This document shows, one piece after another, positions 1 through 64,000 of a DNA stretch of 64,000 bases. Location: positions 3,318-67,317 of the forward strand of contig JBAZML010000002.1 in NCBI GenBank assembly GCA_041649835.1, written 5' to 3'. The notes beneath the pieces were generated by a model. The model was not told the origin of the DNA and searched no databases. It worked only from the letters and a program-made list of their open reading frames with translations. How positions within the stretch are numbered: the first letter of the stretch is position 1; each line of letters begins with the position of its first letter. Position numbers and translations under genes: made by a program. The stretch comes from Candidatus Shapirobacteria bacterium. Its GTDB lineage: Bacteria; Patescibacteriota; Microgenomatia; UBA12405.

Positions 1-376
1 GGAAAAGTACCCAGATAGAATCAATCAAATATGCTTTAGTAAAAGAGACATATTACCAGACAAGCCGGGTTTTGTAAAGCACACAGAATATTTTGACGGA
101 ATTCCTTTAACCACTTCCCAACATTGGATGATGGTTCCTTCAATATGGAGAATGTCTTTTGCTAAAAAAGGAATAGACGGAATCCTTAACTATAAAGTAC
201 ATGATTTCCATTGGGAACTGAACAAACTTCTGAAGGGTAGAAATGTGATTAACAATGCTGAGTGGGTACTTAGGAATACTAAAACTTTTTACTATGGAAA
301 AGTACGAGAAGGAAAATTAGTAGAGCATATAGGCAAAATTGACAAATCTGTACGAGAAAAAACTTACAAATGGTAG
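1..376 (+). CDS. hypothetical protein, 5'-truncated at window edge
   Basis: Frame of ORF 128..376 stays open back to base 2; no recognisable motifs. Confidence 0.3.
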   Translation, partial: EKYPDRINQICFSKRDILPDKPGFVKHTEYFDGIPLTTSQHWMMVPSIWRMSFAKKGIDGILNYKVHDFHWELNKLLKGRNVINNAEWVLRNTKTFYYGKVREGKLVEHIGKIDKSVREKTYKW

Positions 377-377
377 G

Positions 378-414
378 TTTACTTTGTTACTATAGTTTGT
401 TATAATAAACTAAA
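378..414 (+). promoter_or_regulatory. early/middle promoter cassette (degenerate copy): TGT-TATAAT extended -10 + AAACTAAA leader
   Basis: tgttataataaactaaa at 398-414 matches the cassette repeated at 38.2, 39.8, 40.1, 45.3, 47.8 kb; gtttac -35-like element ~17 nt upstream. Confidence 0.4.
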
Positions 415-471
415 TTAGGCCAGCCCCTTAATCCATTGGGAAGATAGTAGCAGCCAAAAAAGGAGAACCAA

Positions 472-699
472 ATGGGAAGAGGGTGTTTATGTTCAGAGGG
501 GCGTATTATTCTTACTACTGACGTTACTAGTGGTAGGTCAGACCGAGAATCTTCTTATCGAGCAGATAGGCAATCATTAGAAGATATCCCTAAACATTAT
601 TGCTTTACTGATAGTAAAATAGTGGATGAAGATATTCCTAAAGGTAAGTGTATTCGTAGGTGTAATGTTTGCGGGAAAATTTTTGATTCTGAAAAATAG
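472..699 (+). CDS. hypothetical small protein with C-terminal CxxC pair
   Basis: ORF with AAGGAG RBS at ~460; CIRRCNVCG motif. Confidence 0.3.
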   Translation: MGRGCLCSEGRIILTTDVTSGRSDRESSYRADRQSLEDIPKHYCFTDSKIVDEDIPKGKCIRRCNVCGKIFDSEK

Positions 700-753
700 A
701 GATTGCAAGAGAATAAAAGGGAATTATATACTTAACTCCCGAAAGGAAAGAAA

Positions 754-1293
754 ATGATCTGGTTCACAGCCGACTATCACTTATCTCATAAGAATATTAT
801 CACCTACTGCAATAGGCCTTTTTCCTCGATTAAGGAAATGGACAACTTAATACTAGACAATCTAAAGTCTAGTATTAAGCCCGGAGATGATATATATTTC
901 CTCGGAGATCTATCATTTAATCTAGAGGCTGCCAGAGAGTTTTTGTCTATAGTAAAGAAATGTAATCTGACTTTTATTAAAGGAAACCATGATAAAAGTC
1001 AAGTTTTACAAGAATTGAGAAACCACAAAATTCCGATATACGGGCTCAAGACTATAACCTTTAAAGATCAACCTATAGTTCTTTGCCACTATAGCCTTCG
1101 GGTCTGGGATCGAAGTCATTTTAATAGTTGGCAACTTTACGCACACAGTCACGGAACCTTGCCTCCGATAGGAAAAGCATATGATGTGGGAGTAGATAAT
1201 AACAACTTTGAGCCCGTTTCTATAGTAGATCTTTTTAAGATAATGGAAAATAGTCCTAATAATTTTAATTACATAGAGAGGGGGCGAATATGA
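754..1293 (+). CDS. calcineurin-like metallophosphoesterase
   Basis: N-terminal ADYHLSH, GDDIYFLGDLSF and GNHD motifs typical of metallophosphatase (MPP) fold. Confidence 0.7.
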   Translation: MIWFTADYHLSHKNIITYCNRPFSSIKEMDNLILDNLKSSIKPGDDIYFLGDLSFNLEAAREFLSIVKKCNLTFIKGNHDKSQVLQELRNHKIPIYGLKTITFKDQPIVLCHYSLRVWDRSHFNSWQLYAHSHGTLPPIGKAYDVGVDNNNFEPVSIVDLFKIMENSPNNFNYIERGRI

Positions 1294-1604
1294 GTTTATT
1301 TCTATTTTGCGCAGCTATGGTTGTATTCTTCGAGATGGGGTTTGTTACTTCATCTTTATTTGCAATGAACAGATTAGATGATAGAAAAACCGCCAAAATT
1401 TATTTAACTGAACTTTTCCTAACTGTGGCCCCTCAATGCACTCCCGGAGACAGTTTAGTAGATCTTGTTGCGCAAATAGACAACTATATAGCTGGGCAGA
1501 ATGATAAAATAAAAAAATTGAAAGAAGAATATATTGAATTGAAAGAAGAATATAATGAGCTCGAATCTTTTTTGGAAAGGCTGAAGGAAGAGGAGGAACT
1601 GTAA
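1290..1604 (+). CDS. hypothetical protein, N-terminal hydrophobic segment + C-terminal coiled coil
   Basis: Start overlaps preceding stop (ATGA); hydrophobic N-terminus, EEYxELKEEY heptad repeats. Confidence 0.35.
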   Translation: MSLFLFCAAMVVFFEMGFVTSSLFAMNRLDDRKTAKIYLTELFLTVAPQCTPGDSLVDLVAQIDNYIAGQNDKIKKLKEEYIELKEEYNELESFLERLKEEEEL

Positions 1605-1855
1605 TGCCGACGGGTCAATGCTGTAGAAAATTCCATGTGTGCTAAAGTTGTGGATTAAATAATGGTTGGGAATATGTATATTGTTGTGAAGAACATTGGA
1701 AACAAAGTAAAGAATATAAAAAGTGGAGAACAAAATTTAGAGCTCTGTACAAAACCATAAATTCTATACAACAAATGTTTCTTATGGAATTTTTAACTGA
1801 GATGGATTCTGATTATGAAAATGAACTTTATGATTGGGTATGGAGAGTTAACTAA

Positions 1856-2521
1856 ATGTTAAGATATATATTTAAATGTGCCGACAGTTATTGTACAGGA
1901 TTATCGCCCTTTTATTTAATGATTTACAGCATTGTAGTGGGCCTTGAAACAAAGTCCGCGTTTGAATTCGGGGCCGGGTGGAGCACGCGGGTAATTCTTG
2001 ATGCGTTAAAAGGAACTGGTGGACATTTATATTCTATAAGCACAGATTCTCAGAAAGACGTAATGATAAAAACCGAAATGATTTCTGGAAATCCAATAGG
2101 TCCTGGGGTACATGATGTAGAGCAATACTATAGTGAGTATTCAGAAAACTGGACTCATTGTCAGGGCAAATCTGAAACGTATCTTAAAAACCTAAGAACT
2201 CAGAATATAAAAGAACCTTTTGGCTTTGTATTGCATGATGGTTCACATACCGAAGAAGTGGTATATAATGATTTAGTTTTTATACTCCAAAAAATGAAAT
2301 ATAACTCTGTTTTACTTGTTCATGATGTTCTTCATTCTCATTGTGGTAAAGGAATGAGAAATGCTGTAGATAAAGCATTGAAGCCTTATGAGTATGAAAT
2401 TGCAACTTTACCATACGGTTTTGGTTTAAGTATCATAGTTCTTAAAGATAATAAGCATAATGGAATTGTGGAAATAAAAAGACATAAACCTACTAGCCAA
2501 TTTTTAACGGAGGTCTTATGA
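1856..2521 (+). CDS. class I SAM-dependent methyltransferase (Methyltransf_24/TylF-like sugar O-methyltransferase fold)
   Basis: Motif I FEFGAGWSTRVIL, acidic SISTD, LHDGSHTEEVV resembling the hiDGdHsyeav motif of the CmcI/TylF family. Confidence 0.6.
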   Translation: MLRYIFKCADSYCTGLSPFYLMIYSIVVGLETKSAFEFGAGWSTRVILDALKGTGGHLYSISTDSQKDVMIKTEMISGNPIGPGVHDVEQYYSEYSENWTHCQGKSETYLKNLRTQNIKEPFGFVLHDGSHTEEVVYNDLVFILQKMKYNSVLLVHDVLHSHCGKGMRNAVDKALKPYEYEIATLPYGFGLSIIVLKDNKHNGIVEIKRHKPTSQFLTEVL

Positions 2522-2682
2522 CCCTTGTATCTGTGTGGATAGCAATTTTCATATTATTGTTTTTTGTCAATAGGATACAAGCTGGGGATTATGATTTTAC
2601 TCCAGCCTTTCTGAGCGCGGTTCTTATGTTAGTGGGCATAGTATTTACTGCCAGTTGGCTAATCAGGGGGTGCGTGGGATAA
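2518..2682 (+). CDS. small membrane protein (54 aa)
   Basis: ATG overlaps MTase stop (ATGA); two hydrophobic helices; below the ORF-track length cutoff. Confidence 0.3.
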   Translation: MTLVSVWIAIFILLFFVNRIQAGDYDFTPAFLSAVLMLVGIVFTASWLIRGCVG

Positions 2683-2791
2683 TGGATAGAAAATTTACTA
2701 AAGAAGAAATAGACAATTTTAAAAAATTCCAAGAACAGATGATTAAAGAGGGACTCATAGTTAGAAAAGAGATAAATAAAGAGGTTGCCAC

Positions 2792-3010
2792 ATGCAAATA
2801 GATGGCAAAGTAGAACAAATTAAAAGGTATAAAATTGTAGGGCCACATTGTTGTGATGAAATGGGTTATCTTTTAAGATCCTCGTCCTTTAATTCTAAAT
2901 CTGGTGCTATAATGGTCGGAGCTGATTTCTCTGTTGGTATAAAATATCTGGAAATAAGATTTTGCCCTTTTTGTGGAGAAAAAATAACATATAGTGAGAC
3001 ATATCAATGA
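2792..3010 (+). CDS. small zinc-ribbon protein
   Basis: CCDE...CPFCGE Cys pairs; stop overlaps next start. Confidence 0.3.
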   Translation: MQIDGKVEQIKRYKIVGPHCCDEMGYLLRSSSFNSKSGAIMVGADFSVGIKYLEIRFCPFCGEKITYSETYQ

Positions 3011-3954
3011 GGCAGTATAGAATCGCGGTTCTAGGTAAATGGGAAACATACATCTCATATTTTTTGATGGGTAGTCTTCAGGGGGCGTTCCTTAATGGTG
3101 GACTCGGAATTCCTATATCTATAGAAAAGAATTCACCCAATGAAATTTGGAATCAATTAAATTTCTTTAAACCTCATGCGGTCCTCGCTCATACGATTTT
3201 TGACAGACGACCAAATATTGGAGAGCTATTCGAAGTCTTCAGGAAATATAGAAGACATGGTGGTAAGGTTTTCTATCATGCAGGAGACGCTAGAACTGAA
3301 CCCAGATATCCTAAAGCCATTAATGATATAGTAGATTATGTTCTATTGAATCATTGGCCTATGATACCTGCCTACAATGTCTGGAAGATCCCCACAATCC
3401 ACTGGCCGTATGCAGCGTTGGCCCAGGAAGAAATTGCAAAACCTTCAGCTCTATATGTTTGCGACCTAGGATTTGCTGGAAGTTTGGAAAATAATCAGCA
3501 TCACGCACCTAGGGCCAAGTTTATTCAAGCACTCAAGTCTAAAGTTTCTATTAAAATCTTTCCTACTCCAGAAACCGGTAATACAAGATTTCAAACTCCA
3601 GAATTTGCGGCTTCAGCTAAAGGCTGTCTTGGTTTTCAAATGGGGTTGAATATGCCCCTCTATCAGGATGTTCGGCCTTTTCAACTCTGTGGGGCGGGAG
3701 CCTTATATTTTCATGATAAACACCCTTCTATGGACAAATTTTTTAAAGATGGAATTCATTATGTCGGCTTTGAAAGAGATAATGTAGAAGATTTCTATAA
3801 TAAATGGACATATTATCTTAATAACCCTGAAGAGGCTAATAAAATCAGGAAAGAAGCTTTTAGGTACTGTCAGGAACATCATAGTTACAAAGAAAGAATG
3901 CGAGGAATAATAAATATACTTGAGGGTAAAGAGTATAAGCTTCACTACATTTAG
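3007..3954 (+). CDS. glycosyltransferase, CgeB-like (Glyco_trans_1_2 / DUF3880 C-terminal domain)
   Basis: C-terminal ...EEANKIRKEAFRYCQEHHSYKERM matches the CgeB-family signature (rraia..aRervlaeHTyehR); paralog of 4982..6007. Confidence 0.65.
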   Translation: MRQYRIAVLGKWETYISYFLMGSLQGAFLNGGLGIPISIEKNSPNEIWNQLNFFKPHAVLAHTIFDRRPNIGELFEVFRKYRRHGGKVFYHAGDARTEPRYPKAINDIVDYVLLNHWPMIPAYNVWKIPTIHWPYAALAQEEIAKPSALYVCDLGFAGSLENNQHHAPRAKFIQALKSKVSIKIFPTPETGNTRFQTPEFAASAKGCLGFQMGLNMPLYQDVRPFQLCGAGALYFHDKHPSMDKFFKDGIHYVGFERDNVEDFYNKWTYYLNNPEEANKIRKEAFRYCQEHHSYKERMRGIINILEGKEYKLHYI

Positions 3955-4049
3955 GTAGAACTTCGGAGACCTTTGGCTCCGACTACACACTATGCCGACT
4001 TTAAACACTTAAGACCTTACTTTTAGTCGGAAGTAAGAAAGGAAATGTT

Positions 4050-4910
4050 ATGGTTTACAGCAAAAAAATGATAGTCGTGTTAAAAGTAGATGGTCACATT
4101 TTACGGGAATTTAACCACGAGAATCTTTCAGAATTTGAGTCTGAATGTTCTTTGCTCTTACCATTTGGTACAGAGTATTCGTTAATGTTCAAAAATCTGG
4201 AATCTAGAGCGGCAAAGTTAAGAGTCTGGATTGATGGAGAAGATGCACTTGGCGGCAACGCTATTTTGGTACATCCAAACAGATCTGTTGATTTAGACGG
4301 GTTTATGAATAGTTTCGGTAAAGTTACTAACCGATTCAAATTTATTCAGAAAACTGAACAAATTGTAGAACATCGCGGCGATAGAATAGATGATGGAATG
4401 ATAAAAGTAGAATGGACCTTTGAGAAACCTAAACCTATTCAAGTTGATGTTTTTCAAAAAAACTACTATGACTGGACTTGGGTAGAACCTATCAAGTACT
4501 ATCCATATTGTCCTCCGTATTCTCCTACTGTTACGTATGGAAATAGTTCAAATTTGCAAAGTAGAAATATTGGAGAAGCTTCTAATATTTCTTACAGAGC
4601 AGTAGCCGGCGCATCAATAACAAACTGTTGTTCTAATGATGTACCAGTAGCCTCTTGCGGCCCACTACCAGATGAAGGAATAACCGTTAAGGGTTCTGAG
4701 GCAAATCAATCTTTTGTTAACGGATACATTGGAGAACTTGAACCCAATTCCCATGTAATTATCATAAGATTAAAAGGAACATTTAAGACTTCACAAGTAA
4801 AAGTTCCTATAGAAGTAAAAACAAAAATACAATGTACTACCTGTGGTAATAGCGTAAAGTCTGGAAATAAATTTTGTCCAAACTGTGGGACATGTTGCGT
4901 AGAAATTTAG
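4050..4910 (+). CDS. hypothetical protein with C-terminal zinc ribbon
   Basis: CTTCGN...CPNCGTCC at C-terminus; sits between the two GT paralogs. Confidence 0.4.
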   Translation: MVYSKKMIVVLKVDGHILREFNHENLSEFESECSLLLPFGTEYSLMFKNLESRAAKLRVWIDGEDALGGNAILVHPNRSVDLDGFMNSFGKVTNRFKFIQKTEQIVEHRGDRIDDGMIKVEWTFEKPKPIQVDVFQKNYYDWTWVEPIKYYPYCPPYSPTVTYGNSSNLQSRNIGEASNISYRAVAGASITNCCSNDVPVASCGPLPDEGITVKGSEANQSFVNGYIGELEPNSHVIIIRLKGTFKTSQVKVPIEVKTKIQCTTCGNSVKSGNKFCPNCGTCCVEI

Positions 4911-4932
4911 AAGTTTAGGATCTTAAACAACT

Positions 4933-4970
4933 AGAGGAGGGTAGAAGATTTTGCCCTCCTCTTTAATAAG
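4933..4970 (+). terminator. rho-independent terminator-like hairpin
   Basis: agaggaggg/ccctcctct 9-bp stem, 12-nt loop, followed by tttaataa. Confidence 0.5.
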
Positions 4971-4981
4971 GAAATTTAACT

Positions 4982-6007
4982 TTGCCAAAACAATTAAGGA
5001 TTATTACATTAGGCGACTTTAAACAATACTATTCTTGGTATCTTGCTGGAACTATACAAGGATCCATTCTTAATGGTCATCTTCATTACTCAGTTCCGAT
5101 AAGACAAAAGCCTGTAGTTATAGAAGAACAAATCAATTTCTTCAAACCTCATGTACTATTCTGTCATATGATCTTTAGTGAACACCTAGTAGATGCTGAA
5201 GGCAAAACATATGAAAGAGAATCATTACATGAGGTGTTGTCTAGGGCTAGAAGAAAGTGGGGTACAAAGATCGTATATCAAGAAGGAGATGCAAAAAACA
5301 GTCCTAGATATTCATATCCTATAACCGATCTTATTGATTTAGGCCTAATAAACAGCCAACTTAACGAAAAATACTCTGAATTAATGAAAACAAAATTTAT
5401 TCACTTTCCTTATTTTGCTTTATATCAAAATGAAATAGAAACGCCTGATAATATATTTAGAACCCAAATGAGCTTCGCTGGAAATACTTCACCTAGAAAA
5501 GATGGGCATTTACACTCCGGAAGATATGAATTTATAGAAAAACTTAAACATAAATTAGAAATGAAAATTTACCCAGATAAAAATATTGGTAATTCTAAAT
5601 TTTGTACAGCTCAATTAGCAGCAAGTTCTAGTTCTGTTTTAGGAATTCATCAAGGATTTAAAATTCCTGGATATTTAGACACTAGACCGTGGATGTATTG
5701 CGGGGCAGGTGGCCTTTATTTTCATGATGAGGCACCAGCAATGGATCTATTTTTTGAAGATAAAGTTCATTATATTAAGTATAATAGGTTTGATGTTGGG
5801 GACGTCTACAATAAATATATGCACTACATGAGTGAGAACAGAGAGGCTGGAGACCAAATAAGAAAAGAGGCTTTTAGATATTGTCAAGCATATCATACAT
5901 CTAAACATAGAATCAAAGCAGTTTTGGATGTTTTAGAGAACGGTGGAGATAGAATTCCTGGACTATATTTAAAAAATATAAAGGAGCTAGGTTATGTCCC
6001 AGAATAA
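4982..6007 (+). CDS. glycosyltransferase, CgeB-like (paralog of 3007..3954)
   Basis: Aligns along its full length with ORF 3007 (FFKPH..., PRYxYP, CGAGxLYFHD, IRKEAFRYCQxxHTxKxR); apparent TTG start. Confidence 0.65.
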   Translation: MPKQLRIITLGDFKQYYSWYLAGTIQGSILNGHLHYSVPIRQKPVVIEEQINFFKPHVLFCHMIFSEHLVDAEGKTYERESLHEVLSRARRKWGTKIVYQEGDAKNSPRYSYPITDLIDLGLINSQLNEKYSELMKTKFIHFPYFALYQNEIETPDNIFRTQMSFAGNTSPRKDGHLHSGRYEFIEKLKHKLEMKIYPDKNIGNSKFCTAQLAASSSSVLGIHQGFKIPGYLDTRPWMYCGAGGLYFHDEAPAMDLFFEDKVHYIKYNRFDVGDVYNKYMHYMSENREAGDQIRKEAFRYCQAYHTSKHRIKAVLDVLENGGDRIPGLYLKNIKELGYVPE

Positions 6008-6143
6008 AGAGATTTGCAAAAATTGTAACTGGTTTAAAAATGGTCGGTGTCATAAGAATCCTAAGATTGAGGGGAAATCTCCTGATGATTTTTGTTCTTA
6101 TTGGGAACCTAAGGTGTTAAACGAAAAATTATGGTATTATTAG
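5994..6143 (+). CDS. small Cys-rich protein (49 aa)
   Basis: AAGGAG RBS, ATG at 5994; CKNCNWFKNGRCH...CSYW; overlaps end of GT gene in another frame. Confidence 0.3.
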   Translation: MSQNKEICKNCNWFKNGRCHKNPKIEGKSPDDFCSYWEPKVLNEKLWYY

Positions 6144-6225
6144 AAAATTGGATACTTAGCTATACTAATGATATTGTGGTCATTTTCTATTATATTTCAA
6201 AATCTGTGTTTTAAATAGTGTTGTT

Positions 6226-6864
6226 ATGAAAGTAAAGTTGTTTGATGAATTAATTATTCATGATAATTATGTGAGAATAGACGGAAAGCCGCTTGAGTCT
6301 ATTCTTGGTAAACACTGCGTATGGGTAGCCGCCCTCGAACTAAAAATTATACTTTCGTTTCAGGGCTATATTGAAAGTACTGCATGGCAGCGCGGAAGAA
6401 AAGCTAAAGAAATTAGAGAGCTGAATCTAAATGCTGATACTCCAGGGTTTACGATGGAGAGTCTATATAGTATAGCAAATGAAACCAGAATCCTACAGAT
6501 TTTAGCCGAAAAAAATATGTCTCCGTCTTCTAGGGGATATGCCTATTTCAAAACCGCTATGTCCACTATTTTTACAAAAGAATTATATACAGATAAGAAG
6601 GGTATGTTTGGGTATTATATACAAGATGCAAATAAACTAAGTCGAGGACAATATAACTTTGAGAAATTTAAAGAAGGGTTTTTAGATACTGGAAGAATTA
6701 AAGCAAATTCTGGGGCTATAGGCGATCTAGGAAAAAAAGCCGGGAATCTTGTTAATGGGTACTTAGTTGACGTAAGACGCACACGTGAGTATATGATGCA
6801 ATTTAATGGTCAATTAGATATTGATCCGCTATTAAGAACTTTAAACGTATTTAATAGGACGTAA
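6226..6864 (+). CDS. hypothetical protein
   Basis: 212-aa ORF, no recognised motif. Confidence 0.35.
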   Translation: MKVKLFDELIIHDNYVRIDGKPLESILGKHCVWVAALELKIILSFQGYIESTAWQRGRKAKEIRELNLNADTPGFTMESLYSIANETRILQILAEKNMSPSSRGYAYFKTAMSTIFTKELYTDKKGMFGYYIQDANKLSRGQYNFEKFKEGFLDTGRIKANSGAIGDLGKKAGNLVNGYLVDVRRTREYMMQFNGQLDIDPLLRTLNVFNRT

Positions 6865-6867
6865 TAT

Positions 6868-7212
6868 ATGAAGTTACTAACCAATAAGTTGATTTTTGGG
6901 CTTTTACAAAATTTCTGTAGATGGAAAAAATGGAATATAAAAAATTTTCCATCACACGATGATTGGAACGTAAAGTCATTTAAATGTAATTTATTAGGAT
7001 TTATTTTGGGTAGTCAAAAATGTCCTAATTGTAATAAAATTGATACACTTTATTCATATGAAAATTACGATTCTTTAACTATATTTTGTAGTGAATGCAA
7101 AACCGAGTATTACAGTATTACAAATGTGCTCCATTTTGGGGATTTTGGTATACACTCGGCGGCTATTATAAATCTTCCTGATATAGGAATTATTAAATCG
7201 AGGAATATATGA
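6868..7212 (+). CDS. hypothetical Cys-rich protein
   Basis: CPNCNK...CSECK zinc-ribbon-like pairs; stop overlaps next start. Confidence 0.3.
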   Translation: MKLLTNKLIFGLLQNFCRWKKWNIKNFPSHDDWNVKSFKCNLLGFILGSQKCPNCNKIDTLYSYENYDSLTIFCSECKTEYYSITNVLHFGDFGIHSAAIINLPDIGIIKSRNI

Positions 7213-7859
7213 CAAAAGATGAATTAAAACAACAAATTAATGTTTTAACTCAGTTCCCCCACAAAGAACGATCACAGCCGTACCAGAGCTATTACCTTAA
7301 AGACGAGGGTTACATAAAAGGCACTAGAGATACTTTATATCGTTTTGACATAATGAAGATCGAAAAAGATTTATCTGGAAAGTCTGTTTTAGATCTTGGT
7401 TGTCAACTCGGTACCATGGGCGTGGAAGCTTATAGAAGAGGGGCCGGCCCTGTTCTCGGAATTGAGTACGAAAAGGACTATGTAAGTTGTGCTAAAGCCT
7501 TAGCAAAATATAATGAATTTGATATTACTTTTATACAAGGCGATTTAACCAAAGGAGATGAAGTTCCTAAATTAGTGAATAAATTTTTTAATAATAAGCC
7601 GGTTGATGTGGTTCTAGCTTTGGCACTATATAAGCATGTAAAAGAGCATATGTTTAAAGTATTATCAAAAATAAAATTTAAAACCCTATATATTGAGTCT
7701 CATAATACTGGGACTGCCGGCCTAGAAACTCAACATGTTAAGGAAATGCTTTTATTTATGAAAAAGTATGACTATTCTCCTGTGTTTATCGACTTCGTCG
7801 CTGACAGAAGTCTGCGCGCTATTTGGAGAATTGATTGTCATGACAATGAGGTTCTATAA
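7209..7859 (+). CDS. class I SAM-dependent methyltransferase
   Basis: Motif I VLDLGCQLGTMG, motif II GIEYE, FIQGDL. Confidence 0.6.
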   Translation: MTKDELKQQINVLTQFPHKERSQPYQSYYLKDEGYIKGTRDTLYRFDIMKIEKDLSGKSVLDLGCQLGTMGVEAYRRGAGPVLGIEYEKDYVSCAKALAKYNEFDITFIQGDLTKGDEVPKLVNKFFNNKPVDVVLALALYKHVKEHMFKVLSKIKFKTLYIESHNTGTAGLETQHVKEMLLFMKKYDYSPVFIDFVADRSLRAIWRIDCHDNEVL

Positions 7860-8042
7860 AGCTGGAATAGGGGTTTTGATATTCTTTTACCATACAACTC
7901 ATTTAGAAATCTGTTTTATGTTCAGAAACATAAGATTTTGTCAAGACTATCCTATAGACTACGCTGGGTACTATAATTTTGTTACAGGTTAAAGTTTACA
8001 TTTTTGCACAATATGATTAAATAGTATTAAAGGAGATTGGTA

Positions 8043-8492
8043 ATGTTTGAAGATTTAGTTGATGAAAGTAAATTTAAGCACCTAGAAGAAGATTGTGGCA
8101 GTTGTACTGGGGAAGAATGTGCTGTTGGAGCGTGTGCAGCTTGTTCTGGTTCTTGTCAACCTGAAGTATTAGAAGATGAATTGCCCATGTCATTTTTACA
8201 ATCTCCAGACCTTAAACAACTGACACATCTTACTCTAGAAGATCAAATGTATCTAAAGTATCATGTTGGGTATAATATTCAAAAGTTTTATATGCCTGCA
8301 TTCGCATATGATTGCTTGGAGAAAATTACAGAATATCCATTTAATGGTTCTTATGGTATTTACAAATTTTGTAAAGGTGGCCCAAAATCCGTAGAAATTA
8401 TAGAAAAAGGTAATTTAAGAACTATTTTAATTAAAAGACAAAATAATGCTGGAAAACCTATAGAGTATATTGAATTAGTAGAATTATATTAG
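8043..8492 (+). CDS. hypothetical protein with Cys-rich N-terminus
   Basis: AAGGAG RBS then ATG 8043; CGSCTGEECAVGACAACSGSC cluster. Confidence 0.35.
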   Translation: MFEDLVDESKFKHLEEDCGSCTGEECAVGACAACSGSCQPEVLEDELPMSFLQSPDLKQLTHLTLEDQMYLKYHVGYNIQKFYMPAFAYDCLEKITEYPFNGSYGIYKFCKGGPKSVEIIEKGNLRTILIKRQNNAGKPIEYIELVELY

Positions 8493-8497
8493 GAACC

Positions 8498-8779
8498 ATG
8501 GAAATTTACCTATCTACGCAACTCAGTAACTTTACTATAATTTGTCATTTTAAAGTAGACGATTACTCTAAAATGGTAAAACGTCTTTTGTCAATAGTTC
8601 CATCAAACTTTCTTTTAGGAAAAGACCAATATTTTACTATCGAAGACTATTTTAAGTTGATTCCAGAATCAACACTAGGGCCATTTTTCTTTGATGGAAG
8701 AATGATATATGGAGGCTCTACTTATTATTTAGATTACGACTTAGAAGATGATGAGGTTTATCCGTTAAAAAGGAAATAG
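8498..8779 (+). CDS. hypothetical protein
   Basis: 93-aa ORF. Confidence 0.3.
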   Translation: MEIYLSTQLSNFTIICHFKVDDYSKMVKRLLSIVPSNFLLGKDQYFTIEDYFKLIPESTLGPFFFDGRMIYGGSTYYLDYDLEDDEVYPLKRK

Positions 8780-8785
8780 AAGGAT

Positions 8786-9577
8786 TTGTCTAAAAGAATT
8801 TTAATAACCGGCGGAAGTGGGTATATAGGAACAAATCTTACAACATTTTTAGAAGGTAAAGGCTTTGTTGTAGGTAATGTAGATAAGAAACTCGGAATAT
8901 ATGCAGAACATTTAAGACTTCCTAAAAAACATGATTTATTTGCTATAATTCATTTAGCTGCTCTCGCTGGGGTGGTAGAATGCGACCAGAATCCAGCACA
9001 GGCGGTTAAGGATAATATCATAGCTTCTATGAATATATTTTCTTTGGCTGCAGAACATAATATTCCGGTAATTGTAGCCTCCTCTCAGGCGGTTCAAAAG
9101 CCTATGTCTTCAGTGTACGCTTTCACAAAATACACAATGGAGCAGTACACCAAACACTATTTTGAAGCTAACATAAAACTATTAAGATTCGCTAATGTGT
9201 ATGGTGGTCAGAATTACCTGGAGACTAAAAATTCGGTTATAGCCTGCTTTGTCCAGAGGGCGCTAAAAAATGAACCGTTAGTAATAGACGGTACTGGTTC
9301 ACACTCGCGGGACTTTATCCACGTAGATGATATATCTAACGCAATTTTTCTGGCGATGTTTTGTAGACAATCCTGCGATTCTCCGGTGGACATAGGAACT
9401 GGTAAATTGACCACTATGAAAGAGCTTGCAGACATGATTTCCGATAACCAGACATATGACCCAGGAAATCCTAGAGCTATAAGTACCTCCCCAATAAATC
9501 CCAGCCCCGCAAAAGACTTTTTCGGATTCGAAGCAAAAATATCAGTTAAAGATTATATAAGTAGTTTAAAATTTTAG
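8786..9577 (+). CDS. NAD-dependent epimerase/dehydratase (short-chain dehydrogenase/reductase fold)
   Basis: N-terminal Rossmann ILITGGSGYIGTNL; YAFTK (YxxxK) catalytic motif. Confidence 0.65.
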   Translation: MSKRILITGGSGYIGTNLTTFLEGKGFVVGNVDKKLGIYAEHLRLPKKHDLFAIIHLAALAGVVECDQNPAQAVKDNIIASMNIFSLAAEHNIPVIVASSQAVQKPMSSVYAFTKYTMEQYTKHYFEANIKLLRFANVYGGQNYLETKNSVIACFVQRALKNEPLVIDGTGSHSRDFIHVDDISNAIFLAMFCRQSCDSPVDIGTGKLTTMKELADMISDNQTYDPGNPRAISTSPINPSPAKDFFGFEAKISVKDYISSLKF

Positions 9578-9605
9578 CTTATCTGCCATGAGTAGAAAAA
9601 GTAAT

Positions 9606-9636
9606 GAGGGGGCCACTAAGGCCCCCTCAGCTTTTG
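9606..9636. terminator. bidirectional rho-independent terminator between convergent genes
   Basis: gagggggcc-actaa-ggccccctc perfect 9-bp GC stem followed by cttttgg. Confidence 0.65.
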
Positions 9637-9717
9637 GATTAGTCTTTTCTGTAGATTTCAATATCATCAGAAATTTTCTTTAATATGAGGTAAAGAAAAG
9701 CTTCGGTTTTCTTATTT

Positions 9718-9942
9718 TCAATTAAATCGCCCCTCAGGAAGCAACTCTAATTCAGAAACTCCAGGAAAACTGCGACCAGGAATATTTCCGGCACCAAATT
9801 CTTTTACCCAACGTTTGTGATTTTCAATATGTTCCTGTTTAAATTTAACCACATCACCTACTTTCCACCTTCTTTGATCATAGCACGTGCCCCTGTCATA
9901 ACCACATATGTCGCATTTAAGATTTTTCATGACTACCTCCAA
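9718..9942 (-). CDS. hypothetical protein (N-terminal CxxC)
   Basis: 74-aa ORF, KCDICGYDRGTC. Confidence 0.3.
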   Translation of the reverse strand: MEVVMKNLKCDICGYDRGTCYDQRRWKVGDVVKFKQEHIENHKRWVKEFGAGNIPGRSFPGVSELELLPEGRFN

Positions 9943-9990
9943 AGTTTTAGTTTATTATATACCCGGAAGCCAATTTCTGAAACAAGTTTT

Positions 9991-10563
9991 TTACATTTCG
10001 ATAAAAACTTCATATAATTCTGGACTCCAGTTTTCCGTAAGATATTTTTTGGCTCTATCCCAAAATTCCCGTACTGAACACTTGTACCATTCTTCGCACC
10101 CCACTCCTTTTACTGGAGAAAAGCGGCACCAAATTTCATCGGTCATTTTAAGATAGATTCTTTTATAATGTCTTTTAAATTTTTTGTTAAGAATGGTTCC
10201 TTGATACGCCCAATGAATGTCATATGCTGAATCATACCAAAAATTTTTTGATTTATAGTGTTTAACGTCTAATTTTTTAAATTCATTGAGTTTAAGAAGT
10301 TCTTCGGTTCCTAATTTAGTATGTAAGTCTTCTAAATTATTAAGTTTTTCCTGTTCCTCTTTCGTAAAGTCTAATCTTCCGTTACCACCACCTAAAAAAT
10401 GTAATTCAGAAGAAAACTGAATTGGAATAGCCCAGATTCCTCTTTTAGCTGGGGTAGTGTTTCCTTCTCTATGAGTTTGGTATTGACCATTAACTGGGCC
10501 CAGTCTCACAAAAATATGTTTTTCGCTAGGTTTTCTCATAGAACGTTTTCTGAAGTTCTTCAT
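9991..10563 (-). CDS. hypothetical protein
   Basis: 190-aa ORF driven by a minus-strand copy of the early promoter cassette. Confidence 0.35.
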   Translation of the reverse strand: MKNFRKRSMRKPSEKHIFVRLGPVNGQYQTHREGNTTPAKRGIWAIPIQFSSELHFLGGGNGRLDFTKEEQEKLNNLEDLHTKLGTEELLKLNEFKKLDVKHYKSKNFWYDSAYDIHWAYQGTILNKKFKRHYKRIYLKMTDEIWCRFSPVKGVGCEEWYKCSVREFWDRAKKYLTENWSPELYEVFIEM

Positions 10564-10600
10564 AATGGTTATTATACCATAATATGAAACTTTCTGAAAC
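10561..10600 (-). promoter_or_regulatory. early/middle promoter cassette (minus strand): GTTTCAG-N17-TGGTATAAT
   Basis: Reverse complement reads gtttcagaaagtttcatattatggtataataaccattATG. Confidence 0.5.
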
Positions 10601-10606
10601 CAGATT

Positions 10607-10614
10607 TATAAATA
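10607..10614 (+). promoter_or_regulatory. T4-type late promoter motif TATAAATA
   Basis: Exact TATAAATA ~48 nt upstream of ORF 10656. Confidence 0.45.
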
Positions 10615-10641
10615 TTATATTTACATTTTTCCACTATATAG

Positions 10642-10649
10642 TATAAATA
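10642..10649 (+). promoter_or_regulatory. T4-type late promoter motif TATAAATA (second copy)
   Basis: Exact TATAAATA 7 nt upstream of the ATG at 10656. Confidence 0.4.
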
Positions 10650-10655
10650 TAATAT

Positions 10656-11036
10656 ATGGACGACGTTTTCAATATACCAGAAGAAAAAGAGTCCCCAGAG
10701 GATTTACTAAGGGCAAACATAGAGAAAGCTAATGAAATATTAAATATAGCCATGTCTAATATTTCAGCTGGGCTGGCAACGCCGAGAATGCTAGAAGTGG
10801 CCGCCAAATTAGTGGACTCAGTTACAAACGCAGCAGAAAAATTAATTGGGGCCGGGTTCGATCTAGAGAGTTTACTTTTAAAAGAGCGTTTGATAAAATT
10901 AAAAGAAAAGGAATTAATGTTGAAATCTAATACGGACGGAGTCCCAAAAACTTTGAATCAGAACATAATCGTGAGTAGCAGAGAAGACCTTCTAAAGCTA
11001 TTTCAATCTAAAAAGGGGAATGAGAATGATGAATGA
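10656..11036 (+). CDS. hypothetical acidic/helical protein, first gene of PrkA operon
   Basis: 126-aa ORF overlapping PrkA start. Confidence 0.4.
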   Translation: MDDVFNIPEEKESPEDLLRANIEKANEILNIAMSNISAGLATPRMLEVAAKLVDSVTNAAEKLIGAGFDLESLLLKERLIKLKEKELMLKSNTDGVPKTLNQNIIVSSREDLLKLFQSKKGNENDE

Positions 11037-12975
11037 AAAGGATTTTAGAGAAGTTATTATTTCTCAAAGATCAAAATCAAAAGTAGAAGAATGGGCAGGT
11101 GCAGCTTTAGATTATTTGTATTTAGTAAAAGAAAATCCTGAGATTGCGCAATTTGCTCCTAGCAGATTGTATAATGCATTAATGAAATATGGTACAGAAC
11201 CTATCGACGATGATAATAAAATTAGAGGATATGAGGATCTTATAAAGTATAATTATTTTGATGATAAGATTTATGGTACTCAGGAATCTTTACATGATAT
11301 TATGAAATTTTTTAAGGCCTCTGCTCGTAGGACAGAAACCGGCAGAAGAATTCTTATTCTGGTAGGCCCAGTATCTTCAGGTAAAAGTACAATAGCTTAT
11401 ATTCTTAAAAGATGTTTAGAGAATGATGACACCCCAGCCTACGAGATTTCTGGGTGCCCAATCCACGAAGATCCCATTCATCTAATTCCTCTTGGGGACC
11501 GGCCATTTTGGGAAGAGCAACTGGGAATTAAAATAGAGGGCAGTCTATGTCCTATTTGCCAAATGAAAATTGACGAAGACTATAGAGGCGAATGGGAAAG
11601 AGTTCCTGTTAACAGATTCGCCTTTAATGAACAAAGAAGAGTTGGTATTGGTACTTTTCAGCCTTCTGATCCTAAGTCGCAAGATGTAAGTGAACTTATT
11701 GGAAGAGTTGATTATTCTAAAATGACTATGTACTCAGAAACTGATCCTAGGGCTTTTAAATTTAATGGTGAGCTTCAAGTAGCCAACCGCGGTATTATTG
11801 ATTTTATCGAACTTTTAAAGACTGATACTAAACTACTTTATGTTTTGATTACTGCAGCACAGGAACAACTCATTAAAAGTCCTGGCTTTCCTCAAATGTA
11901 TATAGATGTTATTTTATTAGCTCATACAAATGAGAGTGAATACTCGAGCTTTAAAGCTGATAAAAAGTCAGAGGCGATTCATGATCGTATGTATCCGATT
12001 ATGGTACCATGGAATCTTAGAGTAGATAATGAAATCCAAATCTATAAGAAACTGATTAAAGAAAGTGAATTTAAAAATATTCATATTTCTCCTTTAGCTC
12101 TAGAAGTAGCGGCTAAATTTGCAGTATTAACACGCCTTAAAAAGTCTACCAAAGTTTCTTCTCTTATTGAAAAAATGAGACTATATAATAATGAAGCACC
12201 TGAGGGATTTAAAAGAGAAGAGATCGATATTAAAGAACTTAGACAAGAAGGCAGAGAAAACGCCGAAGGTATGACCGGTATTTCTCCGAGATTTATTATG
12301 AATGCTTTGAATATCGCCTTAGCTTCTAAAGAAGACAAAACTTGTATCAATGCTTTGGATGTTATTCGTAGTTTGAATCACAACTTTGAACATCATATTG
12401 GATATACTCCAGAAGAAAAGGCAAATTACCAAGCTTTGTTACTCGCAGATAAGGATTCAGTATTAGCCGAATTTAAAACTTTAGCTAAAAAAGAAGTTCA
12501 ATTGGCTTTTATCTCTGCCTATGATGATCAAGTCCAGAACTTATTTGCTAATTATCTTAAGAACGCTTTAGCGTATTGCAAGAAAGAGAAAGTAAAGGAC
12601 GATGTTCTTGGAGAATTTTCTGATCCTGATGAAAAACTAATGAGAAGTATTGAAGAATCTATCGGAGTTCCTATTAACTCTGTTAAAGAATTTAGACAAG
12701 CTATTTTCGTGCAGAAGAGTTCTTGTCTTGAACGCGGAGAAAAGTTTGACTACACTACATATACTCCATTGAAAGAAGCTATTGAACATAAGTTAATGAA
12801 CGATCTTAAGAACGTGGTTTCTTTAACTCTTTGTGATCCTGCTAAATCTCAAGACAAAAAGATCGTAAAGAAGAGGCAAGAAGTTTTAGATACTCTTAAG
12901 GAACGTGGTTATTGCGAATATTGTGCTTACGCTTTGCTTCAGTATGTTGAAGCTTTACTACGGAAAGAATCGTAA
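11020..12975 (+). CDS. prkA: PrkA/YeaG-family serine protein kinase (AAA+ N-domain + kinase-like C-domain)
   Basis: Walker A ILILVGPVSSGKST, CPIHEDPIHLIP, GIGTFQPSDPKSQD, LLAHTNESEY; collinear with B. subtilis PrkA along ~640 aa. Confidence 0.9.
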   Translation: MRMMNEKDFREVIISQRSKSKVEEWAGAALDYLYLVKENPEIAQFAPSRLYNALMKYGTEPIDDDNKIRGYEDLIKYNYFDDKIYGTQESLHDIMKFFKASARRTETGRRILILVGPVSSGKSTIAYILKRCLENDDTPAYEISGCPIHEDPIHLIPLGDRPFWEEQLGIKIEGSLCPICQMKIDEDYRGEWERVPVNRFAFNEQRRVGIGTFQPSDPKSQDVSELIGRVDYSKMTMYSETDPRAFKFNGELQVANRGIIDFIELLKTDTKLLYVLITAAQEQLIKSPGFPQMYIDVILLAHTNESEYSSFKADKKSEAIHDRMYPIMVPWNLRVDNEIQIYKKLIKESEFKNIHISPLALEVAAKFAVLTRLKKSTKVSSLIEKMRLYNNEAPEGFKREEIDIKELRQEGRENAEGMTGISPRFIMNALNIALASKEDKTCINALDVIRSLNHNFEHHIGYTPEEKANYQALLLADKDSVLAEFKTLAKKEVQLAFISAYDDQVQNLFANYLKNALAYCKKEKVKDDVLGEFSDPDEKLMRSIEESIGVPINSVKEFRQAIFVQKSSCLERGEKFDYTTYTPLKEAIEHKLMNDLKNVVSLTLCDPAKSQDKKIVKKRQEVLDTLKERGYCEYCAYALLQYVEALLRKES

Positions 12976-12976
12976 G

Positions 12977-14305
12977 GTAAAACATATGTCGATAGTTGTC
13001 CATGATTCTTGGGATCTTTCTGAAAAGTGTAGAAAAGATCGCCAACGCCATAATGAGAAAGTAGATAAGGCTATACGTGATGCTGCTAGAGATACTTTAG
13101 CTGATGAATCTATTATCACTAAACGTGGCGAACGTACTGTAAGAATCCCGGTAAAGGGTCTTAAGGAATGGAGATTTATTTTCGACCATAACCAAAAAGG
13201 AAAGAAAATTGGTGGAGCAGGCCAAGGTAAAATAAAGCCTGGAGATACGATAGCAAAAAAGAATCTAGATCAAGAAGGTAAAGCTGGAAATCAACCTGGA
13301 GAAGATATTATAGAAGTAGATGTGTCTCTAGAATATCTTCTCGAAATTATGTTTGAAGAACTAGGTTTACCTAATCTAGAAGACAAAGAAAAGATCGAGA
13401 ATTTAGTTTCTGCGGGATTTAAATTTGATTCTATAGCTAAAAAGGGTATTCATTCTCAGTTACATAAAAAGAAAACTATCCTAGAAAGTATCAAAAGATT
13501 TGCTGCAGATATACGAGAACTTATGTTAGCCGGGAAGTGTTCAGAAGATGATGCAAAAAGAGCCTACTACCAAGCTAAACATGATCTTAAAAAGGCTTTA
13601 AAAATAATTTTAACAAACTCTATTGATAAGTATATCGACCCTAATTTAATGAATCCTATGATTAATGATGAGGATCTTAGATTTAGGAGGGTAGAAGAGA
13701 ATTTTATTCCTCAAAGTAGGGCTGTAGTAATTTTAATGTGTGATTCTTCAGGTAGTATGGGACAAGAAAAGAAGTATTTAATGAGATCCTTATTTTTTTG
13801 GCTCACACAATTTGTCAGACAATGTTATGAATATGTGGAAATAAGGTTTATAACACATGATACAACAGCGAAGCTTGTGGACGAGGATGAATTCTTTAAG
13901 AAAGGAGAATCCGGGGGTACTTATTGTTATACAGCTTTTGAAATGGCGAATCATTTATTGCAAACTGTGTATCCTGTAGAAGCCTGGAACGCCTTTTGTT
14001 TATACTGCAGTGACGGTGACTCATGGGATGTGAAAAAAGATATAGCGGCTTTAAATCATCTTATAGATTCCGGACTAAGTTTGTTTGGGTACTATGAAAC
14101 TCATCCATCAGAAGTTAGGTTCTATGGATTTGATGATGGGGAACTACTCTCAGACATTATAGACGAATTTGATCTTAAAATTTTGGATATAGGTAAAAAT
14201 CAAGAGTTCTATAAAAATGTTGATAAACGAATGGTCGCAGGTATAATAAGAAGTAAAGAAGATGTATTTCCAGCACTCAAAGCTACTCTATATGGAAAGA
14301 GGTGA
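12977..14305 (+). CDS. yhbH: YhbH/YeaH-family protein (DUF444, vWA-like)
   Basis: N-terminal MSIVVHDSWDL...QRHNEKV as in YhbH; MCDSSGSMG MIDAS-like motif; start 2 nt after prkA stop. Confidence 0.85.
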   Translation, partial: VKHMSIVVHDSWDLSEKCRKDRQRHNEKVDKAIRDAARDTLADESIITKRGERTVRIPVKGLKEWRFIFDHNQKGKKIGGAGQGKIKPGDTIAKKNLDQEGKAGNQPGEDIIEVDVSLEYLLEIMFEELGLPNLEDKEKIENLVSAGFKFDSIAKKGIHSQLHKKKTILESIKRFAADIRELMLAGKCSEDDAKRAYYQAKHDLKKALKIILTNSIDKYIDPNLMNPMINDEDLRFRRVEENFIPQSRAVVILMCDSSGSMGQEKKYLMRSLFFWLTQFVRQCYEYVEIRFITHDTTAKLVDEDEFFKKGESGGTYCYTAFEMANHLLQTVYPVEAWNAFCLYCSDGDSWDVKKDIAALNHLIDSGLSLFGYYETHPSEVRFYGFDDGELLSDIIDEFDLKILDIGKNQEFYKNVDKRMVAGIIRSKEDVFPALKATLYGKR

Positions 14306-14308
14306 TAT

Positions 14309-14401
14309 ATGATAGGATTTATTTTAGGGTTATTAGGGGGTTTATTCGTCGGTCATTTTTTAAGTAAAATGCTTCAAAAACTGTTAAATAAAGAGAGGTG
14401 A
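14309..14401 (+). CDS. small hydrophobic peptide (30 aa)
   Basis: MIGFILGLLGGLFVGHFL...; below ORF-track cutoff. Confidence 0.25.
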   Translation: MIGFILGLLGGLFVGHFLSKMLQKLLNKER

Positions 14402-14404
14402 TTT

Positions 14405-14533
14405 ATGATTATTGACTGGTACAGGTTCGGCTTCTTTTGTCTTTGTTTATTTGGGTCATTCTTTGCTAGTGGTATTCATGGAATTATTTGGTTTATGGCA
14501 GGAATAACTTACGTAAATATATGTGAGAGTTAA
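14405..14533 (+). CDS. small hydrophobic peptide (42 aa)
   Basis: MIIDWYRFGFFCLCLFGSFFASGIHGIIWFMAG... Confidence 0.25.
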   Translation: MIIDWYRFGFFCLCLFGSFFASGIHGIIWFMAGITYVNICES

Positions 14534-14535
14534 AG

Positions 14536-15030
14536 ATGAAAAAATGTGAACTATGTGGGGAGACTAGGATATTTCAGGACGATCCTACTGATAATGGATA
14601 TAATTTTGTGGTCTTTTGTTGTTATTCTCAATATCATATAGAATTAAATGGAACACAAAAATTAATACATCAAGGTACCTTATGTAAAGACTTTATGTTA
14701 TATAAACTTAAAAATTCTAGTCCGCATAATGAGTTATCAAACTCTGAAGCAGAAAGGCTTGCGTGGCTTCTCGAAGAACTTGGAGAAGTACAACAAGCAA
14801 TAGGTAAAGTACAACAAGCAATAGGTAAAATACTTAGACATGGATATGATAGCAAATGGCCTCCTGATATAGGACCCTCAAATAGAGATAATTTAGAAAA
14901 AGAAATAAGAGATGTTATCAAGGTGTTAAGATTAATGGACAGATTTACAGATATTAATCTTATGAAAATCGAGAACTCAGTAACAGATGACTACTCTAGA
15001 TGTTATCTACATCACCAGGATCTATCATGA
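14536..15030 (+). CDS. MazG-like nucleotide pyrophosphohydrolase-like protein with N-terminal zinc ribbon
   Basis: CELCGE N-terminus; LLEELGEVQQAIGK ... NLEKEIRDVIKVL resembles all-alpha NTP-PPase EExxE/ExxD helices; contains in-frame 21-bp tandem duplication. Confidence 0.4.
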   Translation: MKKCELCGETRIFQDDPTDNGYNFVVFCCYSQYHIELNGTQKLIHQGTLCKDFMLYKLKNSSPHNELSNSEAERLAWLLEELGEVQQAIGKVQQAIGKILRHGYDSKWPPDIGPSNRDNLEKEIRDVIKVLRLMDRFTDINLMKIENSVTDDYSRCYLHHQDLS

Positions 15031-16481
15031 AACTGCAAGAAACTCAACGTCTTATTAAAATTGAAGAAAAAATTAAGCAAATCGCCTCTGAGGAGCTCGG
15101 CTTAACTTTTCCTAACATTGAGTTCGATTGTATTCCGGCAGAGAAGATGATCGAAATCATGGCTTGTAGAGGTCCTTCCCAAATATCTCATTGGTCTTAT
15201 GGAAAGAACTATGAAAAAATTAAAACAATCTATAATGAAATTACCCCCGATCTTCCTTATGAAGTTGTTATTAATTCTCTTCCACCAAGAGCATATCTTC
15301 TTAATAAGAATACCTTAGCAGTTCAGGCCTTGGTCATTGCTCATGTTTATGGACACGTTCATTTCTTTACCAAAAGTAAATTCTTTTCTAAACATAGAAG
15401 AGATATTATAGAACTCATGTCCAATGCCTCTGATAGGTTTAGTAAATACGAAAAGAAATATGGTATTGAAAACGTAGAACCCATTATTGATGCTGGGCTG
15501 GCTTTACAACAACATGTTAATCCTTATGACGAAGAGACTGAAGAACAGAAAAGAGAACGAGTTTATGAGCACCATAAAAAGAAAATGCAACCATTTTCTC
15601 ATGAGTTCTCAGATCTGATTAACACCAATGACCGAGACCGAAATCTTGATATAGAAGCGTATAATAGTCAATTGCGGCTAGCTCTTAAAAATCTAATTCC
15701 AGTAGAGCCAACGGAGGATATTCTACGGTTTATTATTGATAATTCTAGAAACCTTGATGATTGGGAAAAGGATATACTCGAAATTATTAGGGAAGAGGGT
15801 ATGTACTATCACCCAGTTATTAAGACAAAAACAATTAATGAGGGATTTTCCGTCTTTGTGCACCAAAAGATTATGCAAAGACTTTTTGAGTTAAAATTGC
15901 TTACCCAAGAAGAACACGGTCAATACGCGGTAAGTAATTCTCTAGTAAAAGCTCAATCTATGTTTTCCATTAATCCTTATCTAGTAGGGTCTAAGATGTT
16001 AGAAGATATTGAAGACAGATGGAATAAGGGCAAATTTGGAAAAGAATGGGAGAATTGCGAAAATATAACAATAAAAAAGAGTTGGAATAAGAATCTAGGT
16101 TTGGGTTGGAAAAAGGTTTTAGATGTATGTGAATCTTATAATGATTGGTTGTTTATGCAAGATTTTTTAACTACAGACTTAATAGAAGAGTTGGAATTAT
16201 TTATTTATCAGCAGATAGAGACCAGGGACGAAATTAGATTAGTTAGAACAGAACATACTCTAGAAGAGATTAAACAAATGATTTTAATGAGTTATGCTTT
16301 GTCTTATACCCCTAAAATAGAGGTTATAGAAGGAAGAAAAGAATTAATTTTAAGGCATGAATATTTTGGAAATAATCTAGATACTAAATATGCTATGGAG
16401 ACTATAAAACATGTAACAAGACTCTGGGGAGATAAAGTCTTGTTACATACTAGAGATGGAGAAGTTGAATTGGTTTTGTAG
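15027..16481 (+). CDS. spoVR: SpoVR/YcgB-family protein
   Basis: MKLQETQ...CIPAEKMIEIMACRGPSQISHWSYGKNYEKIK..., IAHVYGHVHFF, NEGFSVFVHQKIM all match SpoVR landmarks; ATGA overlap with preceding gene. Confidence 0.85.
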   Translation: MKLQETQRLIKIEEKIKQIASEELGLTFPNIEFDCIPAEKMIEIMACRGPSQISHWSYGKNYEKIKTIYNEITPDLPYEVVINSLPPRAYLLNKNTLAVQALVIAHVYGHVHFFTKSKFFSKHRRDIIELMSNASDRFSKYEKKYGIENVEPIIDAGLALQQHVNPYDEETEEQKRERVYEHHKKKMQPFSHEFSDLINTNDRDRNLDIEAYNSQLRLALKNLIPVEPTEDILRFIIDNSRNLDDWEKDILEIIREEGMYYHPVIKTKTINEGFSVFVHQKIMQRLFELKLLTQEEHGQYAVSNSLVKAQSMFSINPYLVGSKMLEDIEDRWNKGKFGKEWENCENITIKKSWNKNLGLGWKKVLDVCESYNDWLFMQDFLTTDLIEELELFIYQQIETRDEIRLVRTEHTLEEIKQMILMSYALSYTPKIEVIEGRKELILRHEYFGNNLDTKYAMETIKHVTRLWGDKVLLHTRDGEVELVL

Positions 16482-16482
16482 T

Positions 16483-16716
16483 CTATTTAGCAACCCACCC
16501 AGTATTACTAATTCCAGACTCTTTTACATAAAGCGAAGTATTGGCCCCACCATCCGACCTAAGATATAAACTGCCTGGAACGGCCACAATAATTCCTTCT
16601 GGAGAGCCAGTTCCCCCAGTAATTATCATATCTGTTCCGTTTATTTCAATTTTATTAGATAAAGTTATTTTATCATTACTTGCGCTAGTTAAAATATTAA
16701 CATTTAGTGTGCTCAT
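16483..16716 (-). CDS. hypothetical protein
   Basis: 77-aa ORF at 3' end of late operon. Confidence 0.3.
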   Translation of the reverse strand: MSTLNVNILTSASNDKITLSNKIEINGTDMIITGGTGSPEGIIVAVPGSLYLRSDGGANTSLYVKESGISNTGWVAK

Positions 16717-17006
16717 TCAGTATACTCCATAATTAGATTTCCATTTTCCATTTTAGCTCTATATAATCTTCCAAGGAAAGAATTACCAGAAATAGGGTCT
16801 GTGCCGGCCCCTTTATCTTTCCATTTAGCCCCAATAGCCACCCAGTCGCCAAACGCAATCGTTCCGCCCACATACACAACCTCTTCATCCTCTACGAATA
16901 TTACCCTAGCAACATCATCTATAGTCCATATAGGCAAAGTAGGCACGTTCTGGATCCAAAGTTTTCCCACAAAGTAAAGGCCGTGGCTTTTTGTCGCGAG
17001 ACTCAT
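16713..17006 (-). CDS. hypothetical protein
   Basis: 97-aa ORF, overlapping stops/starts. Confidence 0.3.
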   Translation of the reverse strand: MSLATKSHGLYFVGKLWIQNVPTLPIWTIDDVARVIFVEDEEVVYVGGTIAFGDWVAIGAKWKDKGAGTDPISGNSFLGRLYRAKMENGNLIMEYTE

Positions 17007-17203
17007 AGTAGTCCACCTTCAATCAAAAATTCTTGTAGTCTCTTCAATTTTTTATCCCTCACAGGTCTATCATTTTCTATTAAATTCGTAAGAATTTGGT
17101 AGTCTTCTTCAGTATAGACCTCTTTCCTTTCATCCATTTCTTTAATTCTGTTTTCCTGAATCTTTATGTTAGAAACTAGATCAAATAAAGACTTTGTGGT
17201 CAT
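17003..17203 (-). CDS. hypothetical protein
   Basis: 66-aa ORF. Confidence 0.3.
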   Translation of the reverse strand: MTTKSLFDLVSNIKIQENRIKEMDERKEVYTEEDYQILTNLIENDRPVRDKKLKRLQEFLIEGGLL

Positions 17204-17691
17204 TTTCTTTTAATCCCCTTCATTTGATTAGTCCTAAAGTGTGCAGCAACTCTTCTCTGCGTTAACATGTTAAAGTCTTTGAAATAACTCCTAACAACCT
17301 CTTCTTGAGCTTTATCTGGAGGAATATATTCAAGCCCACGAATATAGTAGACAGGCGAATAAAAATACCTCCGAATCACTTCTTTCATATAGGGGTATTG
17401 AGTTTTTACTCTGTCCCAAGTTAACTTAACATTCCCCTTATTTCTAAGCATTTCCGCCATCCAGGTTTCTACAAACTTTGCTCTAGTTCCGCGCGGCAGA
17501 TAATTCAAATTTATAGCTTGGTGGAATCTCCATTGTCTTCCTGTTGTCGGATGTCTCCCAGATAAACTGTTTAAATACAAAATAACGGGAGAAGGATCAT
17601 GTTCGAAAGCTTGATATGAAAATTTATACAAATTCCCAGATTGAAGTGTTACTCCTCCCTGCTTAAAGTTGTAGTGTACTTTTAAGGCCAC
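17200..17691 (-). CDS. hypothetical protein
   Basis: 163-aa ORF. Confidence 0.35.
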   Translation of the reverse strand: MALKVHYNFKQGGVTLQSGNLYKFSYQAFEHDPSPVILYLNSLSGRHPTTGRQWRFHQAINLNYLPRGTRAKFVETWMAEMLRNKGNVKLTWDRVKTQYPYMKEVIRRYFYSPVYYIRGLEYIPPDKAQEEVVRSYFKDFNMLTQRRVAAHFRTNQMKGIKRK

Positions 17692-17694
17692 CTT

Positions 17695-18150
17695 CTACCT
17701 CAATAATAAATCTATTCTATTAACAATATTCTTATCATCCCAGAGCTTTTTTCTTAATAAAACCCCAGCAGCTATTCCAGCCAGCCCTATTCCTATTTTT
17801 GTAGCTTTTGATACTTGGCCGCTTGAAGCTTCTCCAGTTTCTGCCCATTTAGCAAAGCTTTCACAGTTATTAAAAATTATGTTATATTCCGTTTTTTCTT
17901 TTAGTCTTGTGTATACCCTAGATAAGATCATAAACACAGAATCTCTATTTGGAGAATTTTCTACGACTTTCTTTCCACCGCGAAGAAATTCTTCCATTGT
18001 GGATTTTATAACTATTCCGTTCTTCTTAGTTAATACATGGGCATCTCCATAGTGAACAACTTTTTCTCCACGCACTTCTATTCCATGATGCCAATATATC
18101 GGTATCTTGGCTACTTTTCGTAAGACTTTAATATGATCGCCCACAGCCAT
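17695..18150 (-). CDS. permuted papain-like NlpC/P60 (LRAT/YaeF-like) protein with C-terminal membrane anchor
   Basis: His-box WHHGIEVRGEKVVHYG followed by NCESF (NCEHF-like Cys motif) in the permuted H...C order; C-terminal IGIGLAGIAAGVLL helix. Confidence 0.5.
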   Translation of the reverse strand: MAVGDHIKVLRKVAKIPIYWHHGIEVRGEKVVHYGDAHVLTKKNGIVIKSTMEEFLRGGKKVVENSPNRDSVFMILSRVYTRLKEKTEYNIIFNNCESFAKWAETGEASSGQVSKATKIGIGLAGIAAGVLLRKKLWDDKNIVNRIDLLLR

Positions 18151-18159
18151 TTAAAATCC

Positions 18160-18555
18160 TTACTTTAATTTAGTATAGTCTATCGCAGATAGTTCATTTT
18201 CTACTGCGTCTTCATAGTCAGGCATATCAAACAGCTCTTTTTTGATCCCGGCATGCTTATGTTGTTGCTTTAAATACATAAGAAAAGCATTTCTACATAT
18301 TGTAGTTATATACGCAAAAGCATTTGTTGTTTTTTCTGTATTAAAATTATACAAATATTTGCAACAGGTTAACAAAGCCTCGGCAACCATATCTTCTCTA
18401 TATGTGTAACCTGCAAATCTTCCACTACATCCTAAATTTGTCGCAATATCAAAAATCATAGAACCCAAATTCTCTGACATCTTTCCGCTTTCTTTATAAA
18501 GTTTTAATTCTTCTAATAGATCCTTATTTTTCACATAAAATTTAGCATTTGCCAT
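18160..18555 (-). CDS. T4 gp55-like late-transcription sigma factor
   Basis: KFYVKNKDLLEEL and FAGYTYREDMVAEALLTCCKYLYNFNTEKTTNAFAYITTICRNAF align with T4 gp55 ([61 protein letters not shown]). Confidence 0.75.
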   Translation of the reverse strand: MANAKFYVKNKDLLEELKLYKESGKMSENLGSMIFDIATNLGCSGRFAGYTYREDMVAEALLTCCKYLYNFNTEKTTNAFAYITTICRNAFLMYLKQQHKHAGIKKELFDMPDYEDAVENELSAIDYTKLK

Positions 18556-18565
18556 TGTTCACCTT

Positions 18566-20254
18566 TTAGAAGTTTGTTGTGCTTACCCTACGCCATTTAT
18601 TGGTATCAAAACAAAGATAGACATAGGACCCATCCCAGCATATTTGTCCAGCATATCCTGCTGCGGCTGAAGTTGCTGGAGTTTTAGAAGTTCTGATTCT
18701 TATACTATCATCAATAACATCCAATGGAGCGGTAGGAGTAGTATTTTGTCCCAACACTAACCATCCATCTCCCCTTAATTTAGCTGCTGATGCTTCTAAT
18801 GTGTTAGTATAAGTAGTTGTCCACTTATAATCACCCGTTCCTAAAGAATACGTAGTAGCAAATTTAGGTCTTAAAGAAAGGTCGAATATACCAGAAGTAG
18901 AAAGGCTGCTTACTTGAAAGTCTCCTAAAGAAGTGGTTTCGAGGTCTGAATATATCCCAGTGCTGTATAATAACCTTAATTGTGGCCCAGCTGCATCTAC
19001 AATTTCGAATTTTCTTGTACCAGCAGAATTTCCTACAACAACTCTATTATTTGTTGAATCTATAAATAAGGTATTAGTATCAAAATTTAAACTATTAGGA
19101 ATACTTACAGTTCCAGCATTTATCGTTACACTATCGCCGATAACATCTCCGAGAATAGTATTTCCAGATACAGTTAGAGTTCCAGTTTTAACACTAGTAT
19201 CTGCGTAAAAAGTTCCTGTAGAAATATTTGTAGCTTCAAGATTTACTGTAAATATTGATGTACTAGATCTTAATATACTAAAATACCCAGCTGCCCCTAC
19301 TGTTTGTCCTATAATTATGTTGTCAATATACCCGCCATCTAAATTTACATTTATAGAATTTAAATTTGTTATGGTGCCATTAGTTACGGTTCCTAAATTT
19401 GTTATATTAGCCGTAGTAATGTTAGCTGTGGTGATGTTAGCTGTAGTTAAAGTAGCTAACGTAGAGGCTAGAGTCGCTATAGTTCCAGTTGTTATATTAG
19501 CTGTAGTTAAAGTAGCTAACGTAGAGGCTAGAGTCGCTATAGTTCCGGTTGTAGCTATTAAAGTAGTAAAAGTTCCTGCAGCTGGAACCGCTCCACCTAT
19601 AATGGTTCCATCTATAGCACCACCATTAATGTCAACCAGAGGAATCTGAACGGCCCCGGTTGAATTAAGAATGGTTAAACCATTAACACTGTTGTAATTA
19701 GATATGTTTAGATCTGTTGCACTTCTTCCACGAATAAAGGCTGCTAATATTGAGTATGTTGGACCAATGTCCCAATTTCCTGTTAATAATCTGCTACCAT
19801 TGGTTTTTAGATATTGAGTATGTTCATCTACAGACACATCGGTTTTGTGATCTTGCCACCCCTTTGCTAGAGCGTTATTTACAACCTTACTATAATATTC
19901 ACTAGTAGAATTAGTATCTACACTTCTTCTTGTAACATCAAAAAGCTGCAAATTATCAAGATTTCCAGCGGTTATTCCGCTCCCAGACCAGGTTATTTTA
20001 AAGAGTCTTTGATACTCATAACCATACGTTGATCCACCTTCTTCCAAATCAGCAACAAAAAATTCAAAATATCCATTTGCATCAGTAATTATTGGGGTTG
20101 CATATGAGGTTGTAGGAGACCCAGCTTGTGTTATGTATATATTGGCGTATGTAGCTGAACCTCCGGCCAGAGGATACGCATAAACATGTATAATAGCCCC
20201 GGAAACAGGCTCTCCTCGATAGTTTAGCAAATAGTTATAGAACTTCGTTTTCAT
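18566..20254 (-). CDS. tail fibre protein with internal tandem repeats
   Basis: TGTIATLASTLATLTTANIT repeat, G/T/N-rich beta-rich composition, C-terminal conserved knob; downstream of baseplate genes. Confidence 0.55.
   Translation of the reverse strand: MKTKFYNYLLNYRGEPVSGAIIHVYAYPLAGGSATYANIYITQAGSPTTSYATPIITDANGYFEFFVADLEEGGSTYGYEYQRLFKITWSGSGITAGNLDNLQLFDVTRRSVDTNSTSEYYSKVVNNALAKGWQDHKTDVSVDEHTQYLKTNGSRLLTGNWDIGPTYSILAAFIRGRSATDLNISNYNSVNGLTILNSTGAVQIPLVDINGGAIDGTIIGGAVPAAGTFTTLIATTGTIATLASTLATLTTANITTGTIATLASTLATLTTANITTANITTANITNLGTVTNGTITNLNSINVNLDGGYIDNIIIGQTVGAAGYFSILRSSTSIFTVNLEATNISTGTFYADTSVKTGTLTVSGNTILGDVIGDSVTINAGTVSIPNSLNFDTNTLFIDSTNNRVVVGNSAGTRKFEIVDAAGPQLRLLYSTGIYSDLETTSLGDFQVSSLSTSGIFDLSLRPKFATTYSLGTGDYKWTTTYTNTLEASAAKLRGDGWLVLGQNTTPTAPLDVIDDSIRIRTSKTPATSAAAGYAGQICWDGSYVYLCFDTNKWRRVSTTNF
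19441..19560. repeat. 60-bp direct tandem repeat x2 (one mismatch) inside tail fibre gene, flanked by degenerate ANITT-encoding copies
   Basis: 19441-19500 and 19501-19560 identical except a/g at ~19546. Confidence 0.8.
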
Positions 20255-20269
20255 AGGTGTACCTGCAGT

Positions 20270-20277
20270 TATTTATA
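20270..20277 (-). promoter_or_regulatory. T4-type late promoter motif (TATAAATA on minus strand)
   Basis: tatttata on plus strand 15 nt upstream of fibre ATG; overlaps stop of upstream gene. Confidence 0.35.
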
Positions 20278-23200
20278 AATTTTTATTGATTCTATAGAAG
20301 CTCGTTATATCGAAATTGGATACTTTATATAGTTCACTTTTGATATACGTATAGAACATAAGTTCATCATCCTCATTAAAAAGCCCCATTTCGGTTATAG
20401 TAGTTTCCTCTTTATTACCATTGAAAAACCCCTTAATATAATATTTATTAGAGTCTTCAGTAATTATTAAATCGTAAATATACGAACTTATTAAGGTATT
20501 TTTCAGAGCATTATTTCCTATAGCATCATAGTTTTCAGTTGAAGCCCCGTTTCCGATCTCGATATATCCGTTTGACAAAGATTCTATTACATATTCTTTA
20601 GTATATAGTCCACCTAGACATGTTACAAAAGCGTATCCTGACTTTTGCTCTTCAAGAGTAATAGTAATCTGTTTTTTATCTCGAAACAAAGTTATTGTTT
20701 TTGGGAATATTTGTTTTAGTTCGTCATCATAAAGTTGAACTAGTACTCCCTTATGATCCAGGGTATGAGTTATAATCCATTCTGTAGAAGCAACAGATTG
20801 TACATATAGATAGTCACTATTTCTAATTTGGCAATATCCTAAAGTTGGTACATACCACGTAGAAGTCATTTGATCCACTTCTGTTATGCTAACATTAGAT
20901 GGCAACATTTGTTCTTTGTCTAAATAGAAGTAATAATCTGAGAGAACTGCACTAGTTTCTTGAGAATGAGTAAATCCCCAAGAAGCAGAAGCTTCATATG
21001 TATTTGTTAAGGTTTCTTTGGCGGCTCCTATTAGACAAAGACCAGAAAATGGAGAATCAAATTCTATAGAAACATTATTAGTATCTATTATTTTTACAGA
21101 AAGAGGAAATACCATTTCATAGGTATTATCATAACATTGTACTAAAACATTCTCTGTATTTAGACCATGAAATATGCTCCATTTAGAAGTTGGAACATAT
21201 TTTCTGTAAATGAACCCGGCAGAAGTAGACTCAGTATCTACACAACAATATGTATAGAAGTCGGCAACATTTCCGTATATATCATCATATGTTTTAATAG
21301 TTTCTTCACTAAAATCTGTTATTGGAGAAAGCAATAAAGAGTAATGAGAGTATTTGGAAGCCGGTCTAGAGACTTCAAGCTGATCATAAAGCATTAAAGC
21401 GTAATCTCTATTAAGAATATCTCTATCACATAAAGGCTCACAATTAAGGTCTATTTCAGCCTTATAATGCGGACTCATTAATAGACCGTCAGCATATGTT
21501 AATTGTCCTACTTCTCTTAGAATGGCCATGCCTGAAGCAGAGCTGGCAAAAGACGCTGTGACATTGTCTTTATCCACAGCTTGAAAATTCTCTGGGCTTC
21601 CTTGAAATAAAGTAGTACACACAGAATCAGCTATTCCGCAGGCAACATACCCAATGGCCGAAGTAGGAAATGTAACAACGATATTATTCTCGTCTACTAT
21701 TTCGACCTCAGGTGTATTATCTTTTACTGTAGGAATGAAACTTTGCTCTGCTACATAGATGATAACATCACCAGAAGTAGGGGTATTAAATAATATATTT
21801 GTCCAATTTTTATTATACAAATGTAATTCATCTGGAATAATCTCTATTCCACCACTATAAACTCTAACAACAATCTCATAATTGTCTAAATAGTGTTCTA
21901 CCCACCAACAAGCACTTGGAATCGTTTGAGTATATGTAAATACTGATTGATCATGATCTATTTGATATGTATTAATAAATATTTGTTCTGCTGCGGATAA
22001 AGAAACTGAAATAGTATCTGTTGACGCGCTAGCTGAAATAGTATTAAGCAGTCTTCTATTTAAATCATATACTTGAATAAAAAGGTTAGAAGAAGAGTAC
22101 TCGTTCATTAATTGAAATACAGTATTGTCTATTCCAGAATAAATGTTTGTAATAATATTCAAAGAATTAAGGTTGTGATTTATGTTCCAAATATTTGAAC
22201 GATATAAGAAGGCTTCAACATAATCTGGAATAGCCACTTCTAAATACCCAGCAAATGGATATGTAGAACTTAAGGCTAAGGTATTAGTATATATTGGTCT
22301 AATGTCTAGATCATTTACCGCGTTATAGTCGGTATCATATGCTTGAAGTAATTGGACGTCTCCACCACTAACAGTATAAGTGGACATCCAACCAGAGGAT
22401 AAAGGCAAAGTTAATGTTTCATCGGCTTCTAATAGAAAAATTCTGCCATTTTCTTCGCTAGCAAAGTTTACTTTCACAACATCATTTGTTATATTATATA
22501 AAGAAGAACAATTTGTTGTGGCTTCGCCCTCAGAATAAATTTGATATACTAAATTTTTGGAATTTAAAGTATGGGTTATGGTCCATGCAGACGTAGCCAT
22601 ACTTAAATAGAAGTCAGCCATTAATGCTTTTGAATCTAAATTATGTTCTATTTCCCATTCCATTTTGTCTATGGCTTGAATATGGAAATAGTCACCTGAT
22701 AGAGCAACAACTTGGGTACCATTATTGCTACTTATATTAGCAACTAAAATATCATTCATACCACTAGGCATTACTGTTTCAAATGTACAGATACCAGAAA
22801 TAGGAAGAGTAGTGGTATTATATGTAAAAGTTGTTGGGTAATATCCTTCTACTAATGGAGCAATTTGATTTAAATTATGAGAATGAAGTTCACTTATAGA
22901 TAGCAAAGGATTCATATACTGAGGCTTAGTTATGAGAGCAAATCCTGTAACCAGTTCATGAAATGTTAATAAAAGAGAACTAGAGTCTATACATGCAACT
23001 TCAGACGGACTAACAAGATTCATATAAGAATCAAAACATTGAATAACCGGAATCCTATCATCAAGGGAATGCGCAATATACCACCTATCAGAAGCATAAT
23101 TCTGTTTATGAATATAACAATTATCTAACGGAACATTAAACCCTTTACCAGAGGCCAGGGTATAATATTCTGCCCCTGTACAACCAACAGATAATGCATC

Positions 23201-24172
23201 ATAGTAGCTAAGATAATTGAAATCTATGAAATACGGTTCTAAATCATAGTCATGAGATAAATCAAAAACACTATCTGGATGCCATCTTTCATATACATTT
23301 AAATTATTTTCTGTGGCCCAAAATAGAGTTTTAAATGTTATGTATAGAGATGAATAGGTCCCCTTTCTTTTTAGGTAATTAATTATATTAGCTACAAGTT
23401 CTTTTAGTCTTCTTTCTCTAGCTCTAGTTTCTTCAGAAACTTTATCAATGAATAATGACTCAAAATAGGATTTATTTATTTGATAATTATAAATTTCTGC
23501 TAAATATGGAAGATAATCGAGAGGTATTTCTTTAGCATCTATCAAAGTTTTTATAGTTTTTGCTCTACTATAAAAAGCATTATATACCTGATCAAAAGTA
23601 ATTTTAAAGAATTCTTTTAATTTTGTAGTTTGATTATGTTCTGGAATACATGTTAAAGCATATCTATCATATCCCCAGTAGTCTATTCTATATTGATTAA
23701 CTTCTTTTTGGGGGTATATTTTACCGATATATTGGTGAATTTTATAAGGATTTATAAAATAAGTCATATCAATAGTATTGGTAAAACTGCTTCCATTTTC
23801 TACAAGGTTATCAACATATTCCTGTACTACCCCGCCCTTTCTTCTTAATAAGTAAAAATCTGTTTCGGCCGGAATATCTAAAGCACTGGTTGCCGAAGTT
23901 TCCATAGAACTCATTCTTTCTAAATAGAAGAAATTGTTATTATAATAGTCTTCTTCAGAGACTCCATAAGGTTTAAACGGTATTTCTATTTTTTGAACAA
24001 CCCCATCTAAATCTTCTATTTTAACAATACCGTAGAAATAACTCCAATTCTCTTCTATTACAGTTGTCATTGGTCCTACAAGAACTGATCCTGTATCAGA
24101 TAAAGCAACAGTACAAAATTTTGCTAAAAAGTCAGCTAGAATAAATTTTGGAAACTCTGAAAATTTAGGCAT
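20273..24172 (-). CDS. large baseplate/tail-fibre structural protein (1299 aa)
   Basis: Position between baseplate-J-like gene and fibre gene; size and S/T/N-rich composition. Confidence 0.45.
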   Translation of the reverse strand: MPKFSEFPKFILADFLAKFCTVALSDTGSVLVGPMTTVIEENWSYFYGIVKIEDLDGVVQKIEIPFKPYGVSEEDYYNNNFFYLERMSSMETSATSALDIPAETDFYLLRRKGGVVQEYVDNLVENGSSFTNTIDMTYFINPYKIHQYIGKIYPQKEVNQYRIDYWGYDRYALTCIPEHNQTTKLKEFFKITFDQVYNAFYSRAKTIKTLIDAKEIPLDYLPYLAEIYNYQINKSYFESLFIDKVSEETRARERRLKELVANIINYLKRKGTYSSLYITFKTLFWATENNLNVYERWHPDSVFDLSHDYDLEPYFIDFNYLSYYDALSVGCTGAEYYTLASGKGFNVPLDNCYIHKQNYASDRWYIAHSLDDRIPVIQCFDSYMNLVSPSEVACIDSSSLLLTFHELVTGFALITKPQYMNPLLSISELHSHNLNQIAPLVEGYYPTTFTYNTTTLPISGICTFETVMPSGMNDILVANISSNNGTQVVALSGDYFHIQAIDKMEWEIEHNLDSKALMADFYLSMATSAWTITHTLNSKNLVYQIYSEGEATTNCSSLYNITNDVVKVNFASEENGRIFLLEADETLTLPLSSGWMSTYTVSGGDVQLLQAYDTDYNAVNDLDIRPIYTNTLALSSTYPFAGYLEVAIPDYVEAFLYRSNIWNINHNLNSLNIITNIYSGIDNTVFQLMNEYSSSNLFIQVYDLNRRLLNTISASASTDTISVSLSAAEQIFINTYQIDHDQSVFTYTQTIPSACWWVEHYLDNYEIVVRVYSGGIEIIPDELHLYNKNWTNILFNTPTSGDVIIYVAEQSFIPTVKDNTPEVEIVDENNIVVTFPTSAIGYVACGIADSVCTTLFQGSPENFQAVDKDNVTASFASSASGMAILREVGQLTYADGLLMSPHYKAEIDLNCEPLCDRDILNRDYALMLYDQLEVSRPASKYSHYSLLLSPITDFSEETIKTYDDIYGNVADFYTYCCVDTESTSAGFIYRKYVPTSKWSIFHGLNTENVLVQCYDNTYEMVFPLSVKIIDTNNVSIEFDSPFSGLCLIGAAKETLTNTYEASASWGFTHSQETSAVLSDYYFYLDKEQMLPSNVSITEVDQMTSTWYVPTLGYCQIRNSDYLYVQSVASTEWIITHTLDHKGVLVQLYDDELKQIFPKTITLFRDKKQITITLEEQKSGYAFVTCLGGLYTKEYVIESLSNGYIEIGNGASTENYDAIGNNALKNTLISSYIYDLIITEDSNKYYIKGFFNGNKEETTITEMGLFNEDDELMFYTYIKSELYKVSNFDITSFYRINKNL

Positions 24173-24173
24173 G

Positions 24174-25931
24174 TTAATAAGTTTCCTCTAATATGACACA
24201 ATCTGAAACGCTTAAATATGGAAATTGATTTTGATCTAATTGAATAACTTTAAGTAGATTTTCTTCCCAATGTGCAGTATCGTAATAAATATATTTAGGA
24301 TAGTAACTTGAATCATAATTATACGGATTAATCCAAATCTGTCCTATTTTATCATAAAATGATATTTCTCTAATATTTAGATTTAAAATCCCTGCTACTT
24401 TAGAAAAAGAATTTGTTATCGTCTTTTGATTAAGATCTAGAAGAAAATAAACAATTTCGTTAAAAGAAATTTTCTCATTAAAAGACCGATTTGTGGGTAA
24501 AAAATAATACTCTAATTTATCTTTCAGATCTTTTTGCACTTCAATAAATCTATAGTTACTTCTTATTTTAATAGATAAAGTAAATTTGAAGTACGTAAAA
24601 TCTGGAATAACAAATTCTTCATAGGCGCAAAGCATTTTTCTAGGTTCTAAATATTCAGAAATTAGTGTCATATAGTCAGAGTCGTATGAAGTCGCAATGT
24701 TTATTCCGTCATCATTTGTGTAATATATAAGTTTATCAGTCCATGGTTCTTCTGGAACTATACTAAGATATACTTTATTATAATTTCTTACATCTCCGTT
24801 TGTTATAGGATTTTGTTCTTGTTCTCCCCAAACATTAGCATCTAATATTGTTGAATGTTGAATTAAATATCCTGTATAATCAGATTTAGTTACACATCTA
24901 TATTGAGCATGTGTTATATTCTTTGTATTTTCTTTTATTTGGTCTATTGTTTCAGGACTTGATCCGCCGATAGCACCAGATTCATTATTAATACTAAAAT
25001 CAGCTGTATCTAGGTTATAAACTACTCCAGCTGAAGTCGTCACAGTAATTAGATCATTATTAGCTTGAGTTATCCACCCTGACCCTACATTACCGTCTTC
25101 TCCTAAAGTTTCAAGTAAGGTAACTTCTATAAGATCTGTAGAAATAGGAATATTTCTTGCCTCAGAAAATTCTATAATGTAATTTTCATATTTATCATAT
25201 CTTAAAGTGTAAACATTATCGTCGTCAGCATAAAGTCCGCTAAGATCTTCATAAAAATCGTCTATTCTTGTCCATTCTGTTCCATTTACTTCTAATTTTA
25301 TTGATGGAATACCGTCAAGAGTATCATCGTCGCAGCCAAAGGTTAATGGACTTAGATAAATTTTATTATCTACAAGGTCTCTACCATAATATTGGTAGGA
25401 TTTTACTCTACCTTGAGAAACATTAATTCCACTATACTCATAATACTCAGTAGTTTCATTTAGTGTAAAGTCATCAGGATAAACTAATATTGTTGATTCT
25501 GATGTAGAGAAGTATATGGCTTCAGTACCAGAAATATATGCATCCTCTTCAGTTGGAGGAGAAGTCCAAACGTCTGTCCACGGATATATTCTTATTGTAG
25601 AATTAGGAATCACATTATCAAGAATTGTAAGTTTTAATGTAGTTCTTGCCGAAACATATCCTTTTGGATAATACCCAACTAATTGAGCAAGTCGAGAAAC
25701 GTTTTCGTAAATATCAGCAGAATCTATATAACAGTTTTTAGCTATTTTATTAAGATAGAATGTGTTTAATTCCGCAAGATAAGAAATAAGTTCAACTAAA
25801 ACGGTAATGTTCCCGCCGGAGTAGTTTATATTATTAAATGTAGAACTTAATTCTAATTGTTCTTGGATTTTTGCCTTAATTGTGCTAAAATCCATGTCTA
25901 CAAAATTTGGCATTAGTACGGATGATGTCAT
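24174..25931 (-). CDS. baseplate J-like (gp6/gpJ-family) wedge protein
   Basis: N-terminal ...NITVLVELISYLAELNTFYLNKIAKNCYIDSADIYENVSRLAQLVGY resembles the Baseplate_J signature; follows the gp25-like gene. Confidence 0.55.
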   Translation of the reverse strand: MTSSVLMPNFVDMDFSTIKAKIQEQLELSSTFNNINYSGGNITVLVELISYLAELNTFYLNKIAKNCYIDSADIYENVSRLAQLVGYYPKGYVSARTTLKLTILDNVIPNSTIRIYPWTDVWTSPPTEEDAYISGTEAIYFSTSESTILVYPDDFTLNETTEYYEYSGINVSQGRVKSYQYYGRDLVDNKIYLSPLTFGCDDDTLDGIPSIKLEVNGTEWTRIDDFYEDLSGLYADDDNVYTLRYDKYENYIIEFSEARNIPISTDLIEVTLLETLGEDGNVGSGWITQANNDLITVTTSAGVVYNLDTADFSINNESGAIGGSSPETIDQIKENTKNITHAQYRCVTKSDYTGYLIQHSTILDANVWGEQEQNPITNGDVRNYNKVYLSIVPEEPWTDKLIYYTNDDGINIATSYDSDYMTLISEYLEPRKMLCAYEEFVIPDFTYFKFTLSIKIRSNYRFIEVQKDLKDKLEYYFLPTNRSFNEKISFNEIVYFLLDLNQKTITNSFSKVAGILNLNIREISFYDKIGQIWINPYNYDSSYYPKYIYYDTAHWEENLLKVIQLDQNQFPYLSVSDCVILEETY

Positions 25932-25935
25932 ATGT

Positions 25936-26322
25936 TTACAACCTTTTCAAAATAAAATTCAAAGTTAGGGTTTCTCCAATGGATCCTATAGATTTGAGAC
26001 TATATAAAACCGTAATATTATAAGTAGCTTGTTCCATGGCCATATGTACATTGACGTTCAATATGTCGATTCTGTCTTCCCAGGTATTTAAGGCATCCAA
26101 AATAGCTTCACCAAGGCGCCTAGCAGTATCTTCAGACATTAATTCATGTAAAAGATATACTACTCCATAAGCAAAGTCTGGAAGCATCCTGCGAGAGCCC
26201 TGCATTGTCTTGGCAATATTCATCATAGAAGCTTTGACCGCTTCTATATCACCGAGGGTCTTTATATCCCCGTCTCTCTGTCTACTGAGCTCTAAATCTA
26301 TGTCTTGGTAAGCGTAAGCCAT
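25936..26322 (-). CDS. baseplate wedge protein, gp25/gpW-like
   Basis: 128 aa; GSRRMLPDFAYGV core typical of the GPW/gp25 family; position downstream of spike. Confidence 0.6.
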   Translation of the reverse strand: MAYAYQDIDLELSRQRDGDIKTLGDIEAVKASMMNIAKTMQGSRRMLPDFAYGVVYLLHELMSEDTARRLGEAILDALNTWEDRIDILNVNVHMAMEQATYNITVLYSLKSIGSIGETLTLNFILKRL

Positions 26323-29012
26323 TATAAATTATCCAAATCTTCCCAATCGTCGAATTTCCCTTCCCACTCGGCATTTTCCACGGTTAAATATTTTACTATT
26401 TCTCGCACCTGAGTTTCATATTCTACTAAAAGCCTAAACATTTCTTTAAGACTATCTTTTATTCTTCTTATAACCTCTGTTATATATTCGTCGAGCTTTA
26501 TATATAGAATATTTATATCAATTTTTATAATTGAAGAAACATAAGCAGTTAATATTTGTAAAGCAGAAGTAGCAGCCATTATCGCGTCAAAACTTGTGTC
26601 AGCTTCTGATAAAGCAGTAGAAGCGTCGGTGGTTTCCATTCTAGTATTAAAGTCTATATCACTTTCACCAGGTAACCTAAACACTTCATATTGTGGTTCA
26701 GTTATTGTTCCGCCATCATATAAATCTTTCATCATAGAAGCCGGTGCTGCTTCAAGAATAGTTCTCAAACTACTAGATATAGTGGTCTGAAAAAATCTAT
26801 ATTGTTCTTCTGTTATTATTCCACCATCGTATAAATCTTTCATCATAGAAGTTGGGTATGCCCAAAGAATAACTCTTAAACCGTGATCCATTTCAGGTAA
26901 TGATAAAAGGGTTGTTGAAACATTTTCTTGTTGATCTGCAGTAAGATACCCGACCCCGGAACACAGAGGGGTCTCGATAAGGCCTCCAACTGTTACCCAA
27001 GAATCGTAATCTATGACACCGAAACCATCTTCAAATTCGTTCATTGTTGCTCTAGCCCAGACTTTTGCTTTAATTACTGGGGCTAATTGTTCATACATAT
27101 AATCTATTAAATCGTTCATTTGAAAATCGCCGTTTCCGTCCACAAAAGAAGAAGATAGAGCCAAAGTAACAAAACTCTGTTTTTCATTTAATTCAGTTAC
27201 AAGCCCGCCGGAACCAGCTATTGTTGCCATAGAAGTATAGGCTGAAGCCGGGAGAGTATAAAAATATTGATCATTTATATTATCTCCGCCGAGCCCAAAA
27301 TAAGCCTCTCCGCCTTCTAAAAAGCTTCCTATACCAAAAATCCCTGATCTTGGATAGAGATCTATGTCTCCTAATGCAGTATAAGCCGAATAATCAAAAG
27401 CTAAGTCGTATAAACTCTGAAACTGTTGTAATTGATCCTTTATGGTTGGGGTGAATTCTGTTGTAAAGGTCATTCCGGAAGTATAAATCTCATTAGCACT
27501 AGAATATATAGACATCAAGCTTCTTAGTAAATTAAGATTAGCCGGAATTCCGCTAACCTGATTAAGAATATTCATACCTACTTGACCAGGAAAATTCATA
27601 ATAGTACTTGCGTAATTAGCAATAGTTCCGATTAAAAGCTGGGGGGCTGTAGTAATAGTTTGAAATAGTTGTCTAGCCGCCGCCATTTCAGTTTTAATAT
27701 ATGTAGCTATTTCATCCACTTGCATAACAATTTCTGTAACCGGTTTTAGAACTTCATTTGCCCAACCTATTGCGTCTTGAACATAAGCCGCGATTGTTTC
27801 TTGGAATTTCTGCATAGCCTCCATTATAGGCTGCATAGCTTTATTTATTGACTCTTGAATACCGGCTAGAGCCGAGTTTGTTTTATTTAGAGCTTCGGTA
27901 ATTGGTTTTTTACCTAATAATGTTGGAGTTCCTCCACTTTGATTCGGTCCCATAGAATTTTTTGCAGCCGGGCCATATGCACTACTACTTCTAAACCCAG
28001 CAGTAAAAGAAGACAAAAAACCGAGGCAAGAATGAGATACTGATCCTTTACCTGAAAATGATTGTGCCCCCCAGACTCCTACATTTTGACTAGCTTTTGC
28101 TGAAATGTTTTGTGTAGACCCTGCAGCTAAAGTTTGTCCACCAATTCCATAACTAATTTGTTTTCCTTGAACTATTTTTGTTTCAGCATCTGTAATAGTT
28201 ATTCTCTTGGTTCCGCCGATAACCTCATTTTCCTTTCCGGTTATGTATCTATATGATTCACCCCCGATATATTCGTAGGATTTACCTATAATGAGATTGT
28301 ATCTATCAGCGTTATTTCTAATTACCATATCTCCAGTAGGAGATATTTCTATATAAGAATTTGATGGATGATATAAATGAAACCTTTCTCCAGAAGGAGT
28401 ATTATCAAGTTCTATTACAAATCCTGCATGTGTTGCTAATATGGTATCATTAGGATATTTGGTAGAATTTAAATAATAATATGGATCTTTTTCTGACCAT
28501 GTTCCACTCTCTCCATCTGGAACATTTTCTAATTTTCTAGCTTTTCTAGTTTCAACAACAGTTCCTGTAGAATTATCTCTAGCTAACCTATTCCAGTCAG
28601 ACTCTCCTAACATAGAAGATAATGGATAATTACCAGATGGGTCGTTAAAACCGTCTTTAGGATTAGCTTTTAATTTTGGAATACCTGGAGCTGAAGCAAA
28701 GTAGCGAGGCTGAGTCAGGGCCCCATTCTCAAAAAAAATGTATAAATGGCTGCCCTGAAGTGGCACAGAAAACATTCCAAACCCAGAAACTGCTCCCTCA
28801 AATATTGAAAGACATGGTTCCGCCCAAGGTAAATTAGCAGTAGGAATACCCTCAGTTTCAGAAATAGTCTTTACTTGGGTATGAATTCCATAAATTCGTA
28901 CTTTACATCTGCCTCGTTTCTCGGGATCGTTGTTATCTTCGACAACCCCCCTATACACACCATCAAACCGGCCAGAAGAAGGTAATAGATTTTTAACCGA
29001 GATGCGACTCAT
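26322..29012 (-). CDS. baseplate central spike/hub protein, gp5/gpV-like N-terminal OB domain
   Basis: GVVEDNNDPEKRGRCKVRIYGIHT...LPWAEPC is the classic gp5/VgrG N-terminal OB-fold signature; C-terminal 27-aa repeat x2. Confidence 0.65.
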   Translation of the reverse strand: MSRISVKNLLPSSGRFDGVYRGVVEDNNDPEKRGRCKVRIYGIHTQVKTISETEGIPTANLPWAEPCLSIFEGAVSGFGMFSVPLQGSHLYIFFENGALTQPRYFASAPGIPKLKANPKDGFNDPSGNYPLSSMLGESDWNRLARDNSTGTVVETRKARKLENVPDGESGTWSEKDPYYYLNSTKYPNDTILATHAGFVIELDNTPSGERFHLYHPSNSYIEISPTGDMVIRNNADRYNLIIGKSYEYIGGESYRYITGKENEVIGGTKRITITDAETKIVQGKQISYGIGGQTLAAGSTQNISAKASQNVGVWGAQSFSGKGSVSHSCLGFLSSFTAGFRSSSAYGPAAKNSMGPNQSGGTPTLLGKKPITEALNKTNSALAGIQESINKAMQPIMEAMQKFQETIAAYVQDAIGWANEVLKPVTEIVMQVDEIATYIKTEMAAARQLFQTITTAPQLLIGTIANYASTIMNFPGQVGMNILNQVSGIPANLNLLRSLMSIYSSANEIYTSGMTFTTEFTPTIKDQLQQFQSLYDLAFDYSAYTALGDIDLYPRSGIFGIGSFLEGGEAYFGLGGDNINDQYFYTLPASAYTSMATIAGSGGLVTELNEKQSFVTLALSSSFVDGNGDFQMNDLIDYMYEQLAPVIKAKVWARATMNEFEDGFGVIDYDSWVTVGGLIETPLCSGVGYLTADQQENVSTTLLSLPEMDHGLRVILWAYPTSMMKDLYDGGIITEEQYRFFQTTISSSLRTILEAAPASMMKDLYDGGTITEPQYEVFRLPGESDIDFNTRMETTDASTALSEADTSFDAIMAATSALQILTAYVSSIIKIDINILYIKLDEYITEVIRRIKDSLKEMFRLLVEYETQVREIVKYLTVENAEWEGKFDDWEDLDNL

Positions 29013-30265
29013 GCAAATACACTCTTAAAAATGTCTGTTATAGAATTCAAAGCAATGGTACCACTACCTTGAATTCTGCCATATGCATTACGAATACAAG
29101 TGAGTGTCTGAATAAAGTACGGAGTCTGGAGAGGAGTAAAACGATGCAACACAGACTTTACTAAATATGAACCGGAGTCCATACTAGAATAAAGCTGAGT
29201 TGCTGTCATAGAAGGCCACTGAATATTGATCTTCTGCCCAGCATATCGTTTGTTATGACCGGAAACAACCAGCTTCACGCAATTTTGTAATGCATAACGC
29301 CTTATAAAGTTGTTGTAAAACAAATTTTTCAATACAGTTTTGTCACTTTCTCCAGTCAAATCGTAGACATATTGACTATATTGTAAACTATCATTATTAT
29401 TTGTAAACAAAGAATTACTTCCTAGACTGCTGATTTCTTTAACAGCTGTTGCATAAACAAAACTTTCATCAGGTTCTATTCCGATCATTGTTTTGGTTTT
29501 TGTGTCAAAGCCTAGTAGAGCTCCGCCTCCAAACTCTTTCATTCCTTGATTATCTACTCCATTTTGCTGCCAAGACAAAACCCTATTATCATTGTTTATT
29601 TGGGTAGTTTCCAATACATAAGTATCAGAATCTATGTCAGAGCTATTAAACAAACTATCTATGGTGACAAAATTTATATACTTTTTTCCATTAGAGAAAA
29701 ACAAATATCCATAGTTACATTTGCCCTTAGTACCTTTAGACCTATTAGAAATCCATCTTATTGTTTCCATTGGAGTCCAGTATGGCATACAAAAATCTTC
29801 TAAATAAGTATCGGATGTCTCTATGTTAATGTCTGTGGAAGTCACTTGCAACATATTCTTTACAATATCGGAAATAACAGTTGAAGCTTTTACTTTAGAA
29901 CCCCAGGCCTTAGAGAATTTTAAACTTGTCAAATTTTTATAATAGGAATCAGTGAAATAAAGTTCTATGACAGAAGCCTGTCCTTGTTTGAACCCAGTAG
30001 TAGAAGAAATCTTACCAATTCTTAGTAATGAAAATTCTCTTTGTTGAACTGAAGTTTTACCAAAAGCTATTAGAATCTTTTCTGCCCCAGTTAACGGACC
30101 CATCTCTTTTAGACCATATTTATCAGTTAGAGTTAATTTACCGAAACAACAGACACTATAAATATCTTCGCTAAAGTAACAATCAAAAATATCTTTATTA
30201 TCGATCATAACAGTTTTTAAAGCACCTAATTGAATGATAAGGGTAAATATTCCCTGCTCTGACAT
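29009..30265 (-). CDS. baseplate/tail structural protein
   Basis: 418-aa ORF between tape-measure region and spike. Confidence 0.35.
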   Translation of the reverse strand: MSEQGIFTLIIQLGALKTVMIDNKDIFDCYFSEDIYSVCCFGKLTLTDKYGLKEMGPLTGAEKILIAFGKTSVQQREFSLLRIGKISSTTGFKQGQASVIELYFTDSYYKNLTSLKFSKAWGSKVKASTVISDIVKNMLQVTSTDINIETSDTYLEDFCMPYWTPMETIRWISNRSKGTKGKCNYGYLFFSNGKKYINFVTIDSLFNSSDIDSDTYVLETTQINNDNRVLSWQQNGVDNQGMKEFGGGALLGFDTKTKTMIGIEPDESFVYATAVKEISSLGSNSLFTNNNDSLQYSQYVYDLTGESDKTVLKNLFYNNFIRRYALQNCVKLVVSGHNKRYAGQKINIQWPSMTATQLYSSMDSGSYLVKSVLHRFTPLQTPYFIQTLTCIRNAYGRIQGSGTIALNSITDIFKSVFA

Positions 30266-30280
30266 TATTTAGATCCTATT

Positions 30281-30664
30281 TTATTTGTTAGCAATGGCGT
30301 TGATCTCTGCTAACAATTGGTAAAGAAAATTTGGTTTAAGTATTTTTAGAGTATTTCCTGGAAGTAGATCCTCAAATGGATTCAATATATCATTGAACAA
30401 ACAAATAACCCACCATAAATACGGGCTGTTATAATACTTCATGCTTATAGTATCTGGAAAATCAGTATCATCAATATCATGATTAAGAAAATAAAGTACA
30501 TTTTTATTAGCTTTTTCGTTAATGATATAGTTTCGAAAGAGGTTCAAAAAATACTCTTTGGATTCAGTATCATAAAGAATATTGAACAAATTTAATTCAC
30601 TAGTATTACTAAGATAGTGATTAGTTAATGTATAAAAGTCTTTGTCTGATTTTTCTATAGGCAT
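30281..30664 (-). CDS. hypothetical tail protein
   Basis: 127-aa ORF in tail module. Confidence 0.3.
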   Translation of the reverse strand: MPIEKSDKDFYTLTNHYLSNTSELNLFNILYDTESKEYFLNLFRNYIINEKANKNVLYFLNHDIDDTDFPDTISMKYYNSPYLWWVICLFNDILNPFEDLLPGNTLKILKPNFLYQLLAEINAIANK

Positions 30665-30674
30665 AGTTTATCTC

Positions 30675-31487
30675 TTACATTGCCCTAGGAGCAGCGTCTG
30701 ATGTCACAGTAACAGAACTTCCAGTTTCAAAAGTACTATCAAACAATGGAGTTATATCTTGAAATGTTAGTTGTAATTTACATGAAGTAGGTTTACCTTT
30801 AACAAACGGGTAGGAAAGTTCCGGCTGAACAGTCTTTAGCGCTGCATATTGTAATTTAATAATCCCCTTAGGGATGGATTCTATTTTAAAGATGTGTGGT
30901 GGAGTTATAGATAAAACATTATTCACTATTTTTTTAGGGCTAGAAAATTTCATTAAATCTATTATTGCATTTTCTATTTTTTCATAATCAGAGGCTTGAT
31001 ATACCGCTAGCTCAAAATTAAAATTATATTCCAAATTTTGAGTTCCTTTATAAACTAAAGGGGCATCAACTCTGTAATTTATAACATCCCCTGACAACAT
31101 ACTACTAAGTTTGCCGGATAAGGTATCCATCCCCGTTTTTTTACTATCCCAGTTACCACTAAGTAGATTTTTTACATCTGCCCATGGAGAAAAATTTCCA
31201 GCAGCATTTTTAAGATCTTGCCATGGAATCATCCAGTTAGATATTACATTTGCCATTCTGGAAGTAATATTCTCATAGTTTTCCCAACTATGATCTAAAT
31301 TTAATTGGATATCGTTGGGTGCTAAAAATTTAAATACCCCTTCTGTTGCGCCCACTCTTACTTGGGCGTCGGAGCTTCTTATATTTGAAGTTTGTCCTTC
31401 GTACTTACATGCTGATATTTTTATCCAAAGGCAATCTTGTGGATTACTTGCCCAAGGACCAAAATCTGGAAATTGATATTCTGCCAT
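30675..31487 (-). CDS. hypothetical tail protein
   Basis: 270-aa ORF immediately downstream of tape measure. Confidence 0.3.
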   Translation of the reverse strand: MAEYQFPDFGPWASNPQDCLWIKISACKYEGQTSNIRSSDAQVRVGATEGVFKFLAPNDIQLNLDHSWENYENITSRMANVISNWMIPWQDLKNAAGNFSPWADVKNLLSGNWDSKKTGMDTLSGKLSSMLSGDVINYRVDAPLVYKGTQNLEYNFNFELAVYQASDYEKIENAIIDLMKFSSPKKIVNNVLSITPPHIFKIESIPKGIIKLQYAALKTVQPELSYPFVKGKPTSCKLQLTFQDITPLFDSTFETGSSVTVTSDAAPRAM

Positions 31488-31496
31488 TGTTTTTCC

Positions 31497-34400
31497 TTAT
31501 GGATTAAGAATTGATAATGCTAATCCCATAGTTCCCAGAACATACATATCATCAATCTCAAATGCATTAACTTGTTGCCCCTGCTGTTTACCGCCGGAAC
31601 TCATTGTTTGAGAAATGATGTTATTTGTTTGGGTAGCATTTTTACTCATTTCTCCGGGTAAATTTGAAGCGGCTTGAGCGGTGGCCTGTAAAGCTGCAGT
31701 ATTAGTTGCTTGTATTTGTGCTGTATTTAATCCTTTTTGTCGTTCCAGATCTGCAATTTGAGAAGTTGTCGTTAATCCAGTTAATGGAGATATTTTAGCC
31801 ATGTTATTCTGTTGTGCCTTACGTATATACTCTTCTGTAGATATACCACTTTTTACTGTATGCCCGGAACCATAGTCTGGGTTGTAAGACGTTTCTGCCA
31901 TAAGGGTTTTTCCAGTAGTAGGATCATAATATGCAATAGCTCCATGTCCTAGGCCCACAATAGAGTCCCCAGGCTTAATGTCTGATGCTCCATACTGCCC
32001 AGATTTTAAAAGAGTTCCAGCGTTTTTTCTAAGAAGTTCAGCAGAACCCCCGGTTGTTAGGTCTTTATATTTGGCCATTTGTTCAGGAGATAGCTGACCC
32101 GCCATAGAATCTAGTAAAGTTCTATACCCATAATTTACTAAACCAGTGCAGTCTATTTTCTTCGTTACGTTAGGATCTACTCCATGTCCACCGCCATATT
32201 CATAACCAAAGTTTTTAGAAGCATATTGTATTCCATTAAACATTGCGGTTAGAGGATCAGTACCTAGTTGAGGTCCTGTAGATTTAACACTAGGACCTCC
32301 GTATGTTTCCATTAAAAACTTTTTTGTTTCCATTGGGAGTTTACTTCTATCCATAGGGGCATTTGCTCCACCTAAAGCTCTATCTAATTTACCCTCTCCC
32401 CAATTATAAGCAGCCAGTGCTTTTTCTTTATCTCCTCCATATTTCTTCAATAGCCCAGCATAATAACTAACTCCTTTGTTAATATTTTGTTCCGGGTCAT
32501 ATGCGTTTATATTACCCGCTGTACCGGGCATAAGTTGCATAAGACCCATTGCACCTTTTGGAGAAGTTACACTAGGGTTCCAATTTGATTCTGTTTGAAT
32601 TAGTCTAGCTATATCTGCTGGGGTTATATCAGTTCTACCTGTAGCTTTAATAGCCTGATCTATAAATGGTGCATATGCTGGGTTTCTTATTATATCTGAT
32701 GCATTTGCAGGGATAGATGGTGTTCCAATCCCACCTACAATTCCACTACCCCCGCTTATAGCACCTACTGTTTGCGGAGAATTACCGCCGCCCAAAGTAT
32801 TAGTTACTTTTCCTAATACTCCCTTCCATATCTCATTTAACCATCCTACAACATCACTTCCAATACCTAAATACTTGTCTCTATTTTTATCATCGAATTT
32901 GTTTAGGTCTTTGGTCTGAACCAAATTGGCTTTGACTATGGCCTCATACATTGCATTTTCTGCACTTCCGGCTGAAGGAGATTCGCCCTTTTTTATATCT
33001 TCTTCAATCATATCTCCAACGTTTTTACCGATCCAGCCACCTATAAAGCCACCAATCATTTCTCCAGCAAAAACCCCGGCAGCAGCCCCAGCAGGGCCGC
33101 CTAGTAAAAAACCAAGACCGCCGCCAATGAGAGCCCCCGCGCCTTGCCCAGCAAAAGAACCGCCAACTGCTCCTGCAGTACCACCAACACCTTGTCCCTG
33201 AGCTGCAGCAAGTCCACCACTTAATAGAGCGCTTCCACCTCTAGTAGTAAATAACTTTTTACCGAGATTTAAACCTCCTTTTGCAATTGAACCGATTTTA
33301 CCTTTTAAATAGTCTAAACCTAAATATGAACCAATAAGAGCCGCTATATCACCAAAGTCGATTCCTCCGTCTTCTCCTGGAGGCTGGGCGCCAACAGAAC
33401 CAACCTGATTACCAAAAATTCCTTTTTTGAACTTAGCCTTTAATGTTGCTTTTGTTCTAGCATTTCTTTCGTTTTTGGCTTGTTGGGCTTCTCTATCTTT
33501 AGCCTCACGTTTTTTAATCTTTTTTAATTGATTATGTAATCTAGCTTCATCTCTTATGGAGGTATACTTAGCTAAAATAGAGTCCTTCATAGACTTTACA
33601 AAACTAAATATCTTATCTTTAAGAGACTTGTTACCTTTACCAAAAGTCTCAGCTAGGGCCTTTAAACCTCCCTTAAGTTTGCTAGCGTATTCTGAAATCG
33701 TTTTTGCTAATTTTGATTCTCCAAGTTTTTCGAAAAGGGCTTTAATTTTTTGAAATCTTTCAGAGTTGACAATACCTAAGAACTTTTCTTTAAAGAGGTC
33801 TATTTTATCTAAAACTTTAGATTTAAAATTTTTACTAAGAAACCCAGAAACCATAACAACATCTTTTATATAACCTAAAAACTTTCCAAATAGTTTAAAA
33901 TATAGAGGAAATCTAAAGAACTTACTCATGAAAAATTTTATCGGCCTAGTCATAGCAACTGCCTGTTCTCTACTAAATCCTCCGTATTTGGTTAAAACTG
34001 TTCTAGCGGCGAATCTTATTAGAAAAAACTTTATCCACCAACTAAAAATCTTTTTAACCCAACCAAAAAGTCCCTTGGCTGCATCCCACACAGCTCCTAA
34101 CTTATCTCCTAAAATTTCATGAAAATCATTCTTAACCAATTCTATCATTGAAGCAAACTTAGTTTTAATAAACTCTAAAGCTTTACCGAACACATTATAC
34201 ATAGCCACTCTAGCTGTACCAAAAACGTCGCTTTTTACTTTTCCTATAGTTTTACTAACCATTTTTTTGTATAAAGATCTACCTACATAAACCCCGATAC
34301 CAGTAGCAACAGCACCAACAAGAGTAACACCTAGATATTTTAGAAAGGATCTCTCTTGCTTTATTTTTTTGGTATAATAGACTTTTTGACTACCAGAAAT

Positions 34401-34550
34401 AGCGTTTTGTAGTTTTAGTAGATCTTTAGACGAAATTGTAGCAGGTAAAGATCCGGCTGCGATCTTTACATTTACTGCGTCAGCGGCCTTATTTGAAACC
34501 CGAACTGGAACAAGAAGGTTTCGATTTTTCACTGCGTCGACAATTGGCAT
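31497..34550 (-). CDS. tail tape-measure protein with lytic transglycosylase (SLT) and NlpC/P60 peptidase domains
   Basis: Long K-rich helical N-half, Gly-zipper segment; IQTESNWNP...GAMGLMQLMPGTAG (SLT motif); KIDCTGLVNYGY (NlpC/P60 Cys box). Confidence 0.65.
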   Translation of the reverse strand: MPIVDAVKNRNLLVPVRVSNKAADAVNVKIAAGSLPATISSKDLLKLQNAISGSQKVYYTKKIKQERSFLKYLGVTLVGAVATGIGVYVGRSLYKKMVSKTIGKVKSDVFGTARVAMYNVFGKALEFIKTKFASMIELVKNDFHEILGDKLGAVWDAAKGLFGWVKKIFSWWIKFFLIRFAARTVLTKYGGFSREQAVAMTRPIKFFMSKFFRFPLYFKLFGKFLGYIKDVVMVSGFLSKNFKSKVLDKIDLFKEKFLGIVNSERFQKIKALFEKLGESKLAKTISEYASKLKGGLKALAETFGKGNKSLKDKIFSFVKSMKDSILAKYTSIRDEARLHNQLKKIKKREAKDREAQQAKNERNARTKATLKAKFKKGIFGNQVGSVGAQPPGEDGGIDFGDIAALIGSYLGLDYLKGKIGSIAKGGLNLGKKLFTTRGGSALLSGGLAAAQGQGVGGTAGAVGGSFAGQGAGALIGGGLGFLLGGPAGAAAGVFAGEMIGGFIGGWIGKNVGDMIEEDIKKGESPSAGSAENAMYEAIVKANLVQTKDLNKFDDKNRDKYLGIGSDVVGWLNEIWKGVLGKVTNTLGGGNSPQTVGAISGGSGIVGGIGTPSIPANASDIIRNPAYAPFIDQAIKATGRTDITPADIARLIQTESNWNPSVTSPKGAMGLMQLMPGTAGNINAYDPEQNINKGVSYYAGLLKKYGGDKEKALAAYNWGEGKLDRALGGANAPMDRSKLPMETKKFLMETYGGPSVKSTGPQLGTDPLTAMFNGIQYASKNFGYEYGGGHGVDPNVTKKIDCTGLVNYGYRTLLDSMAGQLSPEQMAKYKDLTTGGSAELLRKNAGTLLKSGQYGASDIKPGDSIVGLGHGAIAYYDPTTGKTLMAETSYNPDYGSGHTVKSGISTEEYIRKAQQNNMAKISPLTGLTTTSQIADLERQKGLNTAQIQATNTAALQATAQAASNLPGEMSKNATQTNNIISQTMSSGGKQQGQQVNAFEIDDMYVLGTMGLALSILNP

Positions 34551-34576
34551 TTTAGTTATAACTCCAAAAATAAAAA

Positions 34577-34613
34577 GGTCTTAAGGATATTTATACAATA
34601 TCTCCTTAAGACC
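34577..34613 (-). promoter_or_regulatory. perfect 11-bp inverted repeat whose loop carries a TATAAATA late-promoter motif, ~38 nt upstream of tape-measure ATG
   Basis: ggtcttaagga-N15-tccttaagacc; loop tatttatacaatatc = TATAAATA on minus strand at 34588-34595. Confidence 0.5.
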
Positions 34614-34649
34614 CGAAGATCCGTTCCTTTTAAAGGAAGCGGAGGAAAA

Positions 34650-34856
34650 TTATTGAGCTGTTTTTATGTTACTTTGTGCTTGTATTTCCTCTTTAAGCTG
34701 TTTGATTACGAGATTTAGAAAAGCCTCTCTTTCAAAGTCGCTCAGCATTGCACTTTCGGTTAGTGAAATTCCGGCGTATTTACTCAAATAATATTGTTCT
34801 TCTACCAATGCCTCTATCGTTGCACCTTCCGTAACGATAGATTTTAGAATAAAAAA
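34650..34856 (-). other. -1 frame extension of tail assembly chaperone (programmed frameshift product, gpGT-like)
   Basis: Slippery heptamer T_TTT_TTA (plus strand 34850-34856 taaaaaa) at the last codons of ORF 34844..35572; -1 frame stays open for ~66 codons to the TAA at 34650-34652. Confidence 0.5.
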
Positions 34857-35572
34857 CTTTCTAAAGATATGTTGATCTCTTCCTCAGATTTGCACCCATC
34901 GCACTTCATCTTATACTTAAATTCAACTCCAAAATTAAGATTATCGAACCAATCTCTAATCTTTTCATAAAGTCCTTCGGGAATCATATTAACGAATTCA
35001 TATGCATCTTCAGCAGTTGGTACTGATTCTCCATCTGGGGTTACTATCTTTTTAATACATAGCGCGTGCGACCATAAGGCCTGATCAATCATTCTCTGTT
35101 GATATTCAAGATCTTTATTTACTTTGGTTGCTGCAACCTTCTGAACTCCACGAGTTAAAATTTGCAATTCAACCGCAATATTATCATCTAATTTTACAGA
35201 AGTATCATATTTTCCTAGCTTTTTTGTATGTAACTTACTAAGATCGATACTTTGCATTGTTTGTGAAGAACACTTGGGACAATTATATACAAATTTGTAA
35301 AGATTGCCTTTAGTTCTCCGTCTTATAGCTACAAGTAAAAAGAACCGATCTTCTAGGTATAACTCGTCAATGTTAAAACCTTCATCTACAACAGATCCAA
35401 CAATTAGATCATCTAAAGCCGTTTCTGAATCATCATCCCCAGTACCGTAGGACAAAAGCCTTTTAAGTTGAAAAGTGTTAAACGGTTTTATTTTAACTTT
35501 CTTTCCAGATCCAGGTAAAGTTTCAGAAAACTCATAACAATTTAAATACTTTTGGACATTTTCTAATGACAC
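34844..35572 (-). CDS. tail assembly chaperone (gpG-like), zinc-ribbon containing
   Basis: Position between tube and tape-measure genes; CPKCSS...CDGC; slippery site at its 3' end. Confidence 0.5.
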   Translation of the reverse strand: MSLENVQKYLNCYEFSETLPGSGKKVKIKPFNTFQLKRLLSYGTGDDDSETALDDLIVGSVVDEGFNIDELYLEDRFFLLVAIRRRTKGNLYKFVYNCPKCSSQTMQSIDLSKLHTKKLGKYDTSVKLDDNIAVELQILTRGVQKVAATKVNKDLEYQQRMIDQALWSHALCIKKIVTPDGESVPTAEDAYEFVNMIPEGLYEKIRDWFDNLNFGVEFKYKMKCDGCKSEEEINISLESFLF

Positions 35573-35638
35573 AATCTATTTCTCCTTAGTCTATTCTAAC
35601 ATAAAAATTATATCATACTACTTAATATTGTAAACTAT

Positions 35639-36169
35639 TTACACATAAGTGAAGTATGTATAGCTGAAAGTAACATCAAAGGTAGCAAAATCAGTGGTCT
35701 GACTCATATCCAATTGCAGATCGCCAACTTCTGACGGCCATGCAAATTGAAGATTATATACTAGAGAAGTAGTAAAAGTCTTCGGATTTAATAAATAGAG
35801 ACTTTGTTCTCTAAAATATTCACTAGGCATTGCGTGTTTATTTGTCTTAGGATTTAAAATAAAATCCTGCCAAGCTAAAAATGCTTTTCTAATATAAGCA
35901 TTTACGTCTACATTAAATGTACACGTTAGATTATTATAAGTCCTCTTTCCTGCTGTCTTATAATCGAAACCTTGCCACTGAGTTATGTTCTCATCAATTG
36001 TGCTGGACGGTAGGTTAGCAGTCTTTACCAAGAACCTTGCGTTCGGAACCAAAGAAATTTCGGCAGGAAAGTTAGGTTCAAAATAAAATAGATAAGCTCT
36101 TGCCCCAGTTTCAAAATTACTTTTAAAAGCGTCAATGTTAAGCTCATTAGCATTAGGTGTATTTGCCAT
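35639..36169 (-). CDS. tail tube protein, T4 gp19-like
   Basis: C-terminal FAWPSEVGDLQLDMSQTTDFATFDVTFSYTYF matches T4 gp19 LWPTNVGELQLDWDSNNEIQTFEVTLALDYW. Confidence 0.75.
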   Translation of the reverse strand: MANTPNANELNIDAFKSNFETGARAYLFYFEPNFPAEISLVPNARFLVKTANLPSSTIDENITQWQGFDYKTAGKRTYNNLTCTFNVDVNAYIRKAFLAWQDFILNPKTNKHAMPSEYFREQSLYLLNPKTFTTSLVYNLQFAWPSEVGDLQLDMSQTTDFATFDVTFSYTYFTYV

Positions 36170-36190
36170 AATATATCTCCTTCAAGATGC

Positions 36191-36214
36191 GGAGCTGAGC
36201 CTTAACTCAGCTCC
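36191..36214 (-). promoter_or_regulatory. GC-rich hairpin between sheath and tube genes (attenuator/RNA-stabilising structure)
   Basis: ggagctgag-ccttaa-ctcagctcc; no clear U-tract. Confidence 0.35.
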
Positions 36215-36231
36215 CAAGTAGTTGTTATTGT

Positions 36232-37998
36232 TTAGACTTCTGCGAAACTAGTCCCGGTTTTCGTGCCCACAAAGTGCAAGCGAATGTAGGTGATAGCGTA
36301 AACGGGTTTAACGTAAAAGTCTCCTCTTAGTTCTCCCTTTGCAATAGTTTCTGCTGTGTTATTGCTATCATCGCAAACAAGCTTGTAATCTTCAATGAGA
36401 CCCTTACCTTTAGCGTCCGCAAAAATTGGGGTTACGTCACTAAGGAACTGTTGACGCTTAATCGCGGTATTAGGTTCCTGTAAATAATACTTAGAAACGT
36501 CAGACACTTTCTTTTCAAGAATTAGAAAAGTTAGTCTACCATGTACATACCCGAAAATAGACTCTTTTTGTAACATGGTTTTCTGAGTCCAAATATATTT
36601 ACCTTGCCCAGCTAGACTTACAACGCTGTTAACATTATGCTTATAAATTTCGTCTCTTTCAGCTAAAGAAGGATTCCATGCTAGTCTACGAATGCCGTCT
36701 AATTTAGCTCTGTTCAAACCTGCTGGGGCTAATCCGCCTGCATCAACACACTTAACATATACGCCGGCTGCATAACCAGAGAACGGAACCCAACGATAAC
36801 GATTAGCATACTTATCTTTAATATCTATCCATGTACCATAAGCTGCAGCGTAACTAGAATTAAAGTCTGAGTAGGCTGCATAAAGACCTACACTCCAAGT
36901 TACCAAATCGTCGGCTTCATTTCCGACATTATTGATTACACTGGCACTTAGACAGTCTGGAATGAACATACAATCTTTACGAGTATTACATACCTGCATC
37001 ATTGTGAGCTTAGATGCATTAGGTTTATCACCATCAATAAATACATTGATGGTGTTATCTTCTGCATTAGCGTAGAGGTTAATTGCGGCATCCATTACTG
37101 TAGTAGAAGGAGCTTCGTTCCCATCAATGCCTGCGCCTACATTATCAGTATTTGTTCCGCCCCCAAGAACTTGCCAAGAAGAGGTTGCAAAATTAGCAAG
37201 AGCCTGGTTCTTATAAGTAGGATTGAGAGTAACTCTAATATAATCAGAATTTTCATTAATCTTACTTTCTACATACATTGCTTGAGAAAGGTCATCAACC
37301 TTTGTTTCATCTGTAGACACATTAAAAGCTTCTACAAAGGCCCAATTACTTTCTACAGTAGTGTCAGAACTTTGTAGACATTCTTGGACTATAACTAAGA
37401 ATTCCTTAGTAGATTCTAGTTGAGAATCTACACTACGAATAGCAGCATAAGTATCCCAAGATGCGTGAAGTTTTTGGCGAATTAAATCATAATTAGTTTT
37501 ATCACACACAGCAACTCTTAGATAATTACCAGAGTAGCCTCTATATGCAGCGATAATATACATTACATAAGGATCAGGACAAGCTACTTCATCAGCAAAA
37601 GCATCCGGATCAGAAATAGCCCCAACACCAGTACCCAATGTATAGGCTGTTGCTGAGGTCATTTCGCTAAAGGTAGCCGATGTTCCTACAGTTGCTTTTG
37701 TCCCAGAGAAAGTTGAAGAAGTTGGCATAACTCTTGTACAATAAAGATTATTAGAACTCTTTAAAAATCCTATAGCCGAAAACATATCACAGTAACACGG
37801 AGCATATGTGGTCGGGGTTCCAAACTTAGTTACTAAGTCTGTTTCATTTATTACTAAAATTGTGTCGTTTTCTCTACCTCTCCATGTATTCCTGAGAATA
37901 ATGGCACCAGCAGGCCCAGTTACTTCTTCGTTATACTGAGTTTGATCTTCCTCAGTTATAGAAATTTGCGGTGAAATTAAATCTACTAGTTCTGGCAT
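36232..37998 (-). CDS. tail sheath protein (gp18-like)
   Basis: 588 aa, immediately upstream of gp19-like tube gene; first gene of tail operon. Confidence 0.6.
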   Translation of the reverse strand: MPELVDLISPQISITEEDQTQYNEEVTGPAGAIILRNTWRGRENDTILVINETDLVTKFGTPTTYAPCYCDMFSAIGFLKSSNNLYCTRVMPTSSTFSGTKATVGTSATFSEMTSATAYTLGTGVGAISDPDAFADEVACPDPYVMYIIAAYRGYSGNYLRVAVCDKTNYDLIRQKLHASWDTYAAIRSVDSQLESTKEFLVIVQECLQSSDTTVESNWAFVEAFNVSTDETKVDDLSQAMYVESKINENSDYIRVTLNPTYKNQALANFATSSWQVLGGGTNTDNVGAGIDGNEAPSTTVMDAAINLYANAEDNTINVFIDGDKPNASKLTMMQVCNTRKDCMFIPDCLSASVINNVGNEADDLVTWSVGLYAAYSDFNSSYAAAYGTWIDIKDKYANRYRWVPFSGYAAGVYVKCVDAGGLAPAGLNRAKLDGIRRLAWNPSLAERDEIYKHNVNSVVSLAGQGKYIWTQKTMLQKESIFGYVHGRLTFLILEKKVSDVSKYYLQEPNTAIKRQQFLSDVTPIFADAKGKGLIEDYKLVCDDSNNTAETIAKGELRGDFYVKPVYAITYIRLHFVGTKTGTSFAEV

Positions 37999-38195
37999 TG
38001 TTCAAATCTCCTTTGTCGGTGAACCGAAGGATCGTTCAGCTCACTCTTGTTTGGGTTATATGGTATAGACAACACATATTTAAAATTTTGTTTTGGGTCT
38101 AAAGGTCGGTAATTCGTACTAGAATGTTCGTCGTTAGTAGTCGTCGTTTGTATATAAGTATTTATTAAAAAATTTCAGATTTTATCAAAAAATTA

Positions 38196-38243
38196 GTTTC
38201 AGGGGCTTGATGAGTATGATATAATAAACTAAAAGCTTGGAGG
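38196..38243 (+). promoter_or_regulatory. early/middle promoter cassette: GTTTCAG-N17-TGATATAAT-AAACTAAAAGCTTGGAGG
   Basis: 17-nt spacer, extended -10, conserved leader ending in GGAGG RBS before ATG 38254. Confidence 0.6.
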
Positions 38244-38253
38244 AAAGGAAAAC

Positions 38254-38550
38254 ATGAGTAAATGGGTAAAGATGTGGAAATCATATAACAGTGGTCCTGG
38301 AGAACCTGTTTATTTTGAATTTGAAAAAAATGAAGATATTAAAAATCTAATAGAGTATTGGGAGGAAGAAGAGTATTGGGATGAAGGTTATTATGATATT
38401 CTATGGGAACAAATTGATAAACCTCCAAAGGAATGGCTTGAAAAGGAAATTAAAGAATACGCTAAAAAATCTAAAAATTTATACAAAAATTATCGCAGAG
38501 CCAAAATTGCTATAGAAGATACCATTAAAAATTATAAACTTCTTCTATGA
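38254..38550 (+). CDS. small acidic protein, paralog A (tandem pair with 38907..39200)
   Basis: ~35-40% identity to ORF 38907 along its length (W.K.W, EYWEEEEYWDEGYY, IDKPP.EWL.KEI, KNLY.NYK). Confidence 0.5.
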   Translation: MSKWVKMWKSYNSGPGEPVYFEFEKNEDIKNLIEYWEEEEYWDEGYYDILWEQIDKPPKEWLEKEIKEYAKKSKNLYKNYRRAKIAIEDTIKNYKLLL

Positions 38551-38567
38551 TAAGGAGGTAGAGAAAT

Positions 38568-38753
38568 ATGAACCAGAAATTGCCTATGAGATATGATGTG
38601 GAATATGAGGGTGTACTTACTACGATCTATGAGGATATTTCCGGGGAATTTGAAACCTTAGTGGAAGCTAAGGAGGCGGCAATAAAACATTTACACGGCA
38701 TAATTGAAATGGCCGTATATCAAATAACCCACATTGCAGCAATGCAAAAATAA
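38568..38753 (+). CDS. hypothetical small protein
   Basis: GGAGG RBS; 61 aa. Confidence 0.35.
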   Translation: MNQKLPMRYDVEYEGVLTTIYEDISGEFETLVEAKEAAIKHLHGIIEMAVYQITHIAAMQK

Positions 38754-38773
38754 ATTCTAGGAGGAAACTCTGA

Positions 38774-38916
38774 TGGATAAGGAGCCTTTTGAAATTTGCG
38801 ATTGGTGCGGAGAAGGGGTACATTGGATCAATTCTCTGGGCTACTGTAAAAAATGTGTGGAGTGGCACATCAAGCAACACCATAAAGAAAATAAGGAGAA
38901 AGAAAAATGTGGTTAA
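38774..38916 (+). CDS. small zinc-ribbon protein (47 aa)
   Basis: AGGAGG RBS; CDWCGE...CKKCVEWH. Confidence 0.3.
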
Positions 38917-39200
38917 AAATATGGAGAGATAGTAGTGCAATGGCCGGGAGACCTCACTACGCCGAGTATGAAACTGAAAATGATATTGAGGGATTAATAG
39001 ATTATTTCGACGAAATGATTTATGGCGATGGCTACCATTATATTGAATGGGAAAAAATAGATAAACCCCCAATCGAATGGTTAAAGAAAGAAATACAGAG
39101 AAAAGCAGAAACACTAAAGAATTTATATGCTAACTATAAAGAGAACCGCCATAATTTACAAGAGTTTATTAAGCATTATAAATCTTTAATTAAATCATAG
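38907..39200 (+). CDS. small acidic protein, paralog B
   Basis: Paralog of 38254..38550. Confidence 0.5.
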   Translation: MWLKIWRDSSAMAGRPHYAEYETENDIEGLIDYFDEMIYGDGYHYIEWEKIDKPPIEWLKKEIQRKAETLKNLYANYKENRHNLQEFIKHYKSLIKS

Positions 39201-39212
39201 GAGGTAAGAAAA

Positions 39213-39367
39213 ATGGCTAAAAAGGCAAAAGGTTCTGCAGGGAATGGCAAGTCTGTTCGTAAAGTATTTTACTCTGTGTGGGACTACGAAAAGAAGGCCG
39301 AAATAAAAGTTTCTGAGCCTTCTAGGTCTGAACGTAATCGACGTATTAGACTAGGTTCTATAGTATA
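39213..39367 (+). CDS. small basic protein (51 aa)
   Basis: AGGAGG RBS; K/R-rich. Confidence 0.3.
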
Positions 39368-39377
39368 AGGAGGTAAA

Positions 39378-39560
39378 ATGGACATTTTTAATCCGTTTCC
39401 GTCTTTGGATAAAAATATAGAGGAGATTAAAAAATTGAGAGAGGCTTATGATCTTCTGGTTTCTATTCATCTTGAAATTGGGTCATATGGGCAAGGGAAA
39501 CTGTCTCAAGAACTTCTGTTTAAAATGAATGATTTCTTTGAGTTTGACGACTCTGAATAA
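39378..39560 (+). CDS. hypothetical small protein
   Basis: GGAGG RBS; 60 aa. Confidence 0.3.
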   Translation: MDIFNPFPSLDKNIEEIKKLREAYDLLVSIHLEIGSYGQGKLSQELLFKMNDFFEFDDSE

Positions 39561-39572
39561 AGGAGATAGTAC

Positions 39573-39776
39573 ATGTCTAGTCCCAATATACAGTTACTAA
39601 AGGCCACTTTAGAAAATCTTGCAAAAGAACTAAAATCTAATAGACCAATGATTTACGGAATAGATGGTGCATGGGCTCAAGGATACCAAGGGGGCCAATG
39701 GGATGCCGGATTTCATATTGAGGAATTACTAAAAGACTTTTTTGATTATGAAAAACCTGTTTCAGAAACCTCTTAG
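39573..39776 (+). CDS. hypothetical small protein
   Basis: GGAG RBS; 67 aa; its 3' end overlaps the next promoter cassette. Confidence 0.3.
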   Translation: MSSPNIQLLKATLENLAKELKSNRPMIYGIDGAWAQGYQGGQWDAGFHIEELLKDFFDYEKPVSETS

Positions 39777-39806
39777 GTATGTTATAATAAACTAAAACTT
39801 TGGAGG
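39759..39806 (+). promoter_or_regulatory. early/middle promoter cassette: GTTTCAGAA-N17-TGTTATAAT-AAACTAAAACTTTGGAGG
   Basis: Exact copy of the consensus; precedes GTG start at 39814. Confidence 0.6.
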
Positions 39807-39813
39807 TAAAAGG

Positions 39814-40107
39814 GTGATTAAAGTTTATCATAATAAAAATTTCCTTAATATTCCTTCATGGAAATGGGGTACTGAAGTTAAACCTGAAATCGTAGATTTA
39901 AAATGGGTGGCAACAGTCGATACGGACGATCTTAATGCGGCTTTTGAAAAAACGAACCATATTGATTGCGCATGGGAATATAATGAAGAAGTAAGTTCTT
40001 GTCTTATTAAACAAAGGTCTACTTCTTGTGGAGATGTCCTTATACATGGAGATAAAGCGTATGTGGTTGCGGCTGTAGGGTTTGTCGAGATTGATAACCT
40101 TTATTAG
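39814..40107 (+). CDS. hypothetical protein (GTG start)
   Basis: 97 aa after conserved leader. Confidence 0.35.
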   Translation: MIKVYHNKNFLNIPSWKWGTEVKPEIVDLKWVATVDTDDLNAAFEKTNHIDCAWEYNEEVSSCLIKQRSTSCGDVLIHGDKAYVVAAVGFVEIDNLY

Positions 40108-40115
40108 GTTATTTA

Positions 40116-40160
40116 GTTTCAGAATTTAGGTTAATGTATTATAAACTAAAACTTTGGAGG
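40116..40160 (+). promoter_or_regulatory. early/middle promoter cassette (variant -10 TATAAA)
   Basis: gtttcagaatttaggttaatgtattataaactaaaactttggagg. Confidence 0.55.
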
Positions 40161-40165
40161 TTGCC

Positions 40166-40414
40166 GTGAACCGAAAACAATTTATAGAACTTGTTAAAGA
40201 AGCCGAAAAAGGCTCGGTTTACAAAGATGAAGCAGATCTTTGGGAATCTTTGCGGCCGTTTGATGGACTGGCTCTCCATAAAGAAAGAAGGATGGCAACC
40301 AAAAAAGCGGTAATTAATTTCATTCGTTATCAAGCCCTCCAAATGAACGGTAATTGGGACTGGGATGAACTTGAAACCCTTCAATATTGTTTTCGTAGAG
40401 TGGATCTAATTTAG
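40166..40414 (+). CDS. hypothetical protein (GTG start after conserved leader)
   Basis: ORF track's TTG start at 40154 lies inside the GGAGG RBS; GTG at 40166 is the likelier start. Confidence 0.35.
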   Translation: MNRKQFIELVKEAEKGSVYKDEADLWESLRPFDGLALHKERRMATKKAVINFIRYQALQMNGNWDWDELETLQYCFRRVDLI

Positions 40415-40424
40415 AGGAGGTATT

Positions 40425-40673
40425 ATGTTAATCACCAAAAAATATGTTGACAAAATCGCACCATTTCACGGAAGGACTTCCTGTGACGATATTAATAGAA
40501 ATAATGCTTATGGTGGGTGGGATAAAACATATAATTCAAAAACCGGAGCAAAAAATATTATACTTCCTCGTTGTGCTCGATGTTATCTTCTTGATTCTAT
40601 TGGGTGTGATACTATGGACTTAGAATTTGAACCTGTAGTTGAAGTTTGGTTGAAGTATAAAGGAGAACGGTAA
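40425..40673 (+). CDS. hypothetical Cys-containing protein
   Basis: GGAGG RBS; 82 aa. Confidence 0.3.
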   Translation: MLITKKYVDKIAPFHGRTSCDDINRNNAYGGWDKTYNSKTGAKNIILPRCARCYLLDSIGCDTMDLEFEPVVEVWLKYKGER

Positions 40674-40675
40674 TC

Positions 40676-40975
40676 ATGAATAAAGTGGTCATTCCCAACT
40701 ACAGATTTTCCAATTGGAGCCGAGGTCAAAGCAAACCAGGTTCTTGGAAAATAGTATTGGAATATGACCCAAAAGATGTACCTAAGGATATTGTCTTAAC
40801 AGAAAAAGCGAAAGAAGTTTGGAAAAAGGAAAAGAGTATTTTTGGATATGCAAACTTTCGAGGACTTAAAACTGGAGACATATTATCTATAATCTCAGCA
40901 GCAAGGCGATCCGAGGTAAATTTAGGCGCTTCAAGAATGGGTTGGGTATGTTCATATAAAATTAAGGATCGTTAA
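40676..40975 (+). CDS. hypothetical protein
   Basis: 99 aa, ATGA overlap. Confidence 0.3.
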   Translation: MNKVVIPNYRFSNWSRGQSKPGSWKIVLEYDPKDVPKDIVLTEKAKEVWKKEKSIFGYANFRGLKTGDILSIISAARRSEVNLGASRMGWVCSYKIKDR

Positions 40976-41541
40976 TATGGAAAAATGGCAAAAAAGAATG
41001 CAAATGCTTAAAAGGTTTAAAAAAGCTAGACTGAAAAAGAAACTTATTAAGAGATGTCTGTTATGTGGTCAAATAATTTCAGAGGAGAGATAAAATGAAC
41101 CATAAAATAAATAAAATATTTGTTGCGTTGAACGATACAGCCAAAAAGAGACACATCAAAATCCGAGATCTTCAATATGAAGAGATTTCCCAAATAGTAA
41201 AAACTTATTCTGCTAGTGAAGAAGATTTTTATTTTTTATGGGAAAGTATTATGAAAACCGGACTTGTAAAATAATTTTTGGAGGATCACTATGGAAGACA
41301 AAGAATACGCAAAAAATCAAATTGTAATTCATTCTCTATTAGCTCAATGGTGGATGACCAGAGCACTTAGCTGAGAGGTTAAACGGATGGATTTATATCA
41401 CGTTGAGGGAAGTTATGGAGAGTATCCTAGAGATGAGTTCGCCAATGAAGAAAAGGTTTCTTATGCTGTTGATGCAGCCAAAAGGCAGATAGACATTATA
41501 AAAGATATTAATGATAAGGTTTTTGGGAGGGATGGTAGTTT

Positions 41542-42060
41542 ATGAAATTATTATTTTGTGAAAAATGCGGAGAAATTATTCCTATACCGGCCCCTAAAAA
41601 TAAAATAATATATTGTTCATGTGGTAATATTGGAGGAATATATCAAGATAATTGCGTTTATGCAAATATATATCTGAGGGATGAAGAATCGTTTCATACA
41701 TCCAAAGTTTTGGGTTTGAATAATTCAATATTATTAGGACTAGAAAAACAAATAGTTTGTAATGTAGGTGAATGGAATGACAGTCAACTATCAATATTTG
41801 TTGATGGGACTCCTATCAAATATGAGGAAATTAAATGGCCTACATACACTGGTTCGGATTTGGGATCAGCCTTTAATTATTTGTTAAAAGAGATAGGTAA
41901 AGAATTAAAAGATATAAGTTTCATAAAGGATCAAAAAATAAAGTTTAAGGATGGAGGATATGTACTATTAGCTGAACAACCGGCAAACAAGGATTTTATT
42001 TATGTTTCCGTACAGAAAAAAGACGGATATTTGATAGAAACTAAGCTTTTAAGATATTAA
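41542..42060 (+). CDS. hypothetical protein with N-terminal zinc ribbon
   Basis: CEKCGE...CSCGN; 172 aa. Confidence 0.35.
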   Translation: MKLLFCEKCGEIIPIPAPKNKIIYCSCGNIGGIYQDNCVYANIYLRDEESFHTSKVLGLNNSILLGLEKQIVCNVGEWNDSQLSIFVDGTPIKYEEIKWPTYTGSDLGSAFNYLLKEIGKELKDISFIKDQKIKFKDGGYVLLAEQPANKDFIYVSVQKKDGYLIETKLLRY

Positions 42061-42075
42061 GGAGAAGAAAAAAAA

Positions 42076-42900
42076 GTGATATGCTATTTTCATGAAGACT
42101 TGGATGGGATATGTTCAGCGGCCATTATAAAACACAAATATCCATGGGTGGAACTTATTCCTTTAAATTATGGAGATGATTACGATGAAAAAATCTTCTC
42201 TAGAAATTTTAAAAATGAAACTATTTTTTTTGTAGATATAACCACACAACCGGTATCCATAATGAGTGAGTTGACTATATTAAACCGAGTGATTATTCTC
42301 GATCACCACATCACCGCCATTAATAATATTAAAGCTTTGAATTGGGAGCCTGAAGGTATTTTAGACACATCAAAAGCTGGTTGCGAGTTAGCTTGGCAAT
42401 ATTGTTTTCCATATCAAGAACTTCCACTTCCTGTTTATTATCTTGGAAGGTATGATGTTTGGGATCATAGTAACGAATTAACTTTACCGTTTCAGTATGG
42501 TATGAGACTATTAAATTTGGCACCAGATTCACATTATTGGAAATATCTTTTTGCTGGGCATAAAGACTCCTATGCCCTAATCATCGAAGACGGAGAACTT
42601 GTTATTGAGTGGGAAAAAACTCAAAATGCTAAAAGGGCAGCAAACGCCTTTGAAGCAGAGTTTGAAGGCTTAAGAGCTATCGTTTGTAATGGGGATAGTG
42701 GTTCACCTTTGTTTGATTCAGTATATAATGAAGATAAACATGATATTATGGTTAGTTTTATATACACGAAAAATAAAGTTTGGACCTATGGTCTTTATTC
42801 TACAAAGCCAGATGTGAATTGCGGAGAAATAGCTAAGAGGCGTGGGGGTGGGGGCCATTTTTCAGCGTCAGGATTTCAAAGTAAAAAATTCTTGTTTTGA
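42076..42900 (+). CDS. DHH-DHHA1 family phosphoesterase (NrnA/oligoribonuclease-like)
   Basis: Motif I HEDLDGICSA, DHH at LDHHITA, C-terminal DHHA1 GGGGHFSASG. Confidence 0.6.
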   Translation: MICYFHEDLDGICSAAIIKHKYPWVELIPLNYGDDYDEKIFSRNFKNETIFFVDITTQPVSIMSELTILNRVIILDHHITAINNIKALNWEPEGILDTSKAGCELAWQYCFPYQELPLPVYYLGRYDVWDHSNELTLPFQYGMRLLNLAPDSHYWKYLFAGHKDSYALIIEDGELVIEWEKTQNAKRAANAFEAEFEGLRAIVCNGDSGSPLFDSVYNEDKHDIMVSFIYTKNKVWTYGLYSTKPDVNCGEIAKRRGGGGHFSASGFQSKKFLF

Positions 42901-42912
42901 AGGAGTTAACAA

Positions 42913-43119
42913 ATGAAACTGGGTAAAATTCAATCATGTGGAAACATATGTTATGTATCTACCTCAATCGATGAAGTAACTTTAACGTTTGGTAGAGGTG
43001 AACTTGATGAGTGGGGGTTTTGGGAAATTCCATGCGAAATATGTGCTCAGAACCATAAAAAAGCTTATCCTAATGATTTGGTTTGGCCGGATAAAGATAT
43101 ATGTGATGAGCCTAGTTAA
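42913..43119 (+). CDS. small zinc-ribbon protein
   Basis: CGNICY...CEICAQNH. Confidence 0.3.
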   Translation: MKLGKIQSCGNICYVSTSIDEVTLTFGRGELDEWGFWEIPCEICAQNHKKAYPNDLVWPDKDICDEPS

Positions 43120-43317
43120 AGGAGAATATTAATGAGATTCCCAAGTAAAAAATCTTCAGGAAAATTTCCTAACAAACTAATATTTGCGTTTTTGCCGCGT
43201 AGGTGTACGAAGTGTAGAGACACTATATGGTTGGAAGGTATTATTAAATCTTGGTATTATGGACTTAATAGATTTACATGTCTAAAATGTTATAGTAATG
43301 AATAGAGGAGTTATTAA

Positions 43318-43533
43318 ATGAAATATGAGCCGGAATGTGATATGATGTGGGACAAAAATGGGTACATAGCTCGTAGATATTGGGATAATGTATTTTGTAA
43401 ATTCTGTGGAGCTCCATTAAGCCCTAATGAGAGTTATGGTGAAGGTCCAGGCGATGGACCTGGAATGTGTATAGAATGTGTAAGAATTATTTTTAATGAA
43501 GTAGAGGAGGAGATGACAAATGCAGAAACTTAG
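43318..43533 (+). CDS. small zinc-ribbon protein
   Basis: CKFCGA...CIECV. Confidence 0.3.
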   Translation: MKYEPECDMMWDKNGYIARRYWDNVFCKFCGAPLSPNESYGEGPGDGPGMCIECVRIIFNEVEEEMTNAET

Positions 43534-43981
43534 AGATTTTTGCGCTATAGAAATTATGGAATGGGTTCCTCCAAAACAATTACCGGAAGGAAGATATTAT
43601 GATGTTAAAGAAAATGAAGAACTAGGTATTGGATATACTATAGGCTGGAGACATGAAGATGGCACTTTTTACTCCAATAAAGAACTAGAACCCTACGAAT
43701 ATTGGAGAACAAAAAATGGGGAAATTGTTAAGGCCCCATGGGGTGGGTATCTTACTAGGGGACAATATACAAGATGGCAACCAGATAATATTTATAATGG
43801 GCAAGCTTTTCTATTAATTGATAAGATCAGAGAAACTAGAAGTGTAGAAATTTATTTTCATAAGAGCAATGGTCTTGATGATGGAGTTTCTGTAAGAATA
43901 GATGATGGGTCATGGTGGTGGGATAAAAGTCTATTTTTAGTTTTGATTAATGCCTATACGGGGATGACATATGGATATTAA
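43520..43981 (+). CDS. hypothetical Trp-rich protein
   Basis: 153 aa. Confidence 0.3.
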   Translation: MQKLRDFCAIEIMEWVPPKQLPEGRYYDVKENEELGIGYTIGWRHEDGTFYSNKELEPYEYWRTKNGEIVKAPWGGYLTRGQYTRWQPDNIYNGQAFLLIDKIRETRSVEIYFHKSNGLDDGVSVRIDDGSWWWDKSLFLVLINAYTGMTYGY

Positions 43982-44133
43982 AAAAGTTCAAAATGCTTTG
44001 TTAGGACTAGCTTTATCTGAACATAAGGGAGAAGTAAATGACGAAATTCCGATTTTATGTGAGGCTTTAGGTATTTTGTGTAAATGGTCAGATAAATGGG
44101 AAAGATACATATTCTCATGGGAGTCAATATGGT

Positions 44134-44400
44134 ATGAATCAGAAGACTAAGAACATAATTAAAGGAATTCTTCTCATAGCTGTTCCTTTAATTATAATTA
44201 TTGTGATAGGATACTATTATGTTCAAAACACTTTTAATTCCACTATGTCGCCAATAACAAAAGGATTTGGAGGAATTACAATAAACAATCCTCCAGTAGG
44301 GCTATTTGATAGTTTAGCACAAATACTTATAGGACTAGGTATTTGTCTTTCAAGTGTTTGTTGGGGTGTAGCTAAAGTTATTAAAGCATTGAGAACTTAG
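44134..44400 (+). CDS. small membrane protein (two TM helices)
   Basis: Hydrophobic LLIAVPLIIIIVIGYYY and ILIGLGICLSSVCWGVA. Confidence 0.35.
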   Translation: MNQKTKNIIKGILLIAVPLIIIIVIGYYYVQNTFNSTMSPITKGFGGITINNPPVGLFDSLAQILIGLGICLSSVCWGVAKVIKALRT

Positions 44401-44409
44401 GAGATTAAA

Positions 44410-44625
44410 ATGGCTGGATATATTGGAAAAGTAAAATTGGATAAGGAAATTGTAGAAGGGTTTTTATTAATAGAACAAGATGAGCGTTACGATGAATATT
44501 ATGCAATGAAAATAGATGATGAATTATATCACGTTTATGGGGTTAATTTGCCTCGGTTTATTACAAGACTTGACAATTATAATTTAGAACAGTATATAGA
44601 AAAAGTGCCTAATGGCCTACTATAG
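44410..44625 (+). CDS. hypothetical small protein
   Basis: 71 aa. Confidence 0.3.
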   Translation: MAGYIGKVKLDKEIVEGFLLIEQDERYDEYYAMKIDDELYHVYGVNLPRFITRLDNYNLEQYIEKVPNGLL

Positions 44626-45250
44626 TTCAAAAGGCTCTCAGCTTCCCTCAGTCACAACTTTAATAGGGAGATATATTAATAAACCTTATTTAGCTAAGTG
44701 GGCTAGAGACTTAATGAGAGATTATTCTCTAGATTTTGAAAAAGAGTCCAGAATAGCCACAGAAATTGGTACAATAGCTCATGAAATGGTAGAATTAGAC
44801 CTTTTAGGACTACCATTAAAAGTATATCCTAAGAAATCTAAGGACCATATTAAACATGCTTTAATTGCCTATTCCGCTTGGGAGAAGTGGAAAGAATATC
44901 ATAAAATTGATAAGTTGCTAGGAACAGAAATAAAATTGACTTCAGAAGAGTATGGATTTGGGGGAACTATTGATATTCCTGCGGTAATTAATTCAAAAAA
45001 TACTATATTAGATCTTAAAACATCTAAGTCTATTAGTATAGAGTATCAGATTCAAATTGCCGCGTATGGTAAATTATGGGATGAAAATAATCCAGATACT
45101 AAAATTGAGAGATACGAAATTTTAAGACTTGATAAGTATTCTGGAGAATATGAATACGTAGGATGGGATGAATTAGAAAAACCTTGGAAGATTTTTAAAT
45201 ATTTTCTAGAAATAGACAAATTATTAAAAGAACTTGGGTATCAATTTTAG
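44612..45250 (+). CDS. PD-(D/E)XK-fold nuclease (RecB/Cas4-like core)
   Basis: LPSVTTLIG, GTIAHEMVE, GGTIDIP...ILDLKTSK (D...D/E-x-K). Confidence 0.45.
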   Translation: MAYYSSKGSQLPSVTTLIGRYINKPYLAKWARDLMRDYSLDFEKESRIATEIGTIAHEMVELDLLGLPLKVYPKKSKDHIKHALIAYSAWEKWKEYHKIDKLLGTEIKLTSEEYGFGGTIDIPAVINSKNTILDLKTSKSISIEYQIQIAAYGKLWDENNPDTKIERYEILRLDKYSGEYEYVGWDELEKPWKIFKYFLEIDKLLKELGYQF

Positions 45251-45299
45251 TTTCAGAAATTATCTAAACATGTTATAATAAACTAAAACTCTTTGGAGG
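45250..45299 (+). promoter_or_regulatory. early/middle promoter cassette: GTTTCAGAA-N17-TGTTATAAT-AAACTAAAACTCTTTGGAGG
   Basis: 17-nt spacer; leader ends in GGAGG before ATG 45305. Confidence 0.6.
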
Positions 45300-45304
45300 C
45301 TATT

Positions 45305-45610
45305 ATGAGTTATATGAGTGACAATATCCGAGAAGGTAAATATGATAATAAGCTTCCATTTGTATCTAGGAAAAAAGATCCAGAAGCGTACAAAGAATAT
45401 AATCAGGAGACTTCTCGTCTTCTAGACCTTTTTATTGATGACCTTGAAAAAGAGTATGATACCTCTAAACTCAAAGGAAAAGATAAGATTTTTGCATACG
45501 CTTGGGAACAAGGTCATGCGTACGGGTTTAGCGAAGTTGTAATTCACTATGAGGAAATTGCCGCTCTTGTTGTTGAAGTGATGTTGGCAAATCTTCCAGA
45601 CAAGAAATAA
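45305..45610 (+). CDS. hypothetical protein
   Basis: ATG 45305 after conserved leader (ORF-track TTG at 45293 is inside the RBS). Confidence 0.35.
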   Translation: MSYMSDNIREGKYDNKLPFVSRKKDPEAYKEYNQETSRLLDLFIDDLEKEYDTSKLKGKDKIFAYAWEQGHAYGFSEVVIHYEEIAALVVEVMLANLPDKK

Positions 45611-45636
45611 ACTAGAATTCTTTGGAGGAACCGATA

Positions 45637-46860
45637 ATGTCTTTAAAAAATGTTTATTTTGCTTTAGAGGAAATTGCCGCGGAACCTTCCACAAACGCTA
45701 AACAAATTTTAATTCAAAAATATCTGAATACTCCGTACTTTAAAGAAGTGGTTTATTTTACATATAATCCATTTTTAAAATATAAAATCTCTGAAGTTAC
45801 GTATACTGCATATAACCCATCTGGGTCTCCTGCAGATATTTTCAGTGTGTTAAGGCGCTTATCTGAGCAACGTGGAGCAAATAATCAAGATCGCAATGGA
45901 CTATCTAGAATAGCGTCTATTGATCCAGAAACAGTATCTGTGGTAAATAGAATTCTCAAGAGTGATTTGCGCTGTGGAGCTGGAACAACTTTATTTAGGA
46001 AGTTTATACCAGAAATTCCTAAACACGAGACAATGCTTTGTGGTAAAGATTTTGATAAATTCATGAAGTTAGCAGGGTCTTATGATAATGTAGTTGGATC
46101 TATAAAACAAGATGGTGTAAGAACTTGGGCCATCGTAGATAAACTTAGACAAAATGTAAAATACTTATCTCGTAACGGGAAAGAGTTTATTAATTTTGAT
46201 GTCTTTGACGAAGTTTTTATCGAATTTGCAAAGAAAGTCTATGATAATCAAGACGATTATGTTATTCTTGATGGAGAAGTCGTTACTAAAGACAAAAACT
46301 TTCAAAAAGTACTAACACAATTTAGTAGACATACTGGAGTCCAAAAAGATCTTTTTGAATTCAGAATCTTTGATATTGTTAATGATTTACCGTTTTATGC
46401 TAGATACGAACTATTAACTAAGCATTTTGAACTCGATACTAATCCAGATCATCCTCCTGTATGTTTGGTTCACCACTTTAGAAACTTCAAATCTAAAAAA
46501 GAAATTTATGATCTTCTTGATAAAGTTGCAGGAGAAGGTGAAGAAGGTTTAGTAATTAAAACCTTTAATGGCCCCTATGAGATGAAAAGATCTAATCATT
46601 GGTGTAAACTGAAATTAACTTACACTGAAGATTTACCAGTCTTACGTTTTGAATATGGCACTGGTAAGTATAAGAATTTACTTGGGGCTCTTATTTGCGA
46701 CAGAAATGGTGTAGAAGTACGGGTAGGCTCTGGGTATGATGACCAAGAAAGAGTTGATCTACTTAATATACCTTCTATGATAGAAGTCAAATTCAAAAAT
46801 GTTACAGATGATGGTTCACTAAGAGAACCTATCTTTGTTAGGGTAAGAGAGGACAAATGA
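45637..46860 (+). CDS. ATP-dependent DNA ligase
   Basis: Nucleotidyltransferase motifs I KQDGVR, III ILDGEVV, IV EGLVIK, V WCKLK. Confidence 0.8.
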   Translation: MSLKNVYFALEEIAAEPSTNAKQILIQKYLNTPYFKEVVYFTYNPFLKYKISEVTYTAYNPSGSPADIFSVLRRLSEQRGANNQDRNGLSRIASIDPETVSVVNRILKSDLRCGAGTTLFRKFIPEIPKHETMLCGKDFDKFMKLAGSYDNVVGSIKQDGVRTWAIVDKLRQNVKYLSRNGKEFINFDVFDEVFIEFAKKVYDNQDDYVILDGEVVTKDKNFQKVLTQFSRHTGVQKDLFEFRIFDIVNDLPFYARYELLTKHFELDTNPDHPPVCLVHHFRNFKSKKEIYDLLDKVAGEGEEGLVIKTFNGPYEMKRSNHWCKLKLTYTEDLPVLRFEYGTGKYKNLLGALICDRNGVEVRVGSGYDDQERVDLLNIPSMIEVKFKNVTDDGSLREPIFVRVREDK

Positions 46861-47170
46861 TCTGGATACTATGTCCTATAGTCTCATTAATTTATTTCTT
46901 TTATATTTTTAGTTACAAAGAATCTGCTCCAGCAAGTTGGGAGAAATAAATTAATAGCCGAGAACTTAAATCTTCTGAGGAATGGCAAAAACAATTTGAA
47001 CATTTAATTTATGTTATGGACCCTGATGGATGGGATCGGCATAACTATGATTATTCTTGGTATGACGAGAAAATTACAAAAGATGAATTCTTTGGTAGAG
47101 TTACTTCTTCTACATGTATATTTAAGGTATCTCCTATGGAACTTTATGATATGTTAACTTCTGGTGAAAT

Positions 47171-47761
47171 ATGAAAATTGGATTCGATTTTGACGCAGTG
47201 CTTGTAAACTCAGCTTTGGTTCTCTGTGATATATTATCGCAGACACTTAATAGATTAGTGTTACCTGAAGAAATATGTCTCTACGACATCCAAAAAGGTT
47301 TTCCGCAGTTATCAGACAAAGACATTATTCATGTAATAGACTCCTTAGTAAATATGGACAACACATTTAAAATTCCTCCATATCCTGGGGCCTTAGATTT
47401 TCTTAGGTGGTATGGAAAATCAAACCTAGAAATTATAATCATCACTAATAGAGTAGACCTAACTCCGGTATCTGTATATCTAGAATCTAACTTAGATAAA
47501 AAGACTTTTGAAAAAATTAGACTCTTTTATTCTAAAGAAAAAGGTCCATTATCCAGAGCGTTGGGTCTAAAATATTTCATTGAGGATAGATTTCAAAACA
47601 TTGTAAATTTAGCTAATCATGGCGTAGTTCCCATAATCTTTAAACAAAATTGGAATAAAAATCGAATCTCCCAAAAAAGTAATTTATTTGATTTGTGTGT
47701 ATTTGTTGATTCATGGGAGGACATATATAATTTTGTTGGGTGTGAGTTTTTTGGGTATTAG
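47171..47761 (+). CDS. HAD-superfamily hydrolase, 5'(3')-deoxyribonucleotidase-like
   Basis: N-terminal IGFDFDAVL (DxDx[TV] motif I). Confidence 0.45.
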   Translation: MKIGFDFDAVLVNSALVLCDILSQTLNRLVLPEEICLYDIQKGFPQLSDKDIIHVIDSLVNMDNTFKIPPYPGALDFLRWYGKSNLEIIIITNRVDLTPVSVYLESNLDKKTFEKIRLFYSKEKGPLSRALGLKYFIEDRFQNIVNLANHGVVPIIFKQNWNKNRISQKSNLFDLCVFVDSWEDIYNFVGCEFFGY

Positions 47762-47763
47762 CG

Positions 47764-47813
47764 GTTTCAGAAATCTTCTAAGCATGTTATAATAAATTAA
47801 AACCTTGGAGGTA
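47764..47813 (+). promoter_or_regulatory. early/middle promoter cassette: GTTTCAGAA-N17-TGTTATAAT-AAATTAAAACCTTGGAGG
   Basis: Consensus copy before ATG 47819. Confidence 0.6.
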
Positions 47814-47818
47814 TAGTC

Positions 47819-48259
47819 ATGGGTTACTGTATGGATCAAAAAGATGCTCAATTTTATATCCCCAAAAGAAATTATAATAAAGTTATTGAAGCCATTAAAG
47901 CTACAGCCAATGATACTTCTAAAATGGGAGGCGGATCTTACCAGGGCGGCAGAACCATTTCCAAATGGTTTGGTTTTGTTGATATGAATTATGTTAACCT
48001 CGGCAATCTTAAAGAAATTTTTGAGTGTTGGCGGTGGATAATTAAGGAAGATGTGCTTGGAATATGCGGAATAGAGTTTATGGGAGAAAAGGCCGGAGAT
48101 GATAAAGTTTTATTCCAAGCAATTGCCCCGTATGTTAAATCTGGAAGCAACATTCAAATGGTAGGAGAGGATGGGGCTGCTTGGAGATGGTATTTTAATG
48201 GAACTGATTGTGTTTATCAACATGGTAAAGTAACCTATATGAGGAGGTATAAATCATGA
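47819..48259 (+). CDS. hypothetical protein
   Basis: 146 aa. Confidence 0.35.
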   Translation: MGYCMDQKDAQFYIPKRNYNKVIEAIKATANDTSKMGGGSYQGGRTISKWFGFVDMNYVNLGNLKEIFECWRWIIKEDVLGICGIEFMGEKAGDDKVLFQAIAPYVKSGSNIQMVGEDGAAWRWYFNGTDCVYQHGKVTYMRRYKS

Positions 48260-48441
48260 AAAAGGTAAAACTTAAGGTGACTATAACTTTTGAGTTTGAT
48301 GCAAATCCTAAATACTATGGCACAGATGTTCCTGCAGAAATGGCAAAAATTGATCAAGAACAATTTTATGAAAACCCAGATATTCTGTCGGAAATGATTA
48401 TCACCGATGAGTACATGGTAAAAGTAGAACCTATAGAATAA
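48256..48441 (+). CDS. hypothetical small protein
   Basis: ATGA overlap. Confidence 0.3.
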   Translation: MKKVKLKVTITFEFDANPKYYGTDVPAEMAKIDQEQFYENPDILSEMIITDEYMVKVEPIE

Positions 48442-48450
48442 GGGGGTTAA

Positions 48451-48669
48451 TTGATGTCTTTAGATACTGTTAAAACTATTATGTGGTGGAGTTTTTGGAT
48501 AGTGTTTTTTAATTTAATAATTTTCATAGGAACTGTGCTCGGTGCAATATATTGTCATAAAGCTCTTACGTGGTTGTGCGCGTTTGAGAGTTCTATCTTT
48601 TTATTCGCTGGAGGTATTTTTTATGTTTGCCAAAATTATATTGTGAAAAAGGCGGAGAAAAATTTATGA
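48451..48669 (+). CDS. small membrane protein
   Basis: Two hydrophobic helices. Confidence 0.3.
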   Translation: MMSLDTVKTIMWWSFWIVFFNLIIFIGTVLGAIYCHKALTWLCAFESSIFLFAGGIFYVCQNYIVKKAEKNL

Positions 48670-48887
48670 CCCCTTGGGAATATCTTAAGTTACCTTATTC
48701 ATTTTGTTTTGTATATGATAATGGAAACTATACTAGCTATGTTAGGGAGTTTCCAGGTTGCGTAGCTGAAGGAGATGGATTAGAGGAAACCTGGATTGCT
48801 CTTCATGGAGCTGCTTACGATTGTATTGAAGCTACTTTAGACTTGGGACAAGAAATACCTGAACCTTTAACTACGGTGTGGAAATGA
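48666..48887 (+). CDS. hypothetical protein
   Basis: ATG 48666 with GGAG RBS (ORF-track start 48627 overlaps the previous gene). Confidence 0.3.
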   Translation: MTPWEYLKLPYSFCFVYDNGNYTSYVREFPGCVAEGDGLEETWIALHGAAYDCIEATLDLGQEIPEPLTTVWK

Positions 48888-49000
48888 AAATGACTTGTCC
48901 AAATTGTAAAGAAAGGCGAATATCTAAAGCCGAAACTAGCAAATTCATTGTTTTCCAATGTGATGACTGTGGAGCTAAGTGGGCTACAGAGCGAAAGTAA
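48884..49000 (+). CDS. small zinc-ribbon protein (38 aa)
   Basis: CPNCKE...CDDCGAKW. Confidence 0.3.
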   Translation: MKMTCPNCKERRISKAETSKFIVFQCDDCGAKWATERK

Positions 49001-49023
49001 AAATAATTAAGGAGAAACAAATT

Positions 49024-49293
49024 ATGTTAATGACACCTGAAAATGAAAATTGGGATGAATTTTGCGCCATTCTAGAAGGCCCAGAAGGCTGTGATTTTAA
49101 AGAGGATGAAAATGGCAAAATTACATGGAAATGCGATAGTAGTATGAGTAGGCCGCTAGCTATTAAAATTCTTGCAGAATATTTTCCGGAAATAAACATT
49201 AAAGGTTCATTAGAATATTTCAATGAACACGGCGGTCTTTGTGATTGCGAAATTCTGTTTAATGTGGAAAACCATGGACTTTATTTCCTCTAA
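49024..49293 (+). CDS. hypothetical protein
   Basis: AAGGAG RBS then ATG 49024. Confidence 0.3.
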   Translation: MLMTPENENWDEFCAILEGPEGCDFKEDENGKITWKCDSSMSRPLAIKILAEYFPEINIKGSLEYFNEHGGLCDCEILFNVENHGLYFL

Positions 49294-49405
49294 CAGAATT
49301 AGGTAAATTAGATAACAAAGTAGTTGCTTTAGAATATTCCTTGCTTAAATGGAGGATATGTTGTGTTGCTCTTGTAATATCCTTGACTATCTATTTGGGG
49401 GTTAA

Positions 49406-49600
49406 ATGTTGATGAGAAAAGACCCTGTATTTAATTATTATTGTTATGGCGGGACCATGGTTAAACGAATAGATCTTAAACTGGCGGAACAAACATATCA
49501 ATGTCCTCACGCTTGGGATACAGAAGGTGGATTTCCGGCTTGTAAAACTTGTAACGGTAAATTAGAGGGAACAGTTCCTATAACAATAAAATATGTGTAG
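49406..49600 (+). CDS. small Cys-containing protein
   Basis: CPHAWD...CKTCNG. Confidence 0.3.
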   Translation: MLMRKDPVFNYYCYGGTMVKRIDLKLAEQTYQCPHAWDTEGGFPACKTCNGKLEGTVPITIKYV

Positions 49601-49720
49601 AGGAGATAGAATGATGAACAGGAAAGCTGCTACAAAGTTTGACATCATTTCAGGACAAGCCAACACCCCCGCCAAAGCAATCCTAACCGCAGCGTGGGCG
49701 GCGTTGGAAGGAGGGAAGTG

Positions 49721-50164
49721 ATGGAACCCTGTAGAATTTGCGGTGCAGCGGAATATACAGCCAGTTATGGCGGGCCAGGTATATGCCCTAAGTGTGACTG
49801 CGGTGTATTCGATGCAAATGTTATGGCATGGAACAATAACAAGTTATCAACCGAACTCGCCGCCCTCAAAGAAGTTTTAGATGATAAAAGGCGGTTAACC
49901 AGAGAAATTGACGTTATTTTGAATGGAGAAAATGCGGCTAAACAGGCAAGCCTTTGTGACCTGATAGGCCAAATAAAAGAACTAGCCACTCTCCAGGGTC
50001 TGGTGCGGGAGATGGGAGCGGTTCTTGATAAAGTGGCAAATCATAAATGTTGTGAAATAGTAACGGTTGCTAATGGAGAAACTAAAGTTTCAAGGTATGC
50101 AAGAATAGCTACACAAATCCTCAACCGCCCCGAAGTTAAGGCGGTTCTTGAAGGAGGGAAGTAA
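49721..50164 (+). CDS. hypothetical protein with N-terminal zinc ribbon
   Basis: GGAGGG RBS; CRICGA...CPKCDCG; C-terminus ...AVLEGGK shared with upstream 36-aa ORF. Confidence 0.35.
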   Translation: MEPCRICGAAEYTASYGGPGICPKCDCGVFDANVMAWNNNKLSTELAALKEVLDDKRRLTREIDVILNGENAAKQASLCDLIGQIKELATLQGLVREMGAVLDKVANHKCCEIVTVANGETKVSRYARIATQILNRPEVKAVLEGGK

Positions 50165-50319
50165 TGCTTCCAACCCTAAATGCTGCTCTTCTTGCTGGGT
50201 CAGTCTTATTTTTTGGGATATTTTTAGCAGGAATGAAGACATCTAAAAGTGCCCCAATCGGTAATTTATTCTTATTATTAGCCTACCTATGCTTATTTTT
50301 TGGGTTGGCATCGAAATAA
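50164..50319 (+). CDS. small membrane protein (51 aa)
   Basis: Same GAAGGAGGGAAGT RBS cassette as previous gene; two hydrophobic helices. Confidence 0.3.
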   Translation: MLPTLNAALLAGSVLFFGIFLAGMKTSKSAPIGNLFLLLAYLCLFFGLASK

Positions 50320-50549
50320 AAAGGAGGGTGAGTGATGGATGATAAGTGTCCGTTTTGTGGGGCTGAGGCCCAATCATTGAGTGATCAAATAAAGCCACGG
50401 TTTGAACGCTCCGCCCTCAAGAAACTAGTCAAGGAGATGGGGAAGTGACTGTGCTTTATTTATTAGGGGGTTTATTTTTATTAGGACTAGCCATAATGAT
50501 CCTAGATTTTACAAACCATTATAATGGTGGTAGATAAGGAAAATTCGAA

Positions 50550-50813
50550 ATGAGTGAATGCCTATCCTGCGGAAGCTGTTGTAATGAAATCTCTCCGTTT
50601 GGAAATCCTTGTCCATATGTTAAGGAAGTAGAACCTGGATTATTTTTGTGTTCAATCTATTCCAAAAAACCTAAGGTCTGTAGAGACCATACTTTTGATG
50701 GAAGATGGTGTCCTATTGGGTTGTCTATTTTAAAGCCTGAACGGCTGTCAGATTTACACAGAAGAAGTGACAGGATTTATAAATTAGTTACTAAACAATT
50801 TAAGGAGTTTTAA
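50550..50813 (+). CDS. YkgJ-family CxxCxxCC cysteine-cluster (zinc/iron-chelating) protein
   Basis: CLSCGSCC...C...C pattern. Confidence 0.4.
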   Translation: MSECLSCGSCCNEISPFGNPCPYVKEVEPGLFLCSIYSKKPKVCRDHTFDGRWCPIGLSILKPERLSDLHRRSDRIYKLVTKQFKEF

Positions 50814-50814
50814 A

Positions 50815-51039
50815 ATGGGCGTAGATTGGGATTATTCTAAAGAAGGCGGCGGAAAAAAATTTAAAGATAGATATGTACTTGGCGAAGGAATACCTAATTT
50901 TACATCAAACGGCAAAGGTATATCACTATATAACTATGAAAAATATGGAAGTTTAATAAACCTATCAGTGCCAAAAGGATTAGCTCTACCGCGTATTAAC
51001 GGACTAATCTATAGATTAGTTCTTGAAAGAGTACGTTAA
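50815..51039 (+). CDS. hypothetical small protein
   Basis: 74 aa. Confidence 0.3.
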   Translation: MGVDWDYSKEGGGKKFKDRYVLGEGIPNFTSNGKGISLYNYEKYGSLINLSVPKGLALPRINGLIYRLVLERVR

Positions 51040-51040
51040 G

Positions 51041-51625
51041 ATGGAACACAAATTATACATAGAAATCAAACCTTCAAAGCATATAAAATATGATCCTGAC
51101 CAGTTATTTGAAACGATATTGTATTTCTGTTGGCAGAAATTAAAACACTTTGATCATGAAGACCTCCCAGAAATCTATATTGAAATTGGAACTAAGGACG
51201 CAGAGAAACTTAAACACAATGGATACTTTGATGTAGTTGGTGATGACTTAACTTATATCTGTTTATCTACTAAGAAATTGAAGACTGATAAATACCGGTA
51301 TAAGGACGGTTTAAAGAGTTTACTCCAAATGTTTCTTCATGAATTTTACCATATGCGTACATGCATAGAAACTTATTTGGAAAGTGATAGATCCATATCA
51401 TTATATGATTGGCAACATGAAAGGTATGTTAATTGCCAACAGGAATGCGATGATATGCTTAAGTTGGGAATAGATGAAGATTTAGTATATTGGTATTCTA
51501 AAGAGGAGATGGAGGCAGAAGCCTTCTCATTTGAAAATTTAGCATATATAGAAAATTTATACGGATACGGTGGATTGGTCATACCGCCGGATGCATTTGA
51601 AATGATACCAAAAATAATTAAATAG
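51041..51625 (+). CDS. hypothetical protein with HExxH (LHEFYHM) metallopeptidase-like motif
   Basis: Single HEFYH motif; no further support. Confidence 0.3.
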   Translation: MEHKLYIEIKPSKHIKYDPDQLFETILYFCWQKLKHFDHEDLPEIYIEIGTKDAEKLKHNGYFDVVGDDLTYICLSTKKLKTDKYRYKDGLKSLLQMFLHEFYHMRTCIETYLESDRSISLYDWQHERYVNCQQECDDMLKLGIDEDLVYWYSKEEMEAEAFSFENLAYIENLYGYGGLVIPPDAFEMIPKIIK

Positions 51626-51639
51626 TAAAGGGGAGAAAA

Positions 51640-52227
51640 ATGACAGCCTTTACCATAGATAAAATAGGAAAAGAACAAGATAAGATATTAATGAATATTG
51701 AAAAAGGGTCAGAACCTTATTTAACAGAAAAGAAACTCGGTAATATACTTCAAGTTCTATTTCCACATAGCACCATAATATACGATCGGCTATTAAGTAA
51801 AGAGATAAAACTAAGACCTGATTATTTGATAAAAGAAGAAAGATTAATTGTAGAATTTCAGGGGAGTCAGCATTATACTAAAGGATTTCAAGTATTTAAA
51901 GACTCTGAAAGAATTACTATTTTTGAGTCTTTAGGTTTTAAGGTTATTGAAATTCCATATTTTATTCAGCCAACAAAAGATATTTTAAGTCTCTTATTTG
52001 GTGATTATACTGGTGTTGAACCAGAGGATATGTCTAATGAGTATGAATGTGGCTTTATCCACCCACTATCTTTGTCTTTTGGAGATTTTTGTAGTTCAGG
52101 CTTAAATAAAGCAGAAAATTTTATAAAATCACTTCCAGTAAAAGAACATAATGACATCTTAAGAAGCATGGAAAAAAGAGCGGAAATAAACAAAATACCT
52201 ATTGAATTCTATAATCCCCTATCTTAG
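51640..52227 (+). CDS. DUF559/Vsr-like restriction-endonuclease-fold protein
   Basis: RPDYLIKEERLIVEFQGSQHY...GFKVIEIPYF resembles rpDF...liiEvDG..H..(R)..G..V.R of DUF559. Confidence 0.4.
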   Translation: MTAFTIDKIGKEQDKILMNIEKGSEPYLTEKKLGNILQVLFPHSTIIYDRLLSKEIKLRPDYLIKEERLIVEFQGSQHYTKGFQVFKDSERITIFESLGFKVIEIPYFIQPTKDILSLLFGDYTGVEPEDMSNEYECGFIHPLSLSFGDFCSSGLNKAENFIKSLPVKEHNDILRSMEKRAEINKIPIEFYNPLS

Positions 52228-52240
52228 CAATCTATATTCT

Positions 52241-52861
52241 TTAATCGCCTCTAAGACACCCTCTTTCAATCCTAGTTTTACTTATTTTTGCTCTAGTTTC
52301 TGTGGTTACTTCATGCCCCATTTTAGATTCAGACATTTTTTTGATGCTTTCTGGACTATGGACCCTAGTTCTACATTTAGAACAGGGTTCTTTCCTTGTA
52401 TTAAATTTATGTATATTAGTTTCATATGAATGACCATTAGGACATTTAACATTAAAAGATATTCCGTCATATTCATTATCCAAGAGAATAGATCCGGTTT
52501 GCTCTACGAGTAGTTTTAATTTTTCATAGGTTACAGTATTATGGACAACACGTTCTTCTACAGGTATTTTATCCCAAGCAGCTTTCCTAGCTTTTGATAA
52601 GGACTTACCAGTTTTTTCTCTATATTCAGGATTTTGCCAATTTTTCTTGCTATTAGCTGAATGTTTAGCTTTGGTCTCAGGTAAATTGGCTGAGCGTTTA
52701 TTTCTGCAAGTTCTACAAAGTTTCAAATCACCTTGTTTAATATAATTTTTATATACTTGTAAAACCTCAATTTCACAATGTTCACAAGTAAACCAGACCT
52801 TCTTACCACTACCTCTGGTCAATTTTTCTAATGGTGTACCGTCTTCAGTTCTAAGTAACAT
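52241..52861 (-). CDS. HNH-type homing endonuclease with NUMOD3 DNA-binding repeats
   Basis: CEHC...N...LKLCRTCRNKR (HNH-like Cys box) followed by three NUMOD3-like repeats (HSPESIKKMSESKMG; TTETRAKISKTRIERG). Confidence 0.55.
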   Translation of the reverse strand: MLLRTEDGTPLEKLTRGSGKKVWFTCEHCEIEVLQVYKNYIKQGDLKLCRTCRNKRSANLPETKAKHSANSKKNWQNPEYREKTGKSLSKARKAAWDKIPVEERVVHNTVTYEKLKLLVEQTGSILLDNEYDGISFNVKCPNGHSYETNIHKFNTRKEPCSKCRTRVHSPESIKKMSESKMGHEVTTETRAKISKTRIERGCLRGD

Positions 52862-52882
52862 GTTATGTACCTCCTTATAGTC

Positions 52883-52890
52883 TATTTATA
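52883..52890 (-). promoter_or_regulatory. T4-type late promoter motif TATAAATA upstream of the homing endonuclease gene
   Basis: tatttata on plus strand ~22 nt upstream of ATG; GGAGG RBS between. Confidence 0.4.
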
Positions 52891-53004
52891 ACATATCTAT
52901 GGAAAATGTAAACTAAGGAATATGAACAAAGAAAAAGCCTCCAGGTGAACTTTTCTTAACTCACTTAGAGGCTTAGGGTGCTTGTAACTAGTTAATATTA
53001 AACG

Positions 53005-54210
53005 CTAATCGGTAAAGTTATCGACCTTAACCCATCTGTAATAGAGCGCTGAGCCAAAGATATGTTCATGGATCCCATATCTCGACATAAGCCCGATAGT
53101 AGGATTGAAGGAATCTTCGAAAGTAGCTCTACTTGCCATTAGAGAAATATAAGGCAGATAGATAATACCAGTGTCATATGCGGAAGGACCCTTGTAACCT
53201 ACCAAGAAGCCGACTTCATCAGCAAATGTATCACGATAAACAGAGATTCTACCGTCTAGAGTACCAAGTCTTGCGACCCCAGTGGGGGCAGTATTTACGT
53301 CACCGGCAACGGGCCAAATAGTAAAGGCGGAAGTTGCTTCGAAAATGGCGCAAACAGTAGGATGACAGACGACCCAATTACCAGCCCCTCTACGAGTAGT
53401 AATGGCAATGTCATTAGACCTACGGATAAGCATATTGAACAAGGAACGATAACGTTCTCCATCCCATCTGCCATCAGCAGTTAGGTAATTCCAACCAGAG
53501 CTTGTAGTAGCAGAAGCAGTGGCTGAGGTATGAATAGCCGCGATAAGTTCACGATCGATTTCCTGAGTAATTTCATAACTCAGAATATCCATCATTTCAC
53601 CTTCAAGATCTAGACCGTGCATGGCTTTAAGATCTTGTGCTACTTCCTGAGACCAACGAGCACGAAGCTTACGAGTCTTGGCTTCTACTTGGGCCTTTTC
53701 AAGAGTCATGTTGACTTCTTTGATATGAGACCCAGTACCGATACCAATACCATAATCACTTCCTACGCCAGAACCAGCCTTAGAACCAAGAGCTTCCTGA
53801 GCTGAAGTAGTAGCAGAATAGGTGTAATCCTTATCTACTGTGTTATAGCCGATTTCCTGACCATGGGCCACGGAATTATAAGTCTGGCCAGCACGATAGC
53901 GCAGTGCAAAAGCTAGGCCTACGGGGCCGGTCATTGGTTGTACGCCAACTAGATCATGGGCAACCAATTCAGGAAAGGTTCTACGTACCATAGGAATAGC
54001 GATTTGATAAAAATCGCCATTGGTGGAATAAGAACCACTGCGATTAAAAGTAGCTTCAATGTTGGAACCAGATTCGTTTAATTGTGTGGTCATCCATTTT
54101 TCCTGGTTTTCCAGCATAATGGCAGTAGCATTTTTAACTTTCTGGGATTTAATGGGATTGCCTTCGTTAAGAATTTCTTCCCACTTTTTAACGGTTTCTT
54201 TAATGTTCAT
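53005..54210 (-). CDS. major capsid protein, T4 gp23-like
   Basis: ENQEKW, GVQPMTGPVGLAFALRY, VGYKGPSAYDTGIIYLPYISL, RYGI align with T4 gp23 (ENQEKDF, GVQPMNSPTGQVFALRA, VGYKGPNEMDAGIYYAPYVAL, RYGIG). Confidence 0.85.
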   Translation of the reverse strand: MNIKETVKKWEEILNEGNPIKSQKVKNATAIMLENQEKWMTTQLNESGSNIEATFNRSGSYSTNGDFYQIAIPMVRRTFPELVAHDLVGVQPMTGPVGLAFALRYRAGQTYNSVAHGQEIGYNTVDKDYTYSATTSAQEALGSKAGSGVGSDYGIGIGTGSHIKEVNMTLEKAQVEAKTRKLRARWSQEVAQDLKAMHGLDLEGEMMDILSYEITQEIDRELIAAIHTSATASATTSSGWNYLTADGRWDGERYRSLFNMLIRRSNDIAITTRRGAGNWVVCHPTVCAIFEATSAFTIWPVAGDVNTAPTGVARLGTLDGRISVYRDTFADEVGFLVGYKGPSAYDTGIIYLPYISLMASRATFEDSFNPTIGLMSRYGIHEHIFGSALYYRWVKVDNFTD

Positions 54211-54222
54211 TAAGTTCTCTCC

Positions 54223-55080
54223 TTAACTTTTGAGAATTTCTTTCCATCTTTCTACCATACTTGAGCGGTAGGTTTCAAATGGAGACTTTTCTTCTTTGAT
54301 TAAATCTTTTTTAGGTTTATCTTCTACAGTTATTTTGCCCTTGCCCTCAGATACTTCTGCGTTTTTCATTTTCTTTGAGTCGCATTCAGGACACATGGTT
54401 ATGTTGCAGGCTTTATCCGATTTTCCTTCATAACCACATTCAGGACATACACAGTCATTAGACTTTGCATCTTCGGCCTCATGTAGTTTATTTTCTACAA
54501 TAAGATCAAATTTACGATCGATTTCTTTTACGTTTGTTACGCCTTCTAACAGACCCATAACTCGTTTGCGAGCGGGAGTAGTTAGTCCATCAGTTTTTCT
54601 TACTTTATATAGTTCAGCTGCCAGATCTTGAGCATCAGATTCTAATACAAACTTTTCTTCCATTAGGCCGTTAACGTCTTCATTTAACTTAAGAATTTCG
54701 TCTCTAGCTTCATTCAGAAGCTCTCTGGCTTCGTCGTCGAGCACGCCTTCATCAATACCAATACGTACTTTAAACTGGTCAATTAGGTCGGAGTATAGTT
54801 CGCCTTTGCGAGCATACTCCATAATATTCTCGGGAATAATCATCTCTTCTTCTAAGATGTCATCTACGAAATTAGAAAACTTAGAGGTGATATCTTTCTT
54901 ATAGTCTTCAAATTTTTCTTCATAGTGCTCTAAAAGTTTTTCCTTTTCAACTTCAAGGGCCTCGTTTACTTTTTCCTGAACTTTTAGGTCAACAATATCA
55001 TTAAGCTTTTCAGTTATAGCAGCTTGCTGGTCTTCGTTCAAAGACTCGGCTTTTAGCATTTTTAAAATTTCATCAAACAT
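54223..55080 (-). CDS. prohead scaffold/core protein (gp22-like) with embedded zinc ribbon
   Basis: Highly acidic coiled-coil protein directly upstream of capsid gene; CVCPECGYEGKSDKACNITMCPECD. Confidence 0.5.
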   Translation of the reverse strand: MFDEILKMLKAESLNEDQQAAITEKLNDIVDLKVQEKVNEALEVEKEKLLEHYEEKFEDYKKDITSKFSNFVDDILEEEMIIPENIMEYARKGELYSDLIDQFKVRIGIDEGVLDDEARELLNEARDEILKLNEDVNGLMEEKFVLESDAQDLAAELYKVRKTDGLTTPARKRVMGLLEGVTNVKEIDRKFDLIVENKLHEAEDAKSNDCVCPECGYEGKSDKACNITMCPECDSKKMKNAEVSEGKGKITVEDKPKKDLIKEEKSPFETYRSSMVERWKEILKS

Positions 55081-55094
55081 TTATCTTCTCCTTC

Positions 55095-55508
55095 TTAGCG
55101 CTGTTTGGTAAGACCAAGTTTTTTACCAGAAAGACCTTTACCCATTTTTTCCATACGAGCAATTTTAGGTTTTAGCTTTCTTATTCTAGCTTTGATCTTA
55201 GCTTTATTTTTACGATAATACATCTTAGACTTTCTACGATTTTTAGCGTTAGTCTTTTTTAACAGACGCACTTCGCTGACTTCACCCTCGTCCTCATTTT
55301 CGGTATCCTCTTCGTCACCCTCATCACCAGAATCAAGTTCGTTGAGAATATCATGTAAACGAACAACCATTTCATCTGATAAATTTTCGTCGTCAAGTTC
55401 TAGTAAAAATTCTACCATGTTATTGACAAGTTCATCATCAGACATTTGTTCGTTTAGAGGTTCGATGTCAGTACCGAGATATTTTCTCAGTTTTTCATCT
55501 ATGTTCAT
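55095..55508 (-). CDS. prohead core/internal protein (acidic N-half, basic C-tail)
   Basis: Composition and position between protease and scaffold. Confidence 0.35.
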   Translation of the reverse strand: MNIDEKLRKYLGTDIEPLNEQMSDDELVNNMVEFLLELDDENLSDEMVVRLHDILNELDSGDEGDEEDTENEDEGEVSEVRLLKKTNAKNRRKSKMYYRKNKAKIKARIRKLKPKIARMEKMGKGLSGKKLGLTKQR

Positions 55509-55547
55509 ATATTATTGCCCTCCTATTGAGTTGTAATTCCTATAGAG

Positions 55548-55555
55548 TATTTATA
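55548..55555 (-). promoter_or_regulatory. T4-type late promoter motif TATAAATA
   Basis: tatttata on plus strand ~40 nt upstream of ATG 55508 with GGAGGG RBS. Confidence 0.5.
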
Positions 55556-55738
55556 CAAATTTGCATTTTTGTTACAAATTACTTATGAATTAAAGATTTT
55601 ATCTTCTTTTCTATCTTATATACAACATTACCAACAGGCCCCCGTTTTTTTCTAGAATCGGCGCTAGCTTTTCTAGCGGCCTCAGACCAAGCTTCGCCTA
55701 AAAGCAATTCTATTCTATTTAGTAGTTTTGTATTCATT

Positions 55739-56023
55739 CTATCCCCCAAAAGTTTTCTTGATATTATTTCCTACTGACTGAAATCCCTTTACCGCGATAT
55801 TTTTTAACACCTCTAGTGGAAGCATTTTAAGATCTGAGTAGGCGGATTTAAGTTTTGTTTGAGCGCCTATCAGTCGTTTAAGATTTCTAGCTTCTTCACT
55901 TTCTTCTATTATGGCCTCTATTACTTGAAGGGCTGTGTCTACACTATTAAGCATAGATACATATAAAGCTGCTGCAGAATCCTCATTTAATGTTTTATCT
56001 GAAAAATACTCTTTTAGTTCCAT
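55739..56023 (-). CDS. hypothetical head protein
   Basis: 94 aa. Confidence 0.3.
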   Translation of the reverse strand: MELKEYFSDKTLNEDSAAALYVSMLNSVDTALQVIEAIIEESEEARNLKRLIGAQTKLKSAYSDLKMLPLEVLKNIAVKGFQSVGNNIKKTFGG

Positions 56024-56035
56024 GAATTTATGGCC

Positions 56036-56479
56036 TTATAAGAATTTTATGCCGGTATAAACCGCGTTCTTATTTCTTTTTCTATATGAAGGTAGGTCTA
56101 TAGAATGAATCTCTGTACCTTTGGTTATTGTTATCCTGACTGGATTATAATTGTCAAAATGTACTTTAATATCTAATGGAGTTTGGGCACTTTTAAATAC
56201 CACAGTATCTCCATGTCCGGGGTTATCAGGATCGCTTTTTATAACTCTATCGAAAGCAAAGCCTTTAGATTTTAGAGCAAAATCTATTTTGTCTCTTAGG
56301 TCTCGATAATAGTTTTTACTATCTTCTGTATTTGTTAGTTTTCCTACAAGTTTAGTGATTAAGCTAACAACGAATTTAAGAAGAACTGGAGTAGCAACAA
56401 CCGCAGCAGTTTTAGCTAAAGTTGCAGTTAAGTTTTCAGCCAAAAGTAAATCTATTCTTTTTACGAGATCTTTAGACAT
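56036..56479 (-). CDS. hypothetical head protein
   Basis: 147 aa. Confidence 0.3.
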   Translation of the reverse strand: MSKDLVKRIDLLLAENLTATLAKTAAVVATPVLLKFVVSLITKLVGKLTNTEDSKNYYRDLRDKIDFALKSKGFAFDRVIKSDPDNPGHGDTVVFKSAQTPLDIKVHFDNYNPVRITITKGTEIHSIDLPSYRKRNKNAVYTGIKFL

Positions 56480-56481
56480 TT

Positions 56482-57279
56482 CTACCTTCCTACGATTTTA
56501 ATAAGTTTACCGTAAGCCTGTTCTAATAGAGCTCTTGTAGCTACTAACTCAGAATATTTTATCTTATCCCCCGATTCTTTCATTACTTTTTCCATAGTCT
56601 TTAAAGGAAAATAAGTATCAAAAGTATCAATAGTTTTGGCTAATCCACGAACTATTACAGAACCGTTGCCCTCATCTAGTCGAGAAAGCTGATTCATTAA
56701 GAACTTGAAATACTCTTCTTTAAGTTCTTCTACATTAGGCTCGACTTTATCTTCAGAATCATAAGTAGCAAATGTAGTACCTTCATAAATACCATTAACC
56801 CAAGATGGGTTATTTGATGGACTCGAAACTAGATCCCAAAGGATGAGTTTATATTCGTCATTTACAACTCCAGACTCATTGACCGAGCCTAGACCTCTAG
56901 AGCTAATACCTATGGGCCCCTCTTTTAAAAGAGTCTTAGCTATCTGTCCGTTTGGGGTATCTAGAATTTTAGCCTTACCATATAAATCATCCCCCTTCCA
57001 TTCAAGTTGCATTGTTCTAATAGCAACTTTGTCTAGATTGGGTTCTGGGTTTGATGGATGGCCGAGCTCTCCCCATAGAGGAATGCCCTTTTTTAGATAA
57101 GCCTCTTGGAGTTTAGTAACTTCTCTTTCTAAAATAGGTTTCTTGTAAATTCTACCATTAGCATTCTTCTTTTCGGCTGAAGAGAAGATCCCGACTACAT
57201 ATAGACTTTTGTCCTTAGCGTCTTCCTCAAGAACAACGTCGTAACTGCATTCTGTTATCAGTTTTAATCTCTGGTTCAT
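56482..57279 (-). CDS. prohead core protease, T4 gp21-like
   Basis: NANGRIYKK, GELGHPS, GISSRGLGS match gp21 NKNGRLYPE, GELTHPS, GVSSRALGS. Confidence 0.7.
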   Translation of the reverse strand: MNQRLKLITECSYDVVLEEDAKDKSLYVVGIFSSAEKKNANGRIYKKPILEREVTKLQEAYLKKGIPLWGELGHPSNPEPNLDKVAIRTMQLEWKGDDLYGKAKILDTPNGQIAKTLLKEGPIGISSRGLGSVNESGVVNDEYKLILWDLVSSPSNNPSWVNGIYEGTTFATYDSEDKVEPNVEELKEEYFKFLMNQLSRLDEGNGSVIVRGLAKTIDTFDTYFPLKTMEKVMKESGDKIKYSELVATRALLEQAYGKLIKIVGR

Positions 57280-57299
57280 AATAGCTTCCTTTTTATTAC

Positions 57300-57491
57300 T
57301 TATTCTTTTTCGCCTTCCTCTTCCTTCTCTACTTTTACCGGATCTACTTCTTTTTCAAGGCCCACCGTGTCTTTTAAATAACTGTTCTTTGCTGCTTGAA
57401 TTTCTTTTTTGAGAATTTCTTTGGCAGTCACATAATCATCTTTACTAAATGCGTCTAGAGCATCTTTTACTTTTTCGGTGTCAACAGGCAT
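57300..57491 (-). CDS. small acidic prohead core protein (gp67-like position)
   Basis: 63 aa between portal and protease. Confidence 0.3.
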   Translation of the reverse strand: MPVDTEKVKDALDAFSKDDYVTAKEILKKEIQAAKNSYLKDTVGLEKEVDPVKVEKEEEGEKE

Positions 57492-57527
57492 ATGTTATTC
57501 TCCTTATAGTTTATTTATTAAAAATTT

Positions 57528-59090
57528 CTAATATCCACCACTTTGCTGTTGTTCAAGTTTTGGATCAGGTCTGAATCCTAGTTTTATGTCTTCAGCAAAC
57601 GAGGCAGCATTCGCCTTAATATCATTTTCGTCCCATTCTAAATATTTTCTCATTAAGAAGGACTTTCCCATTTCTGGCAAATTTGCGAGTGTGAGATAAT
57701 TATTGAACTTTACTTCTCTCATTATTTGTTCTTGCTTGTCCTTATAGAAAGAAGGCTGAATCATCTTAATGGCTATATTGTCTCTAGTTAATTCGTATTC
57801 AGCTTTAAGACCCTTGAATTCTAGATGAAGTAAAAATAGATTAAGCCACTCATTACAAAAACGATTTTGCTGCCGAGAAAGAAATGTCGCCCATTTGATC
57901 TCATCTCTGCTAATTTCTCCAGCCGGGCTTCTTGAAAATAAAATCTCTGACTCTCTATCACTTTGCATAGCAGAAACCCTAGACATAGGATATTTAAGAG
58001 ACTGATACAGCTTTCTTTGAAAGTACTTAATATCTGAGAGTTCTGTAAACCCAGCTGTAGAAGATCCACCAACAGTAGAAATATCTGAACCTCTTCCCTC
58101 GCTCGACGTACTAAGAAAAAAATTGTCCTGTATAGATAAAACATCAGGATTTTGAGTTAATCTACCAGTACTTGGATCATAACTCTGTTTCTTCATCATA
58201 GAAGACTTTACTTTTTCAACATATTTCATGGCCTTATCTCTGGGCATATTTCCTACGTCTACCTTAAATACTAGTCTCTCGGGGGCCCTCACAATTCGGT
58301 AAATAATGATAGAAGTTTCAAGTAGTTTCAGTGTATTATACGGAACTTTTACCTTTTCCAAATACCCAAAAATCTCAGATTTAAGTCTTCCATAAATACC
58401 ATAGTCTACAAGTCCTATTTGGGCTGGTTCAAATTCAATAACATCTTTTTCTGATGGATTTACTTTTTTACCGGAATCTGGATTAAGATATTGTCTAAAC
58501 TTCTTTATTTTACCTGTTATATGATCGTATTCAAAATCCATAGTTTCTGACGGAAGTTTCTTAATTCCGATAATTCCGTTTTTTTGGTTCTTTTCATCTA
58601 TTATTCTTTCATAGTAAAATCTACCATCAATAAAATAGCTTCTAAAATAATCATAACAGTTTTCATGGAGTTTAAGTTTATTATAGAATAAATCGTCGAA
58701 TTCCTCTTGAAGTTTATCTATAATATTCTTATTCTTTTTAAGATCTTCCTCTTGAATATCGAGCACTAAAACTTTGCCTTCTAGATCTTCTTGGGTAGAT
58801 TCTATACAAGCATCTTCAATAACGTCTGCGATTTCTGGCATTTCAGCGATGTTTCTATAGTTTAAAATTTTTGCTCTTTCATTATCGAAAGTTTTATTTA
58901 TGTAGTGGGCGTAGAACAAATTAAAACTTGAAGTTGACAAAGCCGAAAATTGTGGTAGAAACTCTAACCCCTCACCTGACATATTCTTGGCAATTTTCGG
59001 TGTTAGCGTAGTTCCGCCCTTGTTTTTAAAGGCTGCTATTGACTCATCCAACTTACTTACATAATTTTTTACGCCAGATAATATTCCCAT
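57528..59090 (-). CDS. portal protein (gp20-like)
   Basis: 520 aa, gene order terminase..portal..protease..scaffold..capsid as in T4. Confidence 0.6.
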   Translation of the reverse strand: MGILSGVKNYVSKLDESIAAFKNKGGTTLTPKIAKNMSGEGLEFLPQFSALSTSSFNLFYAHYINKTFDNERAKILNYRNIAEMPEIADVIEDACIESTQEDLEGKVLVLDIQEEDLKKNKNIIDKLQEEFDDLFYNKLKLHENCYDYFRSYFIDGRFYYERIIDEKNQKNGIIGIKKLPSETMDFEYDHITGKIKKFRQYLNPDSGKKVNPSEKDVIEFEPAQIGLVDYGIYGRLKSEIFGYLEKVKVPYNTLKLLETSIIIYRIVRAPERLVFKVDVGNMPRDKAMKYVEKVKSSMMKKQSYDPSTGRLTQNPDVLSIQDNFFLSTSSEGRGSDISTVGGSSTAGFTELSDIKYFQRKLYQSLKYPMSRVSAMQSDRESEILFSRSPAGEISRDEIKWATFLSRQQNRFCNEWLNLFLLHLEFKGLKAEYELTRDNIAIKMIQPSFYKDKQEQIMREVKFNNYLTLANLPEMGKSFLMRKYLEWDENDIKANAASFAEDIKLGFRPDPKLEQQQSGGY

Positions 59091-59247
59091 TTTATACTCC
59101 TAAGTATTTTGTACAGTTTATTTTACACATAATAATCAAAAATCAACAAATTCCAAACTTGATAAGTACGAACGGTTTCACGAATATGCCGGTCTATATA
59201 CTCTCGATTAATAATGTTATGTTCTAATAATAAATAGCTAAGAAATT

Positions 59248-59700
59248 TCATTTTATTCCTAAACTTTTTTCAGTCAGTATCTTAAATTCTATTCCATTCT
59301 TTTTACAATATTCATCTGCTGCTTTCCATTTAGCCAAATTCCTAGTATAAGTAACCCATTCTTTTAAATAGTATGAGTCGTTTTTTTTTCTCGCCGGAAC
59401 CTTACATTCTTTTTCTGGTTTGATTTCTATAATGTAGTTGTTAATATTGCCGTCTTTTGTTTTAATTCTTACCATAAAATCTGGATAATAAGATCTAGAT
59501 TTCTTTTTAACAACATCGTAGTATAAAATCCTAATTGATTCACTAGACCATAGTATTATAGAAGATGTCTTGTCACAATATTCACAAAATTTACGTTCCC
59601 ATGAAGATCTACAAACAGCATGAGTCCCTACGAACTTATCTAGATTCTTTGGAACAAATATTGTATGACCTTTACCAACTTTATTTTTTATCCAACTCAT
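59248..59700 (-). CDS. PD-(D/E)XK-fold protein (head-completion-like or endonuclease)
   Basis: YYPDFMV...YIIEIKP (D...E-x-K); N-terminal C...C..C. Confidence 0.4.
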   Translation of the reverse strand: MSWIKNKVGKGHTIFVPKNLDKFVGTHAVCRSSWERKFCEYCDKTSSIILWSSESIRILYYDVVKKKSRSYYPDFMVRIKTKDGNINNYIIEIKPEKECKVPARKKNDSYYLKEWVTYTRNLAKWKAADEYCKKNGIEFKILTEKSLGIK

Positions 59701-60716
59701 GTTTTTATAATATAATTAATTACCAAATATGGTTGTAAATTATTATGCGCAGTCCCGCCGCCGGTAGAAGAAGTTTGATTTTCACCAAGAAAACATGTAA
59801 AACCGCTGCCAGCGGGAACAATATTTCCTCCAGTAAGCATTACTGCGGTATGTGTATGCGAAGGTATTTCATTAGTGATTAAGGTGTGTGTAGCTGCTCC
59901 ACCTGTTTGACCTAAAGAAGTAAAATTAGCATCTAAAGAATTTTTGCCTACTGGAATAATACCTCTTAAATCTGGAACATTAAATGTTGTTGTACCGTCT
60001 CCAACACCATATGTTGTATTCGTAATAGCGAATAAATCAGCATATGTAGTTCTTGATACAGCAGAACCATCACAAAGCAAAAATCCTGTAGGAGCAGAAA
60101 GCCCAGCATATGGAAATATAGAACCCTTAGGAATCAAATCTGTAACATCATCAACATACTTCTTATTAGCGACTTGATAGTCTTCAGTAGGAGCTTCGCT
60201 CGGGGTTAAAGGAAATGCTTGAAAAGTTATTGTGTTTCCTGCTGTACCATCCCATTCAGAATACACCAAAACCGTAGTAGCTCCTACTGTTATAGTTCCA
60301 GAACCCGTAAATATTTGATATGGACCTGCGATAACCGGCCCGCTAAATGTTATTGAAGACCCAGATGCTACACTAATAGTAGCCCCGGCCATAACATAAA
60401 CTGACACATTAGTAGGAATGCTAATACTTCCAGAAATTGTCCATATTCCTGGTACTAATACTAAAGTTCTGGTATTTGGAGACATAAGAGCGATAGCGGC
60501 TATAGCAGCAGCTATTGTAACCTGGTCTTTCGATGTTCCATATATCCTAGCATCTACCCATGGGCCCATAGATATGATGTCTGCTGGCTTTATCGCTGTT
60601 ATATTGTAGCTACCATCAAAAAGTTCTTGAATATATTCCCCAGAGACACCAGTAGGGATTTGAACTATATCAGCGTCTGAATATCCATTGATTATGTTGG
60701 TTTTTAATTCTGACAT
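59697..60716 (-). CDS. short tail fibre/receptor-binding protein with C-terminal phage tail collar domain (gp12-like)
   Basis: C-terminal LRGIIPVGKNS...GQTGGAATHTLITNEIPSHTHTA = collar-domain signature with HxH metal site. Confidence 0.6.
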   Translation of the reverse strand: MSELKTNIINGYSDADIVQIPTGVSGEYIQELFDGSYNITAIKPADIISMGPWVDARIYGTSKDQVTIAAAIAAIALMSPNTRTLVLVPGIWTISGSISIPTNVSVYVMAGATISVASGSSITFSGPVIAGPYQIFTGSGTITVGATTVLVYSEWDGTAGNTITFQAFPLTPSEAPTEDYQVANKKYVDDVTDLIPKGSIFPYAGLSAPTGFLLCDGSAVSRTTYADLFAITNTTYGVGDGTTTFNVPDLRGIIPVGKNSLDANFTSLGQTGGAATHTLITNEIPSHTHTAVMLTGGNIVPAGSGFTCFLGENQTSSTGGGTAHNNLQPYLVINYIIKT

Positions 60717-60728
60717 CTATTTAAGCTC

Positions 60729-62282
60729 CTATATTATTGAAGGGGTATTTAACCATGTCCAATCTGCGAGATCTGTTGAATCTGTGAGGATACCCCATAC
60801 ATCATCTTCCTCTTCTTTCTTACCAAACTCAAAACTTTCATCCAATATATCTAATGTTAAAGCATATGTTGCCCAATATAGAGCTGATACTAAATCATCA
60901 TTGAGATTATTACAAGTAAATTTTCCGCTTTTCTCTGAATAGTCATTCAACTGCTCTAACGTATCACGATCCAGAAGTTCAAGACTGTAATCCTCAATCA
61001 GCTTTTTCATTAACAAAACAGCCTTAGGTTTTGTATTTCTTGTTGCTCTTATTCCTAGATCTGTGGTCTTTGATCCGCAATTATAAAGTTTTGAATATTC
61101 TAGTTCCCACCAAAGTTGATTTACCACAGCAGAACCTTCTGCATTATTTTCACAAATAATCCAAGCCCCATTATAATAAACGCCAAGACGATTAAGTATC
61201 TCTGCATATTTATATACATCCACCATATTATCGTTAAATACTGCTACCTGTTTTAACTTAATAGGTTTTAAACTTATAACCTTTAAAATTTGGGTGCTGG
61301 AATAATGTTCTCCGGTTCCTTTAGCTGTATCAGCTCCAATAACATATACACAACCATCTATAGGCTTCTCATATACAAAAAGTTTACCATTTAAGTCCTT
61401 TGTAATTGGCTGTATATATTTATTAGAAATTTGCTTTAAAACTTCTGGATCAATTACTGTAGAGATAGAGCCGACGAAGGAACATTCAAATTCTTGATTA
61501 AAGAGGACCATATCATTATTCATATTCTTAAGTTGGTCTTCTTTCCACTTCTCGTCTCTTCCTTCTACATCACTCCAGATAGTTTTATAATACTTAAATT
61601 CATTTCTGTTATTTACAGCCCCATCCCATAGTTGGCCAAATAAATTAAACAGGCCTTTTGGAGTAGAAGCTATGATAATTTTAGCATCTTTTGAAGCAGA
61701 AACAGCTGGATAGTTAGACGCCCAAAACTCAGCGGCCAGCTTATCACTGGTCAAGTGAGCGAACTCATCTAATATTAGCAGTGTAATTGTTCTCCCCCTG
61801 AAGGCTGCTTTAGAAGTTGCTGCTGTTTGTATTGTACTTCCGTTCTCAAACGTTATTGAGGTCTCGTTATACTTAGTAATTCCAGGTTTTAGTTTTTCAT
61901 CAAGTTCCTCGTACATTAGTTTTATGCGCTGGAGGAAGTCTTGAGCTGATCTTGCAGAGTTTGATCCTATAGCGACATATGAATCTGGCCTAAATATTGC
62001 ATACCAAAGAGAATAGGATCCCATAGAAACCGTTTTTCCTTGTTGGCGCCCTGAGCAAATTATTACTCTATTGTTATTTAAAACTAAATCGAAAATATCT
62101 CTTTGATATTTTCTAGGAATAAATTCTACTCTACCGTCATCAGGGTGAAGAATGGTTACATGAGATAAGAAATAGTAAAAGTCTTCAGAACATCTAGTAA
62201 GTCGATCTATATCTTCCTTAGAATATTCGAGTTCAGTATTTGGTTTTTTTATAAAACCGAATTCATCGTATTTTATTGTCAT
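60729..62282 (-). CDS. terminase large subunit (gp17-like)
   Basis: Walker A CSGRQQGKT (gp17 SRQLGKT); size; upstream of portal. Confidence 0.8.
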   Translation of the reverse strand: MTIKYDEFGFIKKPNTELEYSKEDIDRLTRCSEDFYYFLSHVTILHPDDGRVEFIPRKYQRDIFDLVLNNNRVIICSGRQQGKTVSMGSYSLWYAIFRPDSYVAIGSNSARSAQDFLQRIKLMYEELDEKLKPGITKYNETSITFENGSTIQTAATSKAAFRGRTITLLILDEFAHLTSDKLAAEFWASNYPAVSASKDAKIIIASTPKGLFNLFGQLWDGAVNNRNEFKYYKTIWSDVEGRDEKWKEDQLKNMNNDMVLFNQEFECSFVGSISTVIDPEVLKQISNKYIQPITKDLNGKLFVYEKPIDGCVYVIGADTAKGTGEHYSSTQILKVISLKPIKLKQVAVFNDNMVDVYKYAEILNRLGVYYNGAWIICENNAEGSAVVNQLWWELEYSKLYNCGSKTTDLGIRATRNTKPKAVLLMKKLIEDYSLELLDRDTLEQLNDYSEKSGKFTCNNLNDDLVSALYWATYALTLDILDESFEFGKKEEEDDVWGILTDSTDLADWTWLNTPSII

Positions 62283-62285
62283 AAA

Positions 62286-63839
62286 TTATTTACTCTTTAT
62301 GTAATTATAAATTTCTTGCCCACTGTTTACAATAATTTCTATTCCATCCTTTTTATAATTAAGTTTAGAATAATTAATTTCTTTGGAGTGGTAAGGGGGT
62401 TCTTCTAAAGACATGAGAATTTCGCGCTCATAGTCTACTAATTCAAACTCAAATGTATTAGGATCAAATTTAGATTTAAAATAGAGACCTTCATATTTAA
62501 TTATTCCTTTGTCCCAAGTTCCGCCTTCCCACCTACCGTTTTCCCAAATTCCTTTAGTCCAATGCCCTCCTTTCCAAATACCATTAGACCAAATACCATT
62601 AGACCAAATACCATTAGACCAAATACCTCGTTCCCATGTACCATTAGTCCAAACTCCTTTGTCCCAAGTGCCGTTTTTCCAGGTACCTCGTTCCCATGTA
62701 CCATTTAACCATAGACCATTTAACCATAGACCATTGTGCCACGTGCCGCTAGCCCACGTGCCGCTAACCCAAGTTCCATCTTCCCACCTACCATTTTTCC
62801 ATATACCATTATTAAAAATACCTTTTTTCCAAACACCATCTTCCCAAACACCATCTTCCCAAACACCATCTTCCCAAACACCACGAAAAAACCATTTTCC
62901 ATGAGATTTTGTTAATTCTAATCTACCTTTAAGATCTTTAGCTTTTAAAATCCATAGTTCGTCTTTAAGAACCTGATCCCATGTAGTTCCATTGGTCAAT
63001 GTAATATATTTCTTAAGTTCTTCCACCCTAGCGGGCAGTCTTACGATAGTTGTTTTATCAACTTCATGATAAACTCTGTCAGACAATTTAAATATACCCT
63101 GTATCTTTGATTGAACACTTTCTAACCATTTTTCTACAGCCTCTTTAAATCCTGTAAGAGTTTCTAAGGGATATGTTCTAGAAGCTATTCCTAAATAGAC
63201 TCTCTTTGTTTTATCAAAGTATGGTTTAATCATTATTCTAGCTATAGGCCTTTTAATATTCTTGTCATCATCCTTAATTAAATATGCTATAATACTTCCC
63301 TCTGCAATTTCTTTTGGAACATATTTTTGATACTCTCCACCATTAGGGCCCAAAGTCATACATGACTCCCAGTCTCTACCTGTGGACATTCCTGCTATAT
63401 CATACGGATGTCTAGAAATAGCTATTAAAAGTTTATTAGAAGTTCCTGCCATCCTACCATAATCATTATTAAATTTGTTTAAGAGATCTTTTATATCTCC
63501 TTTAGCAAATCCCATTTCTTCGGGTTTCAATTTTTGTAAAACTTTTCCTATTTTCTGTTCGCGTATTTCACCTTTCTTTTTACAAAGACCTTTTAAATAA
63601 TCGGTAATTTCATACCCAAAAACATTTAAAAATCTGTTTAGCGCGTGGGCAATAGGATTATTGAGACCACTATCTATATTAATTTTAGGGGGCGTAAATG
63701 GTATGTAGATCCTATATTTACCGCCAAATAGAGAGTCGTATCGCGACTTGTTCCAATTTCGAGAAAGTTCTTTAGCTGTTGATAAAGGTAAAGTTTCATT
63801 TATCAAAGTTATGAAATATATTAATTTCTCTAAAATCAT
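62286..63839 (-). CDS. hypothetical protein with 26 tandem Trp-containing pentapeptide repeats (x-x-G-phi-W)
   Basis: FRGVW EDGVW EDGVW ... SNGIW SNGIW ... EGGTW over ~130 aa; occupies the small-terminase position. Confidence 0.5.
   Translation of the reverse strand: MILEKLIYFITLINETLPLSTAKELSRNWNKSRYDSLFGGKYRIYIPFTPPKINIDSGLNNPIAHALNRFLNVFGYEITDYLKGLCKKKGEIREQKIGKVLQKLKPEEMGFAKGDIKDLLNKFNNDYGRMAGTSNKLLIAISRHPYDIAGMSTGRDWESCMTLGPNGGEYQKYVPKEIAEGSIIAYLIKDDDKNIKRPIARIMIKPYFDKTKRVYLGIASRTYPLETLTGFKEAVEKWLESVQSKIQGIFKLSDRVYHEVDKTTIVRLPARVEELKKYITLTNGTTWDQVLKDELWILKAKDLKGRLELTKSHGKWFFRGVWEDGVWEDGVWEDGVWKKGIFNNGIWKNGRWEDGTWVSGTWASGTWHNGLWLNGLWLNGTWERGTWKNGTWDKGVWTNGTWERGIWSNGIWSNGIWSNGIWKGGHWTKGIWENGRWEGGTWDKGIIKYEGLYFKSKFDPNTFEFELVDYEREILMSLEEPPYHSKEINYSKLNYKKDGIEIIVNSGQEIYNYIKSK
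62505..62895. repeat. 15-bp-period coding repeat array (~26 units) encoding the W-pentapeptide repeat
   Basis: e.g. ccaaataccattagac x3 at 62583-62630; regular period across ~390 bp. Confidence 0.8.
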
Positions 63840-64000
63840 TTACTTTATCCTTGTATATACACCGCAATGGTCAGAGACAAAAGGGCCATTAGCGCCATTA
63901 AATATAATCTTCGTTTCCAGTATTTTAAACTCTGAACCTATAAAAATGTAATCTATTTTGTAATCATTTCTGCCTACATAATCACAATATGGGTTGTTCC
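63840..64000 (-). CDS. hypothetical protein, 5' part beyond window edge
   Basis: Open minus-strand frame to window end; stop TAA abuts ATG of ORF 63839 (TAAATG). Confidence 0.3.
   Translation of the reverse strand, partial: NNPYCDYVGRNDYKIDYIFIGSEFKILETKIIFNGANGPFVSDHCGVYTRIK

Follow-up and report, generated by a model that had tools for sequence, protein, structure and literature searches.

The question raised by this locus is what a short intergenic element, repeated almost unchanged before small genes of early type, does for the phage that carries it, and which of its parts matters most. The DNA analysed (64,000 nucleotides, hereafter the window) belongs to a distant T4-like myovirus, with a gp23-type major capsid protein, sheath, baseplate hub, and portal, and has no DNA-level match among deposited phages.

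Architecture and position of the cassette

The full cassette reads GTTTCAG-N17-TATAAT-AAACTAAAAC-yTTGGAGG-N5-10-start, a promoter-plus-ribosome-site module of ~55 bases in which promoter consensus, Shine-Dalgarno (SD) sequence, and start codon are united in one repeated intergenic element. The window contains six full cassettes, a copy without leader, another whose box is the variant GTTTACT, and a decayed half-copy ahead of the DNA ligase gene (Table 1). The family is real: every site listed in the initial annotation was recovered in place, though a perfect copy on the minus strand (9928–9983) had been missed. Exact GTTTCAG-N17-TATAAT was found 6 times compared to 0.00 expected from 100 dinucleotide shuffles, and the 18-mer leader, allowing up to 3 mismatches, 6 times compared to 0.12 expected. 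Using a sequence-only model trained on 20 cassettes, six window sites scored 47–63 bits (E <= 1e-13), followed by matches at 22.6 bits (10569–10605, minus strand), 16.6 bits (58669–58703), 15.1 bits (392–414), and 11 bits (45590–45635); the match at 58669–58703, within the portal gene and without a box, is probably due to chance.

Table 1. Cassette copies in the window, with their elements and surroundings (class 1 and class 2 refer to the box type, see text).
Feature	Position	Strand	Score	Elements	Context
C1	38196..38256	+	49.5 bits	box GTTTCAG 38196-38202; TGATATAAT 38217-38225; leader AAACTAAAAGCTTGGAGG 38226-38243; ATG 38254	divergent junction, tail sheath gene (minus strand) / early block; orthologue L022 5481, with class-2 box
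C2	39759..39816	+	63 bits	box 39759-39765; TGTTATAAT 39780-39788; exact leader 39789-39806; GTG 39814	spacer contains stop of upstream ORF (TAG 39774-39776)
C3, variant	40116..40168	+	47.4 bits	box 40116-40122; 14-nt spacer; TATTAT 40137-40142; exact leader 40143-40160; GTG 40166	fills entire 58-nt intergenic gap; small hairpin ATAACC-tttatt-AGGTTAT directly upstream; orthologue of its gene in close relative L007 has no cassette
C4	45250..45307	+	56.6 bits	TGTTATAAT 45271-45279; leader with 2-nt insertion 45280-45299; ATG 45305	first G of box doubles as last base of upstream TAG stop codon; orthologues L005 3093 (class 1), L022 9621 (class 2)
Decayed half-cassette	45606..45639	+	11 bits	AATAAACTAGAATTCTTTGGAGG; box absent, -10 lost	before DNA ligase gene (ATG 45637)
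C5	47764..47821	+	59.1 bits	box 47764-47770; TGTTATAAT 47785-47793; leader AAATTAAAACCTTGGAGG 47794-47811; ATG 47819	orthologues L005 5203 (class 1), L022 12946 (class 2)
C6	9928..9983	-	52.1 bits	box 9983-9977; TATAAT 9959-9954 (without TG); exact leader 9953-9936; ATG 9930-9928	
C7, leaderless variant	10561..10600	-	22.6 bits (box and -10 only)	box 10600-10594; TGGTATAAT 10579-10571; AACCATT; ATG 10563-10561	190-aa ORF
Variant copy	377..414	+	15.1 bits	GTTTACT 377-383; exact 17-nt spacer; TGTTATAAT 398-406; AAACTAAA 407-414	box is T4-type GTTTAC; different ~57-nt 5' UTR, then ATG 472

Box and spacing are constant and the spacer varies in sequence, with partial conservation (consensus AAAtc..ctaaatATGt). 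The initial annotation had described an exact 17-nt spacer, a perfect extended -10, and an invariant leader throughout, and this regularity proved overstated. The spacer length holds even at 377–414 but not at 40116, where a 14-nt spacer is joined to TATTAT without TGn; TGTTATAAT is exact in 4 copies, with TGA or TGG in two others and no TG at 9983(-) and 40116; and the leader is exact in 3 copies, with two mismatches in two and a 2-nt insertion in one. Overall, the -10 is TATAAT in 7/8 window copies (TATTAT in 1/8), preceded by TGn in 6/8, and among all copies with the same box (class 1) TG is present in 15/20, the copies without it including 9983(-), L002 10064, L014, and L010 730. GGAGG lies 5–10 nt from the start codon, where 6–9 nt had been given. 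The warning that TTG starts inside TTGGAGG are spurious was borne out, as called ORFs begin at 40154, 45293, and 45622, with GTG 40166, ATG 45305, and ATG 45637 the likely true starts. The copy at 377–414, which had been called degenerate, carries GTTTACT at the exact 17-nt spacing and departs from the family only thereafter, in its longer and different 5' UTR. An upstream A-tract (AAAAA, -46 to -39) occurs in about half of the class-1 copies (mean, 4.7 A per 10 nt; about 3.3 expected) and is weaker in class 2. No terminator-like sites adjoin the cassettes in a prediction scan, the spacers have no inverted repeat in common, and an upstream hairpin (6–7 bp, A/T-rich) is present in only 1/7 window copies (C3).

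The small early-type genes form one block in which the intergenic gaps are occupied by cassettes, which in the plus-strand block (small ORFs with ligase, exonuclease, DHH, and nucleotidase genes) exactly fill gaps of 54–58 nt. This block, between the sheath and head modules, spans 14 kb in the window compared to 9.2 kb in the related contig L022. Structural genes possess, in place of cassettes, T4-type late promoters (TATAAATA) 25–45 nt 5' of their start codons. The cassettes form a class separate from the late promoters and look like promoter-plus-RBS units heading groups of small prereplicative genes, in agreement with the initial annotation, which had seen them as units of early gene sets; promoter activity, its timing, and the start site are predicted from sequence. 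Within the window, no separate canonical early promoter class able to express an activator first was identified. A bidirectional terminator-like hairpin (9605..9629; 10-bp stem, 8 G-C pairs) closes both the two-gene minus-strand unit driven by C7/C6 and a plus-strand operon ending at 9577.

Sister phages with a different upstream box

Other metagenomic phage contigs have the cassette as their only DNA in common with the window; for contig L001, blastn aligns cassettes only. Over at least 8 contigs, the copies divide into class 1 (n = 24), with the box GTTTCAGAAA, and class 2 (n = 11), with GTCCCTTTTT. At seven or more orthologous positions in sister phages the -10 and leader are kept and GTTTCAGAAA is replaced wholesale by GTCCCTTTTT, such that aligned orthologous promoters differ in box and spacer only. 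Further orthologous class-1/class-2 pairs include the leaderless promoter of a CCA-adding enzyme gene (77% amino-acid identity). When sites were ascertained independently of the box, GTTTCAG was present in 19/19 and GTCCCTTT in 7/7. No contig mixes both boxes, though the two lineages exchange genes.

The initial annotation had read TTTCAG as a -35 hexamer. Its register fits that of T4 GTTTAC; it is also the one part swapped wholesale in sister phages, which had gone unflagged. Compared to TTGACA, the class-1 box matches at 2/6 positions, or at 4/6 if its frame is moved to TTCAGA (spacer, 16 nt); for the class-2 box the match is 1/6 at most. A more distant relative has a plain TTGACA-16-TATAAT promoter. 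The swapped box is the more interesting element, and the swap points to a phage-specific, if hypothetical, reader.

Read as TTCAGA, class 1 alone needs no special factor, and another account would have plain host-sigma early promoters that rely on the TGnTATAAT extended -10. The class-1 box would then be a weak -35 and the class-2 box functionally neutral, with concerted evolution, through gene conversion among the numerous cassette copies, keeping each box uniform in its lineage. A generic promoter scan gives the cassettes 10/12 plus TG, extended -10 promoters are able to work without a -35 (PMC2988021), cassettes do recombine, and, given the partly conserved spacer, gene conversion may contribute to their uniformity. 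However, all 24 class-1 and 11 class-2 copies keep their box unchanged next to a spacer that varies in sequence but not in length, and conversion tracts would not skip the spacer between box and -10. The TG-less class-1 copies would be poor promoters, the exact box is common to class-1 contigs with no other DNA in common, and genes, but never the boxes within a contig, are exchanged between classes. Overall, host sigma acting without a phage factor seems rather unlikely, though it is the strongest competitor to a phage-encoded reader.

A candidate reader was sought by homology. Sigma, MotA, and AsiA had no match in Pfam and PHROGs among the window ORFs and 114 ORFs of related contigs (partial genomes). 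In Pfam, neither MotA nor AsiA was matched at E < 4e-5 among 73 window ORFs (64 kb of genome), nor did either stand among the families listed (25 of 30) in the search of the relatives' 114 ORFs (genome fragments), and phmmer searches with T4 MotA and AsiA as queries gave only E > 1.

Leader, recombination, and proposed mechanism

Conservation of the transcribed leader had been taken as a sign of a second, post-transcriptional role. Three copies are leaderless (C7, L012 1943–1914, and L072 3776–3804), with ATG 6–7 nt after the -10. C7 had been counted as an ordinary cassette, which holds for its box and -10 but not for the leader, which is absent; with ATG 7 nt after the -10, a leaderless mRNA is predicted. 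Such copies put the start site 7–8 nt after the -10, so that the first 6–7 nt of the 18-mer (AAACTA) would be an untranscribed discriminator and only about 12 of its 18 nt, 5 being SD, would be RNA. Among 24 true class-1 sites, picked by box and -10 alone (with the copy at 40116 added, since the scan excludes a 14-nt spacer), the leader is standard in 19/24, absent in 2, and of another type in 3, and is thus common but not obligatory. Past the SD conservation ceases, and the start codon has variable surroundings. The predicted 5' UTRs are no more structured than shuffled sequences (z, -1.1 to +1.1), and Rfam returned 0 matches at gathering score over the whole window.

These results bear on the proposal that the leader serves a RegA-like translational repressor as its operator, or is a RegB-like RNase site, so that a post-transcriptional regulator would shut off the early regulon in a coordinated way. 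Such a role would suit three points: in T4, RegB cleaves GGAG within early SDs; 19/24 class-1 copies retain AAACTAAAAC-yTTGGAGG, with a close variant in class 2; and a promoter-less leader copy precedes the ligase gene in the window and likewise in L022. Against it, the transcribed part is short and lacks both RNA structure and an Rfam match, the same box and -10 drive leaderless and variant-leader copies, there is no conservation next to the start codon, which in T4 is overlapped by the A/U-rich RNA site of RegA, and GGAG-type SDs occur at late genes too. No RegA family match was present among the families listed for the window, and a RegA-like role has no support. T4 early promoters are also conserved downstream of the -10. 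A second function of the leader is unlikely. For the promoter-less copy before the ligase gene, a recombination scar beside an indel is the better explanation.

Insertions and deletions that set relatives apart have leader copies at their sides. Positions 45277–45299 and the half-cassette (45606–45628) form a 23-nt direct repeat (91%) on either side of ORF 45305–45610, and in L005, which lacks this ORF, the ligase gene directly follows the cassette; L022 lacks ORF 47819 and L007 differs in gene order. The ligase has 86% identity between one class-1 and one class-2 contig and 70–71% to the window, and the genes adjoining it have the opposite identity pattern. Cassettes are thus associated with gene insertions, deletions, and exchanges.

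That the class-1 box, as TTTC-A-GAAA, binds a global regulator of the host such as CodY (consensus AATTTTCWGAAAATT in low-GC Gram-positives), tying early phage transcription to host nutritional state, is very improbable: TTTCAGAAA is a perfect 4-1-4 palindrome matching the CodY core, and 10–11/15 positions match in copies checked by eye (to a low-GC Gram-positive consensus that may not be the host's), but the invariant G at -36 lies outside that consensus, three copies have GGG, GAT, and GAA in the variable AAA half, and the class-2 box at orthologous promoters is dissimilar and not palindromic.

Our preferred reading is that the cassettes are probably promoter-RBS modules akin to T4 early promoters and to PeSL cassettes, with a box that would be read by a phage-encoded specificity factor. 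Host primary-sigma RNA polymerase would bind the (T)RTGnTATAAT extended -10 and start 7–8 nt beyond it, at an A in AAACTA|AAAC, giving a predicted 5' UTR of ~20 nt that is unstructured and A-rich, with the SD GGAGG(T) 5–10 nt before the start codon. The invariant 7–10 bp box, centred near -31, would be not an ordinary host -35 but the recognition site of the factor, which may substitute for sigma region 4 or act upon it; an activator, or a mode resembling sigma appropriation, is favoured over a repressor. The specificity of this factor would have changed between lineages, with every promoter following. The common -10/leader segment may also provide the homology through which gene modules are inserted, deleted, and swapped by recombination.

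Comparison with known promoter systems

T4 early promoters have GTTTAC, with its G 24 nt before the -10, and conserved flanks on both sides (PMC2988021). T4 has many near-identical, strong 'uber' promoters (UP/-35/TGn/-10) of this kind ahead of its small prereplicative genes, with a sigma-70-type -10 and TGn, an arrangement that the predicted promoters of the cassettes share. The T4 promoters have an A/T-rich UP element at -40 to -60 and serve the unmodified host polymerase as soon as infection begins. In GTTTAC(A) of T4, GTTTCAG of the cassette, and GTTTACT of the 377 copy, the G lies exactly 24 nt before the -10 hexamer, and conservation downstream of the -10 takes the form of ACAACTATCAACTA in T4 and AAACTAAAAC here (PMC2988021). 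Unlike in T4, the last three bases of the box differ, the sister lineage's GTCCCTTTTT has no -35 resemblance, and the 5' UTR has a standard, much shorter form with an SD of GGAGG type.

Promoter-early stem-loop (PeSL) cassettes of the T4-like phages RB49/phi1, PST/T4, and nt-1/KVP40 include SD and start codon, vary in -35 between lineages, and leave degraded halves near indels (PMC2839356, PMC4122927). The present cassettes are likewise repeated composite elements, with promoter and SD, that run from an upstream stop codon to a downstream start codon; they sit ahead of ORFans in hyperplastic regions, border insertions, deletions, and replacements, occur as degraded halves at indels, and differ in -35 consensus between lineages. 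They are shorter (~55 nt) and without a stem-loop or terminator part, and whereas the published PeSL differences stay TTGACA-like (TTGACA, TTTACW, TTGYVH), here the box is replaced outright. PeSLs are also linked to the release of the ORFs they flank as mini-circles in infected cells.

With T4 middle promoters and PmSL, the cassettes have in common a bipartite design in which a host-type (often extended) -10 is joined to a phage-specific box replacing the -35. The T4 middle box lies near -30 and the cassette boxes centre at about -31.5 and -30.5, 13–14 bp from the -10. The similarity is one of geometry alone, as GTTTCAGAAA and GTCCCTTTTT are unrelated to the MotA box (a/t)(a/t)(a/t)TGCTTtA, and in contrast to T4, where MotA and AsiA appropriate sigma, no homologue of either was found in the available sequence.

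The related phages T7, T3, and SP6 keep their promoter architecture and differ in a short specificity segment at all promoters, a segment matched to the single-subunit RNA polymerase that each phage encodes as its reader. The cassettes differ from this group in that their -10 is of host-sigma type and their reader hypothetical, but follow the same pattern, in that the architecture is kept and a short segment differs at all promoters between related phages.

Genomic setting and the repeat family

The window (~35% G+C, without tRNA genes) had no DNA match by megablast or blastn among 50,697 deposited phage records. It codes for a gp23-type major capsid protein (35–38% identity to pelagiphage and cyanophage T4-likes), a tail sheath, a baseplate hub, and a tail lysozyme/tape-measure-like protein. 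Together with the Pfam matches of a syntenic relative, L022 (Portal_T4, Peptidase_S77, T4_baseplate, and gp19-like proteins), the capsid, sheath, and hub identify it as a deeply divergent T4-like myovirus. AGGAG/GGAGG Shine-Dalgarno (SD) sites precede gene starts all through the window. A plus-strand block (38.2–52.2 kb) of ~40 mostly small ORFs, including DNA ligase, a PD-(D/E)XK-like exonuclease, a DHH phosphoesterase, and a nucleotidase-like protein, is flanked by tail and head modules that both lie on the minus strand.

The cassette consists of a box at the -35 position, a spacer, a TATAAT-type -10, an 18-nt leader that includes TTGGAGG, and a start codon. Exact GTTTCAG-N17-TATAAT occurred six times in the window and never in 100 dinucleotide-preserving shuffles, and the leader (≤3 mismatches) had six matches compared to 0.12 expected. 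An unfiltered scan of the window with a sequence-only covariance model built from 20 cassettes (alignment A5) set six full copies apart from all other matches (Table), and the repeat family is real and statistically unambiguous. One partial match within the portal gene is probably due to chance, as it has neither box nor SD. All of the sites listed in the initial annotation are present, but a perfect minus-strand copy (9928–9983) had been left out, and the minus-strand site at 10561–10600, described there as a full cassette, lacks the leader and has its ATG 7 nt after the -10. The copies also proved less uniform than had been claimed: the 17-nt spacer gives way to 14 nt at 40116, together with TATTAT, and is exact at 377 with GTTTACT; the extended -10, TGTTATAAT, is exact in only four copies and the supposedly invariant 18-mer in only three; and GGAGG lies 5–10 nt, not 6–9 nt, from the start. 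Spurious TTG starts called inside the conserved TTGGAGG, also part of that annotation, were borne out by the ORF listing.

Cassettes at 40116, 45250, and 47764 exactly fill intergenic gaps of 58, 54, and 57 nt, respectively, while the cassette at 38196 lies between the divergent sheath gene and early block and the spacer of that at 39759 contains the stop codon of the upstream ORF. A strong bidirectional hairpin (9605–9629) closes the two-gene unit headed by the two minus-strand sites. Structural genes instead carry a T4-type late-promoter octamer, TATAAATA, 25–45 nt upstream of their starts, which suggests that late transcription in this distant clade is of the gp55 type, and on this division the cassettes would mark a separate, prereplicative promoter class.

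Table. Cassette matches, late-promoter octamers, family members, and aligned promoters
Feature	Position or locus	Strand	Remark
Full copy	39754	plus	63 bits (covariance model)
Full copy	47760	plus	59 bits (covariance model)
Full copy	45245	plus	57 bits (covariance model)
Full copy	9989	minus	52 bits (covariance model)
Full copy	38190	plus	50 bits (covariance model)
Full copy	40111	plus	47 bits (covariance model)
Partial match	10605-10569	minus	22.6 bits; box and -10 only
Partial match	58703-58669	minus	16.6 bits; inside portal gene, TATAATAAACTTAAAC, no box, no SD; probably chance
Partial match	392-414		15 bits (covariance model)
Partial match	45590-45635		11 bits (covariance model)
TATAAATA	55548-55555	minus	structural gene upstream region
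TATAAATA	52883-52890	minus	structural gene upstream region
TATAAATA	34588-34595	minus	structural gene upstream region
True family member	Ga0265297_10001732		48.7 kb; loci L001, L002
True family member	Ga0265297_10003103		31 kb; loci L010, L012
True family members	four Ga0105090 contigs		L005, L007, L014, L017
True family member	Logan contig		L083
Orthologous promoters	W45250 / L005_3093 / L022_9621		alignment
Orthologous promoters	W47764 / L005_5203 / L022_12946		alignment
Orthologous promoters	W38196 / L022_5481		alignment

Several other features of the window were recorded. Upstream of the sheath gene the window reads TAATAAATAC compared to a perfect TATAAATA in L022 (about 5455, minus strand), and the sheath/early intergenic stretch shared by the window (38090–38175) and L022 (5380–5460) contains a conserved block, AAAATTTTGTTTTGG...TCGTTAGTAG...TCGTTTG, outside both cassette and late promoter. 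The first operon after the cassette at 38196 encodes paralogous small acidic proteins of 98 and 97 aa (38254–38550 and 38907–39200) with a common motif (...IDKPP.EWL.KEI...) and no family matches. A PrkA kinase/DUF444 (YhbH/YeaH)/SpoVR trio (11020–16481, plus strand; Pfam E 4e-117, 3e-83, and 8e-101) apparently lies behind T4-late-type promoters (TATAAATA at 10607–10614 and 10642–10649); PrkA homologues occur in only 17 of the 50,697 phage records, most of them from the phiYS40 group of Thermus phages. Genes of glycosyltransferase-like, NAD-dependent epimerase, and methyltransferase type cluster at 1–9600 (plus strand) and might act in DNA or surface modification.

Replacement of the box between sister lineages

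Family members were obtained from pattern scans of IMG/VR, JGI metagenomes, and GTDB genomes and from contig look-ups via ligase homologues; a scan with TGNTATAATRAAACTAAAA, a pattern one base too long, returned mostly unrelated phages. The source samples (JGI 3300009169, Ga0105090, 3300029288, and 3300027721) point to enrichments from anoxic sediment or leachate. In blastn of locus L001 against the window only the cassettes align (80–92% over 40–60 nt), and the cassette is thus conserved to a much higher degree than the surrounding coding sequence. No proteins are common to the window and L001, L002, L010, or L012 at E < 1e-8, so these loci cover other genome regions. The cassette is absent from more distant relatives (L020, L023, L024, and L025; ligase 48–58% identical), and the 188-kb contig L020 has an ordinary TTGACA-16-TATAAT promoter. 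A different repeated promoter cassette, TGCTATAATGAAACTAAAA with an upstream conserved CACAYGCGCTTTCTCTTTTCGCG.AAAAAACA, was observed in L052 (IMGVR_UViG_3300045988_046538; 2877–2895 and 3514–3532, minus strand).

Gene order in L022 (Ga0105097_10000138) follows that of the window, from sheath through early block to gp23, and L022 proteins share 51–91% identity with their window counterparts. TG(A/T)TATAAT and AAAC(T)TAAAA...GGAGG are kept in the L022 promoters, with GTCCCTTT(T/C)T at the box position compared to GTTTCAGAAA in the window and 23 nt, compared to 24 nt, from box start to TATAAT. This second class of box also occurs on IMG/VR contigs 3300027721_000101 (L072, L079) and 3300009169_000159 (L080). 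When sites were chosen independently of the box (-10, AAACTAAAA with ≤2 mismatches, SD, and start codon), GTTTCAG was present in 19/19 sites on class-1 contigs and GTCCCTTT in 7/7 on class-2 contigs, and no contig among these sites mixed both boxes. Aligned orthologous promoters (Table) keep flanks, -10, and leader, with replacement limited to box and spacer, and four further orthologous positions pair class 1 (L012 and L001) with class 2 (L072 and L079). At one of the four, the promoter of a CCA-adding-enzyme gene (77% identical between classes) is leaderless in both, with the ATG 6 nt after the -10 and the box as the sole difference. The consensus is aaAaa.taGTTTCAGAAatc..ctaaatATGtTATAATAAACTAAAAc.TTGGaGGtaa for class 1 (n = 20) and tAgGTCCCTTTtTt.a..a..taTGATATAATAAAc.TAAAActgaGgagg for class 2 (n = 11). 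Between the sister lineages, replacement of the box at the -35 position is genome-wide, an unusual property. The class-2 box was also considered as the 3' half of a terminator hairpin and rejected, as true copies lack a complementary upstream arm; some chance matches to the box are of the terminator-hairpin type (L073, L077, and L081).

Leader, start site, and gene exchange

Three copies are leaderless (W10600, L012_1943, and L072_3776) with the ATG 6–7 nt after the -10, a distance that should place the transcription start at the 7th or 8th base after it. In the standard cassette the predicted start should then fall within AAACTA|AAAC, the first 6–7 bases of the 18-mer being, as predicted, an untranscribed discriminator, and the predicted RNA would begin A(A)AACyUUGGAGG with a 5' UTR of about 20 nt. 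By box and -10 there are 24 true class-1 sites, 23 from the scan plus W40116 (outside the scan at its 14-nt spacing). The standard leader is found in 19, two are leaderless (W10600 and L012_1943), and L010_1258, L010_1003, and L002_10064 carry other leaders; the leader is thus usual without being obligatory. The weakest part of the initial annotation was the second, post-transcriptional role given to the conserved leader: the leader is dispensable, six 5' ends folded with 30 nt of coding sequence share no structure (z -1.1 to +1.1), and Rfam had no match anywhere in the window. A conserved 5'-UTR structure was rejected on the folds and the Rfam result, and a RegA- or RNase-type role for the leader finds little support; no RegA homologue turned up in the window or related loci among the families listed. 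The cassette as a universal three-frame translation stop failed a shuffle test (stops in all three frames in 9/20 class-1 copies, 8.3 expected; 1/10 class-2 copies, 3.1 expected). Several unrelated low-GC phage contigs join TTGACA or GTTTAC to TATAAT-AAAACTAAAA-(A)GGAGG, so the A-rich leader may be a general optimum.

The ligase genes of L005 (class 1; 3149–4366) and L022 (class 2; 10001–11218) are 86% identical, compared to 70–71% for either against the window (45637–46860), whereas the neighbouring exonuclease, DHH, and nucleotidase-like genes are 84–92% identical between window and L005 and 51–71% against L022. These opposite patterns indicate a mosaic ligase gene and module exchange bounded by cassettes, and the gene pools of the two classes are not isolated from each other. 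Exchange of genes implies that the classes share hosts, which makes it unlikely that the differing boxes stem from a difference in host sigma factor. A 23-nt direct leader repeat (91% identity; 45277–45299 and 45606–45628) flanks ORF 45305–45610, which is missing in L005, where the ligase gene directly follows the cassette; L022 has both a counterpart of the ORF and a leader remnant. ORF 47819–48259, directly 3' of the cassette at 47764, is missing in L022, and in L007 gene order differs around the single cassette and none precedes the orthologue of gene 40166. Another repeated RBS region (49697–49723 and 50140–50166; 27 nt, 81% identity, GGCGG..TTGGAAGGAGGGAAGTRATG) flanks ORF 49718–50164; these copies could be a further recombination junction or tails of paralogous genes.

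Candidate mechanism and known promoter systems

The favoured mechanism has four elements. The extended -10 would be bound by host primary-sigma polymerase, YATGn before TATAAT fitting the TRTG "-16" motif of Gram-positive primary-sigma promoters; the short A-rich leader with GGAGG would provide efficient, uniform translation starts; the shared core would supply homology for module shuffling; and the box, centred near -31, would be recognised by a factor encoded by the phage, with a different specificity in each of the two lineages. We infer such a factor because the box does not change whereas the spacer next to it does, the spacing is fixed, GTCCCTTTTT has no resemblance to a -35, and the box tracks lineage strictly despite gene flow. 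This reader stays hypothetical, because the window and related loci (incomplete genomes) yielded no homologue of MotA, AsiA, or sigma and the class-1 box alone could pass as a weak -35 (TTCAGA, 16-nt spacer). The full reading, that a T4-like clade infecting hosts with Gram-positive-style expression signals transcribes its prereplicative genes via a new, non-MotA/AsiA specificity factor reading the box near -31, and that this specificity was re-set between gene-exchanging sister lineages with every promoter following (GTTTCAGAAA to or from GTCCCTTTTT), is tentative, with somewhat less than even probability. Possible forms of the factor are an adaptor for sigma region 4, an activator, and a phage sigma with host-like region 2.

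The main rival is that these are plain host promoters homogenised by gene conversion, which accounts for the uniformity of the cassettes but offers no reason why conversion would spare the spacer between box and -10. A CodY-like host site as the box has little support; TTTCAGAAA was considered as a CodY box and judged unlikely. A literature search on GTTTCAG with phage promoters found nothing relevant. An HU-type DNA-binding protein (90 aa; L010 2571–2843, plus strand), encoded in an operon under a class-1 cassette, recalls SPO1 TF1, which binds early promoters, and is a weak candidate for a box-associated protein.

In the sister lineages every orthologous promoter keeps the -10, start region, and SD, with unrelated boxes at the -35 position, and this box swap is a natural experiment in re-setting promoter specificity over a whole regulon, the part worth follow-up. 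Should the box be read by a phage factor, the two lineages would provide matched factor/site pairs for finding it and a route to studying sigma-region-4 replacement outside the T-even phages. In practice, the cassette model allows gene starts to be corrected where spurious TTG starts lie within TTGGAGG, flags prereplicative units of transcription in phage contigs from metagenomes, and is a source of compact promoter-RBS parts.

T4-like coliphages and vibriophages are already known to carry repeated early-promoter cassettes that also serve as recombination junctions, and the finding widens the range of such cassettes to a deeply divergent, uncultured T4-like clade. Eight early promoters in a stretch of T4 read tttcacaaaacgGTTTACA...TGGTACTATacaactatcaacta, with a G placed 24 nt ahead of the -10 hexamer, as in the cassettes, and with extended conservation of the same kind; a review ascribes "additional regions of consensus" to T4 early promoters (PMC2988021). 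The promoter-early stem-loop cassettes (PeSLs) of T4-like phages are repeated promoter, SD, and start codon elements in hyperplastic regions, beside indels; degraded halves occur among them, and the -35 varies from lineage to lineage (PMC2839356, PMC4122927). Their pattern of indels, half copies, and module swaps matches that of the cassettes, but the stem-loop is absent here, and the cassettes are therefore not filed as PeSLs in the strict sense. The kind is already known, T4-type early promoters acting as PeSL-like portable modules, here in an undescribed T4-like clade; repeated cassettes as recombination junctions are likewise established, and the new point is the genome-wide box swap.

Follow-up and report, generated by a model that had tools for sequence, protein, structure and literature searches.

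The gene at 42076..42900 raises the question of which substrate a small DHH-DHHA1 phosphodiesterase acts on in an early-looking block of small genes, and to what end. We analysed it within the window, meaning the whole 64,000-nucleotide stretch of the Candidatus Shapirobacteria contig, in which all features described below lie on the forward strand. The initial annotation had put forward the removal of nucleotide second messengers used in host defence, with the recycling of nanoRNAs as an alternative; among the readings considered here, we rank nanoRNA recycling first.

Gene structure and transcription unit

We found that the gene is intact and that all catalytic motifs of a DHH-DHHA1 phosphoesterase are present. 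It starts with GTG and encodes 274 amino acids, its span including the stop codon, and a gene prediction run independently on the source contig gave this product too. A Shine-Dalgarno sequence read directly from the DNA, AAGGAG (42059..42064), lies 11 nt before the GTG start, and the flanking same-strand genes are tightly packed around the gene, the upstream one ending at 42060 and the downstream one beginning at 42913. The protein is not new: its sequence is identical to NCBI MFA5025041.1 ("DHH family phosphoesterase"), and it is a further instance of a known family that already carries annotation and is being studied. No DNA near-identical to the gene was found in cultured or deposited phages.

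The gene had been described as lying in an early region downstream of conserved promoter cassettes, and the cassettes proved to be real. The cassette pattern GTTTCAG-N14-TGTTATAATAAACTAAAAC has five matches in the window, against 0.00 expected by chance, and a variant copy brings the total to six. The first copy (38188..38246) carries an extended -10 element TGnTATAAT, a conserved leader and GGAGG, and the second lies at 39751..39809. Nearest upstream of the DHH gene is the variant cassette (40112..40161), the likely start of its transcription unit, with no further cassette between it and position 45250, where copy 4 (45250..45298) closes the DHH-containing unit and opens a ligase unit. The last gene of the DHH unit encodes a PD-(D/E)XK exonuclease of the Cas4/RecB-like type (44612..45250; PHROG 298, E 7.8e-27), and the next unit contains an ATP-dependent DNA ligase (45622..46860; PHROG 114, E 4.3e-82; Pfam DNA_ligase_A_M), 2.7 kb downstream of the DHH gene. 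The block, which belongs to a phage, is made up of promoters that appear to be host-type and of small genes, the small neighbours of the DHH gene in the window, earlier described as anti-host-type, matching no family, and the DHH gene itself looks early. We count the transcription unit shared with an exonuclease, together with the adjacent ligase unit, in favour of a role in clearing short oligonucleotides. Early host-type cassettes also speak for a counter-defence phosphodiesterase, which would hydrolyse CBASS cGAMP/cUA, cA3 or type III CRISPR cA4/cA6 early, so that host effectors are never activated, a reading that we regard as possible though doubtful.

Catalytic motifs and their conservation

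We located the motif positions by script and counted conservation over 59 homologues of 40-86% identity. The claim of a complete DHH motif set with a DHHA1 GGGH motif was borne out, with HEDLDG, D54, DHH, D127 and GGGH all found and the fold modelled. Motif I, H6-E-D8-L-D10-G11 (HEDLDG, residues 6-11; 42091..42108), holds putative metal ligands, with H6, D8, D10 and G11 kept in at least 57 of the 59 homologues. Motif II D54 (42235..42237), which aligns with the Asp of motif II in S. aureus NrnA, and motif III D76-H77-H78 (42301..42309; codons gat cac cac) are each present in 59/59. The motif IV region, G-R-Y-D127-V-W-D130 (GRYDVWD, residues 124-130; 42445..42465), is a family signature in which G124 and D127 are invariant (59/59) and R125, Y126, W129 and D130 are found in at least 56 homologues. 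In the GGGH motif (residues 258-261; 42847..42858), G259 and H261 are invariant across the 59. Finally, profile alignment to NrnA/DhhP chains and column counts place the strand W236-T-Y-G-L-Y241-S242 (42781..42801) at the site of the NrnA RxRxR motif, with Y241 kept in 56 of 59 homologues and Arg occupying this position in one.

Domain architecture and fold

The protein passes the Pfam DHH model (PF01368) with 29.9 bits, the gathering score being 28.1. For DHHA1 (PF02272), the GGGH motif is present and the lobe is folded like DHHA1 lobes of solved structures, but the score of 19.6 bits is under the cut-off of 25.9; phage EL gp125 passes this cut-off with 32.2 bits, as do some other homologues. 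The PHROG 4771 family ("DHH phosphoesterase") covers residues 2-270 (E 3.7e-39). The AlphaFold2 model (pLDDT 95.5, pTM 0.86) has the two-lobe DHH-DHHA1 architecture, and Foldseek against solved DHH-DHHA1 enzymes gives a probability of 1.00. Between the lobes runs a long alpha-helical linker of 26 residues (163-188; 42562..42639), as assigned by DSSP on the model, and the DHHA1 lobe (residues 192-274; 42649..42897) carries no C-terminal extension, the protein ending 13 residues past GGGH.

Among solved structures, the best matches are phosphodiesterases that stand alone and act on oligonucleotides or dinucleotides, namely TM1595, M. smegmatis NrnA, Rv2837c, Borrelia DhhP and PggH. The top fold match is PDB 6MTZ from H. 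pylori, perhaps an NrnB; we found no literature on this entry. When the PDB sequences were searched with a family profile, NrnA-like chains were reached at E 6.5e-6 to 2e-4 via the DHHA1 lobe, and a single-sequence search with the 274-aa protein returned nothing relevant.

Several of these properties recall RecJ: it has a long inter-lobe helix like that of the model, and the DxDG spacing of motif I and the GGGHxxAAG consensus of the family are also RecJ-like. In addition, the N-terminal lobe weakly matches RecJ models from archaea (E 2e-4), structures of archaeal RecJ/Cdc45 are matched at E ~1e-9, homologues in Brevundimonas and Serratia phages are annotated as RecJ, and some homologues adjoin UvsW, UvsY, Mre11-Rad50, RusA or Ref nuclease. 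This would fit a RecJ-like ssDNA exonuclease, partnered by the phage's helicase, recombinase, ligase and PD-(D/E)XK nuclease and engaged in recombination, in end resection or in the processing of Okazaki fragments. We consider this improbable, however, as the NCBIfam RecJ models score only ~20 bits where their cut-offs are 360-550, the family profile compared with E. coli RecJ by hhalign has a probability of 1.9% with the GGH region alone aligned, and this profile reaches T. thermophilus RecJ at E 0.6 but NrnA-like chains at 6.5e-6 to 2e-4. Furthermore, the 274-aa protein has neither an OB-fold nor any extra domain, with no room for an OB fold, and no more than 3-4 of 53 dereplicated loci have a helicase as a neighbour. 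Membership of RecJ was rejected on the model scores, the profile comparison and the hhalign result against E. coli RecJ.

Relationship to NrnA, GdpP and NrnB

The protein had been labelled as NrnA/GdpP-type, of which the assignment to DHH-DHHA1 phosphoesterases stands and the two specific names do not. NrnA is rejected on the NCBIfam equivalog NF053633 (15.4 bits against a cut-off of 350, with the DHHA1 end alone matched) and on the RxRxR motif, which binds substrate phosphates in NrnA: S. aureus NrnA reads R-C-R-L-R-S where the family of the DHH protein reads W-T-V/Y-S/G-L-Y-S. GdpP, which has transmembrane helices, PAS and a degenerate GGDEF domain on the N-terminal side of DHH-DHHA1, is rejected in the same way, with motif I already at residue 6 of the 274 and no other Pfam domain present, leaving no accessory domains. 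More broadly, NrnA, Pde2, CnpB (Rv2837c), Borrelia DhhP and TM1595 share the same catalytic motifs and are among the top fold matches (E ~1e-10 to 1e-12), whereas their identity to the protein is 10-17% and the whole-chain TM-score only ~0.5. Compared with this group, the family has T-x-S/G-x-Y in place of RxRxR, an H-x-D-x-D-G spacing in motif I, and a helical rather than a flexible linker.

The exchange at RxRxR also bears on a role in nucleic-acid end healing or as a bisphosphate phosphatase, in which the protein would be a pAp 3'-phosphatase or a 2',3'-cyclic phosphodiesterase that helps ligase or PNK to mend RNA or DNA once host nucleases have attacked it. Enzymes of the NrnA type are bifunctional, acting as pAp phosphatases too, and the fold matches include the structure of a PAP phosphatase (8a8k); DHH enzymes hydrolyse 2',3'-cAMP according to a reference as it is cited in PMC7824862. 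Homologues adjoin an RNA ligase gene in phage EL and overlap a PNK/3'-phosphatase gene in csAssE-Sib, and a ligase gene lies 2.7 kb downstream in the window. The phosphate-binding RxRxR of NrnA is absent, however, a ligase is found within 6 kb in only 2 of the 53 dereplicated loci, and PNK and ligase are not among the recurrent neighbour families, making this the reading to which we give the least credence.

Among bacterial enzymes the protein may also be likened to NrnB, and at least 12 homologues are named COG2404 'oligoribonuclease NrnB/...' in JGI. Like B. subtilis YngD and enzymes of clades NrnB-B and NrnB-C, the protein is a stand-alone DHH plus DHHA1 enzyme with DHH and GGGH motifs and an alpha-helical linker, and it has no C-terminal extension, in agreement with clades B and C. 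Those COG2404 NrnB enzymes that have been characterised carry a helical linker and are 3'-5' exonucleases on 2-4-nt RNAs; they also cut a DNA 5-mer and leave c-di-AMP uncut, and the clades without the C-terminal extension favour short substrates (PMC12709177, PMC10570053). There are also differences: the Firmicutes NrnB sequences studied in PMC10570053 have 375-450 aa against 274 aa here, and the setting of NrnB is housekeeping, whereas that of the present family is viral or mobile-element. An NCBIfam scan of the DHH protein gave no NrnB model among its matches, and the likeness is one of source labels of homologues, motifs and linker.

Family distribution and genomic neighbourhoods

At 50% identity, the family falls into more than 3,500 clusters, with relatives in at least 431 IMG/VR viral contigs. 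We observe relatives in phages of ~20-330 kb, including jumbo phages, in archaeal MAGs and, by fold, in giant viruses. At 44 loci from species-representative genomes, all of them MAGs, the neighbours are a mixture of cellular and mobile-element genes; with cellular genes among these neighbours, an exclusively viral distribution is not claimed. In our view, the spread over phages, archaeal MAGs and giant viruses is easier to reconcile with a universal substrate than with a host-specific signal. The occurrence of the family in viruses of amoebae and of methanogens, which have different immune signals, likewise counts against counter-defence.

When 53 dereplicated loci were compared by blastp clustering of 495 neighbours, no conserved gene partner emerged, the top cluster being a helicase at 3 loci, and 150 neighbours tallied by Pfam made up a heterogeneous set. 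What the 53 loci have in common are arrays of small same-strand genes around the DHH gene, with a median neighbour of 118 aa; such arrays with no conserved partner are in line with counter-defence, while known anti-defence genes are never recurrent in the Pfam tally, which argues the other way. An association with ligase or exonuclease, as in the window, was rejected as a general trait, each being found in 2 of 53 loci (the ligase within 6 kb). Because no partner recurs, we treat the nuclease and ligase contexts as anecdotal. These include the phage EL homologue, which adjoins RNase H and ligases, and the csAssE-Sib homologue, which lies beside PNK/3'-phosphatase (the genes overlap) and dUTPase; other homologues neighbour UvsW, UvsY, PDDEXK, RusA, ThyX, dCMP deaminase or dGTP diphosphohydrolase. 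Among 20 longer relatives scanned for fusions, we found one NUDIX fusion and two homing-endonuclease insertions, the rest having no extra domain.

Viral DHH enzymes and immune signals

The closest known viral enzymes are the DHH phosphodiesterases of PHROG 4771 and those of Group 4/5 in a recent preprint, which describes for Groups 4/5 an ordered helix that joins the lobes, as in the model here (bioRxiv 10.64898/2026.07.21.739742). They include gp125 of phage EL and proteins of Klosneuvirus, Hokovirus, Marseillevirus, PhiEaH1, PaBG and ME3, with Foldseek TM-scores of 0.7-0.85. Phage EL gp125 is found by tblastn at E 4e-14, and down to 1e-20 against family members. Cultured-phage proteins have only 20-34% identity to the 274-aa protein, and gp125 has a 117-aa N-terminal extension, whereas the present protein is a minimal version.

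Such structural neighbours, being DHH proteins of giant viruses and jumbo phages, favour counter-defence, as does the ability of the DHH-DHHA1 fold to cut cyclic dinucleotides, with GdpP and Rv2837c/CdnP among the structural matches. For jumbo-phage DHH enzymes, an anti-defence role was predicted by Iyer et al. (PMC7824862), and this prediction adds to the case. So do the activities on 3'3'-cGAMP reported by Profeta et al. 2026 in a July 2026 preprint: in vitro, R106 of mimivirus breaks down 3'3'-cGAMP along with many other messengers, and in a cell assay 3'3'-cGAMP-STING signalling is blocked by the phage enzyme Ph-DHH-3B (bioRxiv 10.64898/2026.07.21.739742). Against this, the catalytic-mutant control of Ph-DHH-3B is not clean, the R106 knock-out has no phenotype, and phage EL gp125, which is Ph_DHH_7B in the test set, is absent from those reported active on cGAMP (bioRxiv 10.64898/2026.07.21.739742). 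The result for gp125 concerns the sole tested enzyme that we were able to tie by sequence to the family of the DHH protein. That bacterial NrnB enzymes leave c-di-AMP uncut also argues against counter-defence.

Under the counter-defence reading only, the protein would resemble Acb1, Apyc1 and AcrIII-1 in being a single early phage protein that hydrolyses an immune second messenger. Its fold and catalytic chemistry are unrelated to theirs, with only DHH and DHHA1 detected in the 274 aa: Acb1 is a 2H phosphoesterase, Apyc1 has a metallo-beta-lactamase fold, and AcrIII-1 is a DUF1874 ring nuclease. If the family did serve counter-defence, phages would have in it a third, very abundant enzymatic fold with which to counter nucleotide-based immunity, the first two being 2H/Acb1 and MBL/Apyc1, and it would link the immune evasion of phages, archaeal viruses and giant viruses. 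In a wider version, the whole minimal DHH-DHHA1 viral clade, with the present gene, the more than 3,500 clusters, phages of both bacteria and archaea, and the giant-virus relatives by fold, would be a broad-spectrum eraser of cyclic-oligonucleotide immune signals, its pocket (Y241, S210 and N205 in place of RxRxR) and rigid linker being tuned to cyclic and not linear substrates; we hold this to be unlikely, but if true, the clade would be among the most widespread anti-CBASS and anti-type III CRISPR enzymes.

Proposed role in short-oligonucleotide clearance

We tentatively favour an early "nano-nuclease" that combines short-oligonucleotide clearance with nucleotide recycling, to which we assign a probability of about 0.45, with counter-defence as its main rival. 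The R106 knock-out without a fitness defect and the amoebae without known cGLRs (bioRxiv 10.64898/2026.07.21.739742) are counted in favour of this reading, as are the invariant catalytic motifs, the confident two-lobe model, the matches to stand-alone phosphodiesterases, the likeness to NrnB, the nucleic-acid and nucleotide enzymes beside some homologues and the NUDIX fusion. Since bacterial hosts have nanoRNases of their own, it is not evident why a phage should need a copy, which counts against this reading.

We infer the substrate, polarity and physiological role of the protein as follows. The gene product is predicted to be an active DHH-DHHA1 phosphodiesterase of the stand-alone, two-metal type, from a large clade that is associated with viruses (PHROG 4771; COG2404/NrnB-like according to the sources). 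Transcription would start early from the host sigma-70-like cassette at 40112-40161 and run through a unit of ~5 kb of small genes that probably ends with the PD-(D/E)XK exonuclease. By family chemistry, H6/D8/D10, D54, D76-H77-H78 and D127 would hold two divalent metals in the DHH lobe, and the DHHA1 lobe would present a short oligonucleotide via GGGH 258-261 and the family-specific residues N205, S210, F213 and Y241, while the rigid helix 163-188 may set a narrow cleft. Nucleotides would then be cut singly from RNA or DNA fragments of 2-5 nt to give 5'-mononucleotides, as family chemistry suggests, and the enzyme would return to the nucleotide pool the short oligonucleotides left behind when nucleases attack host RNA and DNA and when primers are removed. 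Some cyclic di- or oligonucleotides may incidentally be opened by this chemistry as well. If the family is one of nanoRNases or nano-DNases, many viruses would bring their own last-step nucleotide-recycling enzyme.

Two further observations count against short-oligonucleotide clearance. Counter-defence genes, too, typically have variable neighbours, are expressed early and spread widely by horizontal transfer, and the mimivirus DHH enzyme does degrade 3'3'-cGAMP and many other messengers in vitro (bioRxiv 10.64898/2026.07.21.739742). The gene described here is an unremarkable instance of its family under either reading, and what it mainly offers in practice is a compact, confidently modelled representative of 274 aa for biochemistry.

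Genomic context of the DHH gene

By its gene content, the window belongs to a tailed phage genome, in which tail genes (sheath, baseplate wedge and hub, and a lytic tape-measure-like protein; ~17-38 kb) and head genes (major head protein, portal and large terminase; 52-64 kb) lie on the minus strand. Between them is a 14-kb plus-strand block of many short, tightly packed ORFs (38.2-52.2 kb), across which GC skew is strongly positive. The DHH gene (42076-42900, plus strand) sits inside this block, with a GTG start and AAGGAG 11 nt upstream; 15 nt and 12 nt separate it from its neighbours. Genes called independently on the source contig again include the 274-aa product, which is exactly the public protein MFA5025041.1 ('MAG: DHH family phosphoesterase [Candidatus Shapirobacteria bacterium]', 95,161-bp contig). 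This contig is binned in a Candidatus Shapirobacteria (Patescibacteria/CPR) MAG, yet its genes include those for terminase, portal, major head protein, sheath and baseplate; either a myovirus was mis-binned or the phage infects a CPR bacterium. Among 50,697 deposited phage records, none is a near DNA match for the contig. Elsewhere in the window, a 1,299-aa protein (20273-24172, minus strand) matches PHROG 21918 five times in tandem and an HNH-endonuclease PHROG over one region; its probable identity is a repeat-rich tail fibre or a receptor-binding protein.

The conserved promoter cassettes reported in the initial annotation are real. We observe six copies of a ~50-nt unit, at 38188-38246 (unit at 38196), 39751-39809 (unit at 39759), 40112-40161 (a variant), 45250-45298 and 47756-47814 (unit at 47764) on the plus strand and at 9944-9983 on the minus strand, with the consensus GTTTCAG-N14-TGnTATAATAAACTAAAAC-(N)-TTGGAGG; the strict pattern matches five times, against 0.00 expected. 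Each unit combines an extended -10, a conserved leader and a Shine-Dalgarno sequence, an arrangement that, judged by sequence, is consistent with early transcription by the host RNA polymerase, and the leader itself, which separates the -10 from the Shine-Dalgarno, might have a regulatory role as an RNA element. The cassettes split the 14-kb block into units, and the DHH gene is about the eighth in the one running from the 40112 cassette to just before the 45250 cassette; its last gene encodes a PD-(D/E)XK exonuclease (PHROG 298, E 7.8e-27), and the following unit encodes an ATP-dependent DNA ligase. The minus-strand copy drives a lone cysteine-rich ORF of ~70 aa (MKNLKCDICGYDRGTCY..., ATG at 9930) followed by a GC-rich hairpin (~9603-9625), and this region (9600-9983, minus strand) resembles a moron-type early gene, self-contained and inserted in antisense orientation to the genes around it.

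Small cysteine-rich, zinc-ribbon-like ORFs flank the DHH gene (41542-42060, 42913-43119, 43132-43305 and 43318-43533, all plus strand). Since none of its small neighbours in the window matches Pfam or PHROG, their earlier description as 'anti-host-type' remains a guess. The 5' end of 41542-42060 shares a 26-nt repeat (ATTATwTTGTGAAAAAkGCGGAGAAA) with a region at 48635, which suggests paralogous small genes.

Catalytic motifs and predicted fold

The HEDLDG (residues 6-11), DHH (76-78) and GGGH (258-261) motifs lie where they were initially located, and we additionally found motif II (D54) and motif IV (D127 in G-R-Y-D-V-W-D), which had gone unmentioned. In an alignment of 59 homologues (40-86% identity), D54, D76, H77, H78, D127, G259 and H261 are invariant and H6, D8, D10 and G11 nearly so; this conservation of the metal-site and GGGH residues indicates a catalytically competent enzyme under purifying selection. 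The Pfam DHH score is above its gathering cut-off (29.9 vs 28.1 bits), the DHHA1 score is below (19.6 vs 25.9 bits), and the match to PHROG 4771 'DHH phosphoesterase' is full-length (E 3.7e-39). AlphaFold2 models the protein with very high confidence (pLDDT 95.5, pTM 0.86): an N-terminal alpha/beta lobe (1 to ~160) is followed by a helix of 26 residues (163-188) and a small C-terminal lobe (192-274).

Comparison with known DHH enzymes

Among solved structures, essentially every stand-alone DHH-DHHA1 enzyme matches the model with probability 1.00 (among them the H. pylori orphan 6mtz, TM1595, M. smegmatis NrnA, Borrelia DhhP, Rv2837c/CdnP, GdpP, PggH and archaeal RecJ/Cdc45), at only 10-17% identity and a whole-chain TM-score of ~0.5. 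Predicted viral structures fit much better (TM 0.7-0.85), the best being DHH proteins of the giant viruses Klosneuvirus, Hokovirus, Lausannevirus and Marseillevirus and of the jumbo phages PhiEaH1, PaBG, RP12, ME3, Y3 and AR9 ('NrnB').

The initial annotation is confirmed in what it observed and supported in part in how it was interpreted: its DHH-DHHA1 motifs and promoter cassettes stand, its 'NrnA/GdpP-type' assignment does not. The NCBIfam NrnA and RecJ equivalogs give 15-20 bits (cut-offs 350-550), the family profile hits NrnA-like PDB chains through the DHHA1 lobe only (E 6.5e-6 to 2e-4), and the NrnA RxRxR strand (R-C-R-L-R-S in S. aureus) is replaced by W-T-Y-G-L-Y-S; Y241 is kept in 56/59 homologues. 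We therefore reject NrnA, and likewise GdpP, because its accessory domains are absent. RecJ is rejected on its equivalog score, an hhalign probability of 1.9% for the E. coli enzyme and E 0.6 for that of T. thermophilus against the family profile, and a RecJ-like ssDNA exonuclease is an improbable reading.

At least 12 homologues carry the JGI label 'oligoribonuclease NrnB/cAMP/cGMP phosphodiesterase (DHH superfamily)', that is, COG2404. NrnB has an alpha-helical linker as its hallmark and is a 3'-5' exonuclease on 2-4-nt RNAs and also a DNA 5-mer; c-di-AMP is not a substrate, and clades without the C-terminal extension favour short substrates (PMC10570053, PMC12709177). The DHH protein shares the helical linker and has no extension, a likeness judged against published descriptions of NrnB.

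Distribution and neighbourhoods of the family

The DHH protein is a further member of a known, very abundant family, already so annotated in public databases. A profile search of 1.84 billion representatives returned 3,522 clusters (50% identity) at E ≤ 1e-30 and 12,154 at E ≤ 1e-10, and at least 431 IMG/VR viral contigs (~4 to 334 kb) encode a relative. A pattern scan of one genome per species (185,579 species) gave only 44 loci, all in MAGs, where cellular genes are mixed with portal, methylase, helicase and conjugation genes, suggesting integrated elements and mis-binned viral contigs. Nine of the 44 are in archaeal Methanotrichaceae (Methanothrix) MAGs (e.g. loci L088, L091, L092, L094, L097, L106, L108 and L110), some on 128-425 kb contigs; the family thus spans the boundary between bacterial and archaeal viruses, probably having spread via proviruses.

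Across 53 dereplicated homologous loci, we found no conserved neighbour of the DHH gene. Neighbours have a median of 118 aa, 83% are on the same strand and the median gap is 11 nt; their Pfams are mixed (helicases, PDDEXK nucleases, methylases, Pol III alpha, ThyX, dCMP deaminase, dGTP diphosphohydrolase, HD_4, radical SAM and portals), with window-like ligase or exonuclease neighbours at only 2/53 loci. Single annotated loci point to nucleic-acid processing, as anecdotes and not as a rule: NAD-ligase, RNase H, DHH and RNA ligase in phage EL; UvsY, UvsW, DHH and PDDEXK, with Mre11/Rad50 close by, on a T4-like contig; and, in csAssE-Sib, a PNK/3'-phosphatase overlapping DHH, with a dUTPase nearby. 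An end-healing or pAp phosphatase is a very improbable reading of the protein.

Proposed function

Beyond the demonstrated gene integrity, catalytic motifs, fold, family and promoter/operon setting, we infer substrate, polarity and role. Ranked first, at a probability of roughly 0.45, is an early-expressed 'nano-nuclease', a two-metal exonuclease that would convert 2-5-nt RNA or DNA fragments to mononucleotides, finishing the work of phage and host nucleases and feeding the nucleotide pool. Several points favour it: the protein has NrnB-like features (helical linker, no extension, homologues labelled COG2404), solved relatives prefer linear di- and oligonucleotides, the spread over bacterial, archaeal and amoebal viruses suggests a universal substrate, one family member is fused to NUDIX, and genes for nucleases, ligases and nucleotide metabolism recur nearby, though unconserved.

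The main rival, degradation of cyclic immune messengers, is not original to the initial annotation; for viral DHH enzymes, others had already proposed it and tested it in part. DHH phosphodiesterases of some jumbo phages were predicted to counter SMODS/CBASS and type III CRISPR signals (Iyer et al., PMC7824862), and a July 2026 preprint divides viral DHH-DHHA enzymes into five groups, with an ordered inter-lobe helix in Groups 4 and 5, and reports in vitro degradation of 3'3'-cGAMP and many other messengers by mimivirus R106, whose knock-out brings no fitness defect, and a block of 3'3'-cGAMP-STING signalling by the phage enzyme Ph-DHH-3B, for which the mutant control was unclean (10.64898/2026.07.21.739742). 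This precedent, early expression and the variable 'accessory' neighbourhood favour the rival, but the nearest tested relative, phage EL gp125 (YP_418158, Ph_DHH_7B), was in the preprint test set and is not among the enzymes reported active (10.64898/2026.07.21.739742), and so lends it no support. The prior prediction, the preprint activities and the EL gp125 result leave the idea neither original nor refuted; we consider it unlikely for this protein, and a broad cyclic-oligonucleotide eraser role for the whole minimal viral DHH clade somewhat less likely still.

Variants of the family

In P0162, a 469-aa relative, a NUDIX hydrolase domain is fused C-terminally to DHH-DHHA1, which may connect it to nucleotide-diphosphate or RNA-cap metabolism. 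Distant relatives occur on nine plasmids, one adjoining a Ref recombination nuclease and an integrase. In two further relatives, P0242 and P0253 (~480 aa), a NUMOD4 + HNH_3 homing endonuclease is inserted in frame directly after motif IV (family position ~132), which points to invasion of the gene by an intein-like or intron-derived element.

Follow-up and report, generated by a model that had tools for sequence, protein, structure and literature searches.

A tryptophan-containing pentapeptide array in a modular protein encoded next to a phage large terminase gene

Must a gene that directly precedes a gp17-type large terminase (TerL) gene encode the small terminase (TerS), and what is the array of x-x-G-x-W pentapeptides that one such gene specifies? 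Both questions are raised by a reading frame in the 64,000-nucleotide stretch of DNA analysed here (the window), whose product the initial annotation described as a repeat protein in the small-terminase position. From the evidence below, we think that the product is more likely to be carried by the virion than to serve as a small terminase.

The gene, its setting and its repeat tracts

The complete open reading frame (62286..63839) encodes a protein of 517 amino acids (60.1 kDa, pI 9.15), as first reported, and lies on the minus strand; in the plus-strand frame, stop codons abound. The TAA of the preceding gene directly abuts its ATG, and a Shine-Dalgarno sequence, AAGGA, lies approximately 10 nt before the ATG. 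The TerL gene (Terminase_6N/6C; 60729..62282, minus strand) follows 3 nt downstream, so that the reported adjacency stands, although with a gap of 3 nt and not 4 nt. The window TerL shares at most 35% identity with that of any cultured phage, and a megablast comparison of 6 kb with cultured phages gave no match. Through identical genes on a second contig, L001, we found that the window phage encodes both a T4 gp21-type prohead protease (Peptidase_S77; 56482..57279, minus strand) and a gp22-like scaffold (a weak T4_CASP match; 54223-55080). The T4 late-promoter sequence TATAAATA occurs 11 times in the window against 14 expected; because it is not enriched, we take late expression of the repeat gene from operon context only.

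An assembly artefact does not account for the repeat, given that the same gene is present on L001, which was assembled independently, and has hundreds of homologues. The window and L001 show no mismatches in 11,685 nt, their sole differences being two 15-bp indels in tandem tracts that Tandem Repeats Finder (TRF) scores as perfect (100%): GGTGTTTGGGAAGAT, present in about 3.7 copies and encoding GVWED (62829..62883, minus strand), and GGTATTTGGTCTAAT, present in about 3.6 copies and encoding GIWSN (62574..62627, minus strand), each one unit longer in the window. TRF also reports a perfect 15-bp tract of 2.4 copies (62700-62735, 100%) and a tract of 94% (62739-62771). The two one-unit indels bear out the proposal that identical DNA units make the gene a hotspot of contraction and expansion, and repeat number may drift through slippage as the perfect 15-bp tracts are replicated. 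In principle the indels could reflect assembler behaviour, yet tracts of 60 nt are shorter than the k of 141 used for L001.

The pentapeptide array and its predicted fold

The array comprises 26 contiguous pentads, from FRGVW to DKGII, at residues 318-447 (62499..62888, minus strand), and is beyond chance. The initially reported count, phasing and glycine at position 3 (26/26 units) all hold; the residue range had been given as about 333-463, and the tryptophan at position 5 is not invariant, being present in 24 of the 26 units and replaced by Phe in unit 5 and Ile in unit 26. The array is flanked by a linker and solenoid N-terminal cap (residues 263-317; 62889..63053, minus strand), in which the segment ending in LKGRLELTKSHGKWF is a predicted β-hairpin, and by a C-terminal segment (62289..62498, minus strand) made up of a cap with the conserved motif G-[LK]-I-x-D ... 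S-x-x-x-P, a helix at 459-479 and a tail of about 35 residues that is found only in this phage.

The same repeat occurs in approximately 2,000 unrelated protein cluster representatives. Related loci were sought with a degenerate DNA pattern, for which some high-GC matches are spurious out-of-frame translations. Over 2,295 units the family consensus is [KE][ND]G[TIV]W: K or E at position 1, N or D at position 2, G at position 3 (100%), T, I or V at position 4 and W at position 5 (99%). No Pfam, NCBIfam or PHROG model covers the array, and a literature search on Trp pentapeptide repeats, tryptophan ladder solenoids and MORN in jumbo phages found nothing relevant. Arrays of this type lie C-terminal to at least ten unrelated N-terminal families, each with an hhalign probability below 3% against the N-terminal domain of the window protein. 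The cellular examples, from Bdellovibrionales (L158) and Pacearchaeota (L152), are exported or are lipoproteins, and the bacterial and archaeal proteins contain an analogous N-cap, [ILV]x[ILV]T..G.[VI].W..G.W.

An AlphaFold2 (AF2) model of the array has pLDDT values of 90-98 and a DSSP pattern of EEE--EE---EEE-- with a period of 15, in which the strands are centred on Trp. Independent evidence comes from covariation among 190 arrays (4,400 units). The charge at position 1 has an autocorrelation of -0.159 at lag 3, compared with 0.002 ± 0.015 in permuted arrays; the ratio of opposite to same charges is 1.56 at lag 3 and 0.88-1.03 at other lags, and the effect is present in 145 of 189 arrays. 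Asn at position 2 has an autocorrelation of +0.132 at lag 3, where the permutation maximum is 0.084, and neither charge nor Asn covaries at lag 4. Autocorrelation of unit identity revealed no higher-order period; lag 3 is visible only in charge, Asn and Thr. Opposite charges and Asn ladders at lag 3 imply a three-sided β-solenoid, and we consider it likely, on the model and the covariation, that the array adopts such a fold with three units (15 residues) per coil and about 8.7 coils in the window protein. The β-solenoid initially proposed is thus favoured. From DSSP only, the Trp residues, each at the centre of a short strand, are probably core-facing. Gly and Asn/Asp would form the corners, Thr/Ile/Val and alternating charges would line the outside, and the conserved cap would close the solenoid. 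Three Trp in each 15-residue coil would be a tight fit.

We think it unlikely that the array is instead disordered or amyloid-like, an antiparallel Trp-zipper- or MORN-like sheet, or a four-sided Rfr helix, the AF2 model then being an artefact of the repeat. Such readings draw on the W-x-[ND]-G-x-W pattern, which we take to be similar to the turns of trpzip hairpins, on a 60-bp (four-unit) higher-order DNA period reported by TRF, on a sub-threshold match of one relative to the pentapeptide-repeat SV2 luminal domain and on the best BFVD match, which is to a phage protein of the MORN type ('PIP5K-like'; E 4.8e-8, TM 0.43-0.45). AF2 is also prone to over-predict confident solenoids for perfect repeats (PMC11795689). 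However, the charge and Asn/Thr signals, obtained from sequence only, lie approximately 10 SD from the permutations and appear at lag 3, not at lag 1 or 4; since they are absent at lag 1, the Trp-zipper-like meander that had been offered as the other possible fold is disfavoured. The N- and C-caps are conserved, neither MORN nor Pentapeptide was matched in Pfam, and, by our reasoning, three-residue strands joined by two-residue type I' turns are geometrically inconsistent with a continuous meander. The suggestion that the fold is novel agrees with a Foldseek search of the PDB, in which the array model found no convincing analogue (E ≥ 0.037, TM ≤ 0.19, rmsd 10-15 Å) and no Rfr structure was among the top 50 matches.

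The N-terminal domain and the small-terminase question

Ahead of the array is a conserved basic domain (pI 9.5; about residues 16-262; 63054..63794, minus strand), which matches phrog_17056, a family of unknown function (E 2.4e-6, residues 115-223). This was the only match when the whole protein, its halves and its relatives were searched against Pfam, PHROGs, NCBIfam and PADLOC, and a sequence-profile search of the PDB with the domain alignment gave nothing credible. The domain contains the motifs ISRHPYDIAGMSTxRxWxSC and IAYLIxxDDKNIxxPIARIxIKPY, and 12 residues are invariant among 45 sequences (R43, S142, D147, R155, W157, S159, C160, Y186, D192, P198, R201 and Y257). It is predicted to be a globular α/β fold. 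Its Foldseek matches in the PDB are GNAT-like and insignificant (E ≥ 0.23, TM ≤ 0.27), and we do not claim an acetyltransferase identity.

The domain is always N-terminal and is widespread in large and jumbo phages. Among 101 genes for it in the loci, only 14 have an xxGxW tail; in the remainder its place is taken by DUF4116, LRV, LRR_4, Ank or coiled coils. Judged from these sequences, domain and repeat occur independently, and the protein is modular. Homologues from cultured phages reach an E value of 2e-34, that of ORF132 of the Ralstonia jumbo phage RsoM2USA, which tblastn aligns with residues 1-253 at 36.8% identity; a record from an uncultured phage reaches 8e-37. ORF132 and the other phrog_17056 proteins, hypothetical proteins of Atu_ph07, Lu11 and Erwinia and Dickeya jumbo phages, share a homologous N-terminal domain (31-37% identity) followed by a variable C-terminal region; they differ in lacking xxGxW, in having helical-repeat C-termini and in not lying beside a terminase.

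Could the window protein nevertheless be a phage TerS, enlarged by a repeat domain, that recognises DNA and activates TerL? Its gene shares a strand with TerL and directly precedes it at a distance of 3 nt, which is the position of T4 gp16-type TerS (PF11053); the same juxtaposition is found in three further lineages, so that a family member directly precedes TerL in four (window/L001, L006, L012/14/66 and L051). The N-terminal domain is basic, and neither the window nor the 6 kb upstream in L001, where a PHROG search of ten small ORFs found none, yielded another recognisable TerS. One window ORF (10656-11036) was retrieved by jackhmmer with gp16 TerS (E 0.0016); it was not confirmed by Pfam, heads a PrkA/DUF444/SpoVR operon, not a packaging module, and was rejected. 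Against the small-terminase reading, no TerS family of Pfam or PHROGs matches at E ≤ 1, which fits the earlier remark that the N-terminal region has no obvious TerS features, and hhalign of the domain profile against a PF11053 TerS gives a probability of 0.1%. The predicted α/β globular fold lacks the architecture of a helix-turn-helix plus oligomerisation helix, and the window protein, three times larger than gp16, is unlike it in sequence, profile and architecture.

The genomic distribution points the same way. In L062/64/69 a genuine gp16 TerS lies between gp15 and TerL and coexists with a family member located upstream of the neck genes. The family occurs as tandem paralogues, with two or three copies per locus, and includes members with Ank, LRR or DUF4116 tails; the jumbo-phage members lie outside structural modules, far from any terminase. 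Linkage to TerL is not conserved: outside the four lineages, members adjoin gp13 or gp15 in several others or lie in tandem arrays and non-structural regions. Thus, the TerS role suggested by position is not upheld: the window protein is almost certainly not a TerS, and an enlarged, repeat-bearing one is very improbable. The gene that precedes TerL need not encode TerS, and positional annotation should be corrected to that extent.

Packaging, rival roles and known systems

A different association is suggested by RsoM2USA, in which ORF132 is among the ten abundant bands that LC-MS/MS identified in purified virions (PMC8504454); these data show virion association of ORF132, be it internal or external, processed or intact. 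In addition, T4-type gp13, gp14, gp15, TerS, TerL, portal, protease or gp23 genes lie within 6 kb of a family member in 29 of 79 IMG/VR loci, almost always on the same strand. We therefore regard it as somewhat probable that the window protein is virion-associated.

Residues 1-15, MILEKLIYFITLINE (63795..63839, minus strand), form a candidate capsid-targeting propeptide that ends in I-N-E and fits the gp21 motif L/I-X-E. The T4 capsid-targeting sequence (CTS) is MKTYQEFIAE (PMC8442874), and cleavage by gp21 follows L/I-X-E, positions 8 and 10 of the CTS being determinants (PMC9026906). The family N-terminus reads M-[KR]-x-x-[EKQ]-(h)-[LIF]-x-E-A-L; that of ORF132 is MKTFKQFLNTLME-A, relatives include MKTFKQF..LME, and an unrelated xxGxW protein, P0067, begins MKTYKQFITE. 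The motif [LI]-x-E-A ending at residues 8-16 is present in 63 of 121 family members and in 1.0% of background ORFs; the looser [LI]-x-E, found in 17.7% of background ORFs, is weakly specific. AF2 places a helix at residues 2-13 ahead of Glu15, which is (nearly) invariant in the family. Since the residues that follow the Glu (ALKPSQYR) are even more conserved, this helix may belong to the fold. The N-terminus of the window protein, MILEKLIYFITLINE-T, is a 15-residue variant, less like the T4 CTS than those of many relatives.

Our best overall explanation, to which we give nearly even chances, is that the protein is a modular accessory protein of a distant T4-like phage, packaged in the capsid and possibly ejected as cargo; a location inside the capsid and ejection by way of a CTS are plausible, somewhat short of an even chance. 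The protein would be made late, together with the head and packaging proteins; the propeptide would carry it into the prohead and be trimmed by the gp21-type protease; the protein would be delivered with the DNA, whereupon the conserved domain would act, the rigid, exchangeable repeat module serving as a binding or scaffold surface.

Two other roles have to be weighed against capsid-packaged cargo, and we judge both unlikely. The protein might be external to the virion (a decoration, collar or whisker-like adhesin), its N-terminal domain docking and its Trp/Thr-laddered solenoid binding surface glycans or ligands. A ladder of aromatic residues or Thr is typical of surfaces that bind ligands, the pairing of a conserved N-terminus and a hypervariable C-terminus is classic for fibres and receptor-binding proteins, and the family genes cluster with the neck genes gp13, gp14 and gp15, where T4 wac sits; the ORF132 data fit this placement, and the cellular lipoproteins and exported proteins would suit extracellular binding. 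But Ank, LRR, LRV and DUF4116, the modules that other family members have at the C-terminus, are protein-binding repeats typical of the cell interior, an internal location is indicated by the CTS-like N-termini, signatures of trimerisation or of a fibre are absent, and the Trp positions in the DSSP pattern suggest a ladder that is buried rather than exposed. Those same swappable interaction repeats, joined to a putative catalytic or binding domain (invariant S142, H144, D147, C160, R155 and R201), would instead suit an intracellular effector outside the virion, for host takeover or anti-defence, encoded in a plastic late-operon region and targeted by its repeat. Amidoligase_2 is also found fused to xxGxW, genes in an arms race typically show paralogue arrays and fast repeat turnover, as this family does, and the L001 neighbours are accessory genes (Exo_endo_phos, denV-like, TnpB). 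This effector role is opposed by the abundance of the homologue in virions and by the marked tendency of the family to cluster, in the same orientation, with genes for head, neck and packaging; PADLOC and the other searches matched no known effector, and Foldseek gave only the insignificant GNAT-like matches.

A broader proposal joins both parts: xxGxW would be a new structural class of pentapeptide, a three-sided, Trp-cored solenoid in about 2,000 clusters from phages, bacteria and DPANN archaea, and in T4-like phages one of several interchangeable rod modules on capsid-targeted cargo injected with the genome. As a joint claim we hold this to be doubtful; were it true, it would reveal a large unrecognised repertoire of ejected effectors, their length tuned by repeat slippage. 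The fold, if correct, would be a new β-solenoid geometry of 15-residue coils of pentapeptides with a Gly/Trp core, of interest for fold classification, repeat-protein design and antifreeze-like scaffolds, and would justify a new Pfam family for the clusters that now stand unannotated. If packaging is correct, the T4 'internal protein' concept would widen from a few small proteins of E. coli phages to a widespread modular system of environmental T4-like and jumbo phages, and the CTS-like leader would provide a simple sequence handle for ejected effectors.

A functional parallel would be with T4 IPI, IPII, IPIII and Alt, whose N-terminal peptide of about ten residues ending in [LI]-x-E the window protein may share in variant form; a gp21-type protease and scaffold and basic cargo are common to both. 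The parallel would extend to a multi-copy family of diverse proteins that evolve fast and share only their N-terminus (PMC3012670, PMC9026906). The mature parts show no sequence homology, the leader of the window protein has 15 residues, and the 250-residue domain has no T4 counterpart.

With respect to structure, the array resembles the Rfr pentapeptide proteins (PF00805/PF13599; MfpA, Qnr, Np275/276) in its strict five-residue period, long uninterrupted arrays, terminal caps, small residue two before a large hydrophobic one (A..L/F in Rfr, G..W here) and parallel β-solenoid, predicted here. It is not of that class, as had been argued: its consensus differs from A(D/N)LXX, its coil would contain three units (15 residues) where the quadrilateral Rfr coil contains four (20 residues), and the window protein matches none of PF00805, PF13576 and PF13599 at E ≤ 1, nor do 49 repeat-bearing relatives match the Pfam Pentapeptide models at E ≤ 1e-3. 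A distant relative, P0071, has PF13599 elsewhere in the protein. Rfr proteins are acidic and mimic DNA, whereas the window array is near-neutral (13 K+R, 14 D+E), and we therefore rejected a DNA mimic by analogy with Qnr/MfpA. MORN repeats (PF02493/PF07661) share a G-x-W-x-x-G core, and the best BFVD match is to a phage protein annotated as MORN; however, their unit is 22-23 residues and not 5, they form antiparallel hairpins whereas the array covaries at lag 3, and neither model matches the window protein at E ≤ 1. A left-handed β-helix of hexapeptides ([LIV]-[GAED]-X2-[STAV]-X) was rejected on the period of 5 and the Foldseek scores given above. Three-sided β-helices are retrieved by Foldseek, at insignificant scores: the spruce budworm antifreeze protein CfAFP, which has a 15-residue coil in a triangular solenoid, an out-in-out strand and outward Thr, and the hexapeptide LβH acyltransferases and γ-carbonic anhydrases, whose triangular topology the array is predicted to share. 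These proteins have no sequence relationship to the array, and their cores are small or aliphatic where that of the window protein would be Trp.

The repeat gene and its relatives

The repeat gene occupies 62286..63839 on the minus strand and encodes 517 aa, the plus-strand frame being full of stops; it is preceded by an AAGGA ribosome-binding site, and its start codon abuts the stop of the upstream gene. Read in fives from residue 318, the protein contains 26 uninterrupted x-x-G-x-W (xxGxW) units at residues 318-447, FRGVW...DKGII, with glycine at position 3 in 26/26 and tryptophan at position 5 in 24/26. The phased pentapeptides described upstream of the large terminase (TerL) by the initial annotation are thus confirmed, with two corrections: its numbering of the array (residues ~333-463) was about 15 too high, and the gap to the gp17-type TerL downstream (60729..62282) measures 3 nt, not 4. 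On both strands of 62501-62915 the other frames of the repeat DNA also contain several long ORFs that are spurious (for example 62509-62904, plus strand, 131 aa) and could be mistaken for genes.

Tandem Repeats Finder reports perfect 15-bp tracts at 62574-62627, 62700-62735 and 62829-62883. The metagenome contig L001, which encodes a 507-aa relative (P0001), aligns to window positions 52286-64000 with 0 mismatches over 11,685 nt; the two sequences differ solely by two 15-bp indels, in each case one whole unit of a perfect tract (GVWED four times versus three, GIWSN four times versus three). These indels support the earlier suggestion of a contraction hotspot, and L001 removes, for the repeat as a whole, the objection that it is an assembly artefact. 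The one-unit differences themselves might conceivably be assembler effects, although the k=141 stated in the record of L001 exceeds the 60-nt length of the tracts.

As a protein repeat, the xxGxW unit is genuine, widespread and so far unannotated. A word-indexed search returned 542 relatives, many with 20-69 phased units, and an exhaustive phmmer search of 1.84 billion cluster representatives with residues 300-517 matched 1,996 proteins at E<=1e-3 (984 at E<=1e-10), ranging in length from ~200 to 3,738 aa. The family consensus, taken over 2,295 units, is [K/E]-[N/D]-G-[T/I/V]-W. Neither Pfam, NCBIfam, PHROGs nor PADLOC holds a matching model, and no relative bears a protein name in any source checked. 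Scanning GTDB genomes with a degenerate DNA pattern for in-frame arrays, a procedure in which some high-GC matches were spurious, we found true arrays in small lipoproteins with signal peptide and lipobox in Bdellovibrionales (L158), in a Pacearchaeota MAG (L152) and inside large multidomain proteins of Myxococcota.

Predicted fold of the array

AlphaFold2, given residues 300-517 and an alignment of 49 sequences, returned a model with a mean pLDDT of 88, the array itself scoring 90-98. In this model DSSP assigns a very short strand every five residues, with a clear 15-residue super-period (EEE--EE---EEE--); the predicted strand comprises position 4, the tryptophan and position 1 of the next unit, with [N/D]-G as the turn. 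Because near-perfect repeats are known to elicit over-confident solenoid models from AlphaFold2 (PMC11795689), we sought evidence from sequence alone, in a covariation set of 190 arrays and 4,400 units. At a lag of exactly three units, the autocorrelation of position-1 charge is -0.159 (permutations 0.002 +/- 0.015, minimum -0.041); opposite-charge pairs outnumber same-charge pairs by 1.56:1 at this lag, against 0.88-1.03 at all others, and the effect is present in 145 of 189 arrays. For asparagine at position 2 the lag-3 correlation is positive (0.132, permutation maximum 0.084), and threonine at position 4 is raised at lags 3, 6 and 9 (0.065-0.096), a weaker signal since lag 1 is similar (0.079).

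A parallel solenoid that winds three pentapeptides into each coil would account for this pattern through stacked salt bridges and Asn/Thr ladders linking residues 15 positions apart, and is the fold that the data support. The classical pentapeptide-repeat (Rfr) fold would couple lag 4 and an antiparallel meander lag 1, while the charge signal lies at lag 3; a Trp-zipper-like structure, one of two folds initially proposed, is therefore unsupported. The other proposal, a novel beta-solenoid distinct from the classical pentapeptide repeat, finds support in the lag-3 covariation, the 15-residue period and the lack of a PDB analogue: Foldseek of the array model against the PDB gave no significant match (best E 0.037, TM<=0.19), and no Rfr protein was among the top 50. 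The best, insignificant matches were left-handed hexapeptide helices, gamma-carbonic anhydrases and the antifreeze protein CfAFP, which has 15 residues per coil, as predicted for the array. In BFVD there were just two strong structural matches (TM 0.32-0.45): one is a protein of an uncultured marine phage, the other a MORN-type 'PIP5K-like' protein from Pseudomonas phage PspYZU05. In the DSSP assignment the tryptophan lies at the strand centre, between a beta-branched and a charged residue that would both point outward, which suggests a sterically tight tryptophan core with Gly/Asn corners.

Modular architecture and phage background

Full-length relatives align in four parts: a conserved N-domain (residues ~10-260), a variable linker, the array and a short conserved C-terminal cap (G-[LK]-I-x-D...S-x-x-x-P). 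The N-domain is basic (pI 9.5), has 12 invariant residues in 45 sequences, carries the motifs ISRHPYDIAGMSTxRxWxSC and IAYLIxxDDKNIxxPIARIxIKPY, and is predicted by AlphaFold2 to be globular alpha/beta (pLDDT 82). It has no sequence match in the PDB, and Foldseek returned GNAT-like matches only, all insignificant. Scanned alone, it matches phrog_17056, a function-unknown family built around an Atu_ph07 protein, and tblastn finds it at 31-37% identity in the jumbo phages Lu11, RsoM2USA and Atu_ph07 and in Erwinia and Dickeya phages, all annotated hypothetical, plus one unsupported 'exonuclease' label. N-domain and array are independent modules, both currently without annotation. Only 14 of 101 N-domain genes in the fetched loci contain xxGxW, the others ending in DUF4116, LRV, LRR_4, ankyrin or coiled-coil; conversely, at least 10 other N-terminal families, one an Amidoligase_2 domain, precede xxGxW arrays and are unrelated to the N-domain (hhalign probability <3% each). 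One phage contig (L088, 234-15045) encodes six xxGxW paralogues, five in an unbroken tandem run (490, 516, 587, 596 and 477 aa), after which comes a gene for a dual-specificity phosphatase (DSPc), with a tail-tube gene near.

The window derives from a distant, uncultured T4-superfamily myovirus; no cultured phage has a TerL more than 35% identical to its own, the nearest being those of cyanomyoviruses and further T4-like phages. On the plus strand, 11020-16481 holds a complete set of PrkA (AAA_PrkA+PrkA, 11020-12975), DUF444/YeaH (12905-14305) and SpoVR (15000-16481) genes, with a MazG-like 164-aa ORF (14536-15030) between the last two; these three genes, which in bacteria are associated with stress or sporulation, seem to form an auxiliary operon of the phage. 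A SAM-dependent methyltransferase (7209-7859, plus) and an NAD-dependent sugar epimerase/dehydratase (8786-9577, plus) are possibly DNA or glycan modification genes. Between TerL and portal, two genes are inserted (59248-60716, minus): a 339-aa tail-collar (PF07484) fibre-like protein, at an unusual site for a fibre gene, and a 150-aa endonuclease resembling TnsA of Tn7, probably of the homing or mobile type. Exact copies of the T4 late-promoter-like box TATAAATA lie in intergenic gaps directly upstream of minus-strand structural genes (52883-52890, 55548-55555, 34588-34595 and 20270-20277, minus), the motif showing no overall enrichment in the window (11 observed, 14 expected); a one-mismatch version stands at L001 5470-5480, ahead of the repeat-gene operon. 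Just past the right end of the window, upstream of the repeat gene, L001 1-6297 carries several accessory genes; besides two small genes on the opposite strand, these are an Exo_endo_phos nuclease/phosphatase (5500-6297), a denV-like Pyr_excise gene, thymidylate synthase and a TnpB/Cas12f-like gene (2289-3473, minus). The region lacks gp13-16, and the T4 neck and small-terminase module is therefore displaced in this phage.

Possible roles of the protein

From its position, the protein had been considered as a small terminase (TerS), a reading that we reject as highly improbable. Juxtaposition with TerL does recur beyond the window (L006, where two tandem xxGxW copies abut a TerL, L012/14/66 and L051), and no TerS was recognised in the 64-kb window or 6 kb beyond (L001), the only weak candidate, ORF 10656-11036, having failed Pfam. 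The protein matches no TerS family in Pfam or PHROGs, however, and hhalign of the N-domain profile with a TerS of PF11053 gives a probability of 0.1%. Three T4-like loci (L062/L064/L069) read, in order, N-domain family member, a gene of 242 aa, gp15, gp16 TerS (PF11053, E 5.6e-8) and TerL, so that a family member and a genuine TerS coexist. The protein-interaction repeats of family members also count against TerS, and tandem family copies occur, three in L016 and two in each of L006, L010, L053, L061, L071, L073 and L081. The TerL of L062 (4839-7432), as in L064 and L069, is split into ORFs of 294 and 377 aa with a 189-aa ORF between, suggesting an intron, homing-endonuclease insertion or intein-like interruption.

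Most likely the protein is virion-associated, and probably internal. In 29 of 79 IMG/VR loci a family member lies within 6 kb of T4-type head, neck or packaging genes (gp13, gp14, gp15, TerS, TerL, portal, protease or gp23). The two nearly always share a strand, and the family member often adjoins gp13 (L004/5, L016) or gp15 (L017/19, L025, L029, L037). LC-MS/MS identified a homologue, RsoM2USA ORF132 (tblastn E 2e-34), as one of ten abundant bands from purified virions (PMC8504454). The family N-terminal consensus, M-[KR]-x-x-[EKQ]-(h)-[LIF]-x-E-A-L, may be set beside the T4 capsid-targeting sequence (CTS), MKTYQEFIAE (PMC8442874); gp21 cleaves after L/I-X-E, with processing determinants at CTS positions 8 and 10 (PMC9026906). 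An [LI]-x-E-A ending at residues 8-16 is found in 63 of 121 members and 1.0% of 626 background ORFs, the simple [LI]-x-E being common (17.7% of background). ORF132 begins MKTFKQFLNTLME-A and several relatives MKFTEQIIQE-A, while P0067 (548 aa, xxGxW with a different head domain) begins MKTYKQFITE, identical to the T4 CTS at 7/10 positions. In the window protein the corresponding stretch is a variant of 15 residues, MILEKLIYFITLINE-T, whose Glu15 is invariant in 12 close relatives and present in >=90% of 45 and in 104/121 N-termini, after a helix predicted by AlphaFold2 at residues 2-13. Among the genes of the phage are those for a gp21-type protease and a gp22-like scaffold, and T4 internal proteins are diverse and fast-evolving, with the CTS alone in common (PMC3012670).

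From genomic context, the virion homologue, the CTS-like N-termini and the protease and scaffold, we propose a testable scheme in which the candidate leader would target the protein to the capsid and then be trimmed, and the protein would be co-ejected, with the conserved domain as its active part and the solenoid as a rigid, interchangeable module for binding or scaffolding. The leader may instead simply be part of the fold, and the N-domain copies of jumbo phages lie outside structural modules. An external adhesin or decoration protein, for which the export of bacterial xxGxW homologues speaks, seems unlikely beside the internal location that the CTS-like leader suggests. Equally doubtful is a non-virion effector, against which stands the recovery of ORF132 from virions. 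Beta-solenoid repeats and modular phage virion or cargo proteins are known kinds, and the window protein would be a variant of both.
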